Shown: positions 1 to 64,000 of the stretch, one piece after another
Layout: each line of letters begins with the position of its first letter
Numbering within the stretch: the stretch's first letter is position 1
Assembly: GCA_965153455.1 (NCBI GenBank)
Contig: OZ234493.1
Span: 25,968,213-26,032,212 of the forward strand
Reading direction: 5' to 3'
Length of the DNA: 64,000 nt
Source: Sphagnum compactum
Lineage: Eukaryota
Program-made: the position numbers and the translations under genes
The notes under the pieces: generated by a model
What the model was told of the DNA's origin: nothing
What the model saw: the letters and a program-made list of their open reading frames with translations, nothing else
Databases searched by the model: none

Positions 1-132
1 AAAGTACCTGTTAAGGATCATCGGAAGACACAGTCTATTCCCACAGAGCAAGTTCCAAAGCCCCAGAAGTTCAAAATGATCCGACCTCCAGATATTGATG
101 ACATTGAGGCAATGTTGGGAAGAAAGCTTTAG
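1..132 (+). CDS. Probable 3' end of an upstream protein-coding gene (product unknown)
   Basis: Frame 1 is open from base 1 (KVPVKDHRKTQSIPTEQVPKPQKFKMIRPPDIDDIEAMLGRKL) to TAG at 130-132. T-rich, 3'UTR-like sequence follows. Confidence 0.4.
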   Translation, partial: KVPVKDHRKTQSIPTEQVPKPQKFKMIRPPDIDDIEAMLGRKL

Positions 133-2544
133 TCACTGGCTGTGAATACTAGGTTTCTTTAGCATCTGTGGCAATGATTATAGTTTATTAAGTCATGCAC
201 CATTGGGTTTAACTCAGTGGTCTTAGGCTTTAAAGGTGTTGGGATTTCCAGTTCCATCTTCTGTTTGTTCTTGTAGTGTTTCGTGAGCCTAGGTGTCAGA
301 GGAGCTACAACGTTTCTCTTACCTCAGCAAAAGTTTTGCATATGAGTCATAGATGATTGTTTAATCTACAGAATATGTGTGACTAAGTGAGGAAAATAAT
401 ACTGTTATATTGACATTGTGCAGAATGCAACAATCAAAAACCAGAGTCTCATGATTCTAGCTCAAATGCTGTTTGTTGTATTCTTGTGATGGACTGACTG
501 CTTTTAGTACTCAAGGTTGTGAGAAATACGATCAGTAGAGGTCTGTGAAAAGGGGCCACCACAACTCTGAGACTTTGGGGAGCACTTCAGATGGCCGAAT
601 ACCTGTAAGTTGCGTGTTTAGCACAATATCACTTGTTGACATCACCTCCTTTGTTGTTTGTTGACAATGTAATAGAGTTAGCAGTTCACCCTCTCTTTGG
701 GCCTCCTTTCACCCCCATCCCCGCTTTCAGTGATAACCGCAAACAAAAGACATTTTATTAAATCTCAGTACTAAACTCCGCATTTAAATGCACCAGGTTC
801 CGGACTAATCATAGTAATTATAGTTAGGAGCAGTGAAAATATATGTAGCAGCAATGGAGGCGCTCAGGAAAAAGGAAAGACAGGATGAAACTCAGTTTAC
901 CACCAAAATTGATGGTTTGCTGAGTTTATGTAGGGTAGCTCCCCAGGAGCAGGGTGTTCCAGAAATAAGCACTCGCTCCAAGCAGAGGCAAGGGGCACTT
1001 CCTTCAGGAATGCCCAGCTCCAAGGGATTATTTCCTTACATAAAGCATAGACACTTTGTTTTTTTTTGTATTTTCAAGTCATTCCTCAACTTGAATCTGT
1101 CACGTTTGACTTTCTTTCACTTATCTCAGACTTATTTGAGATTTATTTTTATTTTATTGAATTTTTTGAAATCTGAAAGGTTCAATAGGTCCTGTATCGA
1201 ACCTTTCGGATTTTAAAAGATCCAGTTTTATGATTACTCATTTCAAAAAACAAAAAAAAAAAAAAATACCACTGTTTTATGCAGGGGAAGGTCCCCTTAT
1301 GAGGGCCTTCCAAATTTTTGACCTCCCAAGGCCAATAATCTCAAATCCGGAAGGCCCCATAGGGGGACCTTCTCCCATACACGTTGGTTCCTTGAGCGAG
1401 GGAATTGGATGGGAGCAAGGAGTCCTGAAGTAGGGGAACCCACCTGACCCAAAACTTCTTCTATTTGCATAAAGATCAGGTAGAATTCCCCTGTACCCAA
1501 CTTCATCCTTCCAGATTTCTTTAAAGCTTTCTGGCACTTCATATTTGCAGCTGCATTATTTCTAGGTAGGCTAGCACTTCATGTCTTTTCGTTTGGTGTA
1601 TTTCTTGCTAGCTGTCTTGTTCACTTTAGAGCACAGATCAACAACACCCCCACCACCATTGACCTGATCATATCATGGGGTAGTGTACAGTTATGAGGGC
1701 CTTTCTACCTACCTACATTAAACAATCACAAGCAATAAATGAAATCTGAAACGTTGGGACTTCTGCCCAATAACTGCAAACCTCAAAACCTGTTCTAGAG
1801 CTAAGCAGGTTTCCTACCAGACCCACTGCATAGTATGTAACCAGTTTGGGTGTCCCATTCAGACACAGTCATCTGCTGGTTCCACTTTTGGTGGGGTCAG
1901 TTTCACTTGTAATGTGAATCCATGGTTGAGAACACATTGAGATGTGAATGAATGGTGGGGGAAACCCATTCCACTCTGCACAAGGAGACTTTGGTAAGAC
2001 CCATTACCACTGAATGGAACAGCAGCTCATGCTACTAGGTTTGTTGTGTTCTTAGCCATACCAGGCCCAGTTACATGTAACAGGTTGTGGTGTCCCATTC
2101 TTTCAGTTCTTTCATTCATTTTGTAATGTGGGACAGGCAGCCACCTGTTGACTTAAATGGTGAGGGATAAGATGTCATTTCATTGGTTGGTAATGGGTTC
2201 TACCAGCTACTGTTCCAAAGCACAACTGGTCTTCCCCATCTATGGGGAAAACCAGTTATGCTCTGCTGGTAGAACCAACCACCATAATGACATCTCATCC
2301 TACCAGCCTTGCCCCTAATGGCCTCCCCATGTGCGTAGATTGAACAGACCCTACCATAGTATGTAAACAATTTGGAAAAAACATTCATCTCTTATTTTAG
2401 TGTGTTTATAAGTGTGAACCAGGTGGGGTTAGGTTTACAGACGTGTAACCCACTTCCCAGCCTAGCAAAGGGGCTTACATCTCATCCATCTTTTCACTCC
2501 AGCACAGGAGTTTCTTTCAAAATTCTTTACACTGGGTAAGGCAC

Positions 2545-3236
2545 TGTGACATGCCCTTTGGCTTGGGTTAACCCAAGCCTGGTGGGCATTGCACCAAGAC
2601 TACCATGGTGGTGTGGGAGGTTTAGGTCAAAGTGATGGCTATGGGGTTCGACTCCTCAAGCCACCAAACACCACTCAAGCAATAAGGGCTTGAGAGGTCG
2701 ATGTAAATAAGCGAAGGCTTATTCAAGCCAAGGGGACAACTAGGGGTTGTGTCCAGGAGTGTGGCATCTGGGGTGCCGTTTCACTGAAACCCTCACTAGA
2801 CAATCAAGGGTTGTCTAGGGATGACGCTGGGTATTGCCTCGCTAAAACCCTTGAGACAATCAGAGGTTGTGTCATGACAACATTAGGTGTCATTGCATTA
2901 AAGACTTTGTTTTCCAATTTAACTTTTCTTGACAATGCAACCTAAGTGTTGGCCTTCGAAAAGAGTTTCAAGAATGAGAAGGCATTTCCAAGGCAACTCC
3001 AAATTAGACTAAATTGTAGTCTCGATAGCAAGTCTAAGTCTTTAATCAAGTCCATTCCAAAAAGCCAGAGCCTAAGACTAACCAAGCATGTTATAAGATG
3101 TGAACGTAATTAAGAGTTAAGGAAACAAGCAATGTGAAAAATTCATCACTCCGCATGGAGAACAAAAGGACATTGCACTCTATCCTTGAGGGCTTCACAG
3201 GTTTTCACCCTTGTGACCTCGAGCTACTCGTTCACA
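2545..3236. mobile_element. Possible solo LTR
   Basis: The segment is bounded by TGTGA...TCACA and starts TGTGACATGCCC, similar to the LTR-like terminus at 32664/34178. The flanks (GGCAC / AAGGG) give no TSD. Confidence 0.3.
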
Positions 3237-4985
3237 AAGGGGGGGCTCAGGGGGGGCTCAAAGGCAATCCCTTACCCTACACGTAACTCTCCAAGACCTC
3301 CACTAAGTATGGACTCAAAATTGGATCTAGAGCCAAGTAAGGGATGTATACTGGTTATTTAGAATCCACTGAACTCATTAATCGTCCACAAATCATTCAA
3401 GCTTATTAATCTTATTCACTGCAAAAGTAAAAGGCTAAGAGCATCTCCAGCGGTGCTGAGGGAGTGACCCTGCAAAAATATCTCTCACAATCAAGTTTAG
3501 TTATAGAATGAAAACCACTAATAGGTGGAAGACCACTAATCGCAAACTACCTTGACCAATATATATGATTGGCAAATGATAAACAGGGAGCCAAATCATA
3601 TCATATTTACTACACTCTTTCTCTAGCAGGTGTGAGACTTTGCTGCTGGGCGTTTTACCAGCCTCAACAAACTGTGCAAAACCTGCCAAAACGATTTTGC
3701 TGAGCCAAACTGGCATTTCTTAACTTTTCTTCATCCAATGCTAATTTGGAGAGTCACATTCTGAGCATCAGTGGAGTTGCTCCTGACATGTCTCTATAAC
3801 TTACTGTCCACTTTTTTATCACCCACAAAGAAATTGTCTTGGTTGATTGTTTTCCCCACTTAAAGTGCTAGCCAGCGCCTCCTCTCCCCCTTTCAAAATT
3901 CAAACGCCAGAAAAATCCTGTAAAAGAAAAGTGAGCATGTTCTCAAGCTGCCTATTTGGATGAGATATGCTGGAACAGGCCCTGGTAGAACCAGTTACGA
4001 CAGGACAGAATTGCATCTCACGCCACCAGACTGTTTTGTTCCTACGTGGAACAGGATGCATGTTATCACACTGATGCAACCGTCTCCTAAGTGGAACAGG
4101 CCCTACTGGGCTTGTTCCATATAGTATGAAACCAGTTGGAGTGTCCTATTCAGGCACTTTCCCAGCCTTTTTCTGAGTCAGGACAGGCAGCCACAATGAA
4201 CCAGCACCCACCAGGCCACCATCCACTGGATGCCTGTTATTACTCAGTTGTGGATGAACCTCAACCGAGTTAGTACATGGTTTCATCTTGATACGAAATA
4301 GGTCTCTTATCTAGGTAGATAGGTAGGAAAATAGATAATTACTAGGTAAGTAGATGGTGTATACAAAGGTTTTTAAGCACTGGTTTTACTACCTACCTAC
4401 TAACAACCTGCTTGTCGGTCTTTTAGTAGGTAGGTTGTTAAAAGAAAGCAACTGAGCTAACTGCCATGGTTAGCTAATGAACTGAAACCCAACAGAGAAC
4501 CGTTTCCTGATCACTTATCATTCATCTTTCATGGTGCGCTGGTGGGGTGCTGGTTCACTGTGGCCCTGGAGGAACCTGTTAGCACGAAACCAAAAAAAAA
4601 AACAGCAGCTCTCATACTGGACTTGCTGCATTCCAGTAAAAAATGTAAAATCTTAACATTTTTGACTCTCCTTGCTGGGTGGGTGGGCCCATTCAAAAGA
4701 TCAAAAACAGATCTCCCAAATGAATGCCTCACATCCATTTGTTTTTCTCCAGTAAACCCTGCCCCACAAGGAAAAACCAGAAATTCAAATTAAAATCATC
4801 CATTTTTACACCACGTAAATGCCTACACCCACAGGCATTACCAGAATTGGGCCCACCTTGACTCTGCCTTGCACAGGCCCTTATTCCAGTCACGCCCACA
4901 GCCTCAGGCCTTATCCTACACATAAAAACTTGACAGAGTTTATTAATGCATTTTGATTCACCTTGTCAAGCGTAATGGGTTCAAC

Positions 4986-5146
4986 CACTATTAGAAAAAT
5001 CTCATCTTGCGACTTGTTTTAGGTGACTAAAAATGTCATTTATTATTATTTTTGAATATCTAAAACAAGTCATGTATTCAAATTAGTCATAAATAATATT
5101 TTTAATCACTTAAAACAAGTCACAAAATGAGGTTTTTTTACTAGTG
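4986..5146. mobile_element. CACTA-type MITE, 161 bp
   Basis: It has ~50-bp imperfect TIRs: CACTATTAGAAAAATCTCATCTTGCGACTTGTTTTAGGTGA versus the reverse complement of the right end, CACTAGTAAAAAAACCTCATTTTGTGACTTGTTTTAAGTGA. Flanks AAC/AAA give a 3-bp TSD with one mismatch. Confidence 0.7.
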
Positions 5147-6195
5147 AAAAAATGATGGGGGAACCTTACACCTATGCATAATGTGAATACGACATATACG
5201 ACTATACATGTACGTACATAGCCCCCAAAGCTACAATTGCTGAATACGTTGCCTCGCAATTGTACGTACATACACGGACGAGAGCCAGCGGGCGACGCTG
5301 GAGCTGCCGCTGTGAGAGAATGCGAAAGGAGTGGGGATCGTGCTCTTTGGAGATCGTTCTCTCTTCTACTTTCGCTCGCTAGATCTCTTCTGACTTCTGC
5401 TTTCTGAATCTTGTCTCTTTGATTTTTTTCTGTCTTTCCTTTGGGTTTTTCATTTTCGAGATTGGGTGAAGAAGGATGACCGTTTGGTGAATCAGCTCCT
5501 CTTGGGCTTTCTTTGTGGGTGGGCTGCATTCTGTTTTCGTTTTTTTTTTTCTTTTGAATCTGTTCGGTTGTCTCTCTGTTTTTTTCTTTCGTGGACTCGA
5601 GGAGTGCGCTAGATTTCTTTTATTTCCCTTCCAAGCGTCTTTGCTCTGCGATCGTTGGAAAGGTGTTGAAAGGTGAGAGCTGCTCCTGAAGCTTCTTGTT
5701 GTTCCTGTTGGTGGTGTGCGTGATTTGAGGGCCGGACGCAGATTTGGGTATTTTATTTCCTTCGGTTCGGGAATTCTTTGGCCTTCTCACAGTTGATCGG
5801 CTGGAGTTCCTGTTGTTAGCTCAGATGCAGAAGAAGAATTCGAGTGATGTTTTCTGGCACTTTTGTTTCACGTTTCTAGTTGTTGCTGAGATGCCGCACC
5901 TGCGGTTCTACCGTCGCTTCTGTTTTCCCTCTAGGATTCGTCGCGTCCTGCGGTTGTCGTCGAGTCTCTCATGGGGAAGTGTAAAAAGGAAATTACTGGA
6001 GTGCAATCGCAGCAGCTCTTTGAACGAATTTCCTTTTCCTCTCTTTCTATGACGACTGAATCAAATCTTTTCTTGTGGTGATTGCAAACCAGGCTGTGGA
6101 TACTCACGTTTGTGACCTTCTTAGTGCATGAACAGAAGAAGCTTGCAAACAGACGAATCTCTGAGACAAAAGAGACAGGACCGAGAGAAAAAACA

Positions 6196-8632
6196 ATGGG
6201 TTCCGGGACGACCACCACCACTCCCTACGCCACTCTCAGCGATTTGCCGAGGTTCGAGAAACGAGGCCACGCCACATCCGCCCCCTGGATGAAGGAACAA
6301 GCTACTCCCCACAATAGCCGAGGTTCCAACCACGAGCCTTACGTCCCCTCTAACTCGCAAACTGCTCCTTTTGCTACGTTCCACAACCAACCTCTTCCTC
6401 GTCAGGTCTGGATCCTTCTCTGGAAACCCCTCTCTCTAGAGAACTCTTTTACTTGGACCTTTTTGTGAAGCTTCTTGATGGGGTTTGATGCTGCTATTGC
6501 TGCTCAGTAGTGGGAGGGAGTCTTAGCTGTAGTAGTTCAACATGCAATTCTTTCACTGTTTCTTCAGGATGTTTTGTGGAAGATAATGCATCTCATGAGG
6601 ATTGCATCATTGCCCACATACATGCTAACCAGTTTCAAATACACAGTGCAAACCCACATCCTAGATTCATCATGCACATGTGATAGATACATCGTTCAGG
6701 GATTGGATGCAAGAACACAGATCAGGGGACACAGGGGGACTTCTATCCTCTGAAACCACACAAACTTTGCAACCTATGAAATCATTGCACAAGTCAAAGA
6801 GCAGTGTGTAATTTGATATGGACAATTGTGCACATAGTTTATGCTGCTGACATGATGGCAATCATGTAGCTCAACTGACCTAATTTTGCATTTGGAAGCA
6901 GAATTTAGGATTGAGGGTTGAGAATGCTGCTGCTGCTGCTGCTGGATGATTCATATGTTGCTTGAAATCTGTGATATGCTTGGCATTTCCCTCTAGTTTT
7001 CTGAGTCTTTTGACCAAGATGGAAGAGAAGCAGCAGTCAAGAAATAGGGATTGGTATTTTTCAAAATGCCAGGTTTATCATTTGGTGGGTTCAGTGCCAT
7101 CCTCGGATGAAGTAAAATTGTCCTGAACATGTTTCATTGTCACCTTCTCATACTGACATACGGAACTTTTGATAACTGTATCATCCAGAAGAAGCTTAGA
7201 TGCCTCCTAGGACAGTATTGCCCTCATCTCTCCCCCAGCATGGAATTGTGAATGGGTGTGTTGACAACCTACTTGTAGGCTTGAATCTGTAAGAATCTGA
7301 GAGTTAAGGTCCCTTGTCCTGGAAGAAGAATTTTGAGCTCCTAAACCCATTTCTTTTCTACTTGTTCTAGCTTCCATGCCTGTTGTTGATTCAACATTTT
7401 ATAGGCATCTTTGGAGTTTTTTGGACACCTGTGTTATTTGGTAACAAAGGTGGTGTTTGTATAATGCTTTCATGGTTTTGATGCGAGGTGTAAAACTGAA
7501 TATTGAAGTTTGAAGTTTGACATAGGCTCTTGCAGCAACAGCCAGTTCCTGAATCGGAGGACCCTGAACTGGACTGTCAATCTGTGGGGGTGCTGAAGGG
7601 AGCAATTATGGGGATTTGGTTTTTGACAGGAAAATAAGCCAAAAGTGCAGCAAGCACCCTGGGATCGTGGTGAACCACATCCTAGCAAGGTGCAACCCCA
7701 TAACGTTGATTTCTTTCCTATGCATGTTTTCTCTCATTGCAGTGGGTAATTTTCTTTCTATGAGGCATCAACCAACACGTTCACCTCTCATGCACCACAC
7801 TCCATTTTCTTGTATATTTTCTACAAGGGTTACCTGAACTCAACTTATAGAATGATAGTTTTTCTGTGTACCTTATAGTTTCAGATTTTGCAGCCAAATC
7901 TCACCTATCATGTCCTCAGAGTGAATGCATAGTTCCTTCCTAAAGGCATGAGAAGCAGTATTTATCTGTCCAAAGCCAGTCAATGACAAGATACCTGATG
8001 GTGCTCTTTACAGTAACCTTGTTGTGGTGGTTGTGCCATCTCTCCTCTTTTGTTTGATGTATGTGCCAGTACTGCAGTTAAGTAATTGCAGGTGTATAAT
8101 CCTGACTAGATGAGCTAGGCATCTGGTGTTCCTTCTTTATCCATCATAATATGGGGGTTGCATCTAGTACTACTACCTGTATTATTTGCATGTTATGCTC
8201 CAAATGCAGCTGATAATTTCACACTGAGAGAAGTACTCACTTATGGGCTGACTTGTGCACATAGGTGCCTATTCATCAGATTCCCAGTCCTGCTCCATTT
8301 GCGACTGAGCCAAGAAATTCTTCACACAATGGTCTGTGCCAAATCCTCTAATTTGATACCTATGCATGTATGTATACAAGTAAGTTTCTATATGATAGAG
8401 TAGTTGCATTCACATATGGTAAAATTTCACCAGATATACTGAAATAAAAATGGCTCTCTGACACAAGGCATTAACCTTTTCAACATCTTCCAGTGTCAGA
8501 ATAAACACACGATAATATGTTGGTGCATTACAGGAAGTGGCACTCTGCATCTTTCTTAGAGAAAGGAATTGTCATCTTGAGCAAATCAGTTTATCTGCCC
8601 AATGATTTTTATGATTGCTCGCAGGCAAATGA
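6196..8632 (+). CDS. Small (114 aa) low-complexity protein with repeated P[YF]AT and APW motifs; 4 coding exons
   Basis: Exons 6196-6405, 7630-7689, 8265-8331 and 8625-8632 have GT-AG borders and consistent phase (345 nt). The protein is MGSGTTTTTPYATLSDLPRFEKRGHATSAPWMKEQ...QTAPFATFHNQPLPRQ|ENKPKVQQAPWDRGEPHPSK|VPIHQIPSPAPFATEPRNSSHN|GK*. Recurrence of the motifs across exons supports the model. A CT-rich 5'UTR-like region lies at ~5350-5670. Confidence 0.7.
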
Positions 8633-9334
8633 TGGCAGGGAGATGGAAGTTGGAACTGGATATGAAGTTGGTACTACTTCAGTGATTGCAATTTCTGCCT
8701 ACCCTCCCCCAACAGAGACTGGCCTCAAACTTTTTGGTCAGAATTTGACATGGATCATGCCCCTGCACTTATGATTCACAAATTTTTATCAAATATTCCC
8801 ATGTGTATGTAACAGTATCTTCCTAGAACAAAGTACAATCATAAAATCTCATGTAAAGATATAGTTTGCAAGGAGGCATAGGTTTTTTCATACTACATTT
8901 TATGTGAAAATGAATCGTCAGCTTTTCTCACTGAAGTGGTCTTTACATCAGTACAAAGTTGTGAAGTGTTTTTAAATTAGCATTGGTGGTTATTATTGCT
9001 ACATGTTCACTTTTCAAGTAAAGGAATTCTGTGCACATGCATTGTATACTCAATTGTCCACAATTGTTTAAATATGGGCTGATTAGCTTACTGGATATTT
9101 ATTCTTCACACATTCCATTCAACCTAAAAACCTGTGAGATTTTATTTAGGTGTGTTTGGAAGTACAATTACAAAATGTAAAATCTTGTGGGGCATTTTGG
9201 AAAATGGAATGCCTGTGGGTGTTCCAGTTTCTGAAATGCCCCCATTGGTTTGCTACAGGGTATTACGGAAAAAAGATTAAAACATAATAAATCAAATCAA
9301 TTTTCACACTCGGTAATGCCCTTGGGGGCGGAGT

Positions 9335-9415
9335 GGAGTTCAGGGAGTAAGCACCCACCTGAGGTGGAACCACCCCTCAGCTCCACCTGGGGTGGGTGCT
9401 TACTTCCAGAACTCC
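9335..9415. repeat. Long inverted repeat (34-bp arms, 13-nt loop), probably inside a MITE
   Basis: GGAGTTCAGGGAGTAAGCACCCACCTGAGGTGGA (9335-9368) pairs with 9382-9415 with 4 mismatches. A Tourist-like terminus GGTGTGTTTGG lies at ~9149. Confidence 0.8.
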
Positions 9416-9897
9416 CCACTCCTCTGATGGTACTGTACACACAAGGAGTTTGAACTGCATCCATTTCAGAACCCTTCATAAACAGATTGTAGATGTGTCA
9501 CATTCAGACCCCAAAAACAGACTTCTTGAGAAATGGTTTTGGTGAATTTCACCTCACCCTCTTAATCAGGTATTGGTACACAACAAACTTATATGACCCC
9601 ATTCAAACAGAGAACATTTGAAGTATTCAAACAGGAAGGCTTCCATTTATGTAAGTTGTGTTTGTTGCAACGAGAAACAGCAACTTTCTAATACATGCAC
9701 AATAGTTACATTATACAAGAGCTCTAGCTTTCTCAGTAAGGAGAGTTCTCAATAAGAGGAGAAACAGGCAGTTTTAGATAATGGATTTTTCCTGATGCTA
9801 ACTGAGATGGAACAAACCAAAATCCATAGGAAAAGCACATTATATTTAACTGTAATAAGAGGAGGAGAAACCACACCTTCTCACTCCTGGCATATAC

Positions 9898-11013
9898 TTA
9901 GCCATAACAACGAATGGGGTCGGTGCACATTTTAGCAGCCGACTGCCCTTTTCCTCGTCCACCACCCTTCTCAAGATACTGCTGGTGATATTCTTCAGCC
10001 ATGTAGAATGGGCCAGCTGGTAAAATTTCTGTTGCAATCTTCGTTCCAAGATGTGCCTCGTAATCTTTCATTGATGCAATTGCCTCCTCCTTCTGCTCCG
10101 GTGTATGGTAGTAAATTCCGGATCGGTATTGGGATCCAACATCATTTCCCTGTACATTGCAATTACGTCAGCACCTGTCAGAAACTTAGCCAAGCAATTC
10201 AGTTCATGAAACACATGTACAGGAAAAGCTGAAGGAGAAAAGCAGTTTTTGCAAGCAAATCGTTCAAAGACGGCAGGAACAAAATACATTTGCATTCATT
10301 GAATAGGATCTCAGACATTGAAAGACATGACTGCAGCTTTAGAAGACATGAAGGAAAACACAATGACTTACTTGGCGATTAACCTGAGTAGGATCGTGTT
10401 TCTTCCAGAAAACGTCGAGCAGTTGTTTGTAAGAGACCTCCGCGGGGTCATATTCAAGTTGTACAGCTTCTGCATGCCCTGTTTTGCCGGTGCACACTTC
10501 GCGGTATGTTGGATCCACAGTCTTGCCCATTGTATAACCGACTGCTGTCTGCACACACCGGAAGCACAATGTCACGATCAGAAACCCCGCTTATTTCTAG
10601 CTCGTAACACGCCATCACTGTAAAAACTTCTCGAGTACGATCACAAACATCGAGGATCTATTGAAACTAAAAAAACATCATTATGGAATGGTTGCCACGA
10701 GAGCATATGGATAGGACTTCTACATTTACGAACAGCAGAACGAGGATCTGTTGAGCTATTACTCAACGAGAAGCTTTGGAATCTTCACGACGAAGCTCAA
10801 AAGTTCGTCCCGAAAGCAAATAGAAACAAAGCAAAACAAGAAAAAAAAACTGCGGCAGCTTCAAACTCGAAAGCTGAACAGAATTTCCCTGAAAAAGTAG
10901 AGAAGAGACTGGGGGGGGGGGATCAAAACCTTGGTGACACCAGGAACACGCTGGTACGCCAATTCCACGCTCCAGAAACACCCGGCCGCAAATGTCGCCT
11001 TCTGCGTCGTCAT
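9898..11013 (-). CDS. MSRA: Peptide methionine sulfoxide reductase A, cytosolic type (170 aa, 3 exons)
   Basis: Exons 11013-10930, 10548-10372 and 10149-9898 are GT-AG, phase 0. Motifs are [50 protein letters not shown] and the plant-type C-terminus CTDPIRCYG*. No transit peptide is present. Confidence 0.97.
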
Positions 11014-12889
11014 TGCCCTTCTAAAATTTCCTCTCCAAAAAAAGTCCTAGAACTCCCTTCTTCGCAGGAACACTCCTCTCTAAACAGAAAAAAACTTTCC
11101 ACGAGTCTCCCGTAATCCTCCAAAAACCGCAATTTCAAAAAAAAGGATTCGACGGCAAAAATCTCACACGCAACAGCTTGTTTCTTCACCAGCCGAAAAG
11201 AGAGAGAGAAAGAAAGAAAGAAAGAAAGAAATCGCTCAAAAGCAGATAAACTCGAATTGCAAGCACCTGAAATGAATACAAATTGCAGAAGCGGACGAGA
11301 ATATATACGCAAGCGCGAGAGGGGATAAAGAGAAGAATCCAGAAAGGAAGAAGGAGCCCAAGAAAGGCACGCAAGAGCGAGAGAGAGAGAGAGAAGAGAA
11401 AAACAAGCTTCCAAAATAGCAGCCCGAAGAACCCCGCGCGGGTCGTCTTGGCGACAAGCGGCAAGACGACGACGGACGGGGAAAGAAATCAGCCTTTTCC
11501 TTACCGGCGAAATTGTTTTGCCAAAATACAAAGTCAAAAATCAGAATGCGGAAATGAAACTGATTTTCGGGATTTAAATGGCCAGAACTCAAAAAATAAT
11601 AATAATAATAGTTGCCAGATTTCTGTTCATTGTCCAAGTAGGTAGCCAAAAGTATAGACGGATGTTTTAACTTTATTTTTTCTACTTTCATATCTGTTTG
11701 TTTATAGCTAAATTTGGCTGAATCTTCTTCATGTAGACGATCGCCAGTTAGGCTATAACACAAAATTGATATTAGAAAATACAGAAAGAAATGACGCAAA
11801 AGAAGGAAATACGGTACGTACTCCGCGGGTACGAAGGAACCTCGTCAGTCAACACGCTAAACTATCTCCGTCTTTTCTGTTCACACTTGGAATTTTCACC
11901 ACTCTGTCCTTTTTCAATGGGTTGCTTGCTTTTGATTGGGTGCCCTGTAAAGACACGAGGAAGAACGTGGCATTGACTAGTTTGAGATCCCAAAGCAACA
12001 AGCGCCGCCTTGGGACCTCAAAATCATTATGCATCATGCACCCCTCCCTCCGCCTTTCCATGGAGTAAGGCCTAATTTGAGGTCTCAATGCTTGATCCTT
12101 CACATGTCTTGGGACCTCAATGAAGGATCTCCCCCAGCAGAAGAACCCTAGAGCATTATGCCTGGGGAGCTCCCTCAATTTTATATGTTCCCACGTTCCC
12201 ATGGAAATATTTATTTTCTATAAACTGAGAAAGAAGGGAGGAAACAAGCGGTTCTGCCACGAGAGGCCTTGTCCTTGAAAACAAGGCATTACATTTAATG
12301 TTCTACTATGAACTCAAGTTATATTGGATGAAGGTTTGTTGGCTTTATAGAAGATCATAAATTTATTTTTTCACATTTGTACTAAAAAGTAAAGTTTTCT
12401 AATCATCTTAGAATTCATTGTGCATATTTAAAAATTGAAACCATAGTTCCATTGTCTTTTCTTTAAACATACAAATGAATATAGAGTTGTAAATAATTAT
12501 ATTGTTTAAGAAAATCCAAGTTTTTCAAACTTGGATATTGTACATAATTTTTGGCAATGTGCATGAGGTATTTCAATGTTCAAAACAAATATCAATATTG
12601 AATGGATATAATTTACATGGAAAGATTTTTATTTTTAATCTCATTTTCATTTTGAGGTTTGAGATTTGGCAATTCTTATATTTGTTTTTGTCACATTTTG
12701 GGTTTAGGTTTTCCATGAAAGGTGTTTTGTTATGATGTTTGATGGGTGTACATGTGGATAAAAAATAGTTCAATTTTGTTTTGTCTTGCTTTTTATATTT
12801 ATGATTTATTTTTGCGCATGGTCCATGGAAAAAAATGTAAATAAGCAAATTCAAGCCAAAGGTGCCAACATTTTGAGAGTAATTAATTA

Positions 12890-15800
12890 GGTGGAAAATG
12901 CAACATTTACATGCATATTTTCACAAATGCTACACTTTAAATAAATGGAGACATTAAGTTTTTTGTTATACATTGGAAGTGTGTTTGATAATTTGAATGG
13001 AATATAAATTGGTTTGTGAAAATTTGACCAATATGCTTTTGGTACACCAGATTTGCATTCATTTCCAAGGACACTTGCCCATATATGGTCCAATTGAGAT
13101 CCAGCTTTTATGGTGCTTTCACTAAATTGTGATTTTAATTAGAATTTATCCCTGAAATATAATAGTTCTTGTTTTTTTTTTTTTGGTTATTGTCTTTTAG
13201 AATGTCAACATTAAAATCTAGCATAATGATTATTGGACAATGTTTGGGAGATTCTTGAATTATAGTTTGAAGATTGTTTAGGAATGTAGAAATTGAACAT
13301 GAATGAGTTCTATACACACATACAATATGTATTGTTTTTCATGCATTAGTATTAAAAGTTGTTGCTATATATTCTAAACCATCACTAATTATTGTATTGA
13401 AGGAATATAAGTGCATGTGTATATCATACATCATTGTTAACCCATGACCATCATGGATTGAAATATATGAATATTTCAATGAATTTATAAATTTGTGCAC
13501 ATTTGTTGATGCATGGTGTATTCATATTTCTGTAAAACATAAAATATGAAACATTTGAAGGTTATGATCATGATTAATGTCTTCGTAATGTTGGCATAAA
13601 GAAGTTGTATTCAAAGCTTATATAATTACATGAAAATTGTGTAAGTCTTTTAATTAAGGAATTAATGGTATTCAAGTTGTAATTGTTTTCAATCTATTCA
13701 TTTCTACCTGTACTCTTGGATCCACATAAAAATTTTCATGTTGGAAAGGAACTAACAAAAATAGTTTATCTTTTGTTCAAATGTGGGATAATGTTATATA
13801 TGTTAACCCATTTTTTAAACATTAGTGCGATCAAAAACTAATTCATCTAGTGACAATCTTTGATATCAATGAATGGTTCTTACTATTGCAAGTTGAATTA
13901 GACATTGAATCCTTGTCATGATAAATTATTAGGATTTACCATTCTTATGTCTTTCATGATAGGTTCAATTGGTCTCCATTTTGATTCAACGTTGTTGTCA
14001 TATAATGACTATTTTTTTTCTTCTTAGTGTTCCAATTTTAAAATTTTGAAACATTATCCATATAATGGTTTTTTCACGATATGTTGTTGATACTTTTAAA
14101 ATGCCATCAACTCCATTCACAAAACCATCAAATAATGCATAGTTACGAACACATAATTCAACCAACATATCTTTTTTTTATTAATTGTAGAATGCAAATC
14201 TGCAAATTTACTTGGATTGTTTGAGAGTTTGTAAGATGGTGGGCATGATTGATGGTTAATGTCCATTGCTTTGAAAATAAACATGGGACCTAATGTGTTA
14301 GTGAACACATTTTCATTGTGTTTTTGCACAAGCTTATTATTATAAAATAAATACGGAATAATAAAAATGTTGGGTGGTTGTTGATTACAAATTGAATTTA
14401 TAAATTCAATATCTTTAGTATTTTTTGTTGTAGTACAAAATTTGTTCAAAGTTTGTATAAAGACCATATTAGACTGTCACATAACTTTATTTAGTTCATA
14501 ACATTAGACATATGTTTGCCAAAAATTTAATGTTAATGCATTAACATTATCTTTGATATTTTGAAAGATCCAACTATCTTTCATAGGGGGTGTTTGATAG
14601 AAATCACCTATCATGATCACGTTAACACCACCAAAAAACTTGTTTTGAATGTGTTTTATGGACCTTAGCCTATTATCTATATCATTAAACATTCTAGCAC
14701 CAACAAGCTATGTTTCACCTATCATAACAAGTTGTAATTGTTCATATCAACATGTAAACCTATTTAATGAATCTGATGATAAGTTTGATTAACTAAATAA
14801 GGATTATTGGACGAGTATGTTCAATGCTAAATGTATTGTTAAACTGTCAATATTGAAAGTAGCTTTACCTATTAATGTCATAAGTAAAGCCTTGGTTTTT
14901 GTTAAATCAAAAGATATGTTTTTATTGTATAATCATAATAATCCTTGAATTATGAATTTCAATGTAAAAGTTTTACCAATTCCAACACCCCCTGTCAAAA
15001 ATAAACATATCGATCTATCAAGATACAATTTGTTTTTATGCATAACATCATCAAATATTAATATTTTTTTCATTTAATTGTCTAAATAAACTACGATATT
15101 CAAATTATTCCATCATCATGGAATATGATGATTTTGTGAAATTTTCATCTTTTAAAAATTGTGATTTTTGATTTGAGATCCATTACATAATCAAATGATA
15201 AAGTCAGATCGTAAATCATAATGTTCAACATTGATTGTGTTTGTTACAGGAGTTGTAGGATGTGGATCATTTACTTCATTATCTATATCGTTAGTCCAAA
15301 TGTTAGTTGAATGTAATGGTTTTGATTTTAAATATATTGAATCATCCATTTTTTAATATTTAGATATGGTAATTGGTAGTTGAAAATAGATTAATCTTAG
15401 AAATGTCATCATGTTGTTGACAATATGCATCATGTTAGGTTACATTAGTTCCAAGTTGCAAGTTTTTTTAATTTCGAAATAATGAATACAATAAAACTTG
15501 TTCTTTCAACCAAATTTCAATATTTTATATTTATTATAATTTACAAACCTAATAATTTTGGGTTTGCAATGTTTTAAAATCTTTTTTTAATGTTAAAAAA
15601 GAGAACCAAACTCTGTTAATGATAACAATTCATATTTGATAAAGACGATTAATATATTTGTTTATGATCAATCAACACATTATATCAATTGAATTTGGTT
15701 TCAATTCATTTAATGCAACTTGTGATTTTAACACATAAGCATGTTTTTCAAAAGGAAAAGTATTTATGAATTAAGATGTTCGAGATGAATGATATAATGG

Positions 15801-18155
15801 TAAAGAAACCACAAGGTAAGCAAAAGTTGAACAACCATTTGTTTGGGCATTAAGAAAAGCATTACCTAACTTTTGAATTTTTATATTTGCATCTATATTA
15901 TTTGCAATGCATTTTTTTATGATAGAATGTAGTTTTGATGTTATTGATTTATCTATTTTTGTCGTATATGATGTGTAATATGTTGCAGTTGCATATGGGT
16001 CCAAAATAAGTTGAATATCTATATACAAACCATAAATGAGCAACACATATACTAAATGCATTAGTTTTTATGTTTTTAGGAGTTCATTTTAAGAAAATGT
16101 GTGACTTTGTTAATTTATTTCAAACCTAATATATATGTACTTTTGCCAAGGTTTGAAAAATTTAGGTATTCAAAAAATGATATACCATCATTTTTTTTAA
16201 TCTTTGAAATATTGAAATATTTTGTTTGATTGTGTTTGGGGGTATTATTGTGAAAATGGATAATTTCCATTTATTTGAAAAGGTTCTAAAATTTTTGTTT
16301 CACACATAGGAGGGAATGGGTAATGAAATCTACAAATAACATGGTTTTTTTTCTTACATGTACATGTGTGTTGTTAATGTTGTTGTGCATTTTGTAACAT
16401 GTTTGGTAACAATGATAGATCATAAAATATGTACATGTTTACAAACTATTCGATTTCTTCATTTGTGCGCACTCCATACATAGGTGCATGTTTTATCCAT
16501 AAAAGTCCATGGTCATGTTTGCTCCCACGATTTTGCAATTCAGTGACAAAAACAATAATCAGAAATACATCCAAAAAGAGAATGATATTTGTGATAAGTT
16601 TATGGAAACAAAATGTTTTATGATTGTAATATCTTACACATGTGACAGGGTCAATTCATATTAATTTTGTTATATGAATAGATTGGAGGTCTTTTATTTT
16701 ATTTGGAAGATTTCATTTTGAAACATGTAATGTGTGTAAATTTTTAATGAAAGGATCCCATAATCTTTCAGCAAATATAAAAGTGATAAAGAACGTTGGA
16801 GGACCAAGTTGTCAAATCATTGCAAATAATTTTTTTGCAACCTTTCAAAAGAATCAGGTGAATTACATAAACCTTTCAAATCATAATAACTTAAATATGA
16901 TATGAAGATATTATTTAAATTTGGTTATCTTGTACTTGATAGGTTTTTAAAGTTTTACCACACAGTTTTCCTTTTCGTATTCACACCCAACCAAAACTTA
17001 TAACTTTTTGGATGGAAACTTTAGCAACTTAAAAAAAAGTTGGAGATATTTGTTGAAAAATCCCTAAATTTATGAAATAATTCCCATTGAACTGTTTGTT
17101 GATATGAAAAACCTTCAATATTTTATCGAATTACCTCTAGAACAATGTTGAAAATTTTAGTTCTTCTTAATGTTTATTTTTAAATAAACCTAAAGGGTGA
17201 AATTTTTGACTTGGAACAATAGAATATATAGTATTTTCATAATCCATAATTTTTGGAGCATGTAAAAATTATGTATCATTGATTCTATTGGTGTACAATG
17301 TATTTCTTCATTGTCAAAATCAAAGTTATCATATGATGCATTACTATAAATAAGAATTTGAGATTCTGATTTCATATGCAAAGCAAACAAACTTGTCAAT
17401 TGATGATGAATGGTAACATTCAAATCTTTGTATAATGGTGTTTCAATTCAATTTTGTAAAGCAATCATCACCATATTTGGACAAACATTTCCTGGCATAT
17501 AAGGTGATCTGTACACAAAACGTCATTTAAAAAACACCTATTATTGCACCATCATGTGGTAAACATGGTAATATTGATTGAATTTGATCCACATTTTCAA
17601 GGATATTAATAACAATACCATGCATCTTGTATTGCCCATAACATTACCCTTGAAGTTTATAAATTTGAGCAAAAGCAAAATGTGATGAAATAAGACATTC
17701 TTATAATTGTGTTAACTTTTAGACTAATAGAATAATTTTGTTTTAGAAATTTTAATTAGTTTTAATACAAGGGTGGTTTATTTTCACTAATATTACATAA
17801 ACAATTTATACATCTGTATGATGTTGAACTAGGTTCTATTTGAATTCGAAAGTATATAGAAAATTATTTTGACAATTGATTTGAAAACATATAAGTTGCT
17901 TTAAAAAACATAACCTTTCACAACTAAAACATGGAATTATGGGAACATCTTCGATTTTTTTATTATAAATGTCAATGTATATTGAAGTATGTGTATTTTT
18001 TTATATATTAACATTATGTTCTATTTTATTTGATTGAACATCATGTTTTGCAAGAAATTGTTGGTGGGAATTGGTTTTTTTAATTTCTTCAAGAGTGCAT
18101 TGAACATATGACAATTGAACTTTGTCATTTATGAAATATTCTTGTGATTTTTTTG

Positions 18156-18187
<32 letters not shown>

Positions 18188-19460
18188 TTTCATGTGATTT
18201 ATAATTTGTGATCTTTTTTTTTTAATATTTGGAAACATGTTAATGAATTTAAATATTTTTGTGTAATAAGTTAGATTTGGACAAACCTCCAATAATTCAA
18301 AAATATTGTTGTCATAAAGTGCCCAATCAAAAAAAATCTTTTTCTTTCTTGTGTTACATTAGGTTCACCAATTTAATGGGAGTCTTCCATTTGAATTTTG
18401 GGATTTTTAAAAACTTTGATAAGGGGAACTAAAGTGAAAGGATTAGACAAAATTTCATTAACATGAACATTTGTATTTTTTTCAAATTTTTTTGTAAATA
18501 TTGAATATGATTTATAATTTATTCTTTGATAATATTTGTATTACAAGAAATGTTGAACAATGTAACAACATACTCCAATGGTGAATCCCAATTATTTTTC
18601 AAAATGTCCATTAATGTAAAATCAATTTTTTCATTCCAATAAAAACATGTAATTAGTTGCGATAATTGAATAAAAGGTGATTGCATCCACTACAACAAAA
18701 GGTGTCCTTGTACGCCAAGTGATTTCACTAGATTTTTGAGTGAATTCATTGGTTGTAGTGAATGGGGACCAGTGAAGAAGTAGTGAATTCACTAGTCTAG
18801 TGAATAGGGACTAGTGAACTGTACCCACATTTTGTAGTAGTGATCATTGATTTCAAAAAAGATGAAAAGTCATCTAAATCTATGGTAACTTTGGAATCAT
18901 TAATTTGAAAAGTAGGCAAAGACCTAGATAGACCATTAACATATTGAATTGATTCAAAATGTTGAAAACTGTACACTATATGTAATGGGATAAATTGGAA
19001 ATCCATGCCGTATCAAAACATAATGCATTTTGATATTTTATTCCAATTGTAAGTTGGCCTTTGTAAATATTGGGTTATCCAAAATATTATAGTAAAAATC
19101 TCCCCATACACCTCTCATATTAAAACGTAATGCTACTCTCGTCACATATTGATGTTCATTTATGACCATGCTTTGATGCAAATCAGACAAAAAATTTGGA
19201 TTTAATTCTTGAATATGACATTGTTGGATTTTTTTGGTATTCAATAATAAAAATTGATTTAAATGTGGCATGTCATTTTGCCTTAATACAAAAGGTGATA
19301 AATGATTATCCAATAAATAAAATATAAAATCAAAAAAACAATCGCCTATTTCACATTTGTATGTTGAAATTAAATGAAGGCCATAGGAATGCAATACATG
19401 TTCAAATGATGAATCAACAAAATTTAATAAAAGTGTTTCCATTATTATGAACTTCAATTT
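12890..19460 (-). mobile_element. Degenerate Helentron/Helitron2-type RepHel: OTU-like - Rep (HUH) - Pif1 helicase - EEP endonuclease; pseudogenised
   Basis: Minus-strand fragments occur in order. OTU-like: GDCFFD...WGD (~19450-19100). Rep: LGPPTFFITF (~16800), TELQNRGSKHDHGLLW (~16520) and LDPYATATYYTSYTTK (~15980). Helicase: Walker A LTGGVGIGKT (~14980), FFGGVNVIMIGDFYQTPP (~14620) and IQLAIVRTIH (~13890). EEP: IIIMLDFNVDIL (~13220) and LDHIW...WSNFHKPIY (~13090-13005). There are many stops and frameshifts, and the termini are not resolved. Confidence 0.85.
18688..18842. mobile_element. CACTA MITE (155 bp) nested in the Helentron ORF
   Basis: Termini are CACTACAACAAAA...TTTTGTAGTAGTG, with a perfect 3-bp TSD ATC at 18685-18687 and 18843-18845. 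Confidence 0.92.
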
Positions 19461-19569
19461 AATGGATACCTATATAAACAAAAACATGGTTCCCACATAA
19501 ACACATTCAAAAAAGATAAAATAAATGACTCATCCAAAATTATTTACTTTTTAAAAAAAAACCCTTGCA

Positions 19570-20040
19570 TTGAAATACTCTTTATATAGGAAAATTGCTT
19601 AGATGGAAAATTGTTTGAATTGAAAATTTGTTAACATTGAAAAATAATAAATCAGAAAAATATTTGTATTAAAAATTTGCATGTATTGAAAAAAAAAAGT
19701 CATTGAAAAACTATTTGCATTAAAAAACTATTTGCACAGAGAAATTGCTTAAATTGAAAAATCATTTTCACTAAAAAACTACTTACATTTAAAAAACTAC
19801 TTGCATTGGAAAAAATGCTTTCATTGAAAAAATTATTTGCATTGAAAAATTGCTTTCATTGGAAAAAAATATTCACATTTAAAAAAGAATCATTGAAAAG
19901 ATTCTTTCCATTAAAAACTACATACATTCAAAAATTGTTTAAATTGAAATTTTGTTTACATTTTAAATATTGCTTTCATTGAAAAAACTACTTCCATTGA
20001 AAAATTATTTCATAAACAAAATGTTGCATTTTTTTAAAAA
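19570..20040. repeat. Degenerate AT-rich tandem array (~20-bp units like GAAAAACTATTTGCATT)
   Basis: CATTGAAAAA / TTGCATT motifs recur at roughly 20-bp spacing. Confidence 0.6.
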
Positions 20041-21226
20041 AATCGGCAATTGATGGAAATTAATGTATGTGACCTTTCCTTTTTCTTTTAAAAAAAACTA
20101 TGAAAATGATTCTATATTATGGGCTATATAAACCAAAATTTTGATATAAGGAGTTTCCGCATATTTAAAGGGTAACTATAGAAAGGCCACATAAAAACTA
20201 TCAGCAAACTTAATGTCTAAAAGGGTTTTTGTTTAGAAATTGATTTTGATTCATCAAAATGAAGCTTGTGTTTCACACTACATTGGACATTATCACCAGG
20301 AATAATTATCGAAGGGGTAACCAAACCTTCGCCCTTCAAACTGGTTTCTGCTAGTGGGATAAATTGTTTGATATATTTTTTAAAGCCAACAAGGGCAGAT
20401 GTGGTTGACAAATGAAATTTAACATGAATTGCGAATTGAAATGAAGAGTTGAACTTGTTTTGGACTACGTAAATCTAAGAATTCAGATTTTGTCATATGC
20501 ACAATTACTTCAAGTCATTTGCTTTCAATAGTCAATAACACATATTCATCATTGCTTGCAATGGAACCATGAAGAAAGCTTAATTTTTGAATCATTGATT
20601 TTGAATGAAAAACATTACAAATAAACATCACCCATTAGAGAAATGGTGACGTCTACTACATGACGATTTCCACATACTTTTTGAAATGGAGGTGCAACAA
20701 GGCTAACTATGGCAACATTCCAATCACCTAGAAAAAAAAGAAAATATGCTCAAACAAAAAGGTAAATGAAGATGAACATAAACATACAAAAAATGTGAAA
20801 AAAGGTAGATCAATCAAGAAAGAAATGAAACCATGCACACACATACACATAATATGTAAACAAAAAGAATGAAATGCATAAGAAGTGCATGATAAAAGAT
20901 GTTATGGAAATGTAATAATTTAAAAAATTAATATTTAAAGAAAAAACAAAGATCTTGCTGATTTAAAATCAATTCCAATGATTTTTGTGACATTAGATGC
21001 ACTAAAAAGGGGACCATAAAATATTTTCAATGTTCAAAGGCTCTTGACCAATGTGAAAAAATTTATAAAACTTTATTTACAAAGGTTTTTCACATACTTA
21101 TTTACTTACCATATTAAAATTACAATATGTTCTTCTTTGAAAACACATTCCAAACATTTTATCCCATATTTTGTACCCAAAAAGGAATTCCATTGGATTA
21201 TATAAAGACATTTTTTTCACTTTTAA

Positions 21227-23727
21227 CACTACTAGGAAATGCGTCCTAGTTCACTATGGGTTTCACTAGATTTTTGAGTGAATTTGGACGATTTCACTAA
21301 GTGAAATTGTTTAACCCCCTAGTGAACGGGGACCAGTTGCTACGGACAATGACTTGTTTTACTAGTAATTAGTGAAATAAGGTTATTCTCAAGTGAAATA
21401 CAAATTTACCAAACCATTCACTTGCTAGTTAATTAACTAACCAGTATGGAAATTAATTAAATTTTAATTATTTAATATATAATGCTATTGATAATTTCAT
21501 GATTTTTAAAGCCCATTATTTATTGACACGTGTCACTACTTACGTTAGGTTAAAAACCTAGCCTAGGTAGGTAGGTAGGTAGGTCACGTAATCAACCTAG
21601 GCACCTAACCTAGGAATTCGATAGGAGAATATTTGGTCAACATACCATGTTGACCACACACAGCACCACCCATGAGGTTTGATCCCTTGACCTTTGGAAT
21701 GGGGGCAAACACCTTTACCATCAAACCACCCCACTTCTTGTGATAATATGTTACATTACATTCTATTTATCAAATACTTCATTTTGAACATTACAAAAAT
21801 ATAAACTTTGAAAATTGTCAATCCTAAACAATTATAATATATGGCTATTGGTTGTTTTTTTATTAGTGCTATTAGTGGTTATTAATGGCTATTGGTACCT
21901 ATTCTATTTGTGGTTATTAATGTTTTTTAGTGGTTATTCTATTAATAGTTATTGGTGGTTATTCTGTTAATGGCCATCAGTAGTTATTCTATTGGTGGCT
22001 ATTCTATTAATGGCTACTGTGGCTATTCTATTAATAGTTATTCGTGATTAATGTATTTATGGCTATTGGTGGTTATTCTATTAATGGCTATTGGTGGCTA
22101 TTTTATTAATGGTTATTCGTGATTAATTTATTGATGGATATTGGTGCCTACTCTATTAATGGTTATTGGTGGCTAATATATTATGGCTATTTATGATTAA
22201 TCTATTAATGGCTATTGGTGGTTAATCTATTAATGGCTATTGGTGGCTAATCTATTAATGGCTATTGGTGACTAATCTATTAATGGCTATTGGTGGCTAT
22301 TCTATTAATGGCTACTAGTGGCTATTCTATTAATGGCTACTGGTGGTTATTCTATTAATGGCTACTGGTGGCTATTCTATTAACGGGTACTGGTGGTTAT
22401 TCTATTAATAATTATTCGTGATTAATGTATTAATGGCTATTGTGGTTATTTTATTAATGGCTATTCGTGATTAATCTATTACTGGGTATTGGTGGCTATT
22501 TTATTAATGGTTATTCATGATTAATCTATTAATGGATATTGGTGGCTATTCTATTAATGGCTATTGGTGGCTAATCTATTAATGGTTATTGGTGGCTATT
22601 CTATTAATGGCTATTGGTGGCTAATCTATTAATGGCTATTGGCGGCTTTCTATTAATGACTTTTGGTGGCTATTATATTAATGGCTATTGGTGGCTATTC
22701 TATTAATGGCTATTGGTGGCTATTCTATTAATGGCTATTGGTGGCTATTCTATTAATGGCTATTGGTGGCTATTCTATTAATGGCTATTGGTGGCTATTC
22801 TATTAATGGCTATTGGTGGCTATTCTATTAATGGCTATTGGTGGCTATTCTATTAATGGTTATTGGTGGCTATTCTATTAATGGCTATTCGTGATTAATC
22901 TATTAATGGCTATTGGTGGCTATTTTATTAATGGCTATTGGTGGTTATTGACGGCTATTTTATTATGGTTATTAATGGTTATTGTATTATAAGTTATTAT
23001 TGGTTATTATATGTTATATTACAACTATTGGTGATTATTGTATTATAAATTATTGTTTGATATTCTATGTTATAATATCATAGGCTATTGGTAGTTATTA
23101 TATTGTAGGGTATTTAAAATTATTTTTCATAAGTTATTATTTTCTATTTTAAGTTATTTTTACCTTAGGCCATTATATTATTTTTAGATTATTTTAAAGT
23201 TATTATGCTTCGGATAAAATCATTTATAATAACATTAAGTAGAATGACCTTGAATAATTTAAAGTATAACTTGAAATAACATACATTAATTTAAAATAAA
23301 TAACCTAAGGTATAGCCTAAAGTTAGTTGAATAATTTAATTTTAAATAATTTAAAAGCTTGTAATAAATTAGTTAATATACTTTAAGGTACAATAACATA
23401 TAATAATTTAGGGTACAATAATTTATAATAGCCTATAATAACATAAAATATAAGTTAGAATAACTAAAGTAGTTTAAAATAATATAGGGTATATCATAAA
23501 GTAACATAGATAGAATATTAAAAAAAACATAGAAATAAACATATTTGCTATAGTAAATTGTAATAGTGAATTATGTTAACTATAAATGAAACATGATGTC
23601 TACATAGTGATATTATAATGAAATAATTTTCACTAGGTGAAATGAGTAAAATGCAATGAAGTTATTTCACTTTTAAGGTCCCATAGTGATTTAAGCTAGT
23701 AAACTACACCCCACTTTGGTAGTAGTG
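21227..23727. mobile_element. Non-autonomous CACTA element (2.5 kb) carrying a minisatellite
   Basis: Termini are CACTACTAGGAAA...TTTGGTAGTAGTG with TSD TAA at 21224-21226 and 23728-23730. Subterminal motifs TTTCACTAGATTTTTGAGTGAATT and AGTGAACGGGGAC are shared with the 155-bp MITEs. Confidence 0.88.
21840..22985. repeat. 25-bp tandem repeat array (ATGGCTATTGGTGGCTATTCTATTA)
   Basis: Units are near-perfect at 22681-22890 and progressively degenerate toward both edges. The array has about 45 units by length. Confidence 0.95.
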
Positions 23728-24039
23728 TAATAACAACAATGTATATTATGTCTAATATGCAATGGAACATGGATTTTTATTCTTTAGATAATTCTAATTT
23801 TAAAAAGTCATCTCAATGTAATTTTTTTTTAATAGGCCATTCTAAGAAAAAAATCATGTGGCCGTTTAATTCTCCGTTCTTTAAAAAGGAAACAATCAAA
23901 TGGTTCTTTTTGTTTTTTTTTTTTTTAACATTAAATTTGGGTCTCCTTTTTTTTTTTTTTTAAATCTCCTTAGGAAGAGGAAAATTAGGTTGGCCACCCA
24001 AATCTCCATATTAACTAGGTGATATATATATTATATGTC

Positions 24040-24510
24040 TTGGAGACTTGGTGGCCATTACGTTGTTTTTTTGTTCGTTTAGAAATCTAACAAACACCAG
24101 GTCGTTTTGACGTTCGACTATGAAAAACAACCTAGTGGCCACCAGGTTGTTTTTTTTTTTCACTTGGAGATTTGGTGGCTAGTAGGTCATTTCAACGTTA
24201 AAGATGACCTAGTGGCCACCAAGTTGTTTCAACACTGGACTGTGAAGGACCACCTGGTGGCCACTAGGTCGTTTTTTTTTCTTTTTGCTTATCGACCACC
24301 CAATGGCCACCAAATGGTGTTGATGCTAGATTATAAAGGACTACCTAGTGGCCACTAAATGTTTTTTTTTTTTTCCCTTAGAGACCATTTGGTGGCCACC
24401 ACGTGGTTTTAACCTTAGACTATGAAGGACCACCTAGTGGCCACTAGGCGGTCTTGATTTTGGACCACAAGGGCAATTACCAAGAAACACCTAGTGGCCA
24501 CTAAGTGGTT
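24040..24510. repeat. Array of ~10 palindromic motifs (consensus CCTAGTGGCCACTAGG) at ~40-55 bp spacing
   Basis: Motif copies lie near 24047, 24131, 24172, 24208, 24252, 24299, 24343, 24387, 24432 and 24489. The linkers fall into two recurring types: a T-run, and GACT[AG]TGAAGGA-like. Confidence 0.8.
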
Positions 24511-24913
24511 TCTATCCTGGATTACCAAGGACCACTTGATGGACCACCTCAAAAATTTAAGTGAACACCCGATTTTTTTCAACGTTCAAAATGAGCACTT
24601 TGAAAATTTGATATTCATTACATTATTTTTGTATTTCTCATTATCTTTTATATATAATTCATCATGATATGAACATTAGGTTATTTTTTATGTTTTATGT
24701 GTAAATTTGGAGAAACATTAAGGGATGCAAAGGAAAGGAAATTAATTTACCTCTTTGAATGCAAATTGAACACTTGATAATTTATTATGTAATTATAAAA
24801 GGCAAACTTGAATATCTTTGTCAACAACCTTTGTTAAAATTGTGAAATGTTGTGCCTTCAAATATCGATCTCTTTTGTTGTTGTTGTCACATTCATGATT
24901 AAAACCATTACAC

Positions 24914-25067
24914 CACTACAACAAAAAGTGTCCCTGTACACCAAGTGATTTCACTGGATTTTGAGAGAATTCACTGGTTGTAGTGAACAGGAACCAGTAA
25001 AAAAATAGTGAATTCACTGGTCTAATGAACGGGGACTAGTGAATTGCACCCACATTTTGTAGTAGTG
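24914..25067. mobile_element. CACTA MITE (154 bp), second copy of the 18688 family
   Basis: It has the same termini (CACTACAACAAAA...TTTTGTAGTAGTG) and TSD CAC at 24911-24913 and 25068-25070. It aligns end to end with 18688-18842. Confidence 0.92.
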
Positions 25068-27153
25068 CACATTGGCCTCCCTTATACGCCTCAAGAAATT
25101 GTTCATATTATGTTCTAATATTGTTGCCAAAAACAAAAACATCTTGGTCAAATTCACCTTTTCCATTTGTAATCAACAATTGTTTTTCACCTTTGCTATC
25201 CCCTACTCCCCTTACACTAATGACAATGACAATAATGGTAGCAAACCTCCAACTCTGAATAAAACGTCTGAACTTTCTAATGGAATCCATGTGGCAAAAC
25301 ATGGGAATTAACTTAGGTTGGAATACAAAAATTGATGACACAATGGTTATCGACTCAATTGTGATGACACCATGCATGTCTCCTTTCTCAAAATCCTTTT
25401 CAAACTTTCATTCAATGCCAAAATTTTCCACCTTCACAAACATGCTTCTGCAAATGTTATTCATGCATTTTATATAAGGCAATTTCACCCTCAAAGTGAT
25501 TATGGTCAGAGCTACCCTATCCAACAAATCACAATGTAAATATGCATAGCCTAGATCTTCAATGTTCTTATTTACAATTTGATCAAAGGTGCCATACCTA
25601 TTGAGCACATTTGCCTCAAATGCCACATCTTTAATTCCAAACTCCAAATCATTCACTACAACAATTAATCTAGCTTCCTTCACTAGCACAACAGCCATTA
25701 TGTATATAAAAAAAAACTTACCAAAATGAATTTGACAACAAACAAATGAAGTAGCACTTGGAAAAACTAAAAGTTGCAAAAGCACACATTTGGTAAAACA
25801 TACACTCGCAGAAACACAAACTTGCAAAGCAAGCAAAAAAAACAATTAACAAAATGGTGAAAGTTTAAACCAAACACATTATTCTTGTTATGAAATAAAA
25901 AATACAACAAACATACAATGTTATATTTATATGGGACAAAAGACCTAACTTAAACCCTAAACCTAATTCTAAACCTAACCTTAAACCTTTTATTACTTTA
26001 AATCGACTTTAAGTAATTTTGACTATGGTCGATTTCAACTTAACAATAAATGATCATATCCATGGTTTGGCACCTAAATTACGGTATAATTTGTGAACAA
26101 AACATTAATACCCTTGGCATCTTATAAATTTTAGTTATTGATTTGCAACAACTTTGATTATGGTAGATGTCTACCATTTACCATAAATATTGATGAACCA
26201 TGGTTTGGCAGTTAGATTGTGGTTTAATAATGAACAAGACATCAATACCCTTGGCACCTTATGAATTTGAATTATGCACCTCATGCTTACACTCAACCCT
26301 TAAATATCTCAACCTAGATTTGAAAGATATTAATACATAAACCTTCAATTTTTCTCCACTATTTAACCATTACCCCATCCTCCCCTCCTCACCCAAAAAA
26401 AATCATAACCCCTCATCCCCTTTTCTTAAAGCTCCAATTACAACTTGTAATTCTTTCAATTTAATTGAATTATCCATTCTTTATACCCATTGAAACCCCA
26501 TAATGAAAAACAAACCCATGAGAGAAGGAAAAAAATTAAATGCCTTAACCCCTTTGTTCTCCCTAAATTTTCACCTATAAACCCCACTATACCCCCACCC
26601 AACTTTATAAACTAGTTATGTTTGCCCCATGCATGTTTGTTAAAACCTAAAATCATAAATGCATATCCACTATCTTAGGGCAATAATAAATTTTTATAAT
26701 ATAAAAAACAACAACAATACAAAAAAGATAATCAATCAAAAATTAATCTCATCATGATTTTTATTATTAAATATTAGTCAAAGCCTTATTGAAGTTTTAA
26801 AAATAACATCAAATTAATCAAAAACATTTATATCTCAAAAATGAATTTTATATTTTTTTAAAAATTGACTTATTTTATCTTAATCATTTCTTGCATATTT
26901 TTTCAAATCCCATTTTAATAAGATTTAAAGGAATTGAAGCTAATTATTTGTATGTTTATCAAACAAATTTTGTTTGAAAAATTAATCATGTGAATTGTTT
27001 TTTACATTTCATAATGATATGGAACTTCATGATACAGAAAGGCAAGCGATAACCCAACAAAATAAAATGATATACAAACATGATTAAATCAGTTACCCAA
27101 CATTCATATTTTGAGAAGAAACCCAACAAGTAAATGGGTAGACTTCAAAACAA

Positions 27154-27349
27154 CCCATCAATTGGATTGGTGCACCCAAAATTTACACATGCCCATCAAT
27201 TAGATTGGTGCACCCAAAATTTACGCATGCCCATCAATTGGATTGGTGCACCCAAAATTTACACATGCCCATCAATTCGATTGGTGCACCCAAAATTTAC
27301 ACATGCCCATCAATTGGATTGGTGCACCCAAAATTTACACATGCCCATC
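27154..27349. repeat. 38-bp tandem repeat, 5 copies plus partial
   Basis: The unit is CCCATCAATTGGATTGGTGCACCCAAAATTTACACATG, with only 3 substitutions across the copies. Confidence 0.95.
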
Positions 27350-30300
27350 CATTAGCTTGGGCCAATAAAAAACTTACGCGCAAACCTATAACCTTATCCA
27401 TTCAACCAACTTTTGATTCTTCAACCCCTATACCCGATCAGAAGGTGTTCCCACAATGCCTCTGTAAAACATAACCAATAAAAAGAAAATTGTTTACATA
27501 ATGGCAGGTTCATGTACTCGTGTGTTTTCTTAAGGTTTAGGACACCCTTGGGCTCATGCCCTCCCCTCAAGAGTTACACTCATATGGGAACCTCCCCTTC
27601 AACTAAAGCTTAAAAACATATAAGGTGCAAAGGTCTAAGTTGCCTTTACACTGTACTAGCTTGTCATGAACAAGTGGGTCGTTCCTACAATAAAATGCCC
27701 CCTTGAGGTGGAACCAAGGGTTGCTAACATTCAAGAATGCCCCATTCCAAGGGCATTATTCAAGCATTGGTAAAAAAATGTACTTTTTGTTTCTCCCATG
27801 TCACTTGGTGTGTGTCACCCAAAATTTTTTTTTAAAGCTTTTCAAAACACCTCACCTTTTGCTAAGTAGAAATTTGATCTAAATAGACTATAACTTTTTT
27901 GTGGGTGGTTTATATACATAAAAGATCATAATAAATATCGGGTAGGTTTTTTAATTCCCTTCAAATGCAAAATCAACAATTATGTGGATATTTCAATCAT
28001 TTCGTACCTACATCATTAGCCATCATATTAGTGGTTCATTAAAAGGCAAAATGCACCTTAAGAAGGTATTCTCTAGCACATAACCCCCTCCATGCATTGA
28101 ATCGTATGGTAGGGGCTTGTAGCCTAGGAAGGGTCATGATCTATGATAATTAATTTTCAATTAAATCCCTACTAACACATAGCTAATATGTTACATTACT
28201 AAATTTTCAAACAACACCTAGGCACACCATACAAAACACTTGAACAAAATAAGAGATGAAACTTACTTATTTTTTAACTAATATCACCCACACACCTAAA
28301 GTTTGGTCTTTATGTGAGCTACATCCAATGCTAATCACATGCACCTAATTCAAAGCTTTACAAGGTTCACCATTTCCAACTTCAAAGCAAGCTAAGTCTA
28401 ATTTGTTTAAATGCCAATGCAAGCAATTTCAATAGGGGAGTTTTTCAAAGTTGTCATTCTCTTCAAGAAAAACATCCGTTTAATCTCATTCCCCCCTCCA
28501 AGTTATTAAAATTGAAAGAGTGAGTAGGTTTTAATCTTCATGGTGAATTTTTAAATGGATGGGAAGAAAGGGGGGAAAATTTTTAAGTCATAAGGATTAG
28601 AAAGTGAGCAAAAAATCACAATCACAAGGAAAGGGTTTTCATGGTAATACTCATGAAGGGAAGACACTCTTCTTTGAATTAAAAAATACATGAATAGAAA
28701 TATAGGGCCCCATATATTGGTTTTTTTAGTAAAAATTATAATTGGATTAGTTCTATAATAGAATTATGTTTACTCTAAAAATTAAAATATAATTAATATA
28801 AGGCATCTGATAATCCACAATATTAAAAAAAAGTAGAAGAAACATAAGATATATATTAAACATTTTAGGTATTAATTGTTAATAGGTTCAATTAATAAAT
28901 TTAAAAACTTTAATTCATGAGCTTTTATATATTTTGTTAAATATTACATCATGTGTTTATTATCAATTGAAGCCTTTTTGAATTGCTAATTATTCCTTTG
29001 GAAAACAAATTTGTTCAACTTTATCTTATAATGACAACTATACTTTGATTCATGTGCCTGTCTTTTGTTTCCACCTTTCATTCAAAATTTAGATATGGTA
29101 TATCGTTTAGCTTATTGAATAATTGATTATCAAGTTCTTTTTTTTTTTTGAATTATTTCACAAGGTCTATGAAACAACGGTATTGGGTCACAAAGAATCA
29201 TCAACAACATCATAATGTGCAAAGTTAATATCACCATAATAAATTTGTAAGGCCCATCATATACAATGGGTTTATAGTATTCAATTTATATTTTACCATG
29301 ATCATGTGAAGTGTTAAAGATGTTATATTACAAGAATTTTTGTTAGGTTAAATTGTTTTATTTCTATTGTTCCATTTGTGTAACTAACTGAAGATTGAAC
29401 TTGCATTGGTTAAAATTAATATGTCAAAGTACCAATTATATTAGCAATTACTATTGTCTAATCCTAAAATCTCATAAGTCTAAGTTGTAATGGAAACTAC
29501 ATTGACCACAAAATTTGTGGGCCTTGCCAATAGCAGAATAGATTGTTAAAAAACATTTAGGCAACTATTATTGCATGTCCTAGCTCATCATGTAAACAAA
29601 TGATCCACTTTTAAAATAACAATCTCGAATTCTTTTGCAACTCTAAACTCGCTAAAATTGAAATTTTAAATGAATATACCATACATGTATTGAAATTGGA
29701 TGAAAATAAAAAATTATAGCTAAATATAAAGCAATTGAAATATGTGTATATTAAAAATTAAGTAATAACATTAGGGTGGGGAAACAAAAATTCCTTCACT
29801 TAATACCCCCCCCCCCCAACTTTGTTTAACATATGCATTTTAACATTTAATGTCCCCTTGGGAAAACTCATAGGGAGTGGGAAGCAACCAAAAAAAATCA
29901 CAAAGAAATAATGAGAAGGGAGGGAAAAAAAAAGATCACTGAGAGGGAAGTGGGGAAGGATGGCAAAGTGAGAACAAAAACTAAACTACAACAATGGGAG
30001 CTTGGGGCTAGGTCCTTAAACTTTAGCCCCAAATCCCTATACTAAAGCCTATACCCTATACCTACACCTTTAAGATCCAACCCCAAACAAAAATACCTTA
30101 AAACGTATCAAATCAAATCTTCTTTTGCATCCAATTACCCTTTGAAAAACCTAGGTCATGTGAAGGGCAAAATCTTCTCATATCTAGACCCATCAAAGTT
30201 GGTCTTGTGGTGGCTCTTCTTCCATTAAAACCCACTAGGCCAAGTCCTTGAATTTGAACCTTGGTTAAAAACTTGAACCTAGGTTAAAAGGTTGCCCCTA

Positions 30301-30589
30301 ACCAACATAAGTATCAACAATGGTATTATTGAATACCAAACCAACTTGATATCTTTATACCATTATACCCCCAATATTAGTTTTCAAAAATGTTGTTGAA
30401 TATTGTACCAATCTATTGTTAGGTTTTAGATACTAGGTTCCTTTTGACATTATGTCCCAAGAGGATCCAACACTTCACTAGGTAACACAACTTGAAAAAG
30501 CTTAACATGTGGAATCTAGTGATAAACAAGGCAAGGCATTAACGAAGGTTGGGCTTCTCCATTGATGTTGAATATTTTCAATTGTCACA

Positions 30590-31230
30590 TCTACTCGAGT
30601 CTCTGATGGTATATCTCAAAACCAATTGCAGAACTAAGAGTGGTGCAAGGTTGGTCCACCAGTTGCGCAGCCGATGCGCATAGGAACCACATTATGCCAT
30701 ATTGTGCTGCATCGAGTAGGAACGGCTCTCCAAGGTAATGCTTGACCAACATGTAGTGCTCTTAGATTTTCTCCCTTTGGTCAAGCTGAGAAGGGGTGTT
30801 CTCAATTACATAACCAAGCGTAGGAGAACTGGATTGAGCCCAGGTGATCAATCGTACCATGTCCGTGAAGAGACCGGATCTTGTGCCACTCAAGCCTTCT
30901 CTGAATCCAGCTGCTGAAAATCCTTGACACTCTCAACTTGAAATGATGATGTCCACGGGGCCAAATAATTCCATATGCTTCTTCTAAATTAGTTGTATGT
31001 CAGAGGGCAAGAAAGTGAAACTGGCCTTCCATGTGGTGGTTGCAAACTCTTATGGAAATCTGGTTGTGAGCTCCATCATTCTCGATGCCGCCACTTGTTT
31101 TGCAATAGGATCAATGTTTACATAGAATATCTCCAAACCACCATCCTTGACTATAGTAGGGTTTCGAGACCTGTACCAATACCACCAAAGAGTTTTAGTA
31201 ATGTAATCCCTTCCTTAGGTAGTGTCCAGG
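30590..31230 (-). pseudogene. DNMT3-like cytosine-5 methyltransferase domain (decayed, retroelement-encoded)
   Basis: Motifs are I ITLLKLFGGIGTGL, II YVNIDPIA, IV VDIIISS*ECQGFSAAG, then RSGLF, VI YVIENT and VIII LLDAAQ/CGSYAHRLRNWWTNL. There are five in-frame stops and two frameshifts. The domain is cut off before motifs IX-X. Confidence 0.88.
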
Positions 31231-33349
31231 TGATTAGCTGACAAAGTATTGGCTTAATCGGTTCGCCATGGCTCTCCATGTTCTCAAAACTAGATAGAGC
31301 TTTGACCAAAGGCTTGTGGGCTGCTTTGAACCTTTGTAAAACCTCTTGTCCATGTTGAATGTCCGTAGGAACCACCCTCAAGCTTTCAGTAGCTTGGGCG
31401 TAAGCTGTCTCCTCTTCATCTCCCTCTATCCACTCATGGCTAGCTTGTTGGATGTAAGAAATGGTGTGTGCTTCCTTGCATACAATGGTGAGCCATAGGA
31501 TTATGGTTCCCATGTAAATCAAGGGGTATGTATCCCAGGTGGTGGCCGTTAGTCTCCCAATCCACTCGATAATACGCATGCTCGAACTAGTTGTCAATTG
31601 TGAAACCTGGTGGAAACAAGGCCTCTTGCCCAGTGAACACATCGTAACTAGTGGCATTGGTGACTAAACATCTGACATGTAGGCAAAGCTCCTGATCTAT
31701 ACCTTCATTGAAGTTAAGTGCAATCAAATCCGAGCTCTTCCCAAGTACCTCCTCTACGCTCCCACTAGCGGTGCAAATTTGCCACATAAATTTTTGTAGT
31801 TGGAATCAAGCATGCCCATCTTCTTGGCGAATTGAATTCCAAAAATCACTGGGTGGCACCTGTATCAAAAAGTACCACTCTGGATGTATGTCTTCCCATC
31901 TAGATTATCGACTTAGTATTATCGACAATGGCAACTTCAGTGGCGATGGAAGTTCTCTCACTAGGCATCACCTTCGGAAATGAGTGCAAGACTTTGTGGA
32001 AAGAATGGCTATCCACAATGCCTTTGTTGAATAACAAATCCACACGTGAGGTGTTCTTAGCTCCCTTCTGATATGTGAATGTAGAATCAGAAGTAGGAGA
32101 GCCCACTAGTTTAACCATGCTAGAACTAGTGACTAGATTACGAACGGCATCTACAACACGTGAGCCAATCGAATGTCTCTCCAAGGTCTTGGATGGGACC
32201 CCTGTAGCATGTGGATCAGGGATTGGTAGAGGACCTCATGTAGTGTTCAAGGTATATTTTAGTACTGCAATTATGTCCCTGGTGCTTAGCTTCAAATCTT
32301 GAAAACTAAACAACAGTGTATTCACAAGGTTTTGCGCCACTTCACACATTTGAAATTGGCACTCCATAAGTTGATCCGTGGAAAATTGTGTGTTTTCCTG
32401 ATGTACATGTACTCCTGAGACACAAAAAATTAATGCCCTAGCAGCTTGTGGTGTAGTAAGATGTACCGTTGATGTAGTGTAACCTGAACCTGAATTCCTG
32501 GTAGGAGTTGTGCTGGATGACGGTGGCATTGTAGACGTTTGATGGTACTGTCGAGAAGATCGTGAGCTCAAAGAAATCGGCTCAAATGATTATGTGTTAC
32601 TTCGTAGCTCATACCTTGGCTTTGGCTGAACGGTAGTGCTCTCATCATCCGAGGACATGGTGTTGTCCCATGCCCCAAAATTTTGTAACAATAGAGCACT
32701 AACTACAAAATTTTAACACAACCATGCAATTAAATGCAATTGTAATGGAAACTGAAATGTGAAGTGCTTAAGAAAACATACCGTAAGCAGCTGTAAGTTT
32801 CTATAATCACTAATGCTAAATGACGAAATAGAGGAAGAAAGAAATGTATATTTATGTATTAATAAGATTACGTAAGTGTATGTATTAATACAAAAATAAC
32901 GTAAATATATGTATTAATACTACATACGTAGATGTATGTATTAATACAAGAATATGTATATGTACGTTTTTATTTTTATTTTTTATAAAAAAATTAATTA
33001 AAAAAATAAATTTAAATTTAAATTTTTGAAATTTTTTGAAATTTTTTGAAATGTTGATGGACGGAATAGAACCATACGGACGAAATCATGACGGATGGAC
33101 GTCGACGGACATCAGACGGATGGACGTCAGATGGACAGATGTCGAACGGACGTTGGAGGCCACAACATTACAAAGTGCCCATGAGCTCCACAGCAATGGT
33201 GGACGACAACATGATGTCAGAGGCCACGGCACTGCAAATTGCCCATGAGCTCTGTAGCAATGGCGGGCGGTAACGCTACGCTGCAGATTGCTCGAGAGCT
33301 CTACAATGATGGCGTGCAGAAGCAAAAAAATAAATAAATAATTTACCTA

Positions 33350-33660
33350 ACATTGCATTTGGCTCTGGCAACCTTCGAGCATCTTTAAGGCTTCCTCCGC
33401 CTCCTCCTGTGTCTCTGTGCAAGAAAGAGAAAGAGATATCTTCTCCTCTTGTGCTACAACATGCACTCATGCGCGCACACTCAGGTGAAGATTTTCGGTG
33501 ATGGTATCCATGAGCTTACTACAGTTATGACGGACAGGTTACAAGAGGAGCTTGGCGTCACAGCCGCTTCCTTTGCCCCTGCTAGAGCCATGGCAGGAGG
33601 AGGAGCAACCGGGGTTGCTACTAGAGCTGCTCCTGTTGTGGAAGAGAAGACGGCGTTTAC
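33350..33660 (+). pseudogene. RPL12: Captured fragment of a plastid-type 50S ribosomal protein L12 (L7/L12) gene
   Basis: VKIFGDGIHELTTVMTDRLQEELGVTAASFAPARAMAGGGATGVATRAAPVVEEKTAF matches the L7/L12 N-domain, Ala/Gly hinge and EEKTEF motif. A transit-peptide-like stretch, NIAFGSGNLRASLRLPPPPPVS, lies upstream. Confidence 0.75.
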
Positions 33661-35294
33661 GCTACTACTATTTCTCATTTTTTTTCTACGCTTATACTGC
33701 AACCACAACAAGAACACATGAAAGGAGAAGTAACAACAATAACAACAATAACACCAGCAAAAAAAACCCAAGAAACTCAAAACAAAACCAAGAAAAATCT
33801 GCCATTTTTAACATTAAGTGACATAGAGTAGTTTTTTTAGAATTAAATTGCAAAGAAGGAAAGAAAACGTAATGTATGTAAACGGTGGCCGTGTAATAGT
33901 CGTCGTGAGTATCTAGAAATCCGATCTGATTATGAAAAAAATTCTCCCTGACAAAGAATTCTAGAAAAACTAATTAATAAGAGAAGGGAAGAGCTTGGTC
34001 GTTTATATAGCTACCAACAAGCTGAAACCCTAAACAAGCCATAACCCTAAAACACTTAATAATGTATAATAACCTAAAAACACACATTAACCCTAAGAGT
34101 GTACATTAACCCTAAAAGGCATGATTGGCATGCCCGTAACCAGCTGTCATGTATAAGGCCATGCATACGGGCATGACACATTCAAGAAAATAATTAAACT
34201 AAAAAATCCAAATAGTATTGTTACTTAAGTTGCAACAAGCTTGTGATTGTAAGCTTCATTTCATTTTAGCTTGTCCATTTGCTTATTTATCCCTATACAA
34301 GCAAACATCTAAGCTTGAGGCACAAAGACGCCTACATAGAAGCTAGTGGTTGGGACCCCCTTAATTAAGCACACCATAACATACTAACCACAACAAAATA
34401 GGGGATTTGCAAAATGAAAGTTTTTCTTGCCACATGACTTTTCCTACACACACAAGCTTGAAAAATTGTGGATCTTCACAAGTAGGCAACATGCACTTGT
34501 GGAACAACAATACTGTGACTTTGAAGATGACTACAACACAACAGACAATGTCAGTTGGAAGTAACTCATAATAAGGAGGTTCACAAGCCATCAAACAAGT
34601 TGTCACCAATGTTCCAACTATTTGCTATATATGTGAAAAAGTTTGTTTACTCATTGGCAATTCATGCCATGAATAGAAACAATATATTTCTAACTATGTC
34701 ATACAAATTTGCTCTTGATGTGAAGCATCAAAATTTTTGCTCTAAACCAAGGGCACCTTAGTGCTAATACCAAAAAAATAAAAATGCATAATGTACAACA
34801 AAAGAATGTGAAGTTTTGGATCGTAGAACTTGGAAAAATCAAAATCCGTCACAAAATTTTCATAAAGTTTTTGAACTTTTCATGTTGTGAATTGAGAATA
34901 ATTTCTTGTACCAGTAGACAAAATTTGTATTTTTGGAATTTGGAACAAGTGACATTACACTAATTTGTACATATATTAAACAACTAGTTATAAATTGGGT
35001 GTTTTGGGGATCTTCCTAGTTGCTAAGGTAATAGGTCCCATAGTTCATGTAGATCCTCCTGAAGCTTCAGCTTCGCTTGGAGTAGCCTTACACACATTGA
35101 TTACGATGAGTAATTCAAATTTATTGGGTTGGTTACTAACAATGAAAAAAAATTGTATTACAAACTTCAATGAAATGTGGGTAAATGGTTTTGCAGACCA
35201 ATATGGAGAGAGCAGATGGTTGAGAAGAATAGTAAAAAGTGGGCTTAATTGTTAGCAATGTACCAAGAAGTAATGGATCCAAAATTTTATAGGT

Positions 35295-36528
35295 GTGTTT
35301 AGTTCTTGCCCACCAAAAATTCCAATTGTCTTATTGCTTGGCCCACAAACATTTTGCAACAATTCATCCATTTGCAATCTTTAGAAAAAAACCCTCTTTA
35401 AAAAAGAACAAGCCCCCTTTGGATGCCCAAATATTTCAAGTTTGATAGCAACCAACACCCAATGATAACATGTCAAACGAGCATTTGTGACATAGTAGCA
35501 CACACACATATGTGGACAAAATGCCTTCTTGGGTATTTATTTGAAGGAAACCAAAGAGCTTGTGCACATATCCCTTAAAGGCACTTTTGTTGGTGAAGTA
35601 TCCTATCTAATAACAATGTGGTTTGTCTACATACCTGCATCACAACATACGATCCCACCATTTTGAATGAAGCCCATCAAAAGAAGAAAAACAACATCAA
35701 TGGAAGGAGAACATCAAGTCAGAAGAAGAAATTGATTGACAAAAATTTCATGCCCAACTATAAGACTTTTTTAAAACAACCTTACAGGAAAAATCACTTG
35801 TCTTCAAGGGCCATGTCTCATTGGTTGCATTTTTGGCATCCACATACATGGATGGTGTGGAATATAGTATTTTTTCACAGTCATCCTATCACAAGTAATA
35901 ACAATGACCTTTAGTCCAAAACCTAAGTGAATTTTCGAAACCCACAACCTTTATAAGAGCCCATTTGGTGTCATAACCATTGTTGGGTTTAGGGTTTAGG
36001 ATTTCACAAAAAACAAGTTTAGACTGAAAATTCTTCTTAAGACATTAAATACCTTGACTTATTAAGGAGAAGACCTCAAGAATAAGGGAAAACAAAAGGG
36101 TACATAAATCTAATGCACAAATTTCACCAAGTTCACATGGTGAATGAACTTATCCATTTGCTTCAACCACATTTTGGCATACATATACGCAAAGTCATCA
36201 CCCATGGTCCACATCAGATGGTTTGTCTAATATTTGTTGCTCTATGCACATCCAAAAAGAAGCACTATGGTGATTCAGTATTTTGTTGCATCACAAAAAT
36301 TCTAAACACTGATTTTACACACAACTCTAAGCACCAATTCAATAGTTAATTTTTCCTTATACAATTGACAAAATATTACATAACACAAATAGATCTGTTG
36401 TATAATAACATTATAAACCTAGTTTTGAGCATATTCCACAAAAAGATCAACTAATTCAAATACATTGTAGTCATTGAAACAAGCATCATCCTACACATCC
36501 ATATTAACAATAAAATATAAAAAATCCC

Positions 36529-36572
<44 letters not shown>

Positions 36573-36750
36573 CATATTGCAGAAAAAACCACCCTATGGT
36601 AACACGGTTGTACGGTGACTGTTTGTGTCAAGTCTTGGGCCAAACAAAAGAAAAAAGAAAAACATTTAGGTGTGTTAGTTACCTAGATAGGCAAATTTTT
36701 GGAACTAATGTCAAAGCTGAAGCTAGAAGGCGGTTCATATTCGATCCAAA
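35295..36750 (-). pseudogene. Intron-containing fragment of a GH38 alpha-mannosidase gene (6 decayed exons)
   Basis: The exons are collinear: YEPPSSFSFDISSKNLPI* (~36750-36683), DDACFNDYNVFELVDLFVEYAQN* (36490-36419), TNHLMWTMGDDFAYMYAKMWLKQMDKFIHHVNL (~36240-36128), LYSTPSMYVDAKNATNETWPLKTSDF (35885-35786), YVDKPHCY*IGYFTNKSAFKGYV (from 35634) and AIRQLEFLVGKN (~35340-35295). Confidence 0.85.
36532..36572. repeat. (TA)n microsatellite
   Basis: An uninterrupted TA run is visible. A second, interrupted run lies at ~18157-18187. Confidence 0.9.
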
Positions 36751-38439
36751 TGTAGTTTTAGTTGTACATACTAAGGATGTTTCATGCACGCCGCTTGTTC
36801 TGAATGACATCTTATCAGTTCATGTACACATGAAAAAAAACACCTTGAAATTAATTTCAATCTAATTTTCTTATCCTCTCAATCTAGCTTTAATAGTCAT
36901 TCCACAACTTTAAACTTTTACAAGTGGATGGAATGGTGTTTGTGGATACAATTATGTATGCATCCGAGAAGAATTTGAACCCAATCGTTGAAACCTACTA
37001 AGTTCTATGTGCATGTGTGTTTCTAAGCTTGTCCAACAAGGTCCTTGTTCTCCCATTTTCTTCAAGGAAAGAAACCATTTTTGGTCCCTCAAGCATAAAC
37101 AAGAGTCTTGGAGCTTGCATAACTGGAAGCAAATGTTTCAAATGCCTTGAAAATCACCATGTCGTCATCATATGCATTTTGGATAAGAACTCAAGACCTC
37201 GTAATCGTCCTACTTTTTCAAACTATCTAATAAGAAGAAGAAGAAAAAGAAGAAGAAGTGCTTTTTCAAACAAAACAAATAGGATAAGAAAACAAAGAAA
37301 AAGAGAATAGGCACCTATCTTTTGTGCAGAAACCGATGTTGCATAACAACAGGATGTCCAGAACAGTGGTAACTTGTAACCGGATTATGCAAAAGAGAAA
37401 AGAGAGAGAGGATTTGCTTGAAAAGAGAAGAGAATGATGTCGATATGGCACATAGTGTGGTGGAGGAAACAAGAAAGCCATAGCATGAAACTCTTCAAGA
37501 TGCTTTTAGAGCCCTTGTCACAACGGAAGAAGTTGTAGAGCCGGAAGTGAATTTCTCATAAAGAGGGAAAAAATCAAACAATGTAAATGCAAATGAATAT
37601 GGGAAAAAACAAATAAGCAAACGGTGTTGAAGTGAAACCCAACCATTCTTGCAACCCTTGCTCCTTCTTTCCTTCACAACTTTTGAAAACTTCAACAGAT
37701 TTGCGCCAACAACACACATACGCAATCATAGGAACTATACAGAGATACCTAACCAATTGTTTTCAACATCTTTTCATAAACAAAAATCATTGAATCTTAG
37801 TCCAAATGCATGCATCCACACTAGACTTGCACTACACAATATATGATTCAAATAGACCAACAACAAAAAAATTACCAAACGACACCATCCAACTACTTAC
37901 TAACATCATAAGTGTAAAACACTTACTATATTCATATGCAAATGTCATGCAACAACTAAACAATTTTTGTGAACTTTTCATAAGGACTTATGTAGTTGAT
38001 ATGACATTTGAACTCAACCCATAAATATTTTTTTTCAATGTGTCACAAATATGATCACATTTGCATCACAACATAAATAATAATACTATATCTCCATTCC
38101 CCAACTACTCACATTCAAACACATTATAAAAAATAAAATGGTAGATCGTCAGTGGTAATACCTAGCAATGCAAAGCCCAAGTTAATTTACTTTCATGTCC
38201 ATAAATCTCCATATCGAGGCATGACCTCCTTATACTTTACACTTTATTTACCTCAAATGACGTCAGCGAAGACAATGCCCGCCCACAGGACACGATGTGA
38301 CTTTGGTCCAGTGATTTTGCCAAAATGGCTATGATCCACATGAACGTTTAGCCAGATTTGACTACAACCTAAATAAATATGAAAAGTAACATTTAAAAAA
38401 CATCCTTCTTGTTTTGTGGCATAACTTGAACCACGCATA

Positions 38440-38970
38440 GAAAAATCTGGTGAGTTTTCCAAAATTTTGGTTGAATTCTGGGTGTTGAAAATCTCAAAAA
38501 GCACTTGTTTTTAAAAATACAGCTTTCTTGCTATTATATTTAGCCGGCAAATAAAACGGCTGCTCTGTTCTAAGCTGCTGCACAGACACTTGAAGCCATG
38601 TACAAAAAAAAATCTGGCGAGTTTTCCAAATTTTTGGTTAAATTTTTGGCTATTGAGAATCTCAAAAAACACTTGGTTTTAGCGCTTTTATTTTTTTGAA
38701 ATACAGCTTTCTGGCTATCATATATAGCCAGCGAAAAATATGACTGCTTTGTTCTACTCTGCTGCATAGACACTTGAAGCCAGCCATGTGTAGATAAAGT
38801 CTGGTGAATTTTCCAGATTTATTTTTGAATTTCTGGCTATTGGAAATCTTTGAAAAAAACACTTGATTTTAGCGATTTTATTTATTTATTAAACTGACGA
38901 CTATAGATATCCGGCAAAAGAAACGCCTGCTTTGTTCTCTGCTGCTGTTGCTGCACAGACACTTGAAGAG
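38440..38970. repeat. Three diverged tandem copies of a ~170-190 bp unit
   Basis: AAATCTGG[CT]GAGTTTTCCAAA-TTTTGGTT...CACTTG.TTT...GCT.TGTTCT...CTGC..AGACACTTGAAG recurs at ~38440, ~38610 and ~38797. Confidence 0.8.
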
Positions 38971-39504
38971 CTTCCAGGACACTGAAAAGATCATCGGATC
39001 GTGAAGGAGATTGTCGGTGCACAAGGAGGTTTGCTCATTTGCTCTTCTCGCGAAATGTCCTCTCCGCTCACTTGCGATCCTGAACCATCCGAACGATTTC
39101 TTGTGCATTCTGTTCTCGATTTTCAAGGGTTTGCATCTGCTTCTTCCTCCTTTCTCTTTCGTTCGGAAACAGTTCTTTCTTTGCTTATCTCTTTCCTTCC
39201 AACAATAACACTATTTTCCGTTCGAGTTATCACTTGTCCAGTGATCTATGCTTCTTCTTCTTCTTCATGGCAGCTTGTCACTGCCGTTCGTGATGAAGGT
39301 GATGGTCTGTCACTTTGTGAGCGACTCTCATGAGGTTATGACTGCACTCATTGTCGTGTTACATATAATTGTTGTTGTGGAGATTTCTCTGCAATCTCAT
39401 CAAGCTTCTTCTTCTTCTTCTTCTTCTATTGGAGGCTGGCTGAACATTTTGTGATTCATGCCGGTCTTTGCGATGCAGATAGAGAGAACAATAACAGCAT
39501 CATC

Positions 39505-42500
39505 ATGATTCTGGTGGGAGGCAAGCAGATTGCAGAGGTAGAAGCAATTTTTGTCCCATCTGTTACACCACATGCATGTAGCATGTAGTTTCTGTCCCTT
39601 AAGCAAGAATTGGTTTGCATTGCTCCTATGTCCTCTTTTCCTTTTTCTATTGGAAAAGAAGTGTCTCCTCCAAACAACGAAGTAGCAGAAAATCTCTGAT
39701 TTGCTGCAGCAGGTTACATACGGTGTTTTTTTTTTAATCACAAAGATGGAAAACAACTGCCTTTCTACTACAGATAGAGAAAGTGAGATAGAGATTCTTG
39801 GTTCAATCTTCTTTTTTCCTTTGGTTTTTGTGTGCAGGGACAAGATATCCTCCATGAGCTTCTGGAGCACCCAGTGTTAGTATCATCAGCAGCAGCATTT
39901 GTAGCACTACCCGGACAACATATACAGCCGCCTCCAGATGAGAATGGAGTATCTACGGATGGACACGAAAGAGAGCACAGGAAGTTTGTCTATGTGGGTC
40001 AAAGGGAATGTGCAACTGTAGATCCTGATGTTGTTGAGGTAAATGTGCATTCAGAGTGCATTTATTGAGGTTTTGTGATGATTTGAACTGTTTGTTCTCT
40101 TGTGTATTAGGTCTTCAATTGCAGCAAGTTTGTGTACATATGTGGAAACTGGAACACATAGCCACTTTCATATACTCGATACTGCTTCATGTCAGCTCTC
40201 CTTTTGATGAGTTCTGTAAGGAGGGATATGATGGCAGCAGCAGTACACCCGAAAGAGGTTCTTGTGGGAGCATGGAGGCTGGATGATTGAAACTTTGGAA
40301 CTGCTCATCATATGGATTAGGTCTGCACAGCATGTCAGTTGTTGATGGGTTTTTTTGTCTTGTTAAAAAAGGCACTGTTGGGGTGTGACTGGATACAGTT
40401 TATTGGGACAGATGATGCCACCACATGTATTGGAGTTGTCATTCGAAATCCCCAATCAGGCTTGTATGTCTCTTTTACCCTCTTCTCACTCTTGACAATA
40501 AGTTGTGTTGCTAATAAGTGTGAGATTGGCATTGGATTTATTGTGTCCATCTTCAGGAATGCAAGTATGTGAAATTTATCATCTGGGCTGTGCTTGGCAA
40601 CATCATGTCTGTGGTCACAGGCAGCCTTATGCCAGGGATGACTTTCTATAATGTGTGAACGCTAAAGATAATGTATGGTGGGGATCAAATGAATGAATGA
40701 GTGTACTGCTCAGGTACATCATGTCTTAGGTGCACAAAATTAATATATGATATCCTTGTTGAGCAAACAAATAGATGTGTGTGATAGCTGTCTGCCAATG
40801 GGCACAATTGGTCTGCCTGGATTTGAAAATTGGTTTGTCACTGGAAGATGTTTATTTTAGGACGGAAAGATGCTTCAAAAAAATTGATATTCCTAAGTTT
40901 ATTGTTTGACAGAACATGTGTTGGGCACTTGGATTTTGTGAATGGCGTGAAGCTGGGTATTAACCAAATGATTGGTTCAGTTTCCCCAACTAGCTCCTGT
41001 CTTCTTGAGGTTAGTTGCTCATCTGGTCCCTCTGGTTCTGGCACATGCTTCAGTGCTTGCTTGATTTTGTCTCTTCATGCACTAGCTCTGGATTTGTATG
41101 ATGACAGATATCAATTTGAAAGGGTTGCAAATGGAGAATCTGGATGCAGAATTGAAGCTTAAGTAATGGGTTGCCAGGCACACCTCGTTGGAGGATTTGA
41201 TGACCTTGTAGATAGAAAGAAGAAATTCTTGATGTTCGCATCATCAGGTATTACTGAACTATTTGTCATGAAAGATGATTTGTCCTCAAGGAACATTCAT
41301 GACCCTGAATCAGTAATGTGCTCTTGCAAAAGGGTGCTCATGGATTCTGGTCTTTTCCTGCCTTGTCTTGCATTTCAGAGTTGACTGTTGAAAGGTATTG
41401 AACTTGGACAGGGTGTGTGGGTCTTACAGGAAAGCGCAGACGTAGCAGTAAAGACCCAAAAAAGCCAGAAGGGTACTCACGGCCCCTTGCAAGGAGGATC
41501 CTTGAGGAATTGCAGTCCTCGTCTTGCAATTTCAATTTGCAGACTCTCTGCATTCTTCAACACAATACCACTGTTGGATTGAATGGCTTTGCGCATCCCA
41601 TTGCATGGGGTTTTGTGGTAGGCCTATCCAACCTCCTGAGTGAAAGTTCTTCACCAGCACATTTCTTGCCAAGATGTGGACAGAGAAGGCTGTAGGAATC
41701 TTGATCCTGGTGGCTATGGTCGTACGCTCCACAATAGGATACTGCAATAGGAACTGGAAGAGAGAATAGGATGCCACTTGAAAGGTAGATAAGAAGAGGA
41801 AAGTTCAAAGGTGGCAGGATAAGAATCAGGCATCATGGGTGTTGATGGGGCTGGGTATGGACCTTCAAATGCTCTGACAGGCCACTTGAGACTGCATAGT
41901 ATAATGATGGTCTGGGTCAGTGAAGGAAGGAGGTCTTGAATATCACAATAGACAAAAGTTCTTGTGGATTCATCTTGGTGATTGTAGGTAAGGACGTAAG
42001 TAGTCAGGTCTTGAAGAACTTGAAAATTCTGATCTCCCAACATTCTCCCTTACAGAATGCTTTATGCTTTCTGGATTTGGAAACGTGAAGCCTGTAAAAT
42101 GGAGGGTTACATGATGTGTGAAGGAGCCTAGTGTGGAGATCAAATAGATTGGTCAATACATGTTGCACACACCTGGGACATTACGATCATGTCATGCTGT
42201 CACTAATATTTTGCTGCATGCAGGTTGAAAGCAAAATTGGTCATCTTGCTCCAGCCACCTTTCATATTGATGCCAGGTGTCCGGATGGTGTTGTTCGTTC
42301 CTTGTGTCTTCTCACTATATCCACCAATCCCAATTATGGAGCTGAACTGATGACACCCTACAAGACATCTGAAGATTCTTTTGCAATTGGTCCTACAAGA
42401 TGGTGTGTGCATTGCCTTCAGCCCTGTCCAATTTATGAAGATGTGTTCAGAGGATTTGTTTCAGATGATAAGACTTCTTTTCATGTGCTCCAATTACTCC

Positions 42501-43309
42501 TTTGGTCTATGTTTTCAGCACATAAGATCATCACTGTTGTTGCCATATTTCCACTGCAATTGTCACCCTGACATTTCTATTTGCATACAGGAGTGACAAT
42601 CTTGTGCAGTTTGCTGAGTATGCACTGGAACAGGAAGATTCATGGTTCTTGGAGAAGACTTCCACATCCCCATATGCTGAAGGCCCTGATTTCTTAACCT
42701 CTTCTCGAAGGTCAGTTCATCTTCTGTCTATGCAGGCATTAAGTCTGTACTTGGTCCTCTAGGGGATTGCTATCACATGAATTGTGTTATCAGCTTGTCA
42801 AATGGGGAAATGATTTATTAATAAAATATTTTTGGGATTGTCCATAGTGGTTCAATTGATACAATGCATAAAAAACAATGGGTCTGCATACTGATCACAT
42901 GCAACCCTAGTTCTTGATTTGTAGTTAGATGCTAGTTATAACATGATGAATCCTGTCAAATATTTGACCAGCCCATAAAGGACTGAGATCCTTTTTAAAT
43001 GCAGAAAACAAAATCACATTGCCAGCTGGGTGAAGTTTACAGATATTGAACCTTGTGACAGCAATTTGTGAACAAGATCTTTCAGATGCATGCTGCTTCA
43101 TTTACAAAATCCACGGCATGAGCTTCATTGTAACAAAGGTTTGTGATGTCTGTATTTTCAGAATGTATGCATACTTATTGGAACATCCAAAATGGGAGCA
43201 AACATTTCCAGGTAACTCTCCAAGAGTTTTTACAAGATCCAACCTTGGGGGATGGGACCGCCAACTAATTCAAACCCAACTAGAGCAATGTATGCCACAA
43301 CGGAAGTAA
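39505..43309 (+). CDS. NTAN1: Protein N-terminal asparagine amidohydrolase (366 aa, 9 exons)
   Basis: Exons are 39505-39537, 39838-40038, 40399-40463, 40913-41009, 41178-41247, 41430-41617, 42224-42402, 42591-42710 and 43162-43309. All are GT-AG and phase-consistent. Motifs are YVGQRECATV, GTDDATTC, GHLD, HLVGGFDD and STSPYAE-like (TSTSPYAEGPDF). Confidence 0.93.
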
Positions 43310-43520
43310 GTCATATTGTGATCAGTAAAACAATTATGAGTTGGTTTGCTCTTGATGTTGAAACAATGAAGCATGTTAGCACATGAAGGATTTGCTTTGA
43401 ATATTTGCATGGGTTTGCCTCGACTGACATACTTGTCTGGGAAACTGAACCATACTATGGTTTTTCTCACCTTGACTTGGTGAAATTATGTTAGTAATCA
43501 TCTCTCTATTAAGGAAGGTG

Positions 43521-43800
43521 GTTTGTTTGTTTTGTTTGTCACATTGAGATCTCCCAAACCATGGTGCCCCCCCCCCCACCATGCTCTTGGCAGCCTTGGA
43601 AAGCCCTCAATGAGTGGGGGTGCACCAAGGTGGTTTGGTAGTTCGTAGACCTACCCAGCAAGACTTGTTGAATATGGAACAATTTTTTCAAAGAAAATTG
43701 AAAAAGATCAAAACTAAATCATAATTTTTAGACCTGAGGTGGTGGAGATTTTGGATTTTGAGCCATTTTCATCACTGGAAATGAACTCTAGGGAAAGTCA
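43521..43800 (+). repeat. Dispersed repeat, copy 1 (copy 2 at ~63263-63620)
   Basis: Shared blocks are GAGATCT[CT]CCAAACCATGGTGCC, GAAAGCC[CT]TC[AG]ATGAGT, GGGTGCACCAAG and GAACAATTTTTT. Confidence 0.75.
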
Positions 43801-44817
43801 TTCCTTTAAAAACAAATTTTACCAATAGTTTGAATTGTCCTACATAGGTATTTTCTTGAAAACGTGTCTTTTAAAAAGTGTGTTGTGTTGAATCTAATGT
43901 TCTGAATTCAAATACATAACTAATCCTGAAGTATGTTGCTAAAGAAAACTCCATAATAATGGTAAATATTTGGAAGCTTGGGAATCTTTTTAAAACTCAT
44001 GGGTTAAATAATATGCAAGTTATACTAATTGAAATTCAAGTGTGTAGTTTACATACCTGTGGCTAATGGAATCACAAGCCTAATATATATCTACTGAGTA
44101 ATTTTGCAAATCAGATTTAAAACGTGCATTTGTTTTCATCATCCCCATTGCATTTCTAGTTTTAATCCACTACAGGATGTATAAATCAATTAAATCTCAA
44201 GTATTTATCATTTCTTGTAAACATTATCAATTATGTGGATTATGGATTACAACTTAAAATCTCAATCCAAGATGGGATAATTCATTGCAATATGATTTTT
44301 AGAATGTAATAGATTAAAAACCAATTTCAAGTGTTAGAGATCCCAATATTAGAGAAAAGAAAAACATCTTTAAAATGCATAGGTATTGTACAAAACAGAA
44401 ATTTCAATAAATGGATGAATTATGTTGCAAAAAAAGATTCAAAGCCAAGTTACACATAAAGGTTCAAAAATCACACCACCTATTGTGAATCAAACACATG
44501 TCAATAGGCAAGATGAAATCATTCCATTAGATACAAAACAAATTATGATCATATATGGAAAGCTACCCATTATTATATGCTCTATGTACATATATCCAAG
44601 TATCATATCAAGGAAGCATTTTATATTAACATTTAAATGATAGGATGACCGATCTTTTGGCTATTCTAGTAAAAAACACATTATCTCAATGCTAATCTGA
44701 AAGTAAAATGGCAATTAGCTTCTAGGAGTGCTAAAAGGACTCCAAACTTTGTACTTTGACTTCGTAATTGTTTTTTATGATCAAATATTAAGGAAAGAAA
44801 GGTCCACACCACAAGGG

Positions 44818-45861
44818 TGTCACCAAAAAAAGGGGACTCACCTAAGTGTGCCTATGCTTTGACATTAGAGTAAAATTTCAGCATTAAATATTCGGTACAT
44901 CAACACTAGAAGATGAGAACACTCGTCTGACCAGACCTAGACACGATAACAACACTAGAACAAGACCTTTTTCTATAGACCTTCGATTGATCAACTCACT
45001 CTGGATCTCCTCTCTATGTCGATTATTGGGACCTATTGGTTGTGGGCAATCCAACAAAGAAGATCCATGTAAAGCCAATTCCCAAACCTTGTAGAAACCA
45101 GATATTACAAACAAACGAATTCAGCTATTGTTACCTTTAACTCCCTCAATAATTTCCCATTGCAACTAAATCTACTCATGCCTCTTAGACACAAATGTGT
45201 TAGATTCTCCACAAATCCGAATAGAAGTCCCAAATACACTAGACTAGAGCAATATGCCACACAACATGCCAACCCACTAACCCCCTTGAGCCTTTCATCA
45301 TCTCTGTTTTAGGTTTCTATTGACTCACTAACATACAATGTTCTACCCATTACCCTCAGCGCAACAGAGTTTATGTAGCTAAAAGGCAAAACATCCACAT
45401 GATCGAGCTCATGCATTCTTCCCAAAACTCACAACAATAAAACCAAAAACATTAAACCAAAGAAAAAAGGTCTAAATCCAAGAGTGATTAGCTTTCTTCA
45501 CCTTCTGTTATTTATCCTTGTCCACCACCAAACGCATTGCCAATCTCTTTGCCTCATCCTCATCTTCACAATAAAAGAAATCTTGGAAATAGAACTCCAT
45601 TGTTAATTTTTGATCTGGGTGTTGGCATTCCATGAAGAACACAAACCAAAAGTCATAAGCTACAAACAACAAAAACACAAGAAAAATAACAAAACATAAA
45701 GAAGTAGAAGGCACCTCCTCTAACATCCATGATACCAATTGTCTCCTCTTTTGGCACTTTTCGCTAATCACATTCGATGTGATAAATCATTCATTAGTTT
45801 AGGGTTTTGTCAAATCAAGGTTAAATCACAAATGAATTTGCTAACACAAGTCCAACTCACA
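44818..45861 (-). repeat. 3' LTR of the Ty3/gypsy element
   Basis: It aligns along its length with 50847-51889. Differences are mostly transitions, roughly 1 in 8-10 bases by eye. Confidence 0.9.
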
Positions 45862-48800
45862 TGTGTCACCACTACCTTCTTAAAAATCTATGTCCTCATA
45901 GATTGGTTCATCAAGATCCTGAGTGGTAAATTTGCAAATCTCTTTTTGCCCTCTCCCAACATTTCCCATCCATGGTCCTATTCATTTTCTTCTTGCTTCC
46001 ATACCCTTTGGGTCTTAGTTTGATCAACCAAAGCTTGTGCCTCATATATTAGATCCCAACAGTTTAGTTGAAGATCCACCTTTCCTTTGTCAATCTCTTG
46101 TTTCCCTTGTCCTTCATTCTGGCAAAAAACTAGTTTTTTTTTTGTTTTATGTGACTTCCTCACTGCAATTTCCCACATTTACTTCCATAACAATGAACAG
46201 ATTAATGACAATTTCAGCTTTCTTGGCAACATGTGATTTGGGAATTTCCTGACTGGTGCCACTCAAGTCTTAAATTTCACTGCCAAAATCTTCATTAGCC
46301 TCATACCTTCCCACTAAATTTTTGTTCAACACATCCACATTGGAGTGCTTAGCACCAACACGATGGACAATTTTAAAATGAAAGTTTTGAAACATTGAGA
46401 TTGACCTCCCCTTCATCCGTATGCATCTGAAACTATAGTAAACCACTTTAAGCGTTTGTGGTCTATTCTTAATAGAAAAAACGTTTGATGGAGATACTGT
46501 CAGAAATGCATCATGCCTTAGACAAGGGCGTAACATTCTCCTTCCATAGGATGAAACTGCTTCTGTATGGGGGACAATCCTTTGCTGGCATAGGTTATCA
46601 CCTATTCCTATTTTTCCAATTTTTGTGATAGATTGGTCCCTACACCTTTGTCCACATCCAAAATGAAAGGTTGTGAAAAATTAGGTTTAGTCAAAACAAG
46701 AGATTCCATGAGCCCTTTTTTTAGAGTCACAAAAGCACCTTAATAAATGGGTGTCCACACAAACTTACAATCCTCTTTAGTCAAGTTGAATAGCGGCTTT
46801 GCAATCTTGGCATACATAGGGTTGAATCTTCTATAATACCTTGTGAGTCTTAGAAATGCCTTCACATTTGAAACAGATTTGGGAATTGGAAAACCTTCCA
46901 CAACAACTTTTTTAGGGTCAAGATATGAACCTTTTGCACTCACAACATGATCTAAAAAGGTAATGCTATGAGCACCAAAACAACATTTGCTAGGGTTTAA
47001 TTTTAAATGGACATCTCGGAGTCTTTGTAACACCAACCTGATATGCTACATGTGATCCTTTTAGTTCAAATTGTGTATGTTGACATCATCAAAAAAAACC
47101 TTGAGGAACTTATTGTTCCAATCCTTGAATACCTTAGCCATTGTCTTTAAAAAAATGTTGGTGGCGTTCTTCAATCCGAATGGCATAACATTCCATTCAT
47201 AAAGACTTAATTTAATGATGATTTTAGTTTTCTTCATGTCTTCAGGTGCCATCGGAATTTCCCAAACCCAAATTGGAAATCCAAGGCGGTAAACCATGCG
47301 GATTCTCCTAATTGATCCAAAACATCATCAATTAGCGACATGGGAAATGAATCCCATCTAATATGTGCATTAAGTGGCTTGTAATTGCCATTGAACCTCC
47401 TACTGCCATCTTTCTTAACTAGTAATGCCACTTTGCATGTGTATTTTGATGAGTTCTTGCGCATCTTACCCAGCTCCATTAGTGATTGTATTTGCCTATT
47501 TATTTCAATCTCCTCCCAATATGACAGTTTTCCAAGGGTCGTTTGACAAGGAGGAAGCCCCTATTTGTCAATTACATGTTCACCAATGGTGCAGTGACCT
47601 AATTCACCTTTGTGCCATGCAAAGATTTCTTGGAATTCTTCCAATATATCCCATTCCCTAGTTTGTTATTCTTTCAAAGAACTACCCGGTTTAATCTTAG
47701 ACTTGATTTCAATCCCCCTGTTAGCTGGATATTTAAATGTGCTTCCTTCTTGCATCATTACAGGAAAATATGAAACATAGGATCCAAAGACTTGTTTGTA
47801 AATCTCTAGAACCTTTATTCTTCTTCTACTTGAATGTAAAGTATCTAATCCAAGTAATAATCATCAATTGCATATTATCTTTCAAACAAACTCTGTTGTC
47901 GTTCCTACAGTGCCAAATTGAATATTTGCATTAGCGTTTCCTCATCCAAAACCTAGTTCATCCTATGATCACTCAGCTCTTCAATTTGCTCAGCTTACAA
48001 TGGCAAAATCTTCTTGGGAATATCATCTGCATTGTCTTTCCAAGTTCTCTTACCACACTTGCAGCCATTATTGACATTGATGCACCGGTATTAACCAGGC
48101 TTTCAAGAAATGTTTGATTAATCTCAACAACAAGATGGAGAATTTTACTCCAGTTTTTTGTTTCGATGCAAACCCTTCTGATTGTAGTGGTCGGTATGAC
48201 AGCAGCTACCTAAAATTATGTTGTTTCAGCATTTTTTTTTCCTAACCAATTCAACAAGGCCCTCCAAATACTCCAATTCGCTAGTGACAATTAAGATGGT
48301 TTCCGTAGTTGTTAAAAAAAAATCCTTTAACAAAATGGGACAAGATTTTTGACCCCATGCTTCCATCAATTCCCTCATTTCCCACTTCTTTGCCTTTGTC
48401 TTCAAGTGCTTCTTCTACTCCCACACCATATGTGGATGCTTGTACGGGCAACCTTCTCTTAGGCATCTTAACCCTAGAAAAAATGTTGTAATTTGTTCCA
48501 CACATGGTTCAACTATACCATAATAGCCTTTTCATCATTTACCATTACTTCTAGAAAGTTTGCAGAAGTAGATGGACCTTTACCATTTAATTTCCAACAC
48601 TTGTCTTTTATGTGTTCCATGCCTGAGCAAAAAAAAAATTTCGATCTGCAATTTTCTGTCTTATGCCCCCCACCATATTTGGTGCATTTCGACCTTAAAT
48701 CAGTGAACTTAAGGCATGCAAAAGCGATATGTTCTTCTGACTTGTAGAGTTGACACTGGCTGGTGTTGTTCTTTCCCAAGGTAGGTACCACCTTGCCATC

Positions 48801-50846
48801 TATCCCTCTCCCAAAATAATTCATTAGGGTTTCATTTAGCACTTGTAAATGTTTGTTAGTGCTAATGCCAATTCTTCCTCCTTTTCTTCCTATAGAAGCT
48901 CATATGGAATCTCTCCTATTTCACCCAAGACTTTTTCCACCTCAATTACAACTACTAATAATTCATCCATGTCCTAGTACGCTTTTACTACCAGCAATTT
49001 CCTTAATTCTAACCTTAGTCTAGCCAAAAATTGCCTTTGCTTCTCCACGTTTAGAATTATGCCTTTAACAAAAAGCCTTTCCAACCTGTCGTAGTACAAT
49101 TGAACTTTCTACCCGAGTTTTTGATAGACTACATCCATTTTCATTATCAACTCATCCTCATCATATACACCATACTTTAGGTACAACAGAACCTACAAAG
49201 CCCTCTAATCTTTAGGTGGTGGGTCAAGTCAACAGTACCAATTTCGGGCCTTGCCTTTCAAGTTGAGCTTGACAATTTTGAAAAACTTGTCTTCATCTAG
49301 CTCCCCGACCTTTGCAACCATTTGAAGCCTTTTTGTCCAATCAAAAATGTCCTCCATGTCCTTGCCCCAAAAGAGTTCATCTATACCTTTTGGACTAGTC
49401 ATCTTATCTATTGACAGTTATCACCACACCCAATCAAATATTATAATCTTCTAATTCAACCTCATCTCCCCTTTCTTCAAACTCCACATATTGTAGTCTA
49501 TTGCTACCTACTGTTATGTTATAATTCATACCACTTCTACCAATGTATTTCCAAAATAGACGTCCATATACATCAGTGCAATAAAGCCAACAAACACATA
49601 TGAGAAACCTTACAAGAATAGGCAATTTTCAAAATGCACTCTCCTGCTTTGATCCTACTATCTAATTCTGGTTTGTAGAATTGTGCACAACAATTCCTTA
49701 TACCAATATCTATTGGAATCCAAATATCTCCAACCCTAGGTACTGCAATAATTTTCTCTCTAATTACATGTTGAACCTCAAGATGTTTCAAAAGGCCAAG
49801 GGCTTGTGAAAAAGAACCTGGTTTTTGAGGTTTGTAAGATGGACCACTGTTGCCCATTAAGGTCTGAACGGGTTTTCAACCAAAGAGCTGCTTTCATAAA
49901 GAAACTAGCATGTATAACCCCTATTGTAATATCATTGACTTTTGCAGTTGCTGGATCAAACCCTACAATTATGGTACTTGCAAATCCGATAACCCTTAAG
50001 ATTATTGTCCTTGTACTTAGTTCCATAGGAAACTCCACCTCATCTAAAGTTGAAACCTCAGATTGGATTCTTTACTCATGACTCATCATCAACATAGTCA
50101 GTTAATCTTGTTGGAGCATTTTATGAAAAGAAGTCGGTCTGTCTTCCTTCAACCATGGGACTAAGAATGTTAGAAACATGAATGGCATATGACTGTTCAT
50201 CTACACCTTCCAATTGCCATTTAAGTTTTTGATTTGATTTTGAACATAGTCTCCAACTTTTGAGTCTGGAAGTACCTCCTCTAGCATCCATTCTTAAAAT
50301 CATCTCCTACTTGGAGCAATTTCTCAATTCCTACTATGAAAAATCTGATAAAGTAATTGGGAGAAATATAGGCCTTGGGTATCCAGATATCCCCAACCTT
50401 AAGAACCTCACTTCTTTCCTCAAACCTTGAAACATCAATGCTAAGGAATGTAAGAAGTGAAGAAGAACTTGCATTAGAATTATGCAATGTTGACCCACTC
50501 TTCGGTTCCATCACGAATTTTGATCCATACCTGCACCTATGTGTCAAACCCTTTGTGATGTATTTTGACTGCCAAATTTCCAACCTTAGTTTCCCTTGGA
50601 TCAATCCCCACAATTCTCACCACACCAAAGCCATGCAAATGCAATATCAGAAATCCTACAAATGGATTTTGTTTTATGCATGGACTGTCAAACCTATGGA
50701 TAATCTGATGCTCAAACAATTCTTGGTAGTAAGATTTTGATCATGCCCACTATCATTAGACTTTGACATCTTATATACATCTCAAGAACTTAAATTAATC
50801 TTATATTAACTTCTCTATGTATGGTCCTATTCCGACCGACATGCTT

Positions 50847-51889
50847 TGATACCAAAAAGTGGGGACTCACCTAAGTGTGCCTATGCTCTGACATCAAAGT
50901 AAAATTTCAACATCAAATATTCAGTACATCAACACTAGAAGATGAGAACATTCATCGGACCAGACCTAAACACAATAACAACATGGGAACAAGACCTTTT
51001 TTATAGACCTTCAATGAATCACCTCACTTTGGATCTCCTTTTTATGTGGGATATCGTGACCTATTGGTTGTGGGCAATCCAACAAAGAAGATCCATGTAA
51101 AACCAATACCCAAACCTTGTAGAAACCACACATTATAAACAAACGAATTCAGCTATTGTTACCTTCAACTCCCTTAGTAGTTTCCCATTGCAATTGAATT
51201 TGCTCATGCCTCCTCGACACAAAGGTGCTAGATTCTCCACAAATCCCAATAGAAGTCCCAAATACAATAAACTAAAACAATATGCCACACAACAGGCCAA
51301 CCCATTGACCCCCTTGAACCTTTCATCATCTCCGTTTTAGGTTTCTATTGACTCACTAACATACAATGTTCTACCCACCAACCTCAACCAATGGAGTTTA
51401 TGAAGCTAAAAGGCAAAACATCCACATGATTGAGCTCAGGCATTCTTCCCAAAACTCACAACAATGAAACCAAAAACATAAAATCAAAGAAAAAAGGTTT
51501 AATCCAAGAGTGCTTAGCTTTCTCTGCCTTCTGGTATTTATCCCTATCCACCACCAAGTGCATTGCCAATCTCTTCACCTCATCCTCATCTTCACAATAA
51601 AAGAAAATCCTGGACATAGAACTCCATTTGCTAGTTCTTGATCTGGGTGTTGGCATTCCATGAAGAACACAAACCAAAACTCATAAACTACAAACAACAA
51701 AAACACAAGAAAAATAATTAAACATAAAGAAGTAGAAGGCACCTCCTCTAACATCCATGATACCAATTGTCTCCTCTTTTGGCACTTTATACCAGTCACA
51801 TTCAATGTAGTAAATCATCCATCAGTTTAAGGTTTCGTCAAATTAAGGCTAAGTCACAAATGAATTTGTTGACACATGTCTAGGTCACA
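50847..51889 (-). repeat. 5' LTR of the Ty3/gypsy element
   Basis: It is a direct repeat of 44818-45861 and adjoins the PBS-like motif. Confidence 0.9.
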
Positions 51890-53049
51890 AGGGTTTATAT
51901 TTCAATGCAAATATTGTAACACAAAAGTTGTTTTGCATATATGGAAAAACGCAAAAATTTCAAACGTAAATTAGATTCAAAAAAGTAGTTAGAATTATTT
52001 TCTTTGGGTTGCTTTTGAAGTAATCTTCCTTGTTATCGAGGTTGAATAAAGGTGTATGGGAAATACTCCTCTTGACCCTTAGGGTTGACATCAAGCACCA
52101 CATTTGGCAAAGTCTAATCCCACTAGGGAACAATGTCAAGATGACAATTGTGGCATTTGAATGCAACATAGAGAAAAAGAACTTATATTTTGTTTGTGTT
52201 CGGTGTTCCACACATGAGGTTATGATAATCATGCCTTCTTGGAGATTATAATGCATGATTTTGATATTGAAAACGCGGGGTCTAAGTAAATTGTCCATCA
52301 CAAACATGTAGATTGAAAAAGGGTGGATTTTAGTGTTGGTTGAATATGAACATTTTTAGATATTAATCTAGTATTGGTATATAGGGTTCTACAAAATTGA
52401 AATATCACATGCATAATGATATCAAAATATTCCTCCAATTTATATACAAACATGATATGAAAAATTAAAGGATATGAAATGGTTATGCAATGATATCAAT
52501 ATGATACTAGTAGGTACACATAATAATTCTAGTATTAATCATGCCTTTTGGTGATGATGTATTTTTCATGTCATGTATGTTAAACAATATCAAGTTATAC
52601 ATAAGAACCATGATCAGTTGTTGAAATGTTGCCACATTTCATATTCATTTGCAAGTTACTACTTTTCCAAACAACGTTAATATACTTACACAAGATAGTT
52701 CAATTTTTGTAGACACATGTTATAGTAAACTTTAAAAGAATTGACAAAAATAAGTTATACACAAGAAACATGATCATCCATTTGAATGTTAAGACACATT
52801 TCAATGTTCATAATCACTTGTAAGTCACTACATATATCCAATTAAAGCTCGTATTTGCATAACAATTCCAAAAAATTGACAATGTTTACCTTTTTTTTCA
52901 ACCGTTGCATGTACTACCCAAAAACATCTTGCACATGGACATACATATGAAATTAAAAGCATAACACTAAACACCAAATCTTTTAAAGCTTTTGACAATT
53001 CCCAAATAATTAGCGTTTTAAAGTTTGGCTCCATATTCATCAAATAGTT

Positions 53050-54780
53050 CATCCTCAACTATGAAAAATTCCTTTTCTTTTTAGAAGCAAGAATGTAGCA
53101 TGTCCTTGCATCCTTTGCCAACTTGTCAAAATTTTGCATACAACTTGTCGAAGTTTTGCATACATAACCAACACCATTCGTGCATGTTCAAGGTCAATAT
53201 GTCAACAAGAATACAAATCTTCTTAATTACATTTTGAAACTTTGGAATACCCAAAAGTTGTTAAGTAGGGGATGCAACATTATGAAATTGTCTCTCATTG
53301 TCTATCCACCATTACAAGGGTGATTTTAGATCATTAACATTCATAATGATTTGATGATACAAGGACAACTCAATTTTCACCAAAGAAAGAAATTGGTTTC
53401 TTGAGTTGATGTTTCAAATTTCAAGTTCTCACAAGGAGTCATTAATGTTAGGGGCCAAAAAGGGAGGCCTCTGTAAAGGTGTGAATGCATGTAGACCCTT
53501 TGGTAACCCTGCCTACTGATTGCCACACCTCAAAACGCCTCCCCAACGTTGGCTACCTCTTGTAGTAGTCCCTTTTAATTTGTAGAAATCTACCTTCAAA
53601 TGTTCCCCTTCTTCCTATTGCCATGTACTAGCTACTACCTTATTGTGGCAACTAGTAGCTTATTGTTCTAGAAGCTGCCTCTTAATATGCCCTCTTATTT
53701 TCTATTCTAGAAGAAACATAACACTACCATGAAAAAGGGGCAACGTACATTGTATATTCTTAAACTACTATTATTTTCACATTTCCTAATAGAACAAACG
53801 CACACAAAACACATAGAAATTCTTCAACCATTTTCCATTAGAATCACACACAAGTACAATACATTTCCCACTACTCTCTCTTCCCTAAACCCTACATCAC
53901 ACACTTTTCCAAAATAGTCCTCCATTCCAACAACCAACTACTAAAGTATTGAATGCCATAAAAGTCCTCCAAAACCTCCTTTACCCCTCCTTCTCCACAA
54001 GGCCCACATTGACCCATGACAATAGGGCCCTTATCCTAATCCCTTCTTAGAAATCTCCTAGATGATTGGGTAGATTACCCCCAACCACTCATTAACATGA
54101 ATTATTTAATCCCACTAGCTTTGGTAAGGGACGGTAAGTTTACCACTAATAACAATTAGTTATTAGGATGCCTATGGTACTAAATAGTCTAGAGATTTCT
54201 ACCCCTTAATAGCTTCATTGCACATCCAAGGTTTAGATGCTTAGAAAGTTTCACTAATTAACTCATCTACAATTGCCCTTTTTATATTTTGGCCTACATC
54301 TTCCATAACACATTGAAGGCCTTTAAAACAAAGAGCTAGTTTTCATTCATGTTTGTTTTTTATGGATTTTTTGGCCAATACATTATGGTATTTTGTAACA
54401 TAATCTGAACTTTAGGTTCATTCACTTCCTTCATCCTAACCTCAAGTTTAATGTCATTTGTGGCATATTCACGTGCCTTGTACATGACGTGGCCAAAATA
54501 TTTGCCACAAACAAGTGAAGAAAACTATAATGGTACACAAGATATGAAATAAGTCAATGCAATAGAAAGGGACTTAGATTTGTGCCCTTGTCCTTGACAT
54601 AAGCCATAACCTAGTTGGTGAATTGATAGTATACAATGTCCAACATTTCATTTGCTCAACCAATGTTGTTCCAGAGGTGTTATGAGCTTCAAACAACCTT
54701 ACTATATTGTGATAGGGCACCCAATCATGTGAAGGCGGTTGATGTAGCGAATTAATGTAGATATATGTTCATTATTAATG
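53050..54780 (-). mobile_element. hAT transposase relic (minus strand, heavily decayed)
   Basis: Fragments are AHNTSGTTLVEQMK (~54680), YFGHVMYKAREYATND (~54480, CxxH region) and KSPL*WWIDNERQFHNVA...LLGIP (~53300, C-terminal dimerisation domain). Confidence 0.6.
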
Positions 54781-55559
54781 TGTTTTTCATGCACATGATG
54801 GCATGTGAAGGATTGTAATAAATGTTTGATTTGTGGGACTTGGTAAATTATGCACCTCATGCTTTGAGTAATTTGAATCTATATGGATGCCTATGGCTGG
54901 ATTGTTGAACACAGAGAAAGCCTAAGTAAGTTTGCTCCAATTATGAAGATGTTAGAGCTTTTAATTATCTTGCAACTTGAATTAATTGTGCACCCATAAT
55001 AACTTGTTTGGCAACAATTTCTTCATTAGCCTTCTTGATGATCAATGGTTCGTTTGTAATATCTAAGTTGCTTGTCACACTTATGGCAATAACTTCCACT
55101 TCCCTATCATGATCAAACTCTCCAAATCAAAACCATGGAGTGTACTAAAATTTATAGTGCACAACATTGAAACAAAAAATCTTTCAATGGCAAAACCTTC
55201 AATCCACACACATGATTGCAATCACAACCATGGTAGCAAGAGCAACCCACAACAACAAAACTAACCACCAATTGACAACAAGAAAGATAATAGTAACTTG
55301 GCATGTTCTTTGCAAAAATTATTTGCACATTTGTGACATGGATTGAAAGAAAGAAAAAACAAATTACCTTGATGGTTGAAGCTTGAAATGTAGTTTGAGG
55401 TTCGAAGTTGAAATTAAGAGTTTAAAGGGGTTTTTATAAAACTAAAGATGGAATCTCAGTCATGAAAAAGCATTATGAAGTTGAACATTCTACTATTTTT
55501 AAATGTATGTTAGTGAGATTGTATGATGACGACATTCTACTGAAACAAATGATTTAAAA

Positions 55560-58268
55560 AAAAAAAGCTCCAAGGTTCAAAAAGTTGTACGCCAAAATCC
55601 ATTTCTGCATTTTTCAATAGTATTACAACATATAAAAAATCAAATGAAGAATAGAAAGCTTTCATTGATGATCTTGTGTTGATTGTTGTGAAAAGGTTAC
55701 TCCTTTTAAACATAGTAAAAAACATATGGATGAGGCAATTTGGCTTACAAAGGGACCCAAGATTGGTGTTTCCACCATGTAGAATTCAAATTGAAAAGGT
55801 ATTACCTTGTATGATGAAACACACTTGAAAAGTTTGTTTTGCCTTATGTCAATGGTGTAGTTTCATCACAACATTTGACCTTTGGATGAACAAAGGTGCA
55901 CTTGATATTTTTGCCCTTGTGATTAATTTCTTAATATTGGATTGGGAATCAAAACATGTTACAATTGGTCTATTTGAGGAAAACAACATTACTAGAATTA
56001 ATCTTACTAGTTAATTACAAACTTTGTTTGAAGAGTACAAATTGATTAACAAAAACATTTGTTATGTGAAATACAAAGGCATGAATTTGTTTACAATGAC
56101 AAATGTTCTAAACAAATTGTTAGATGTGAAGAATTGGGGATATTGGCATCGTTTGAAAATGTTTGTTTTGAACATGCCCTTTCTAAAGCTTGCCAATATA
56201 CCACTTTTAATTAAAAGGTAAGTTCATGTTTGCAACTTGTGAACATAAAATCTTCACAATTTTCAATTCAAGCTTATATAATAGCAAAATAAAAATTTAA
56301 AGGAAGGGTAGAGTGGAAAAACGTTTGTTTGGTTGCAAGTTTGCAACCACAAAAACTAAACACACTAGTGAAGACAAGGTTTGCATCCAAAGTGATAATG
56401 TTCCAATAAGCCTTTGAATATAGGCTACTATTCATGTTTGTTACATTCAACAAACATTGGTTTTACGATGCAAAATTCTAACAACACAAATATGGGCCAT
56501 TGAAGAAACCAATGTTTCAACCCTAGCCCTAGTTGTATCAAATTGTGTGTTGAATCAATGTCATGGTTATTAGTTGTTGAGTGATGCATTTGCAAATGCA
56601 CTTAACCTTTGTGTGAACTTGACGAATGAGGGACTTGAATTGGAAATCCGGATGAATTCTATTCCTACAACTCAATTTGATGCAAAATTATTCTTGTTAG
56701 AAAGTAAGATGCAATTGGAAGTCATTTGTGTGCTTGTTTCATTTTTGGATTGTTTGTTTCAATTTGATCCCAAAAAATTGCACATGATGTTGGTTCTAAT
56801 GCTTGATCCCAAATTCAAGGATATTTTTATATTATATCCTATATTAACAACCATATCCTTGTTCTTGTGCAAATGCCAAAAACTTTGGCTGGATTGCATG
56901 ATCAGATCCATTGCATGTGAAGGGTGATTTGCCATGCAGGTGAAGTCTGAATCAGAGAGGGAAAATTTATGGGAGGAGGTGGAAAAGCTCAAACATGAAG
57001 GCACCAACGTTTCAAAGCAGTGGGAGATTCGTGGGATTTGTTGCAAATAATGAAATGAACAACAGTAGGAGAAGGGTTATGGAATTGTTGGTTTTTTGGT
57101 AGCTGAATCAGAGGCGAGAGTTCATACTGCGTGGAACTTGACGTGAAAAATGGAATTTTTCGAGTTGGAATGTGGGGGCGGTTGTTGTGAGAGTTTCGAG
57201 ACGGATGAGTTATGAGACCATTCAAGTTCCCAATTATGTGAGAATAAAAAAAGCCACAATTGTACCAATTAAATATGATTTTGAAACTCTAATTCTCCTT
57301 TGTGTTCAACTTATTAAAAAGTTCATCCTTTTGTAGAACATCCATCAAATTCTAGCCCCCAAGAAAGATTGTTGGTGGTGTTTGGTACAAAATTGACTCA
57401 AGACCAAATTGTCATGGAACATGTAAGTTTTGAATTTTTGTAATCATAAATTTTAATAAAAAACTTCTAAGTCAAATATGTAATGCTAACAATTTGTCTT
57501 TGATTATAGGTGTAATGAGAACTTGCATGTTTTCAAAATATGCAATTGGTTGCAATGTCTTGTGAAGATCCATTAAAGTGGTGGAAAGCACATGAGGCAC
57601 AATTTCTTCTTGTTGAATACAAAGTTTGTCAAATTTTAAGTATTTTGGAAAGTCGAATTGAAGGAAAACAATTTTTTTCTATTGCTAGAATTTTGACAAG
57701 GTCCATAATTGTCAATTTGAAACTCAAAACTTAAATCAACTTGTATTGATTTTCAAGAATTGGCCAAATGATCCACATTTTGGTTGTGAAACATTTGTAA
57801 AGGCTAAATTTCTTAATAACTTTCAAGATATAGAAGCAAATTGTTTAGATTAGATTGAAAAAAGGTTTGAAAACCAATTAGATCACTTATGTTGAGCTTG
57901 TTAATATGACAAATTTTCATTTTTAGATTTGCATTTATGTTTAGTAGGGCAAGTGACATGTCCAATTTGATCTCAACGCTTTCTCATTTGATGCATGTTC
58001 AAGAATTTAGAAATCAAAATATTTTGATGCAATTTTATTATTTTAATTCAACATCACATGTGTGCACTGTTCCACTAGATTTAAGCCTGTGATAGTAGTC
58101 TAAATAAATTTCAAAGTATGAAAAAATAAACCTCATTTTTAATAAATGAGATAAAATTATTTATCCTTTCTTTATCTTTTTTTCACCTTAACCATGGGTA
58201 TATGATAGGGGTTACCCGGACCCTACCCATCTACCCAAAATTATAAAATTTGTTTGAACCCTACCCTG
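55560..58268 (+). mobile_element. hAT transposon relic (plus strand)
   Basis: Motifs are TFDLWMNKGALDIFALVINF, CFEHALSKAC, NTLVKTRFAS, LMLDPKFKD and DPLKWWKAHEAQF (dimerisation domain). A hAT-like terminus GAACCCTACCCTG with ACCC subterminal repeats lies at ~58214-58268. Confidence 0.82.
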
Positions 58269-58993
58269 ATCGAACAAACAAAGAAACCTAATATATCTTC
58301 ACCCTCGAGTAAATAAATTAAAATTTTGCATATACCCTTACACTAAGATATATCAAAATCAATATACCTACACAACACTGATAGATTAGTTCCCTTGAAC
58401 CATCAAAAAGCATTATTCATTATTCCATAGAACTGTAGCAATAATTTGGGTTTCACAAAAAACATCATTACACAAGCTTTTGAACTCAACTTAAATTTCT
58501 TGGTATAATCAAGAAATGCTGACAATACCTCTATCATCAGGTATATGACAACCAACTCTGTCCAAACTACATATACCAATGTGAAGTGATCCAGTGCACA
58601 GATCAATGTAAGTCTTCTTTTGACTTAACTCTGCCATCTGAACAAATATACAAGTTCCAGGTGCATACTGATGCCAAAACAGCTTGCTGGCTGCCTGGAG
58701 TCCCAAAAAAGTAGGTCTGAATTTCACCAATTGCAAAAACAGAAGTGCTGGGTTCCTGATGCTTGTAAATGCAGCAATACAAGCATTGGGTTGTAATAAA
58801 CTGACCATATGAAAGCTGGCCAATCTTCAATAGCACAGGGCAGAAGAAAATGCAGGTAGATCCAGAGAGAGATGATAATCTCAGCATTGTGCAGCACCCT
58901 GTTTGCCCATTGTGCTCTATCACCAGGGATAGATAGTCAGTGTTTGTATCACCTGGTTGCAAGTCTGTAAAACTGGCCTCATTTGCTTCCATT

Positions 58994-61900
58994 CTAGCGA
59001 TCATCCTCATCATCCTTCATGTATTTTTCTTGCACAGCTGCTGTCGTGCCACATTACAGTCAAGGTGGACATCTAAGTACAGAATCTGCTTGGTCTCTTT
59101 GTAACGAAACAACATCAACACAATGCATGAGGACCCTGTCCCATGTGAGGACAACAACGTTTATGTATTGGACTCTAGAGCCCTATCCATGCAACATATC
59201 AGGACAAGTTCTCAGCACATCATCAGCACACAACTGAATGAAAAAGACAGGGAGAGGATATCTGTAATAATCCCAATTCAGTGGGGCTGCAGCAATCTTG
59301 TTGAACTCTGTGATGTTTCCCTCAATCCCAGCAAAGACATAGCCATTGCTTTTGTCAATAAGCTTGAGAATCTCCATCACACTCTCTTTGTCCTGGGCAA
59401 AAAAATTACATGCACAAATGTTTCAGCCAGTGTTAAATCTATGCAAGAGAAGCATCAGGGGCTAGAATCTGAGAGATATATGATGCACACAGCCAGGTCG
59501 AGACCCACCTGAATATTTAGTGTTGTGAAGTTGACAAGACTATAATCCTCAATTACTTCACATAGCTTTTCAGTCAGTTTTCTGCAGTTGACACCAGAAA
59601 AATTCCATATTTGTTATATGCACCAAGCACAGTCAAAGAATCAACAAACTGTGAGTACGCAGAAGGACAAGCAGCAGTAAATTTGGCAGGAATATCAAAG
59701 GTCAGAGAAGAGATAGGTTGCAAGATACCTATATTTTTCAGACCAGATGTCCTTATCTAAATAATGCTGAAGATAAGAAAGATCCTGTACATCTGTATAA
59801 AAGTCTAGATTGAAAGCTACAAACAGCCCACACAAAAATGTGAGCTTATTGCATTGTCACATCTTCACATTTCAATCAAGTACTATGAGTAAAAACAATA
59901 TTCCCGTAGCTTAAGCCATGTCCAAGTTAGGAAGTTACCAAGTTTTCCATAGCTTTCTATAAGGTCAATTTTGGACAAAACATTGATGTGAGGGAGCTCC
60001 AAGTGAAGCATTGCAGACAGAGACATCAGCAATGCTGAAACGTACATCCCAGGCTCACTGCACAGATGTGCATCAACCAGGTGTACAGCTGTGAGCTGCA
60101 AGAGTCCAAAGCCACCATTGCCAGATTAACAACTAGTAACACAGACAAACTTGATAAAAGTTTCCACATCCTCTCAAAGCTTAAAGAGTCAAGAGCAATA
60201 TGTCTAAAAGTACTGAGAACGTCTAAATAGTTATGATTTTAGCTAACTTGGAAAGAATTGAGAGATGACCCTATAATATAAGGTAATGTAAATTTGAGAT
60301 CTGACCCAAAAACCAGCAACCATCAGCAAACACAAAGACAAGAAAACCAGACCACAAGACAGAATTAACTAGTGGTTTGAATGACAGTGGGGTCATACTC
60401 ATGTTCAGGGACCTTCAATGGTAACATGCATGGCATTGACCACCTACCCTAACATCCCTGCTTATAGAGTCATGAAAAATTAGAGAAGGGAAAAAAAGGA
60501 AGTACCCTGAAGTCCCATTTGTTGACCATTTCCAGGATGACATTTTTTGCATTGTTGTGCAGAGTGAAGAGCTCCACCTGTCCAGGAAAGTCAAATAGCA
60601 GATAGTGATCTGCATAGAAATGTGAAAGCCACAATAATCCACACATAAGAGAGTCCCCCTAATAGAAGTTCAAGAAAATTTCACCTTGACACAGATTTGT
60701 TTACCAAGGCTCTCAGGTGCAAAAGAAGCTTATGGAAACTGGGAACCAGCTTATGGACTCTCAAATATAAGGTTGAACACAAAGATGTTGCATTAGTTTC
60801 TTCAAAGCTACAGTTCATAGAGCAAGAATGCAATGGATTACAGACCACATAGCACATGCACTTGAGGTCAATATCAAAACTGGAGAACATAACATGATGG
60901 TAGCTGAAGAGATCCCAACAACTACTACCAATGTGAAGCATCTCAAAGACATCAACACCATGCTCCTCTGCACATCCATTTTCCAAATAATCCTTTCCAA
61001 TTATTGTTGGATATAATAAGAAGGTGAAGGACCAACCCTTGGGTAGCTGACACTGTGAACTTGTGTTAGTTTCGTGAAGTGCATAACAAGAGGCACTTTA
61101 AACATGTTTTACACATTTTCTGAGAAAGAAGCAACACAAGTTGTTCCTCCTTGGACCAAAGCCTTTTTTGCTGGATCCCTCTATCACTGTAAAATCATGA
61201 GTTAGAATTGACATTGATTACACTTCTTTCCTGGGGCACCAATCTGAAATTCAGCTGATCAGTTACATGAGGATGTAAATTGGGATTTGTGTATCCCTTG
61301 GCATAGAACTCCCAGTCCTCTTTCACGACAATTCATTAGAGCTTGTGGAGGGAGGGTCAGTTTTGGATCACACACCTTTAATGAGAGGCTCCAGCTTGTC
61401 CTTCAGCCAGTCAATATTCTTTTCCAAATAGTCCATACAAAACACCAATCCTGGAATTGCAGATGCCTCAATTCAGTCCTCACTCTCAATAAGTGAGAAC
61501 ATGATTTACCTTTTTCTTCTTGTCAGAATTCAAGGAATTAGGGTTAGGGTTTTCAGTTGTTTTCTAAATAATCCATACGAAACACCGATACCTGAAATTG
61601 CAAGAGGCCTCAATTCGGTCGCACTCTCAATATGCAAGAACATGACTTACCTCTTTCTTCTTGTCAGAATTCAAGGAATTAGGGTTAGCATTTTCAAGCT
61701 GAAACACAGGGACAGAGAGACAGAAAGAGAGAGCACCTCCATTGGGGCCAAGGTCATACTGAGCCATCACATCCTCCAGTTTAATGAGCTCTTCAATGTT
61801 GACTGCGCACTCATAGGGAAGCTGGTCATTTGCAGGGTCCAGGTTTATGACTGCGGTTTTCCTATTTCAAACAAACCGCAAACAACACACAGCCAGGCAG

Positions 61901-62166
61901 ACACGCACACATACAAAGAAAGCAAATCAGTCGGACGGTGCGAGCCCACTGAGCTTTTCTCCTTTTATTCTAAAAGAAAACCGCAACCAAATGGGTACTC
62001 TACATTGGGAATAAATTTTCCAAAGCAAAAAAAAAGCCCATCATGACCCCACACACACGCACGCACACACAAACCTGCCGATAAGCTGAAGAAACTGCGA
62101 CATGCCATTGCAGTATGTGGTCTTGCCGGATCCTGGAGGACCGATCACCAACTGTCCGAACACCAT
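58994..62166 (-). CDS. GPN2: GPN-loop GTPase 2 (QQT1 orthologue-like; 298 aa, 9 exons, last intron AT-AC)
   Basis: Exons are 62166-62075, 61861-61737, 61450-61376, 60609-60506, 60095-59939, 59816-59729, 59581-59509, 59392-59262 and 59045-58994. Motifs are [42 protein letters not shown] and [10 protein letters not shown], ending [14 protein letters not shown]. Confidence 0.95.
59046..59261 (-). other. U12-type (minor spliceosome) AT-AC intron
   Basis: The 5' site is ATATCCTC, the branch site CACCTTGAC lies ~14 nt from the terminal AC, and removing the intron restores the frame [11 protein letters not shown]. Confidence 0.9.
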
Positions 62167-62289
62167 CGAATCCTCTTGCAAACCTTCACTGTGTGTGTGT
62201 GTGTGTCTCTGTGTGTATTTGTCTCGCTTCTTCTTCAAACCAATACAGAGCTCTTGCTTTCCCTCTTCTCTGCAACAACTTCAAACCTT

Positions 62290-62332
62290 AAACCCTAATA
62301 CCAAGAGCACAGCTGAAAACCGTAAACCCTAA
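62290..62332. promoter_or_regulatory. Two telo-boxes (AAACCCTAA) between GPN2 and the tRNA gene
   Basis: Exact motifs lie at 62290-62298 and 62324-62332. Confidence 0.5.
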
Positions 62333-62376
62333 TGAATAACCAAAAAATACTTAGAGTTACTATATGTCAGCATCAA

Positions 62377-62458
62377 GTCGCTTTGGCCGAGTGGTTAAGG
62401 CGTGTGCCTGCTAAGTACATGGGGTTTCCCCGCGAGAGTTCGAATCTCTCAGGCGACG
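62377..62458 (+). tRNA. trnS-GCT: tRNA-Ser (GCT)
   Basis: The 82-nt gene has acceptor stem GTCGCTT/AGGCGAC, A box TGGCCGAGTGG, anticodon loop CTGCTAA, a long variable arm and B box GTTCGAATC. There is an upstream CAA and a downstream T5 at ~62491. Confidence 0.97.
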
Positions 62459-63262
62459 AATGAAGACTAATGAAAAAAAAGCGCACTCTCTTTTTATTCT
62501 GTCATCTAATAACGAAGATGAATGAAAAGGAAACGGAATCTTTTTCTGTATGCAAATAACTACCATTGAACTAGAAGCAGTGTTGGGTTGGTAGTGGGTA
62601 CCCGGTTTGGCTTGTTAGTCAAAAGAGAAGACTAGAACAAGGGGGCTAACCAGAGGGTAACCAGCAGTTAACCAACTATTCTTTGTTGAACAATGGGAGA
62701 AGAGGGAGAGGTTATGCATCTGGAGAGATGAGGGTAGGGCCAATCAAAAGCTTGAAAAGCTCAAAATACAAGATAATGGATTAACTTTAATTAGTTGCTG
62801 AATGGTAAAATTTTGTTCCCACCCAATCTCTAGCATTGGGGAGTGTGTGTAATGTGTACATGGAAATGGACCTCGCTTTTGAACTAGGTTCAAAAGTTCT
62901 TGAACTTGAAAAAATGTGCTCGAATTGAAATCGAGGAGTTTAAAAATTGGGAGAACCAAGCTCAAACCCCTACCCGAAGAACCTCCAAACAAATTTAAAA
63001 CAGAACTGAGATTGAAGGGTTCTCTTAAAAAAGAACAACAACACAACACCGGTTATATGTGCTAATCCCTCTGATCAACCTACTTCTCAAGGAAACAAAA
63101 ACTTGATATGGTGAACATTTGAGTTCCTTTCAGCTCTCCCGAGGAAATCATATGAATCCAAAAGAATTGGTCCAACACCATGTATAATATTGACCTCTAA
63201 TTCCAGTTTCTCACAGAATACCAAGGGTTCTGTTTGTGATAAGACATTTATCTACGAAGATA

Positions 63263-63620
63263 GTTTGTTTGTTTATCATGTCGAGATCTTCCAAACCATG
63301 GTGCCTCTTGCCACACTCTTGGTAGAGTCAGAAAGCCTTCGATGAGTAAGGGTGCACCAAGTTGGTTTCATAACCTCTCAACCTATGGTGAAAAAGTTAT
63401 TGAATGTTGAACAATTTTTTCATTGAAAATTCATTCAAATCAAAACTAAAATTATAGGGGAATTTGGGCACACTCATGGTATTTTTGGAAAGCCCTCAGT
63501 GAGTAGGATTTAATGAAGGTGAAAAAAGTTAGACCTAAGGTTCAGGAGATTTTTAATTTTGAGTAATTTTTGTTATAGGAAATTCAATTAAATTACAAAA
63601 CATGGTTTTGGAAAATTTAT
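63263..63620 (+). repeat. Dispersed repeat, copy 2 (related to 43521-43800)
   Basis: It shares the same blocks in the same order as copy 1. Confidence 0.75.
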
Positions 63621-63889
63621 GTAGTTAGGTAACTCAGCTATACTAGTTATGGTTTGTATGAGGCTGTAGTTGGGTTCAAATGAGGATATGTGAACCCTAA
63701 ACCCTAAACCTTCCAAAAGAATTACAGATCTTCAAGTCCACAAAAGTTAAGGTATCTTCAAGTGCTCAAAAGTTAAGGTAAAGTCCACATAACATGAGCT
63801 ATCAAGTCCAAATGCCTCCCTTGCTTTTGCTTTGCCTGTTAGGTGCTCTCATCGTTTCCTTGCAACAAGCAGCCACCCAGCAGGCATCA

Positions 63890-64000
63890 ATGAAAAAGGA
63901 AGCTGCAAAACCCAACTTCATGTTCCAGGAGATAAAAGAAGCAGCATCACAAGAGCAAGAAAGTTCAAAACCATTCAAGCATCTGAAAAACAGAGTACCC
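63890..64000 (+). CDS. Possible 5' end of a downstream gene
   Basis: There is a donor GTAAAG at ~63778 and a polypyrimidine acceptor TTAG at ~63842. ATG 63890 is then open to the window end (MKKEAAKPNFMFQEIKEAASQEQ...). Confidence 0.35.
   Translation, partial: MKKEAAKPNFMFQEIKEAASQEQESSKPFKHLKNRVP

What the first reader, a model, noticed from the sequence alone, without database searches (positions are those of the whole stretch)
30590..32658. Retrotransposon-encoded DNMT3-like cytosine methyltransferase directly after the protease
Seen: gag-like ORF, then retropepsin (LFDTGA), then a C5-MTase with motifs I (LFGGIG), IV ([W]ECQGFS), VI (ENT) and VIII (AHRLRNWWTNL). It is intronless, on one strand, and downstream of an LTR-like segment. 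The motif VIII form is DNMT3-like, and motif IV has E-C-Q rather than canonical P-C-Q. Known: DNMT-carrying retrotransposons have been reported in dinoflagellates and charophyte algae; I know of no well-characterised land-plant example. Inference: a bryophyte retroelement lineage that encoded its own methyltransferase as a polyprotein domain, possibly to methylate its cDNA or modulate host silencing. This copy is dead and truncated.
Basis: partly seen in the sequence, partly recalled or inferred. Interest (0 to 1): 0.88.

Follow-up and report, generated by a model that had tools for sequence, protein, structure and literature searches.

The report
Moss retrotransposon carrying a DNMT3 methyltransferase
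This is a dead, truncated copy of a peat-moss jumping gene whose family encodes its own DNA cytosine methyltransferase inside the polyprotein, which extends a kind of element so far described in a charophyte alga to land plants.

Summary
On the minus strand, window 32458-30595 reads gag tail, retropepsin (LFDTGA), a 220-aa spacer, then a C5-methyltransferase with motifs I, IV (ECQ), VI and VIII. It carries 9 stops and 5 frameshifts.

The copy really starts at 34178 with a terminal repeat. It has lost most of gag through a 1.7-kb deletion and stops after motif VIII.

The PR-DNMT junction is a family trait:
- 572 of 600 scanned metagenome stretches encode a relative.
- Among the best 80 loci, PR lies upstream in 68 of 73 and RT downstream in 54 of 56.

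The full element is gag-PR-DNMT-RT-RNaseH-integrase-PHD finger, about 9-11 kb. It ends in TG...CA, has 4-bp target duplications and an A...B-A-B repeat layout.

Named relatives are Sphagnum species, the liverwort Calypogeia, Closterium and Klebsormidium. By sequence and predicted fold, the domain's nearest solved structures are DNMT3A/B/C.

Verdict: a land-plant member of the KnitGypsy-Dnmt3 kind described in 2018. What the methyltransferase does is inferred, not shown.

The parts
33830..34178 (-). 5' terminal 'A' repeat of the element (LTR-like). The element terminus TGTCATG is at 34178 and a TATATAAA box lies near 34005.
   Evidence: blastn to both the A1 and A2 repeats of L002, L019, L066 and L078; sequence read.
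32460..33829 (-). 5' leader remnant. 32722-32460 matches the leader of L002 (6710-6972), upstream of its gag start. 32723-33829 matches only some copies and includes AT-rich simple repeats.
   Evidence: gag start of L002 mapped at 7083 by tblastn with P0017.
32458..32459 (-). Junction of an internal deletion of about 1.7 kb (L002 6973-8682). It removes the gag N-terminus, capsid part and CCHC knuckles.
   Evidence: Collinear blastn HSPs jump from L002 6972 to 8683 with no window bases between them. P0017 residues 1-552 find no match in the window.
31906..32458 (-). C-terminal gag tail / pre-protease region of the polyprotein.
   Evidence: tblastn of P0017 residues 553-737; translation.
31590..31905 (-). 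Retropepsin (aspartic protease) with the active-site motif LFDTGA at 31872-31855. It is broken by two 1-bp deletions and stops.
   Evidence: The homologous part of L002 hits Pfam gag-asp_proteas (E 0.0014, below the cut-off). PF13975 is precomputed on P0026 and P0265.
31193..31589 (-). Conserved spacer of about 220 aa in relatives, between protease and methyltransferase, with no known family.
   Evidence: Conserved in Sphagnum and Calypogeia proteins. No Pfam family above cut-off.
30595..31192 (-). DNMT3-like C5 cytosine methyltransferase domain: motif I (31192-31175), IV E-C-Q (30932-30915), VI ENT (30806-30789) and VIII (30679-30647). Motifs IX-X, RT, RNase H, integrase and PHD are missing because the copy is truncated at 30595.
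   Evidence: PF00145; motif coordinates; homology to all relatives ends at 30595-30599; no RT of this family elsewhere in the window.

Best explanation
SHOWN. Window 34178-30595 (minus strand) is a decayed fragment, deleted at the 5' side and truncated at the 3' side, of a Ty3/Gypsy-type retrotransposon family of peat mosses (Sphagnum-like host). The family's single Gag-Pol polyprotein carries a DNMT3-type C5 cytosine methyltransferase domain between the protease and the reverse transcriptase, and a PHD finger at the C-terminus of the DDE integrase. Full elements are about 9-11 kb. They end in TGTC...GACA, are flanked by 4-bp target-site duplications, and have the split repeat layout A-internal-B-A-B. 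The same layout is reported for KnitGypsy-Dnmt3 of Klebsormidium nitens. The family belongs to a wide radiation of DNMT-carrying Gypsy polyproteins. Named relatives are Calypogeia (liverwort), Closterium and Klebsormidium (streptophyte algae).

INFERRED. While the family was active the DNMT domain was a working enzyme. It was as constrained as RT and keeps the catalytic Cys, the ENx Glu, the RxR motif and the SAM motif I. Glu in place of the usual Pro before the Cys is a tolerated, ancient variant.

MOST LIKELY MECHANISM (about 0.35, not shown). The domain is made as part of Pol and travels with the nucleoprotein or pre-integration complex. It methylates the element's own new cDNA or the fresh insertion. 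Meanwhile the integrase PHD finger, which is closest to readers of the unmodified H3 tail, steers insertion away from H3K4-methylated active promoters. The new copy would thus enter the genome already marked as host-like and silent, which lowers its cost to the host. The copy in this window does nothing today.
For: Motifs and Pfam.

Family linkage:
- In the best 80 loci, PR is upstream in 68 of 73 evaluable, RT downstream in 54 of 56, RNase H in 48 of 50, integrase in 37 of 42, PHD in 32 of 36. 21 of 80 loci hold all seven segments.
- L002 has one frame, 8165-14179, with only 4 stops. Pfam finds gag-asp_proteas (below cut-off), DNA_methylase, RVT_1, RT_RNaseH_2, Integrase_H2C2, rve and PHD.
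- Uninterrupted ORFs: P0037 gag(CCHC)-PR-DNMT-RT start, 1315 aa; P0003 DNMT-RT-RH, 820 aa.

Repeats and ends:
- A/B repeats in L002, L019 and L066.
- Termini TGTC...GACA, with exact 4-bp duplications in 5 of 7 evaluable loci (L002, L015, L020, L048=L051, L060) and 3 of 4 bases matching in the other two.

Taxa: Sphagnum balticum, S. compactum, S. magellanicum, Calypogeia fissa (PR-DNMT, 65% identity), Klebsormidium nitens KFL_017580010 (E 1.7e-83 to the profile), Closterium NIES-53/54.

Tree (63 rows): window + Sphagnum + Calypogeia form one clade (SH-aLRT 100). K. nitens sits in a clade (100) with PR-DNMT proteins. All 26 sampled RT-RH-DNMT-IN proteins are one side of a branch (99).

DNMT3 type:
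- phmmer against PDB: 21 of 21 hits are DNMT3A/B/C.
- Profile against PDB: DNMT3A 1.8e-18 > DNMT3B/3C ~1e-15 > tobacco DRM 1.3e-14 > M.HhaI 4e-10.
- AlphaFold2 model pLDDT 92.2, pTM 0.90. All listed Foldseek PDB matches (ranks 1-50) are DNMT3; best E 3.3e-18, target-normalised TM 0.85.

Constraint (Nei-Gojobori omega): DNMT 0.36 (44 copies, 942 pairs), RT 0.41 (8 copies), PR 0.51.

PHD: the best PDB matches are WSTF, KMT2D, KDM5, ATXR5, BAZ2A/B, CHD4, DPF, AIRE, UHRF1 and PHF21A. That these read unmodified H3K4/R2 is recalled knowledge.
Against: - No enzymatic, methylome or expression evidence was obtained, so the cDNA-methylation and PHD-targeting steps are inference only.
- Motif IV has Glu where C5 methyltransferases normally have Pro (canonical form recalled). 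Its effect on catalysis is unknown.
- Pairwise omega among mostly dead copies is inflated by neutral decay. It is about equally low in the linker (0.43) and the pre-DNMT spacer (0.35), so it shows constraint on the whole polyprotein, not on the DNMT in particular.
- Only 1 of 44 DNMT segments in the loci is free of stops, and only 7 of 80 loci have any plus-strand ORF of 400 aa or more. The sampled Sphagnum copies are nearly all dead.
- Host bryophyte DNMT3 and DRM sequences could not be put in the tree, so derivation from, or donation to, host DNMT3 is open.
The nearest named proteins are Sphagnum, and the run names were coded.
- In the 63-row tree the Sphagnum clade is not sister to K. nitens. 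With midpoint rooting it groups (support 92, unstarred) next to the RT-RH-DNMT-IN side, so one origin of the PR-DNMT arrangement is not established.
Confidence: 0.88

Rival explanations
1. Chance juxtaposition: a processed pseudogene of a host DNMT3 landed next to a retroelement protease at this one locus.
For: The window copy is fragmentary and intronless, and no RT of the same element follows it in the window.
Against: The same junction, with the same 220-aa spacer, recurs in 68 of 73 evaluable loci. It also occurs in proteins of three Sphagnum species and of Calypogeia. Uninterrupted ORFs span gag-PR-DNMT-RT. The domain's closest relatives are all polyprotein-embedded.
Confidence: 0.01
2. 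The domain is a catalytically dead relic. The Pro-to-Glu change before the catalytic Cys abolished methyl transfer, and the fold is kept for DNA or SAM binding or as a structural spacer in Pol.
For: E-C-Q replaces the canonical P-C-Q in every Sphagnum and Calypogeia sequence seen (15 of 15). No activity data exist. Omega is no lower in the DNMT than in the neighbouring linker.
Against: The catalytic Cys, the ENx Glu, motif VIII R-x-R, motif I and the C-terminal GxxMD-like motif are kept. Among 147 non-redundant domains, 66 have E and 55 have P, intermixed across clades that include long intact polyproteins, so E has persisted through much diversification. The model folds confidently as a DNMT3 catalytic domain.
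Confidence: 0.15
3. The DNMT is active but acts on the host genome and not on the element's own cDNA. It could perturb or saturate host silencing, or methylate flanking DNA. This is the 'modulate host silencing' reading.
For: de Mendoza et al. 2018 raise host-epigenome effects for dinoflagellate elements (passages read). Nothing here fixes the substrate.
Against: As a polyprotein domain it is made together with RT and IN, which favours action on the element's own DNA (inference). Copies themselves carry the signature of heavy methylation: C>T plus G>A make up 76% of 6590 differences, with per-site rates of 0.20 at CG and 0.23 at CHG against 0.014 for A/T transitions. That signature does not tell who methylated them.
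Confidence: 0.2
4. It is a DIRS/PAT-like (tyrosine-recombinase) element and not a Gypsy element, as the A...B-A-B repeat layout might suggest.
For: Split direct repeats A1...B1-A2-B2 occur in L002, L019 and L066. SymbioDIRS-Dnmt3 has this layout (legend read).
Against: Pfam finds Integrase_H2C2 plus rve (a DDE integrase) and no phage-type integrase. The termini are TG...CA with 4-bp target duplications in 5 of 7 loci. RT and RNase H match the Gypsy-type Pfam models RT_RNaseH and RT_RNaseH_2.
Confidence: 0.02

Closest known systems
KnitGypsy-Dnmt3 of Klebsormidium nitens (de Mendoza et al. 2018, Nat Commun 9:1341, PMC5890265; passages and figure legends read, figures and supplements not seen)
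   Same: Both have an intronless DNMT3-type domain inside the Pol polyprotein of a Gypsy-type element. Both have the DIRS-like A-coding-B-A-B repeat layout with Gypsy domain content. The host is a streptophyte. The K. nitens protein KFL_017580010 matches the profile at E 1.7e-83 and clusters with PR-DNMT proteins.
   Different: The host is a land plant (moss, with a liverwort sister family). Motif IV is E-C-Q here and P-C-Q in the K. nitens protein. The DNMT domains are about 32% identical. A PHD finger on the integrase and 4-bp target duplications are documented here; the word 'PHD' does not occur in the paper's main text. I could not see the domain order in the paper's Fig. 4c.
SymbioDIRS-Dnmt3 and SymbioLINE-Dnmt of dinoflagellates (same paper)
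   Same: A retrotransposon-encoded C5 methyltransferase. The DIRS type also carries a DNMT3-class domain in Pol and A...B-A-B repeats.
   Different: Those use a tyrosine recombinase or an endonuclease. This family has a DDE integrase, TG...CA ends and target duplications.
Host DNMT3 / DRM de novo methyltransferases
   Same: The catalytic fold and motif forms are closest to DNMT3A/B/C. Motif order is linear I to X, as in DNMT3 and unlike the rearranged DRM.
   Different: There is no PWWP or ADD N-terminal module on the same chain. The domain is embedded in a polyprotein and has Glu for Pro in motif IV. Identity to human DNMT3 is about 21%. A histone-reader PHD sits on the integrase instead.
Chromoviruses (Gypsy elements with a chromodomain at the integrase C-terminus; recalled knowledge)
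   Same: A chromatin-reader domain is fused to the C-terminus of a Gypsy DDE integrase.
   Different: Its binding preference was not tested.

Membership tests
C5 cytosine DNA methyltransferase (Pfam PF00145) | Profile match above the curated gathering score | tested here: met
   Window read-through P0002: 37.1 bits against a cut-off of 22, E 3.2e-9. Single ORF 30762-30932: 24.9 bits.
C5 cytosine DNA methyltransferase (Pfam PF00145) | Motifs I (FxGxG), IV (P-C), VI (ENV), VIII (RxR), IX and X, in order | tested here: inconclusive
   In the window, I, IV, VI and VIII are present in order, and IX-X are absent through truncation. In intact relatives all are present, but motif IV is E-C, not P-C. 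The canonical motif forms are recalled.
DNMT3 class | The closest solved relatives by sequence and by fold are DNMT3, and the catalytic domain is not rearranged | tested here: met
   PDB phmmer: 21 of 21 hits are DNMT3A/B/C. Profile ranking: DNMT3A > 3B/3C > DRM > HhaI. All listed Foldseek matches (ranks 1-50) are DNMT3, TMt up to 0.85. Motifs are linear.
DNMT3 class | Groups with host DNMT3 in a phylogeny that includes DNMT1, DNMT2, DRM, CMT and bacterial enzymes | not tested
   No host DNMT sequences could be fetched with the tools and caps available. The trees hold retroelement-type domains only.
Ty3/Gypsy LTR retrotransposon | Polyprotein order PR-RT-RNaseH-DDE integrase, with gag CCHC | tested here: met
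   Family level: L002 Pfam domains in that order, with DNMT inserted after PR; CCHC in P0017 and P0037. The window copy keeps only PR.
Ty3/Gypsy LTR retrotransposon | Two identical long terminal repeats | tested here: not met
   The repeats are split: A1 at the 5' end and B1-A2-B2 at the 3' end. This is not a canonical LTR pair, but it is the layout reported for KnitGypsy-Dnmt3.
Ty3/Gypsy LTR retrotransposon | TG...CA termini and short target-site duplication | tested here: met
   Termini TGTC...GACA. The 4-bp duplication is exact in 5 of 7 evaluable loci and matches at 3 of 4 bases in the other 2. It is not testable in the window copy because the 3' end is missing.
KnitGypsy-Dnmt3-type element | DNMT3 domain in the Pol ORF of a Gypsy element, with DIRS-like repeat layout | tested here: met
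   definition from passages of PMC5890265.
KnitGypsy-Dnmt3-type element | Shared descent with the K. nitens elements (one acquisition) | tested here: inconclusive
   The K. nitens DNMT and the Sphagnum DNMT both lie outside the 99-supported RT-RH-DNMT-IN side. They are not sisters, and deep branches are weakly supported and unrooted. No RT tree was made.
DIRS-like retrotransposon | Tyrosine recombinase in place of a DDE integrase | tested here: not met
   rve and Integrase_H2C2 were found, and no Phage_integrase.

The most novel reading that the evidence does not exclude
The window copy is the tip of a large, old and mostly undescribed clade of Gypsy-type retrotransposons. The clade would run from streptophyte algae to mosses and liverworts, plus many unnamed hosts in environmental data. 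It would carry a complete de novo methylation kit split over two Pol products: a DNMT3 catalytic domain and an H3K4me0-type PHD reader on the integrase. This mirrors the ADD-plus-methyltransferase logic of animal DNMT3. The clade exists in two stable domain orders (PR-DNMT-RT and RT-RH-DNMT-IN-PHD). These elements would choose unmarked chromatin and methylate themselves on arrival. They may have exchanged DNMT3 domains with their hosts during streptophyte evolution.
Probability: 0.3. Interest if true: 0.8.

Novelty: new member of a known kind. Interest (0 to 1): 0.6.

Why it matters
Retrotransposons that carry the enzyme normally used to silence them reverse the usual roles of host and parasite. 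So far they are documented in dinoflagellates and one charophyte alga. This finding adds four things:
- The same kind of element lives in land plants. It is in Sphagnum, a keystone genus of peatlands with published genomes, and in a liverwort.
- At least 2212 sequence clusters at 50% identity match the domain, 264 of them at E 1e-30 or better. Of the 336 fetched proteins with a DNMT match, 150 show a second polyprotein domain beside it.
- The integrase carries a PHD finger.
- The catalytic motif has a long-lived Pro-to-Glu variant.

This gives experimentally tractable material. Mosses are transformable, and the domains can be expressed. It allows two questions to be asked: what a transposon gains from its own DNMT3, and whether host and transposon DNMT3s have exchanged. 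The individual locus in the window is a dead fragment with no present function.

Tried and rejected
- The whole genome of the window is not held, so copy number and intact copies in the source genome could not be counted.
- The search of earlier findings returned nothing for this genome.
- My first translation was in the wrong frame and was redone.
- The first search of protein representatives failed because the profile exceeded 1,200 positions.
- The listing of cluster members gave no organism names for 20 metagenome-derived polyproteins, so the hosts of the RT-RH-DNMT-IN-PHD class remain unknown.
- The look-up of sequencing runs listed 20 holders, with only 0.31-0.36 of the words each. Organism names were coded, apart from one 'moss metagenome'. 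No RNA holder was listed, so nothing was laid and nothing can be said on expression.
- The ESM Atlas look-up only repeated 'DNA_methylase, Eukaryota/Streptophyta' for the best cluster. Two phage-dominated clusters had equal scores, which I treat as generic C5-methyltransferase likeness.
- Literature searches for a moss or bryophyte DNMT-retroelement found nothing beyond de Mendoza 2018: Sphagnum/retrotransposon/methyltransferase/Gypsy; DNMT3/retrotransposon/bryophyte/polyprotein; 'KnitGypsy-Dnmt3'; LTR retrotransposon/DNA methyltransferase domain/moss. A search on PHD finger/integrase/Gypsy gave nothing relevant.
- Weak Pfam hits were dismissed as noise: HHH_8 on the spacer (E 0.013, below cut-off) and RdRP_1 on the RT.
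- I considered and rejected a standard two-LTR reading of the repeats, with LTR = A+B or B+A. No B follows A1 and none precedes it.
Full report
WHAT IS IN THE WINDOW

The feature lies on the minus strand. A three-frame translation of 33000-30300 shows these parts in order:
- a retropepsin active site, VVLFDTGATQ;
- a conserved stretch, FTIDN-FEHAYYRVDWETNGHHLGYIPLDLHGNH...;
- LKLFGGIGTGLETLL (methyltransferase motif I);
- ECQGFSAAGF (motif IV);
- YVIENTPS (motif VI);
- GSYAHRLRNWWTNLAPL (motif VIII).

Pfam DNA_methylase (PF00145) passes its curated cut-off on the 56-aa motif-IV ORF alone. It also passes on a 149-aa read-through with X at four stops.

HOW BROKEN THE COPY IS, AND ITS TRUE EXTENT

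I aligned the copy to the reading frame of the best-preserved relative (L002). It has five frameshifting indels and nine stop codons, at 89.2% DNA identity.
- Homology to the family runs from 32458 to 30595 without interruption and stops dead at 30595-30599 in every comparison.
- That point is just after motif VIII. Motifs IX-X, RT, RNase H and integrase are absent.
- tblastn with an RT-bearing relative finds only an unrelated Gypsy RT at 46458-47647, at 27-37% identity.

Upstream, the window keeps two pieces of the element:
- 32722-32460 matches the family's 5' leader.
- 34178-33830 matches the family's terminal 'A' repeat, including the TGTCATG terminus and a TATATAAA box.

Between leader and polyprotein, 1.7 kb is missing (L002 6973-8682). 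This holds the gag start, mapped at L002 7083, and the CCHC knuckles. It is leader plus gag tail.

THE JUNCTION IS A FAMILY CHARACTER

A word-indexed protein search with the read-through gave 32 relatives at 68-87% identity.
- One is named Sphagnum balticum.
- One (P0003) joins DNMT, RT and RNase H.
- A cluster mate, P0037, is a single 1315-aa ORF. It runs gag with CCHC knuckles, protease, spacer, the full DNMT (motifs I-X) and the start of RT.

Of these, 572 were confirmed and the best 80 were kept. I took the L002 polyprotein, read through with X at its stops, as a yardstick. I counted a segment only where the contig reaches far enough.

| Segment | Present / evaluable loci |
|---|---|
| PR upstream of DNMT | 68 / 73 |
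| RT downstream of DNMT | 54 / 56 |
| RNase H | 48 / 50 |
| Integrase | 37 / 42 |
| C-terminal PHD finger | 32 / 36 |

All seven segments are present in 21 of 80 loci.

ANATOMY OF A FULL ELEMENT

L002 has one frame, 8165-14179, with four stops. Pfam finds gag-asp_proteas (weak, below cut-off), DNA_methylase, RVT_1, RT_RNaseH_2/RT_RNaseH, Integrase_H2C2, rve and a PHD finger at the very C-terminus.

The repeats are not a simple LTR pair:
- A1 is at 5559-5849.
- At the 3' end come B1 (14229-14404), A2 (14406-14697) and B2 (14698-14873).
- The same layout occurs in L019 and L066.

This is the 'A-coding-B-A-B' layout. de Mendoza et al. 2018 describe it for DIRS-type elements and state that KnitGypsy-Dnmt3 shares it (legends read).

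The elements nevertheless behave like integrase-driven LTR elements:
- They begin TGTCATG and end CACGACA.
- The four bases on either side are identical in L002 (GGTC), L015 (CCAA), L020 (CCAC), L048/L051 (AATT, one locus seen twice) and L060 (ATGG).
- They match at three of four positions in L019 and L066.
- In one search, three further loci (L005, L019, L054) returned the internal B1|A2 junction instead of the true end. They were not counted from that call.

WHAT KIND OF METHYLTRANSFERASE IT IS

- phmmer of an intact relative against PDB sequences returns only DNMT3A, 3B and 3C (21 of 21 hits). The alignments show the shared LFDGIATG / LFGGIGTG and AHRARYFWGNL / AHRLRNWWTNL forms.
- A profile of 14 diverse family members ranks DNMT3A (1.8e-18) above DNMT3B/3C, tobacco DRM (1.3e-14), M.HhaI (4e-10) and DNMT2 (1e-5).
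- An AlphaFold2 model of L002:9920-11020, built on a 42-row alignment, has mean pLDDT 92.2 and pTM 0.90.
- All listed Foldseek PDB matches (ranks 1-50) are DNMT3 catalytic domains. The best has E 3.3e-18, and target-normalised TM reaches 0.85, at about 21% identity.

So 'DNMT3-like' stands.

Motif IV is W-E-C-Q-G-F-S in all 15 aligned Sphagnum-type sequences and in Calypogeia and Closterium. The K. nitens protein has P-C-Q. I took 180 domains of at least 270 aa and reduced them at 75% identity to 147.
- 66 have E and 55 have P.
- 24 were not matched by my pattern.
- One each has C and S.

E and P forms are intermixed across the tree. The E variant is therefore old and widespread, not a lesion.

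WAS THE DOMAIN USED?

Nei-Gojobori pairwise omega among ungapped copies is shown below.

| Segment | Omega | Sample |
|---|---|---|
| DNMT | 0.36 | 44 copies, 942 pairs |
| RT | 0.41 | 8 copies, 21 pairs |
| Protease | 0.51 | 29 copies |
| Pre-DNMT spacer | 0.35 | 28 copies |
| Post-DNMT linker | 0.43 | 20 copies |

The DNMT was thus as constrained as the indispensable RT while the family diversified. The test does not single it out, and dead-copy decay inflates all the values.

The sampled copies are overwhelmingly dead:
- 1 of 44 DNMT segments is free of stops.
- Only 7 of 80 loci have any plus-strand ORF of 400 aa or more.

Their decay is dominated by C>T and G>A changes, which make up 5019 of 6590 differences from the column majority in 56 copies.
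- Per-site rates are about 0.20 at CG, 0.23 at CHG and 0.08 at CHH.
- The rate for A/T transitions is 0.014.
- The window copy shows 81 such changes out of 136.

That is the signature expected of heavily methylated plant repeats (inference). It explains why most of the window's stops replace codons that in L002 are CAA, CAG or TGG.

WIDER KINSHIP

A profile search of 1.84 billion cluster representatives found the following:
- 2212 proteins at E 1e-3 or better and 264 at E 1e-30 or better.
- Among the best 150 are many polyproteins of 1500-3400 aa.

Pfam on five of them shows two domain orders:
- CCHC-DNMT-RT-RH-IN, as in Sphagnum;
- RT-RH-DNMT-IN-PHD.

I located domains with phmmer in all 344 proteins fetched up to that point. 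Of these, 336 have a DNMT match.
- 103 show the RT-DNMT-IN type.
- 47 show the PR-DNMT or DNMT-RT type.
- 186 show DNMT alone. Many of these are fragments.

Named relatives are as follows:
- Closterium NIES-53/54 (DNMT-RT-RH-IN, with E-C-Q);
- Klebsormidium nitens KFL_017580010;
- Calypogeia fissa (PR-spacer-DNMT, 65% identical);
- Sphagnum compactum;
- S. magellanicum CY35_15G039600, a gene model stitched from a decayed element;
- one protein filed under a bacterial MAG. It sits among the PR-DNMT polyprotein sequences in the tree, so I take it for eukaryotic contamination.

Two trees of the DNMT domain were built.
- The FastTree run (148 rows) splits at SH-like support 98. One side has 34 rows holding every PR-DNMT or DNMT-before-RT protein plus the window. 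The other has 114 rows holding every DNMT-after-RT protein.
- The IQ-TREE quick run has 63 rows: all 34 from the first side, 26 drawn at random from the 71 RT-DNMT rows, and three named sequences. The other 88 rows of the second side were left out.
- In that tree the RT-DNMT rows form one side of a branch (99). Window + Sphagnum + Calypogeia form a clade (100). K. nitens lies in a clade (100) with PR-DNMT proteins.
- Deep relations among the PR-DNMT groups are weak and unrooted. I do not claim a single acquisition.

THE PHD FINGER

The 60-aa C-terminus of the L002 integrase matches the following PHD fingers, with E from 3e-15 to 1e-7:
- WSTF, KMT2D, KDM5 and ATXR5;
- BAZ2A/B, CHD4 and DPF2/3;
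- KAT6A, UHRF1, AIRE and PHF21A.

From memory, most of these read the unmodified H3 tail. None of the classical H3K4me3 readers appears among the 60 sequences listed. This is a lead to the binding preference, not a test of it.

MECHANISM

The following are shown:
- the element's structure;
- that the DNMT is part of Pol;
- that it is DNMT3-like and was under constraint;
- that the window copy is dead.

The following are inferred:
- The enzyme acts on the element's own new DNA. It is co-translated with RT and IN.
- The PHD-integrase biases insertion toward chromatin without H3K4 methylation.
- New copies therefore arrive pre-silenced and look host-like.

de Mendoza et al. propose cDNA methylation for the dinoflagellate elements on similar grounds (Discussion passage read). 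I put this at about 0.35. The rivals are an inactive relic (0.15) and action on the host genome (0.2).

COMPARISON WITH WHAT IS KNOWN, AND NOVELTY

The kind is known: KnitGypsy-Dnmt3 (2018). [quoted passage not shown] It calls them Copia and DIRS, where the 2018 paper says Gypsy.

My full-text searches found no description of such an element in a moss, liverwort or other land plant.

I therefore class this as a new member of a known kind. Four points seem undescribed in the text I could read:
- presence in bryophytes;
- the integrase PHD finger;
- the long-lived E-C-Q variant;
- the size and two-architecture structure of the radiation.

The locus itself is an inert fragment.

Noticed in passing
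L002:14027-14161 (family); absent from the window copy: The integrase of the DNMT-carrying elements ends in a PHD finger (Pfam PHD, E 2.9e-10). It is present in 32 of 36 evaluable loci and in both polyprotein architectures. Its closest solved relatives are WSTF, KDM5, BAZ2, CHD4, AIRE and UHRF1-type fingers.
   Followed up: partly
P0065, P0074, P0093, P0225 and others (metagenome proteins): There is a second, larger class of related polyproteins with the order RT-RNaseH-DNMT-integrase-PHD. Some are intact at about 2,500 aa, with up to 224 near-identical cluster members. Their hosts are unnamed. Their DNMT domains separate cleanly from the PR-DNMT-RT class in the tree.
   Followed up: partly
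L002:14229-14873, also L019 and L066: The internal B1|A2 junction reads like the element's two ends joined head to tail with 2 extra bases (..CACGACA-AC-T[G/A]TCATG). A G8 run sits directly upstream of B1. The way such an A...B-A-B element with a DDE integrase rebuilds its ends is unexplained.
   Followed up: partly
window 46458-47647 (-): A different Gypsy-type RT/RNase H remnant, 27-37% identical to the RT of the DNMT family. It is not part of the finding.
   Followed up: no
window 27134-27474 (+): ORF translations show a repeated unit (…IGAPKIYTCPSI.LVHPKFTHAHQLDWCTQNL.MPIN…), which suggests a tandem DNA repeat of roughly 100 bp.
   Followed up: no
window 12000-24000: A long AT-rich stretch (GC 0.25-0.30, against 0.39-0.44 in the flanks). 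GC skew is strongly positive at 22-24 kb and negative at 24-28 kb and 44-54 kb.
   Followed up: no
window 32740-33000 (-): An AT-rich simple repeat (…atacatacatctacgtatgtagtattaatac…) lies inside the element's leader. It matches only some family copies (for example L050).
   Followed up: no
P0320 (Sphagnum magellanicum CY35_15G039600) and P0258 (filed under a Candidatus Obscuribacterales MAG): Two public annotations look like by-products of this family. One is a moss gene model that splices PR, DNMT, integrase and PHD fragments of a decayed element. The other is a 'bacterial' DNA cytosine methyltransferase that sits among the PR-DNMT polyprotein sequences in the tree, so it is probably eukaryotic contamination of the bin.
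   Followed up: partly
L001-L080, DNMT-PR region (56 copies): The family's copies differ from the column majority mainly by C>T and G>A changes (76%). Per-site rates at CG and CHG are about 15 times those of A/T transitions, as expected for heavily methylated repeats.
   Followed up: yes
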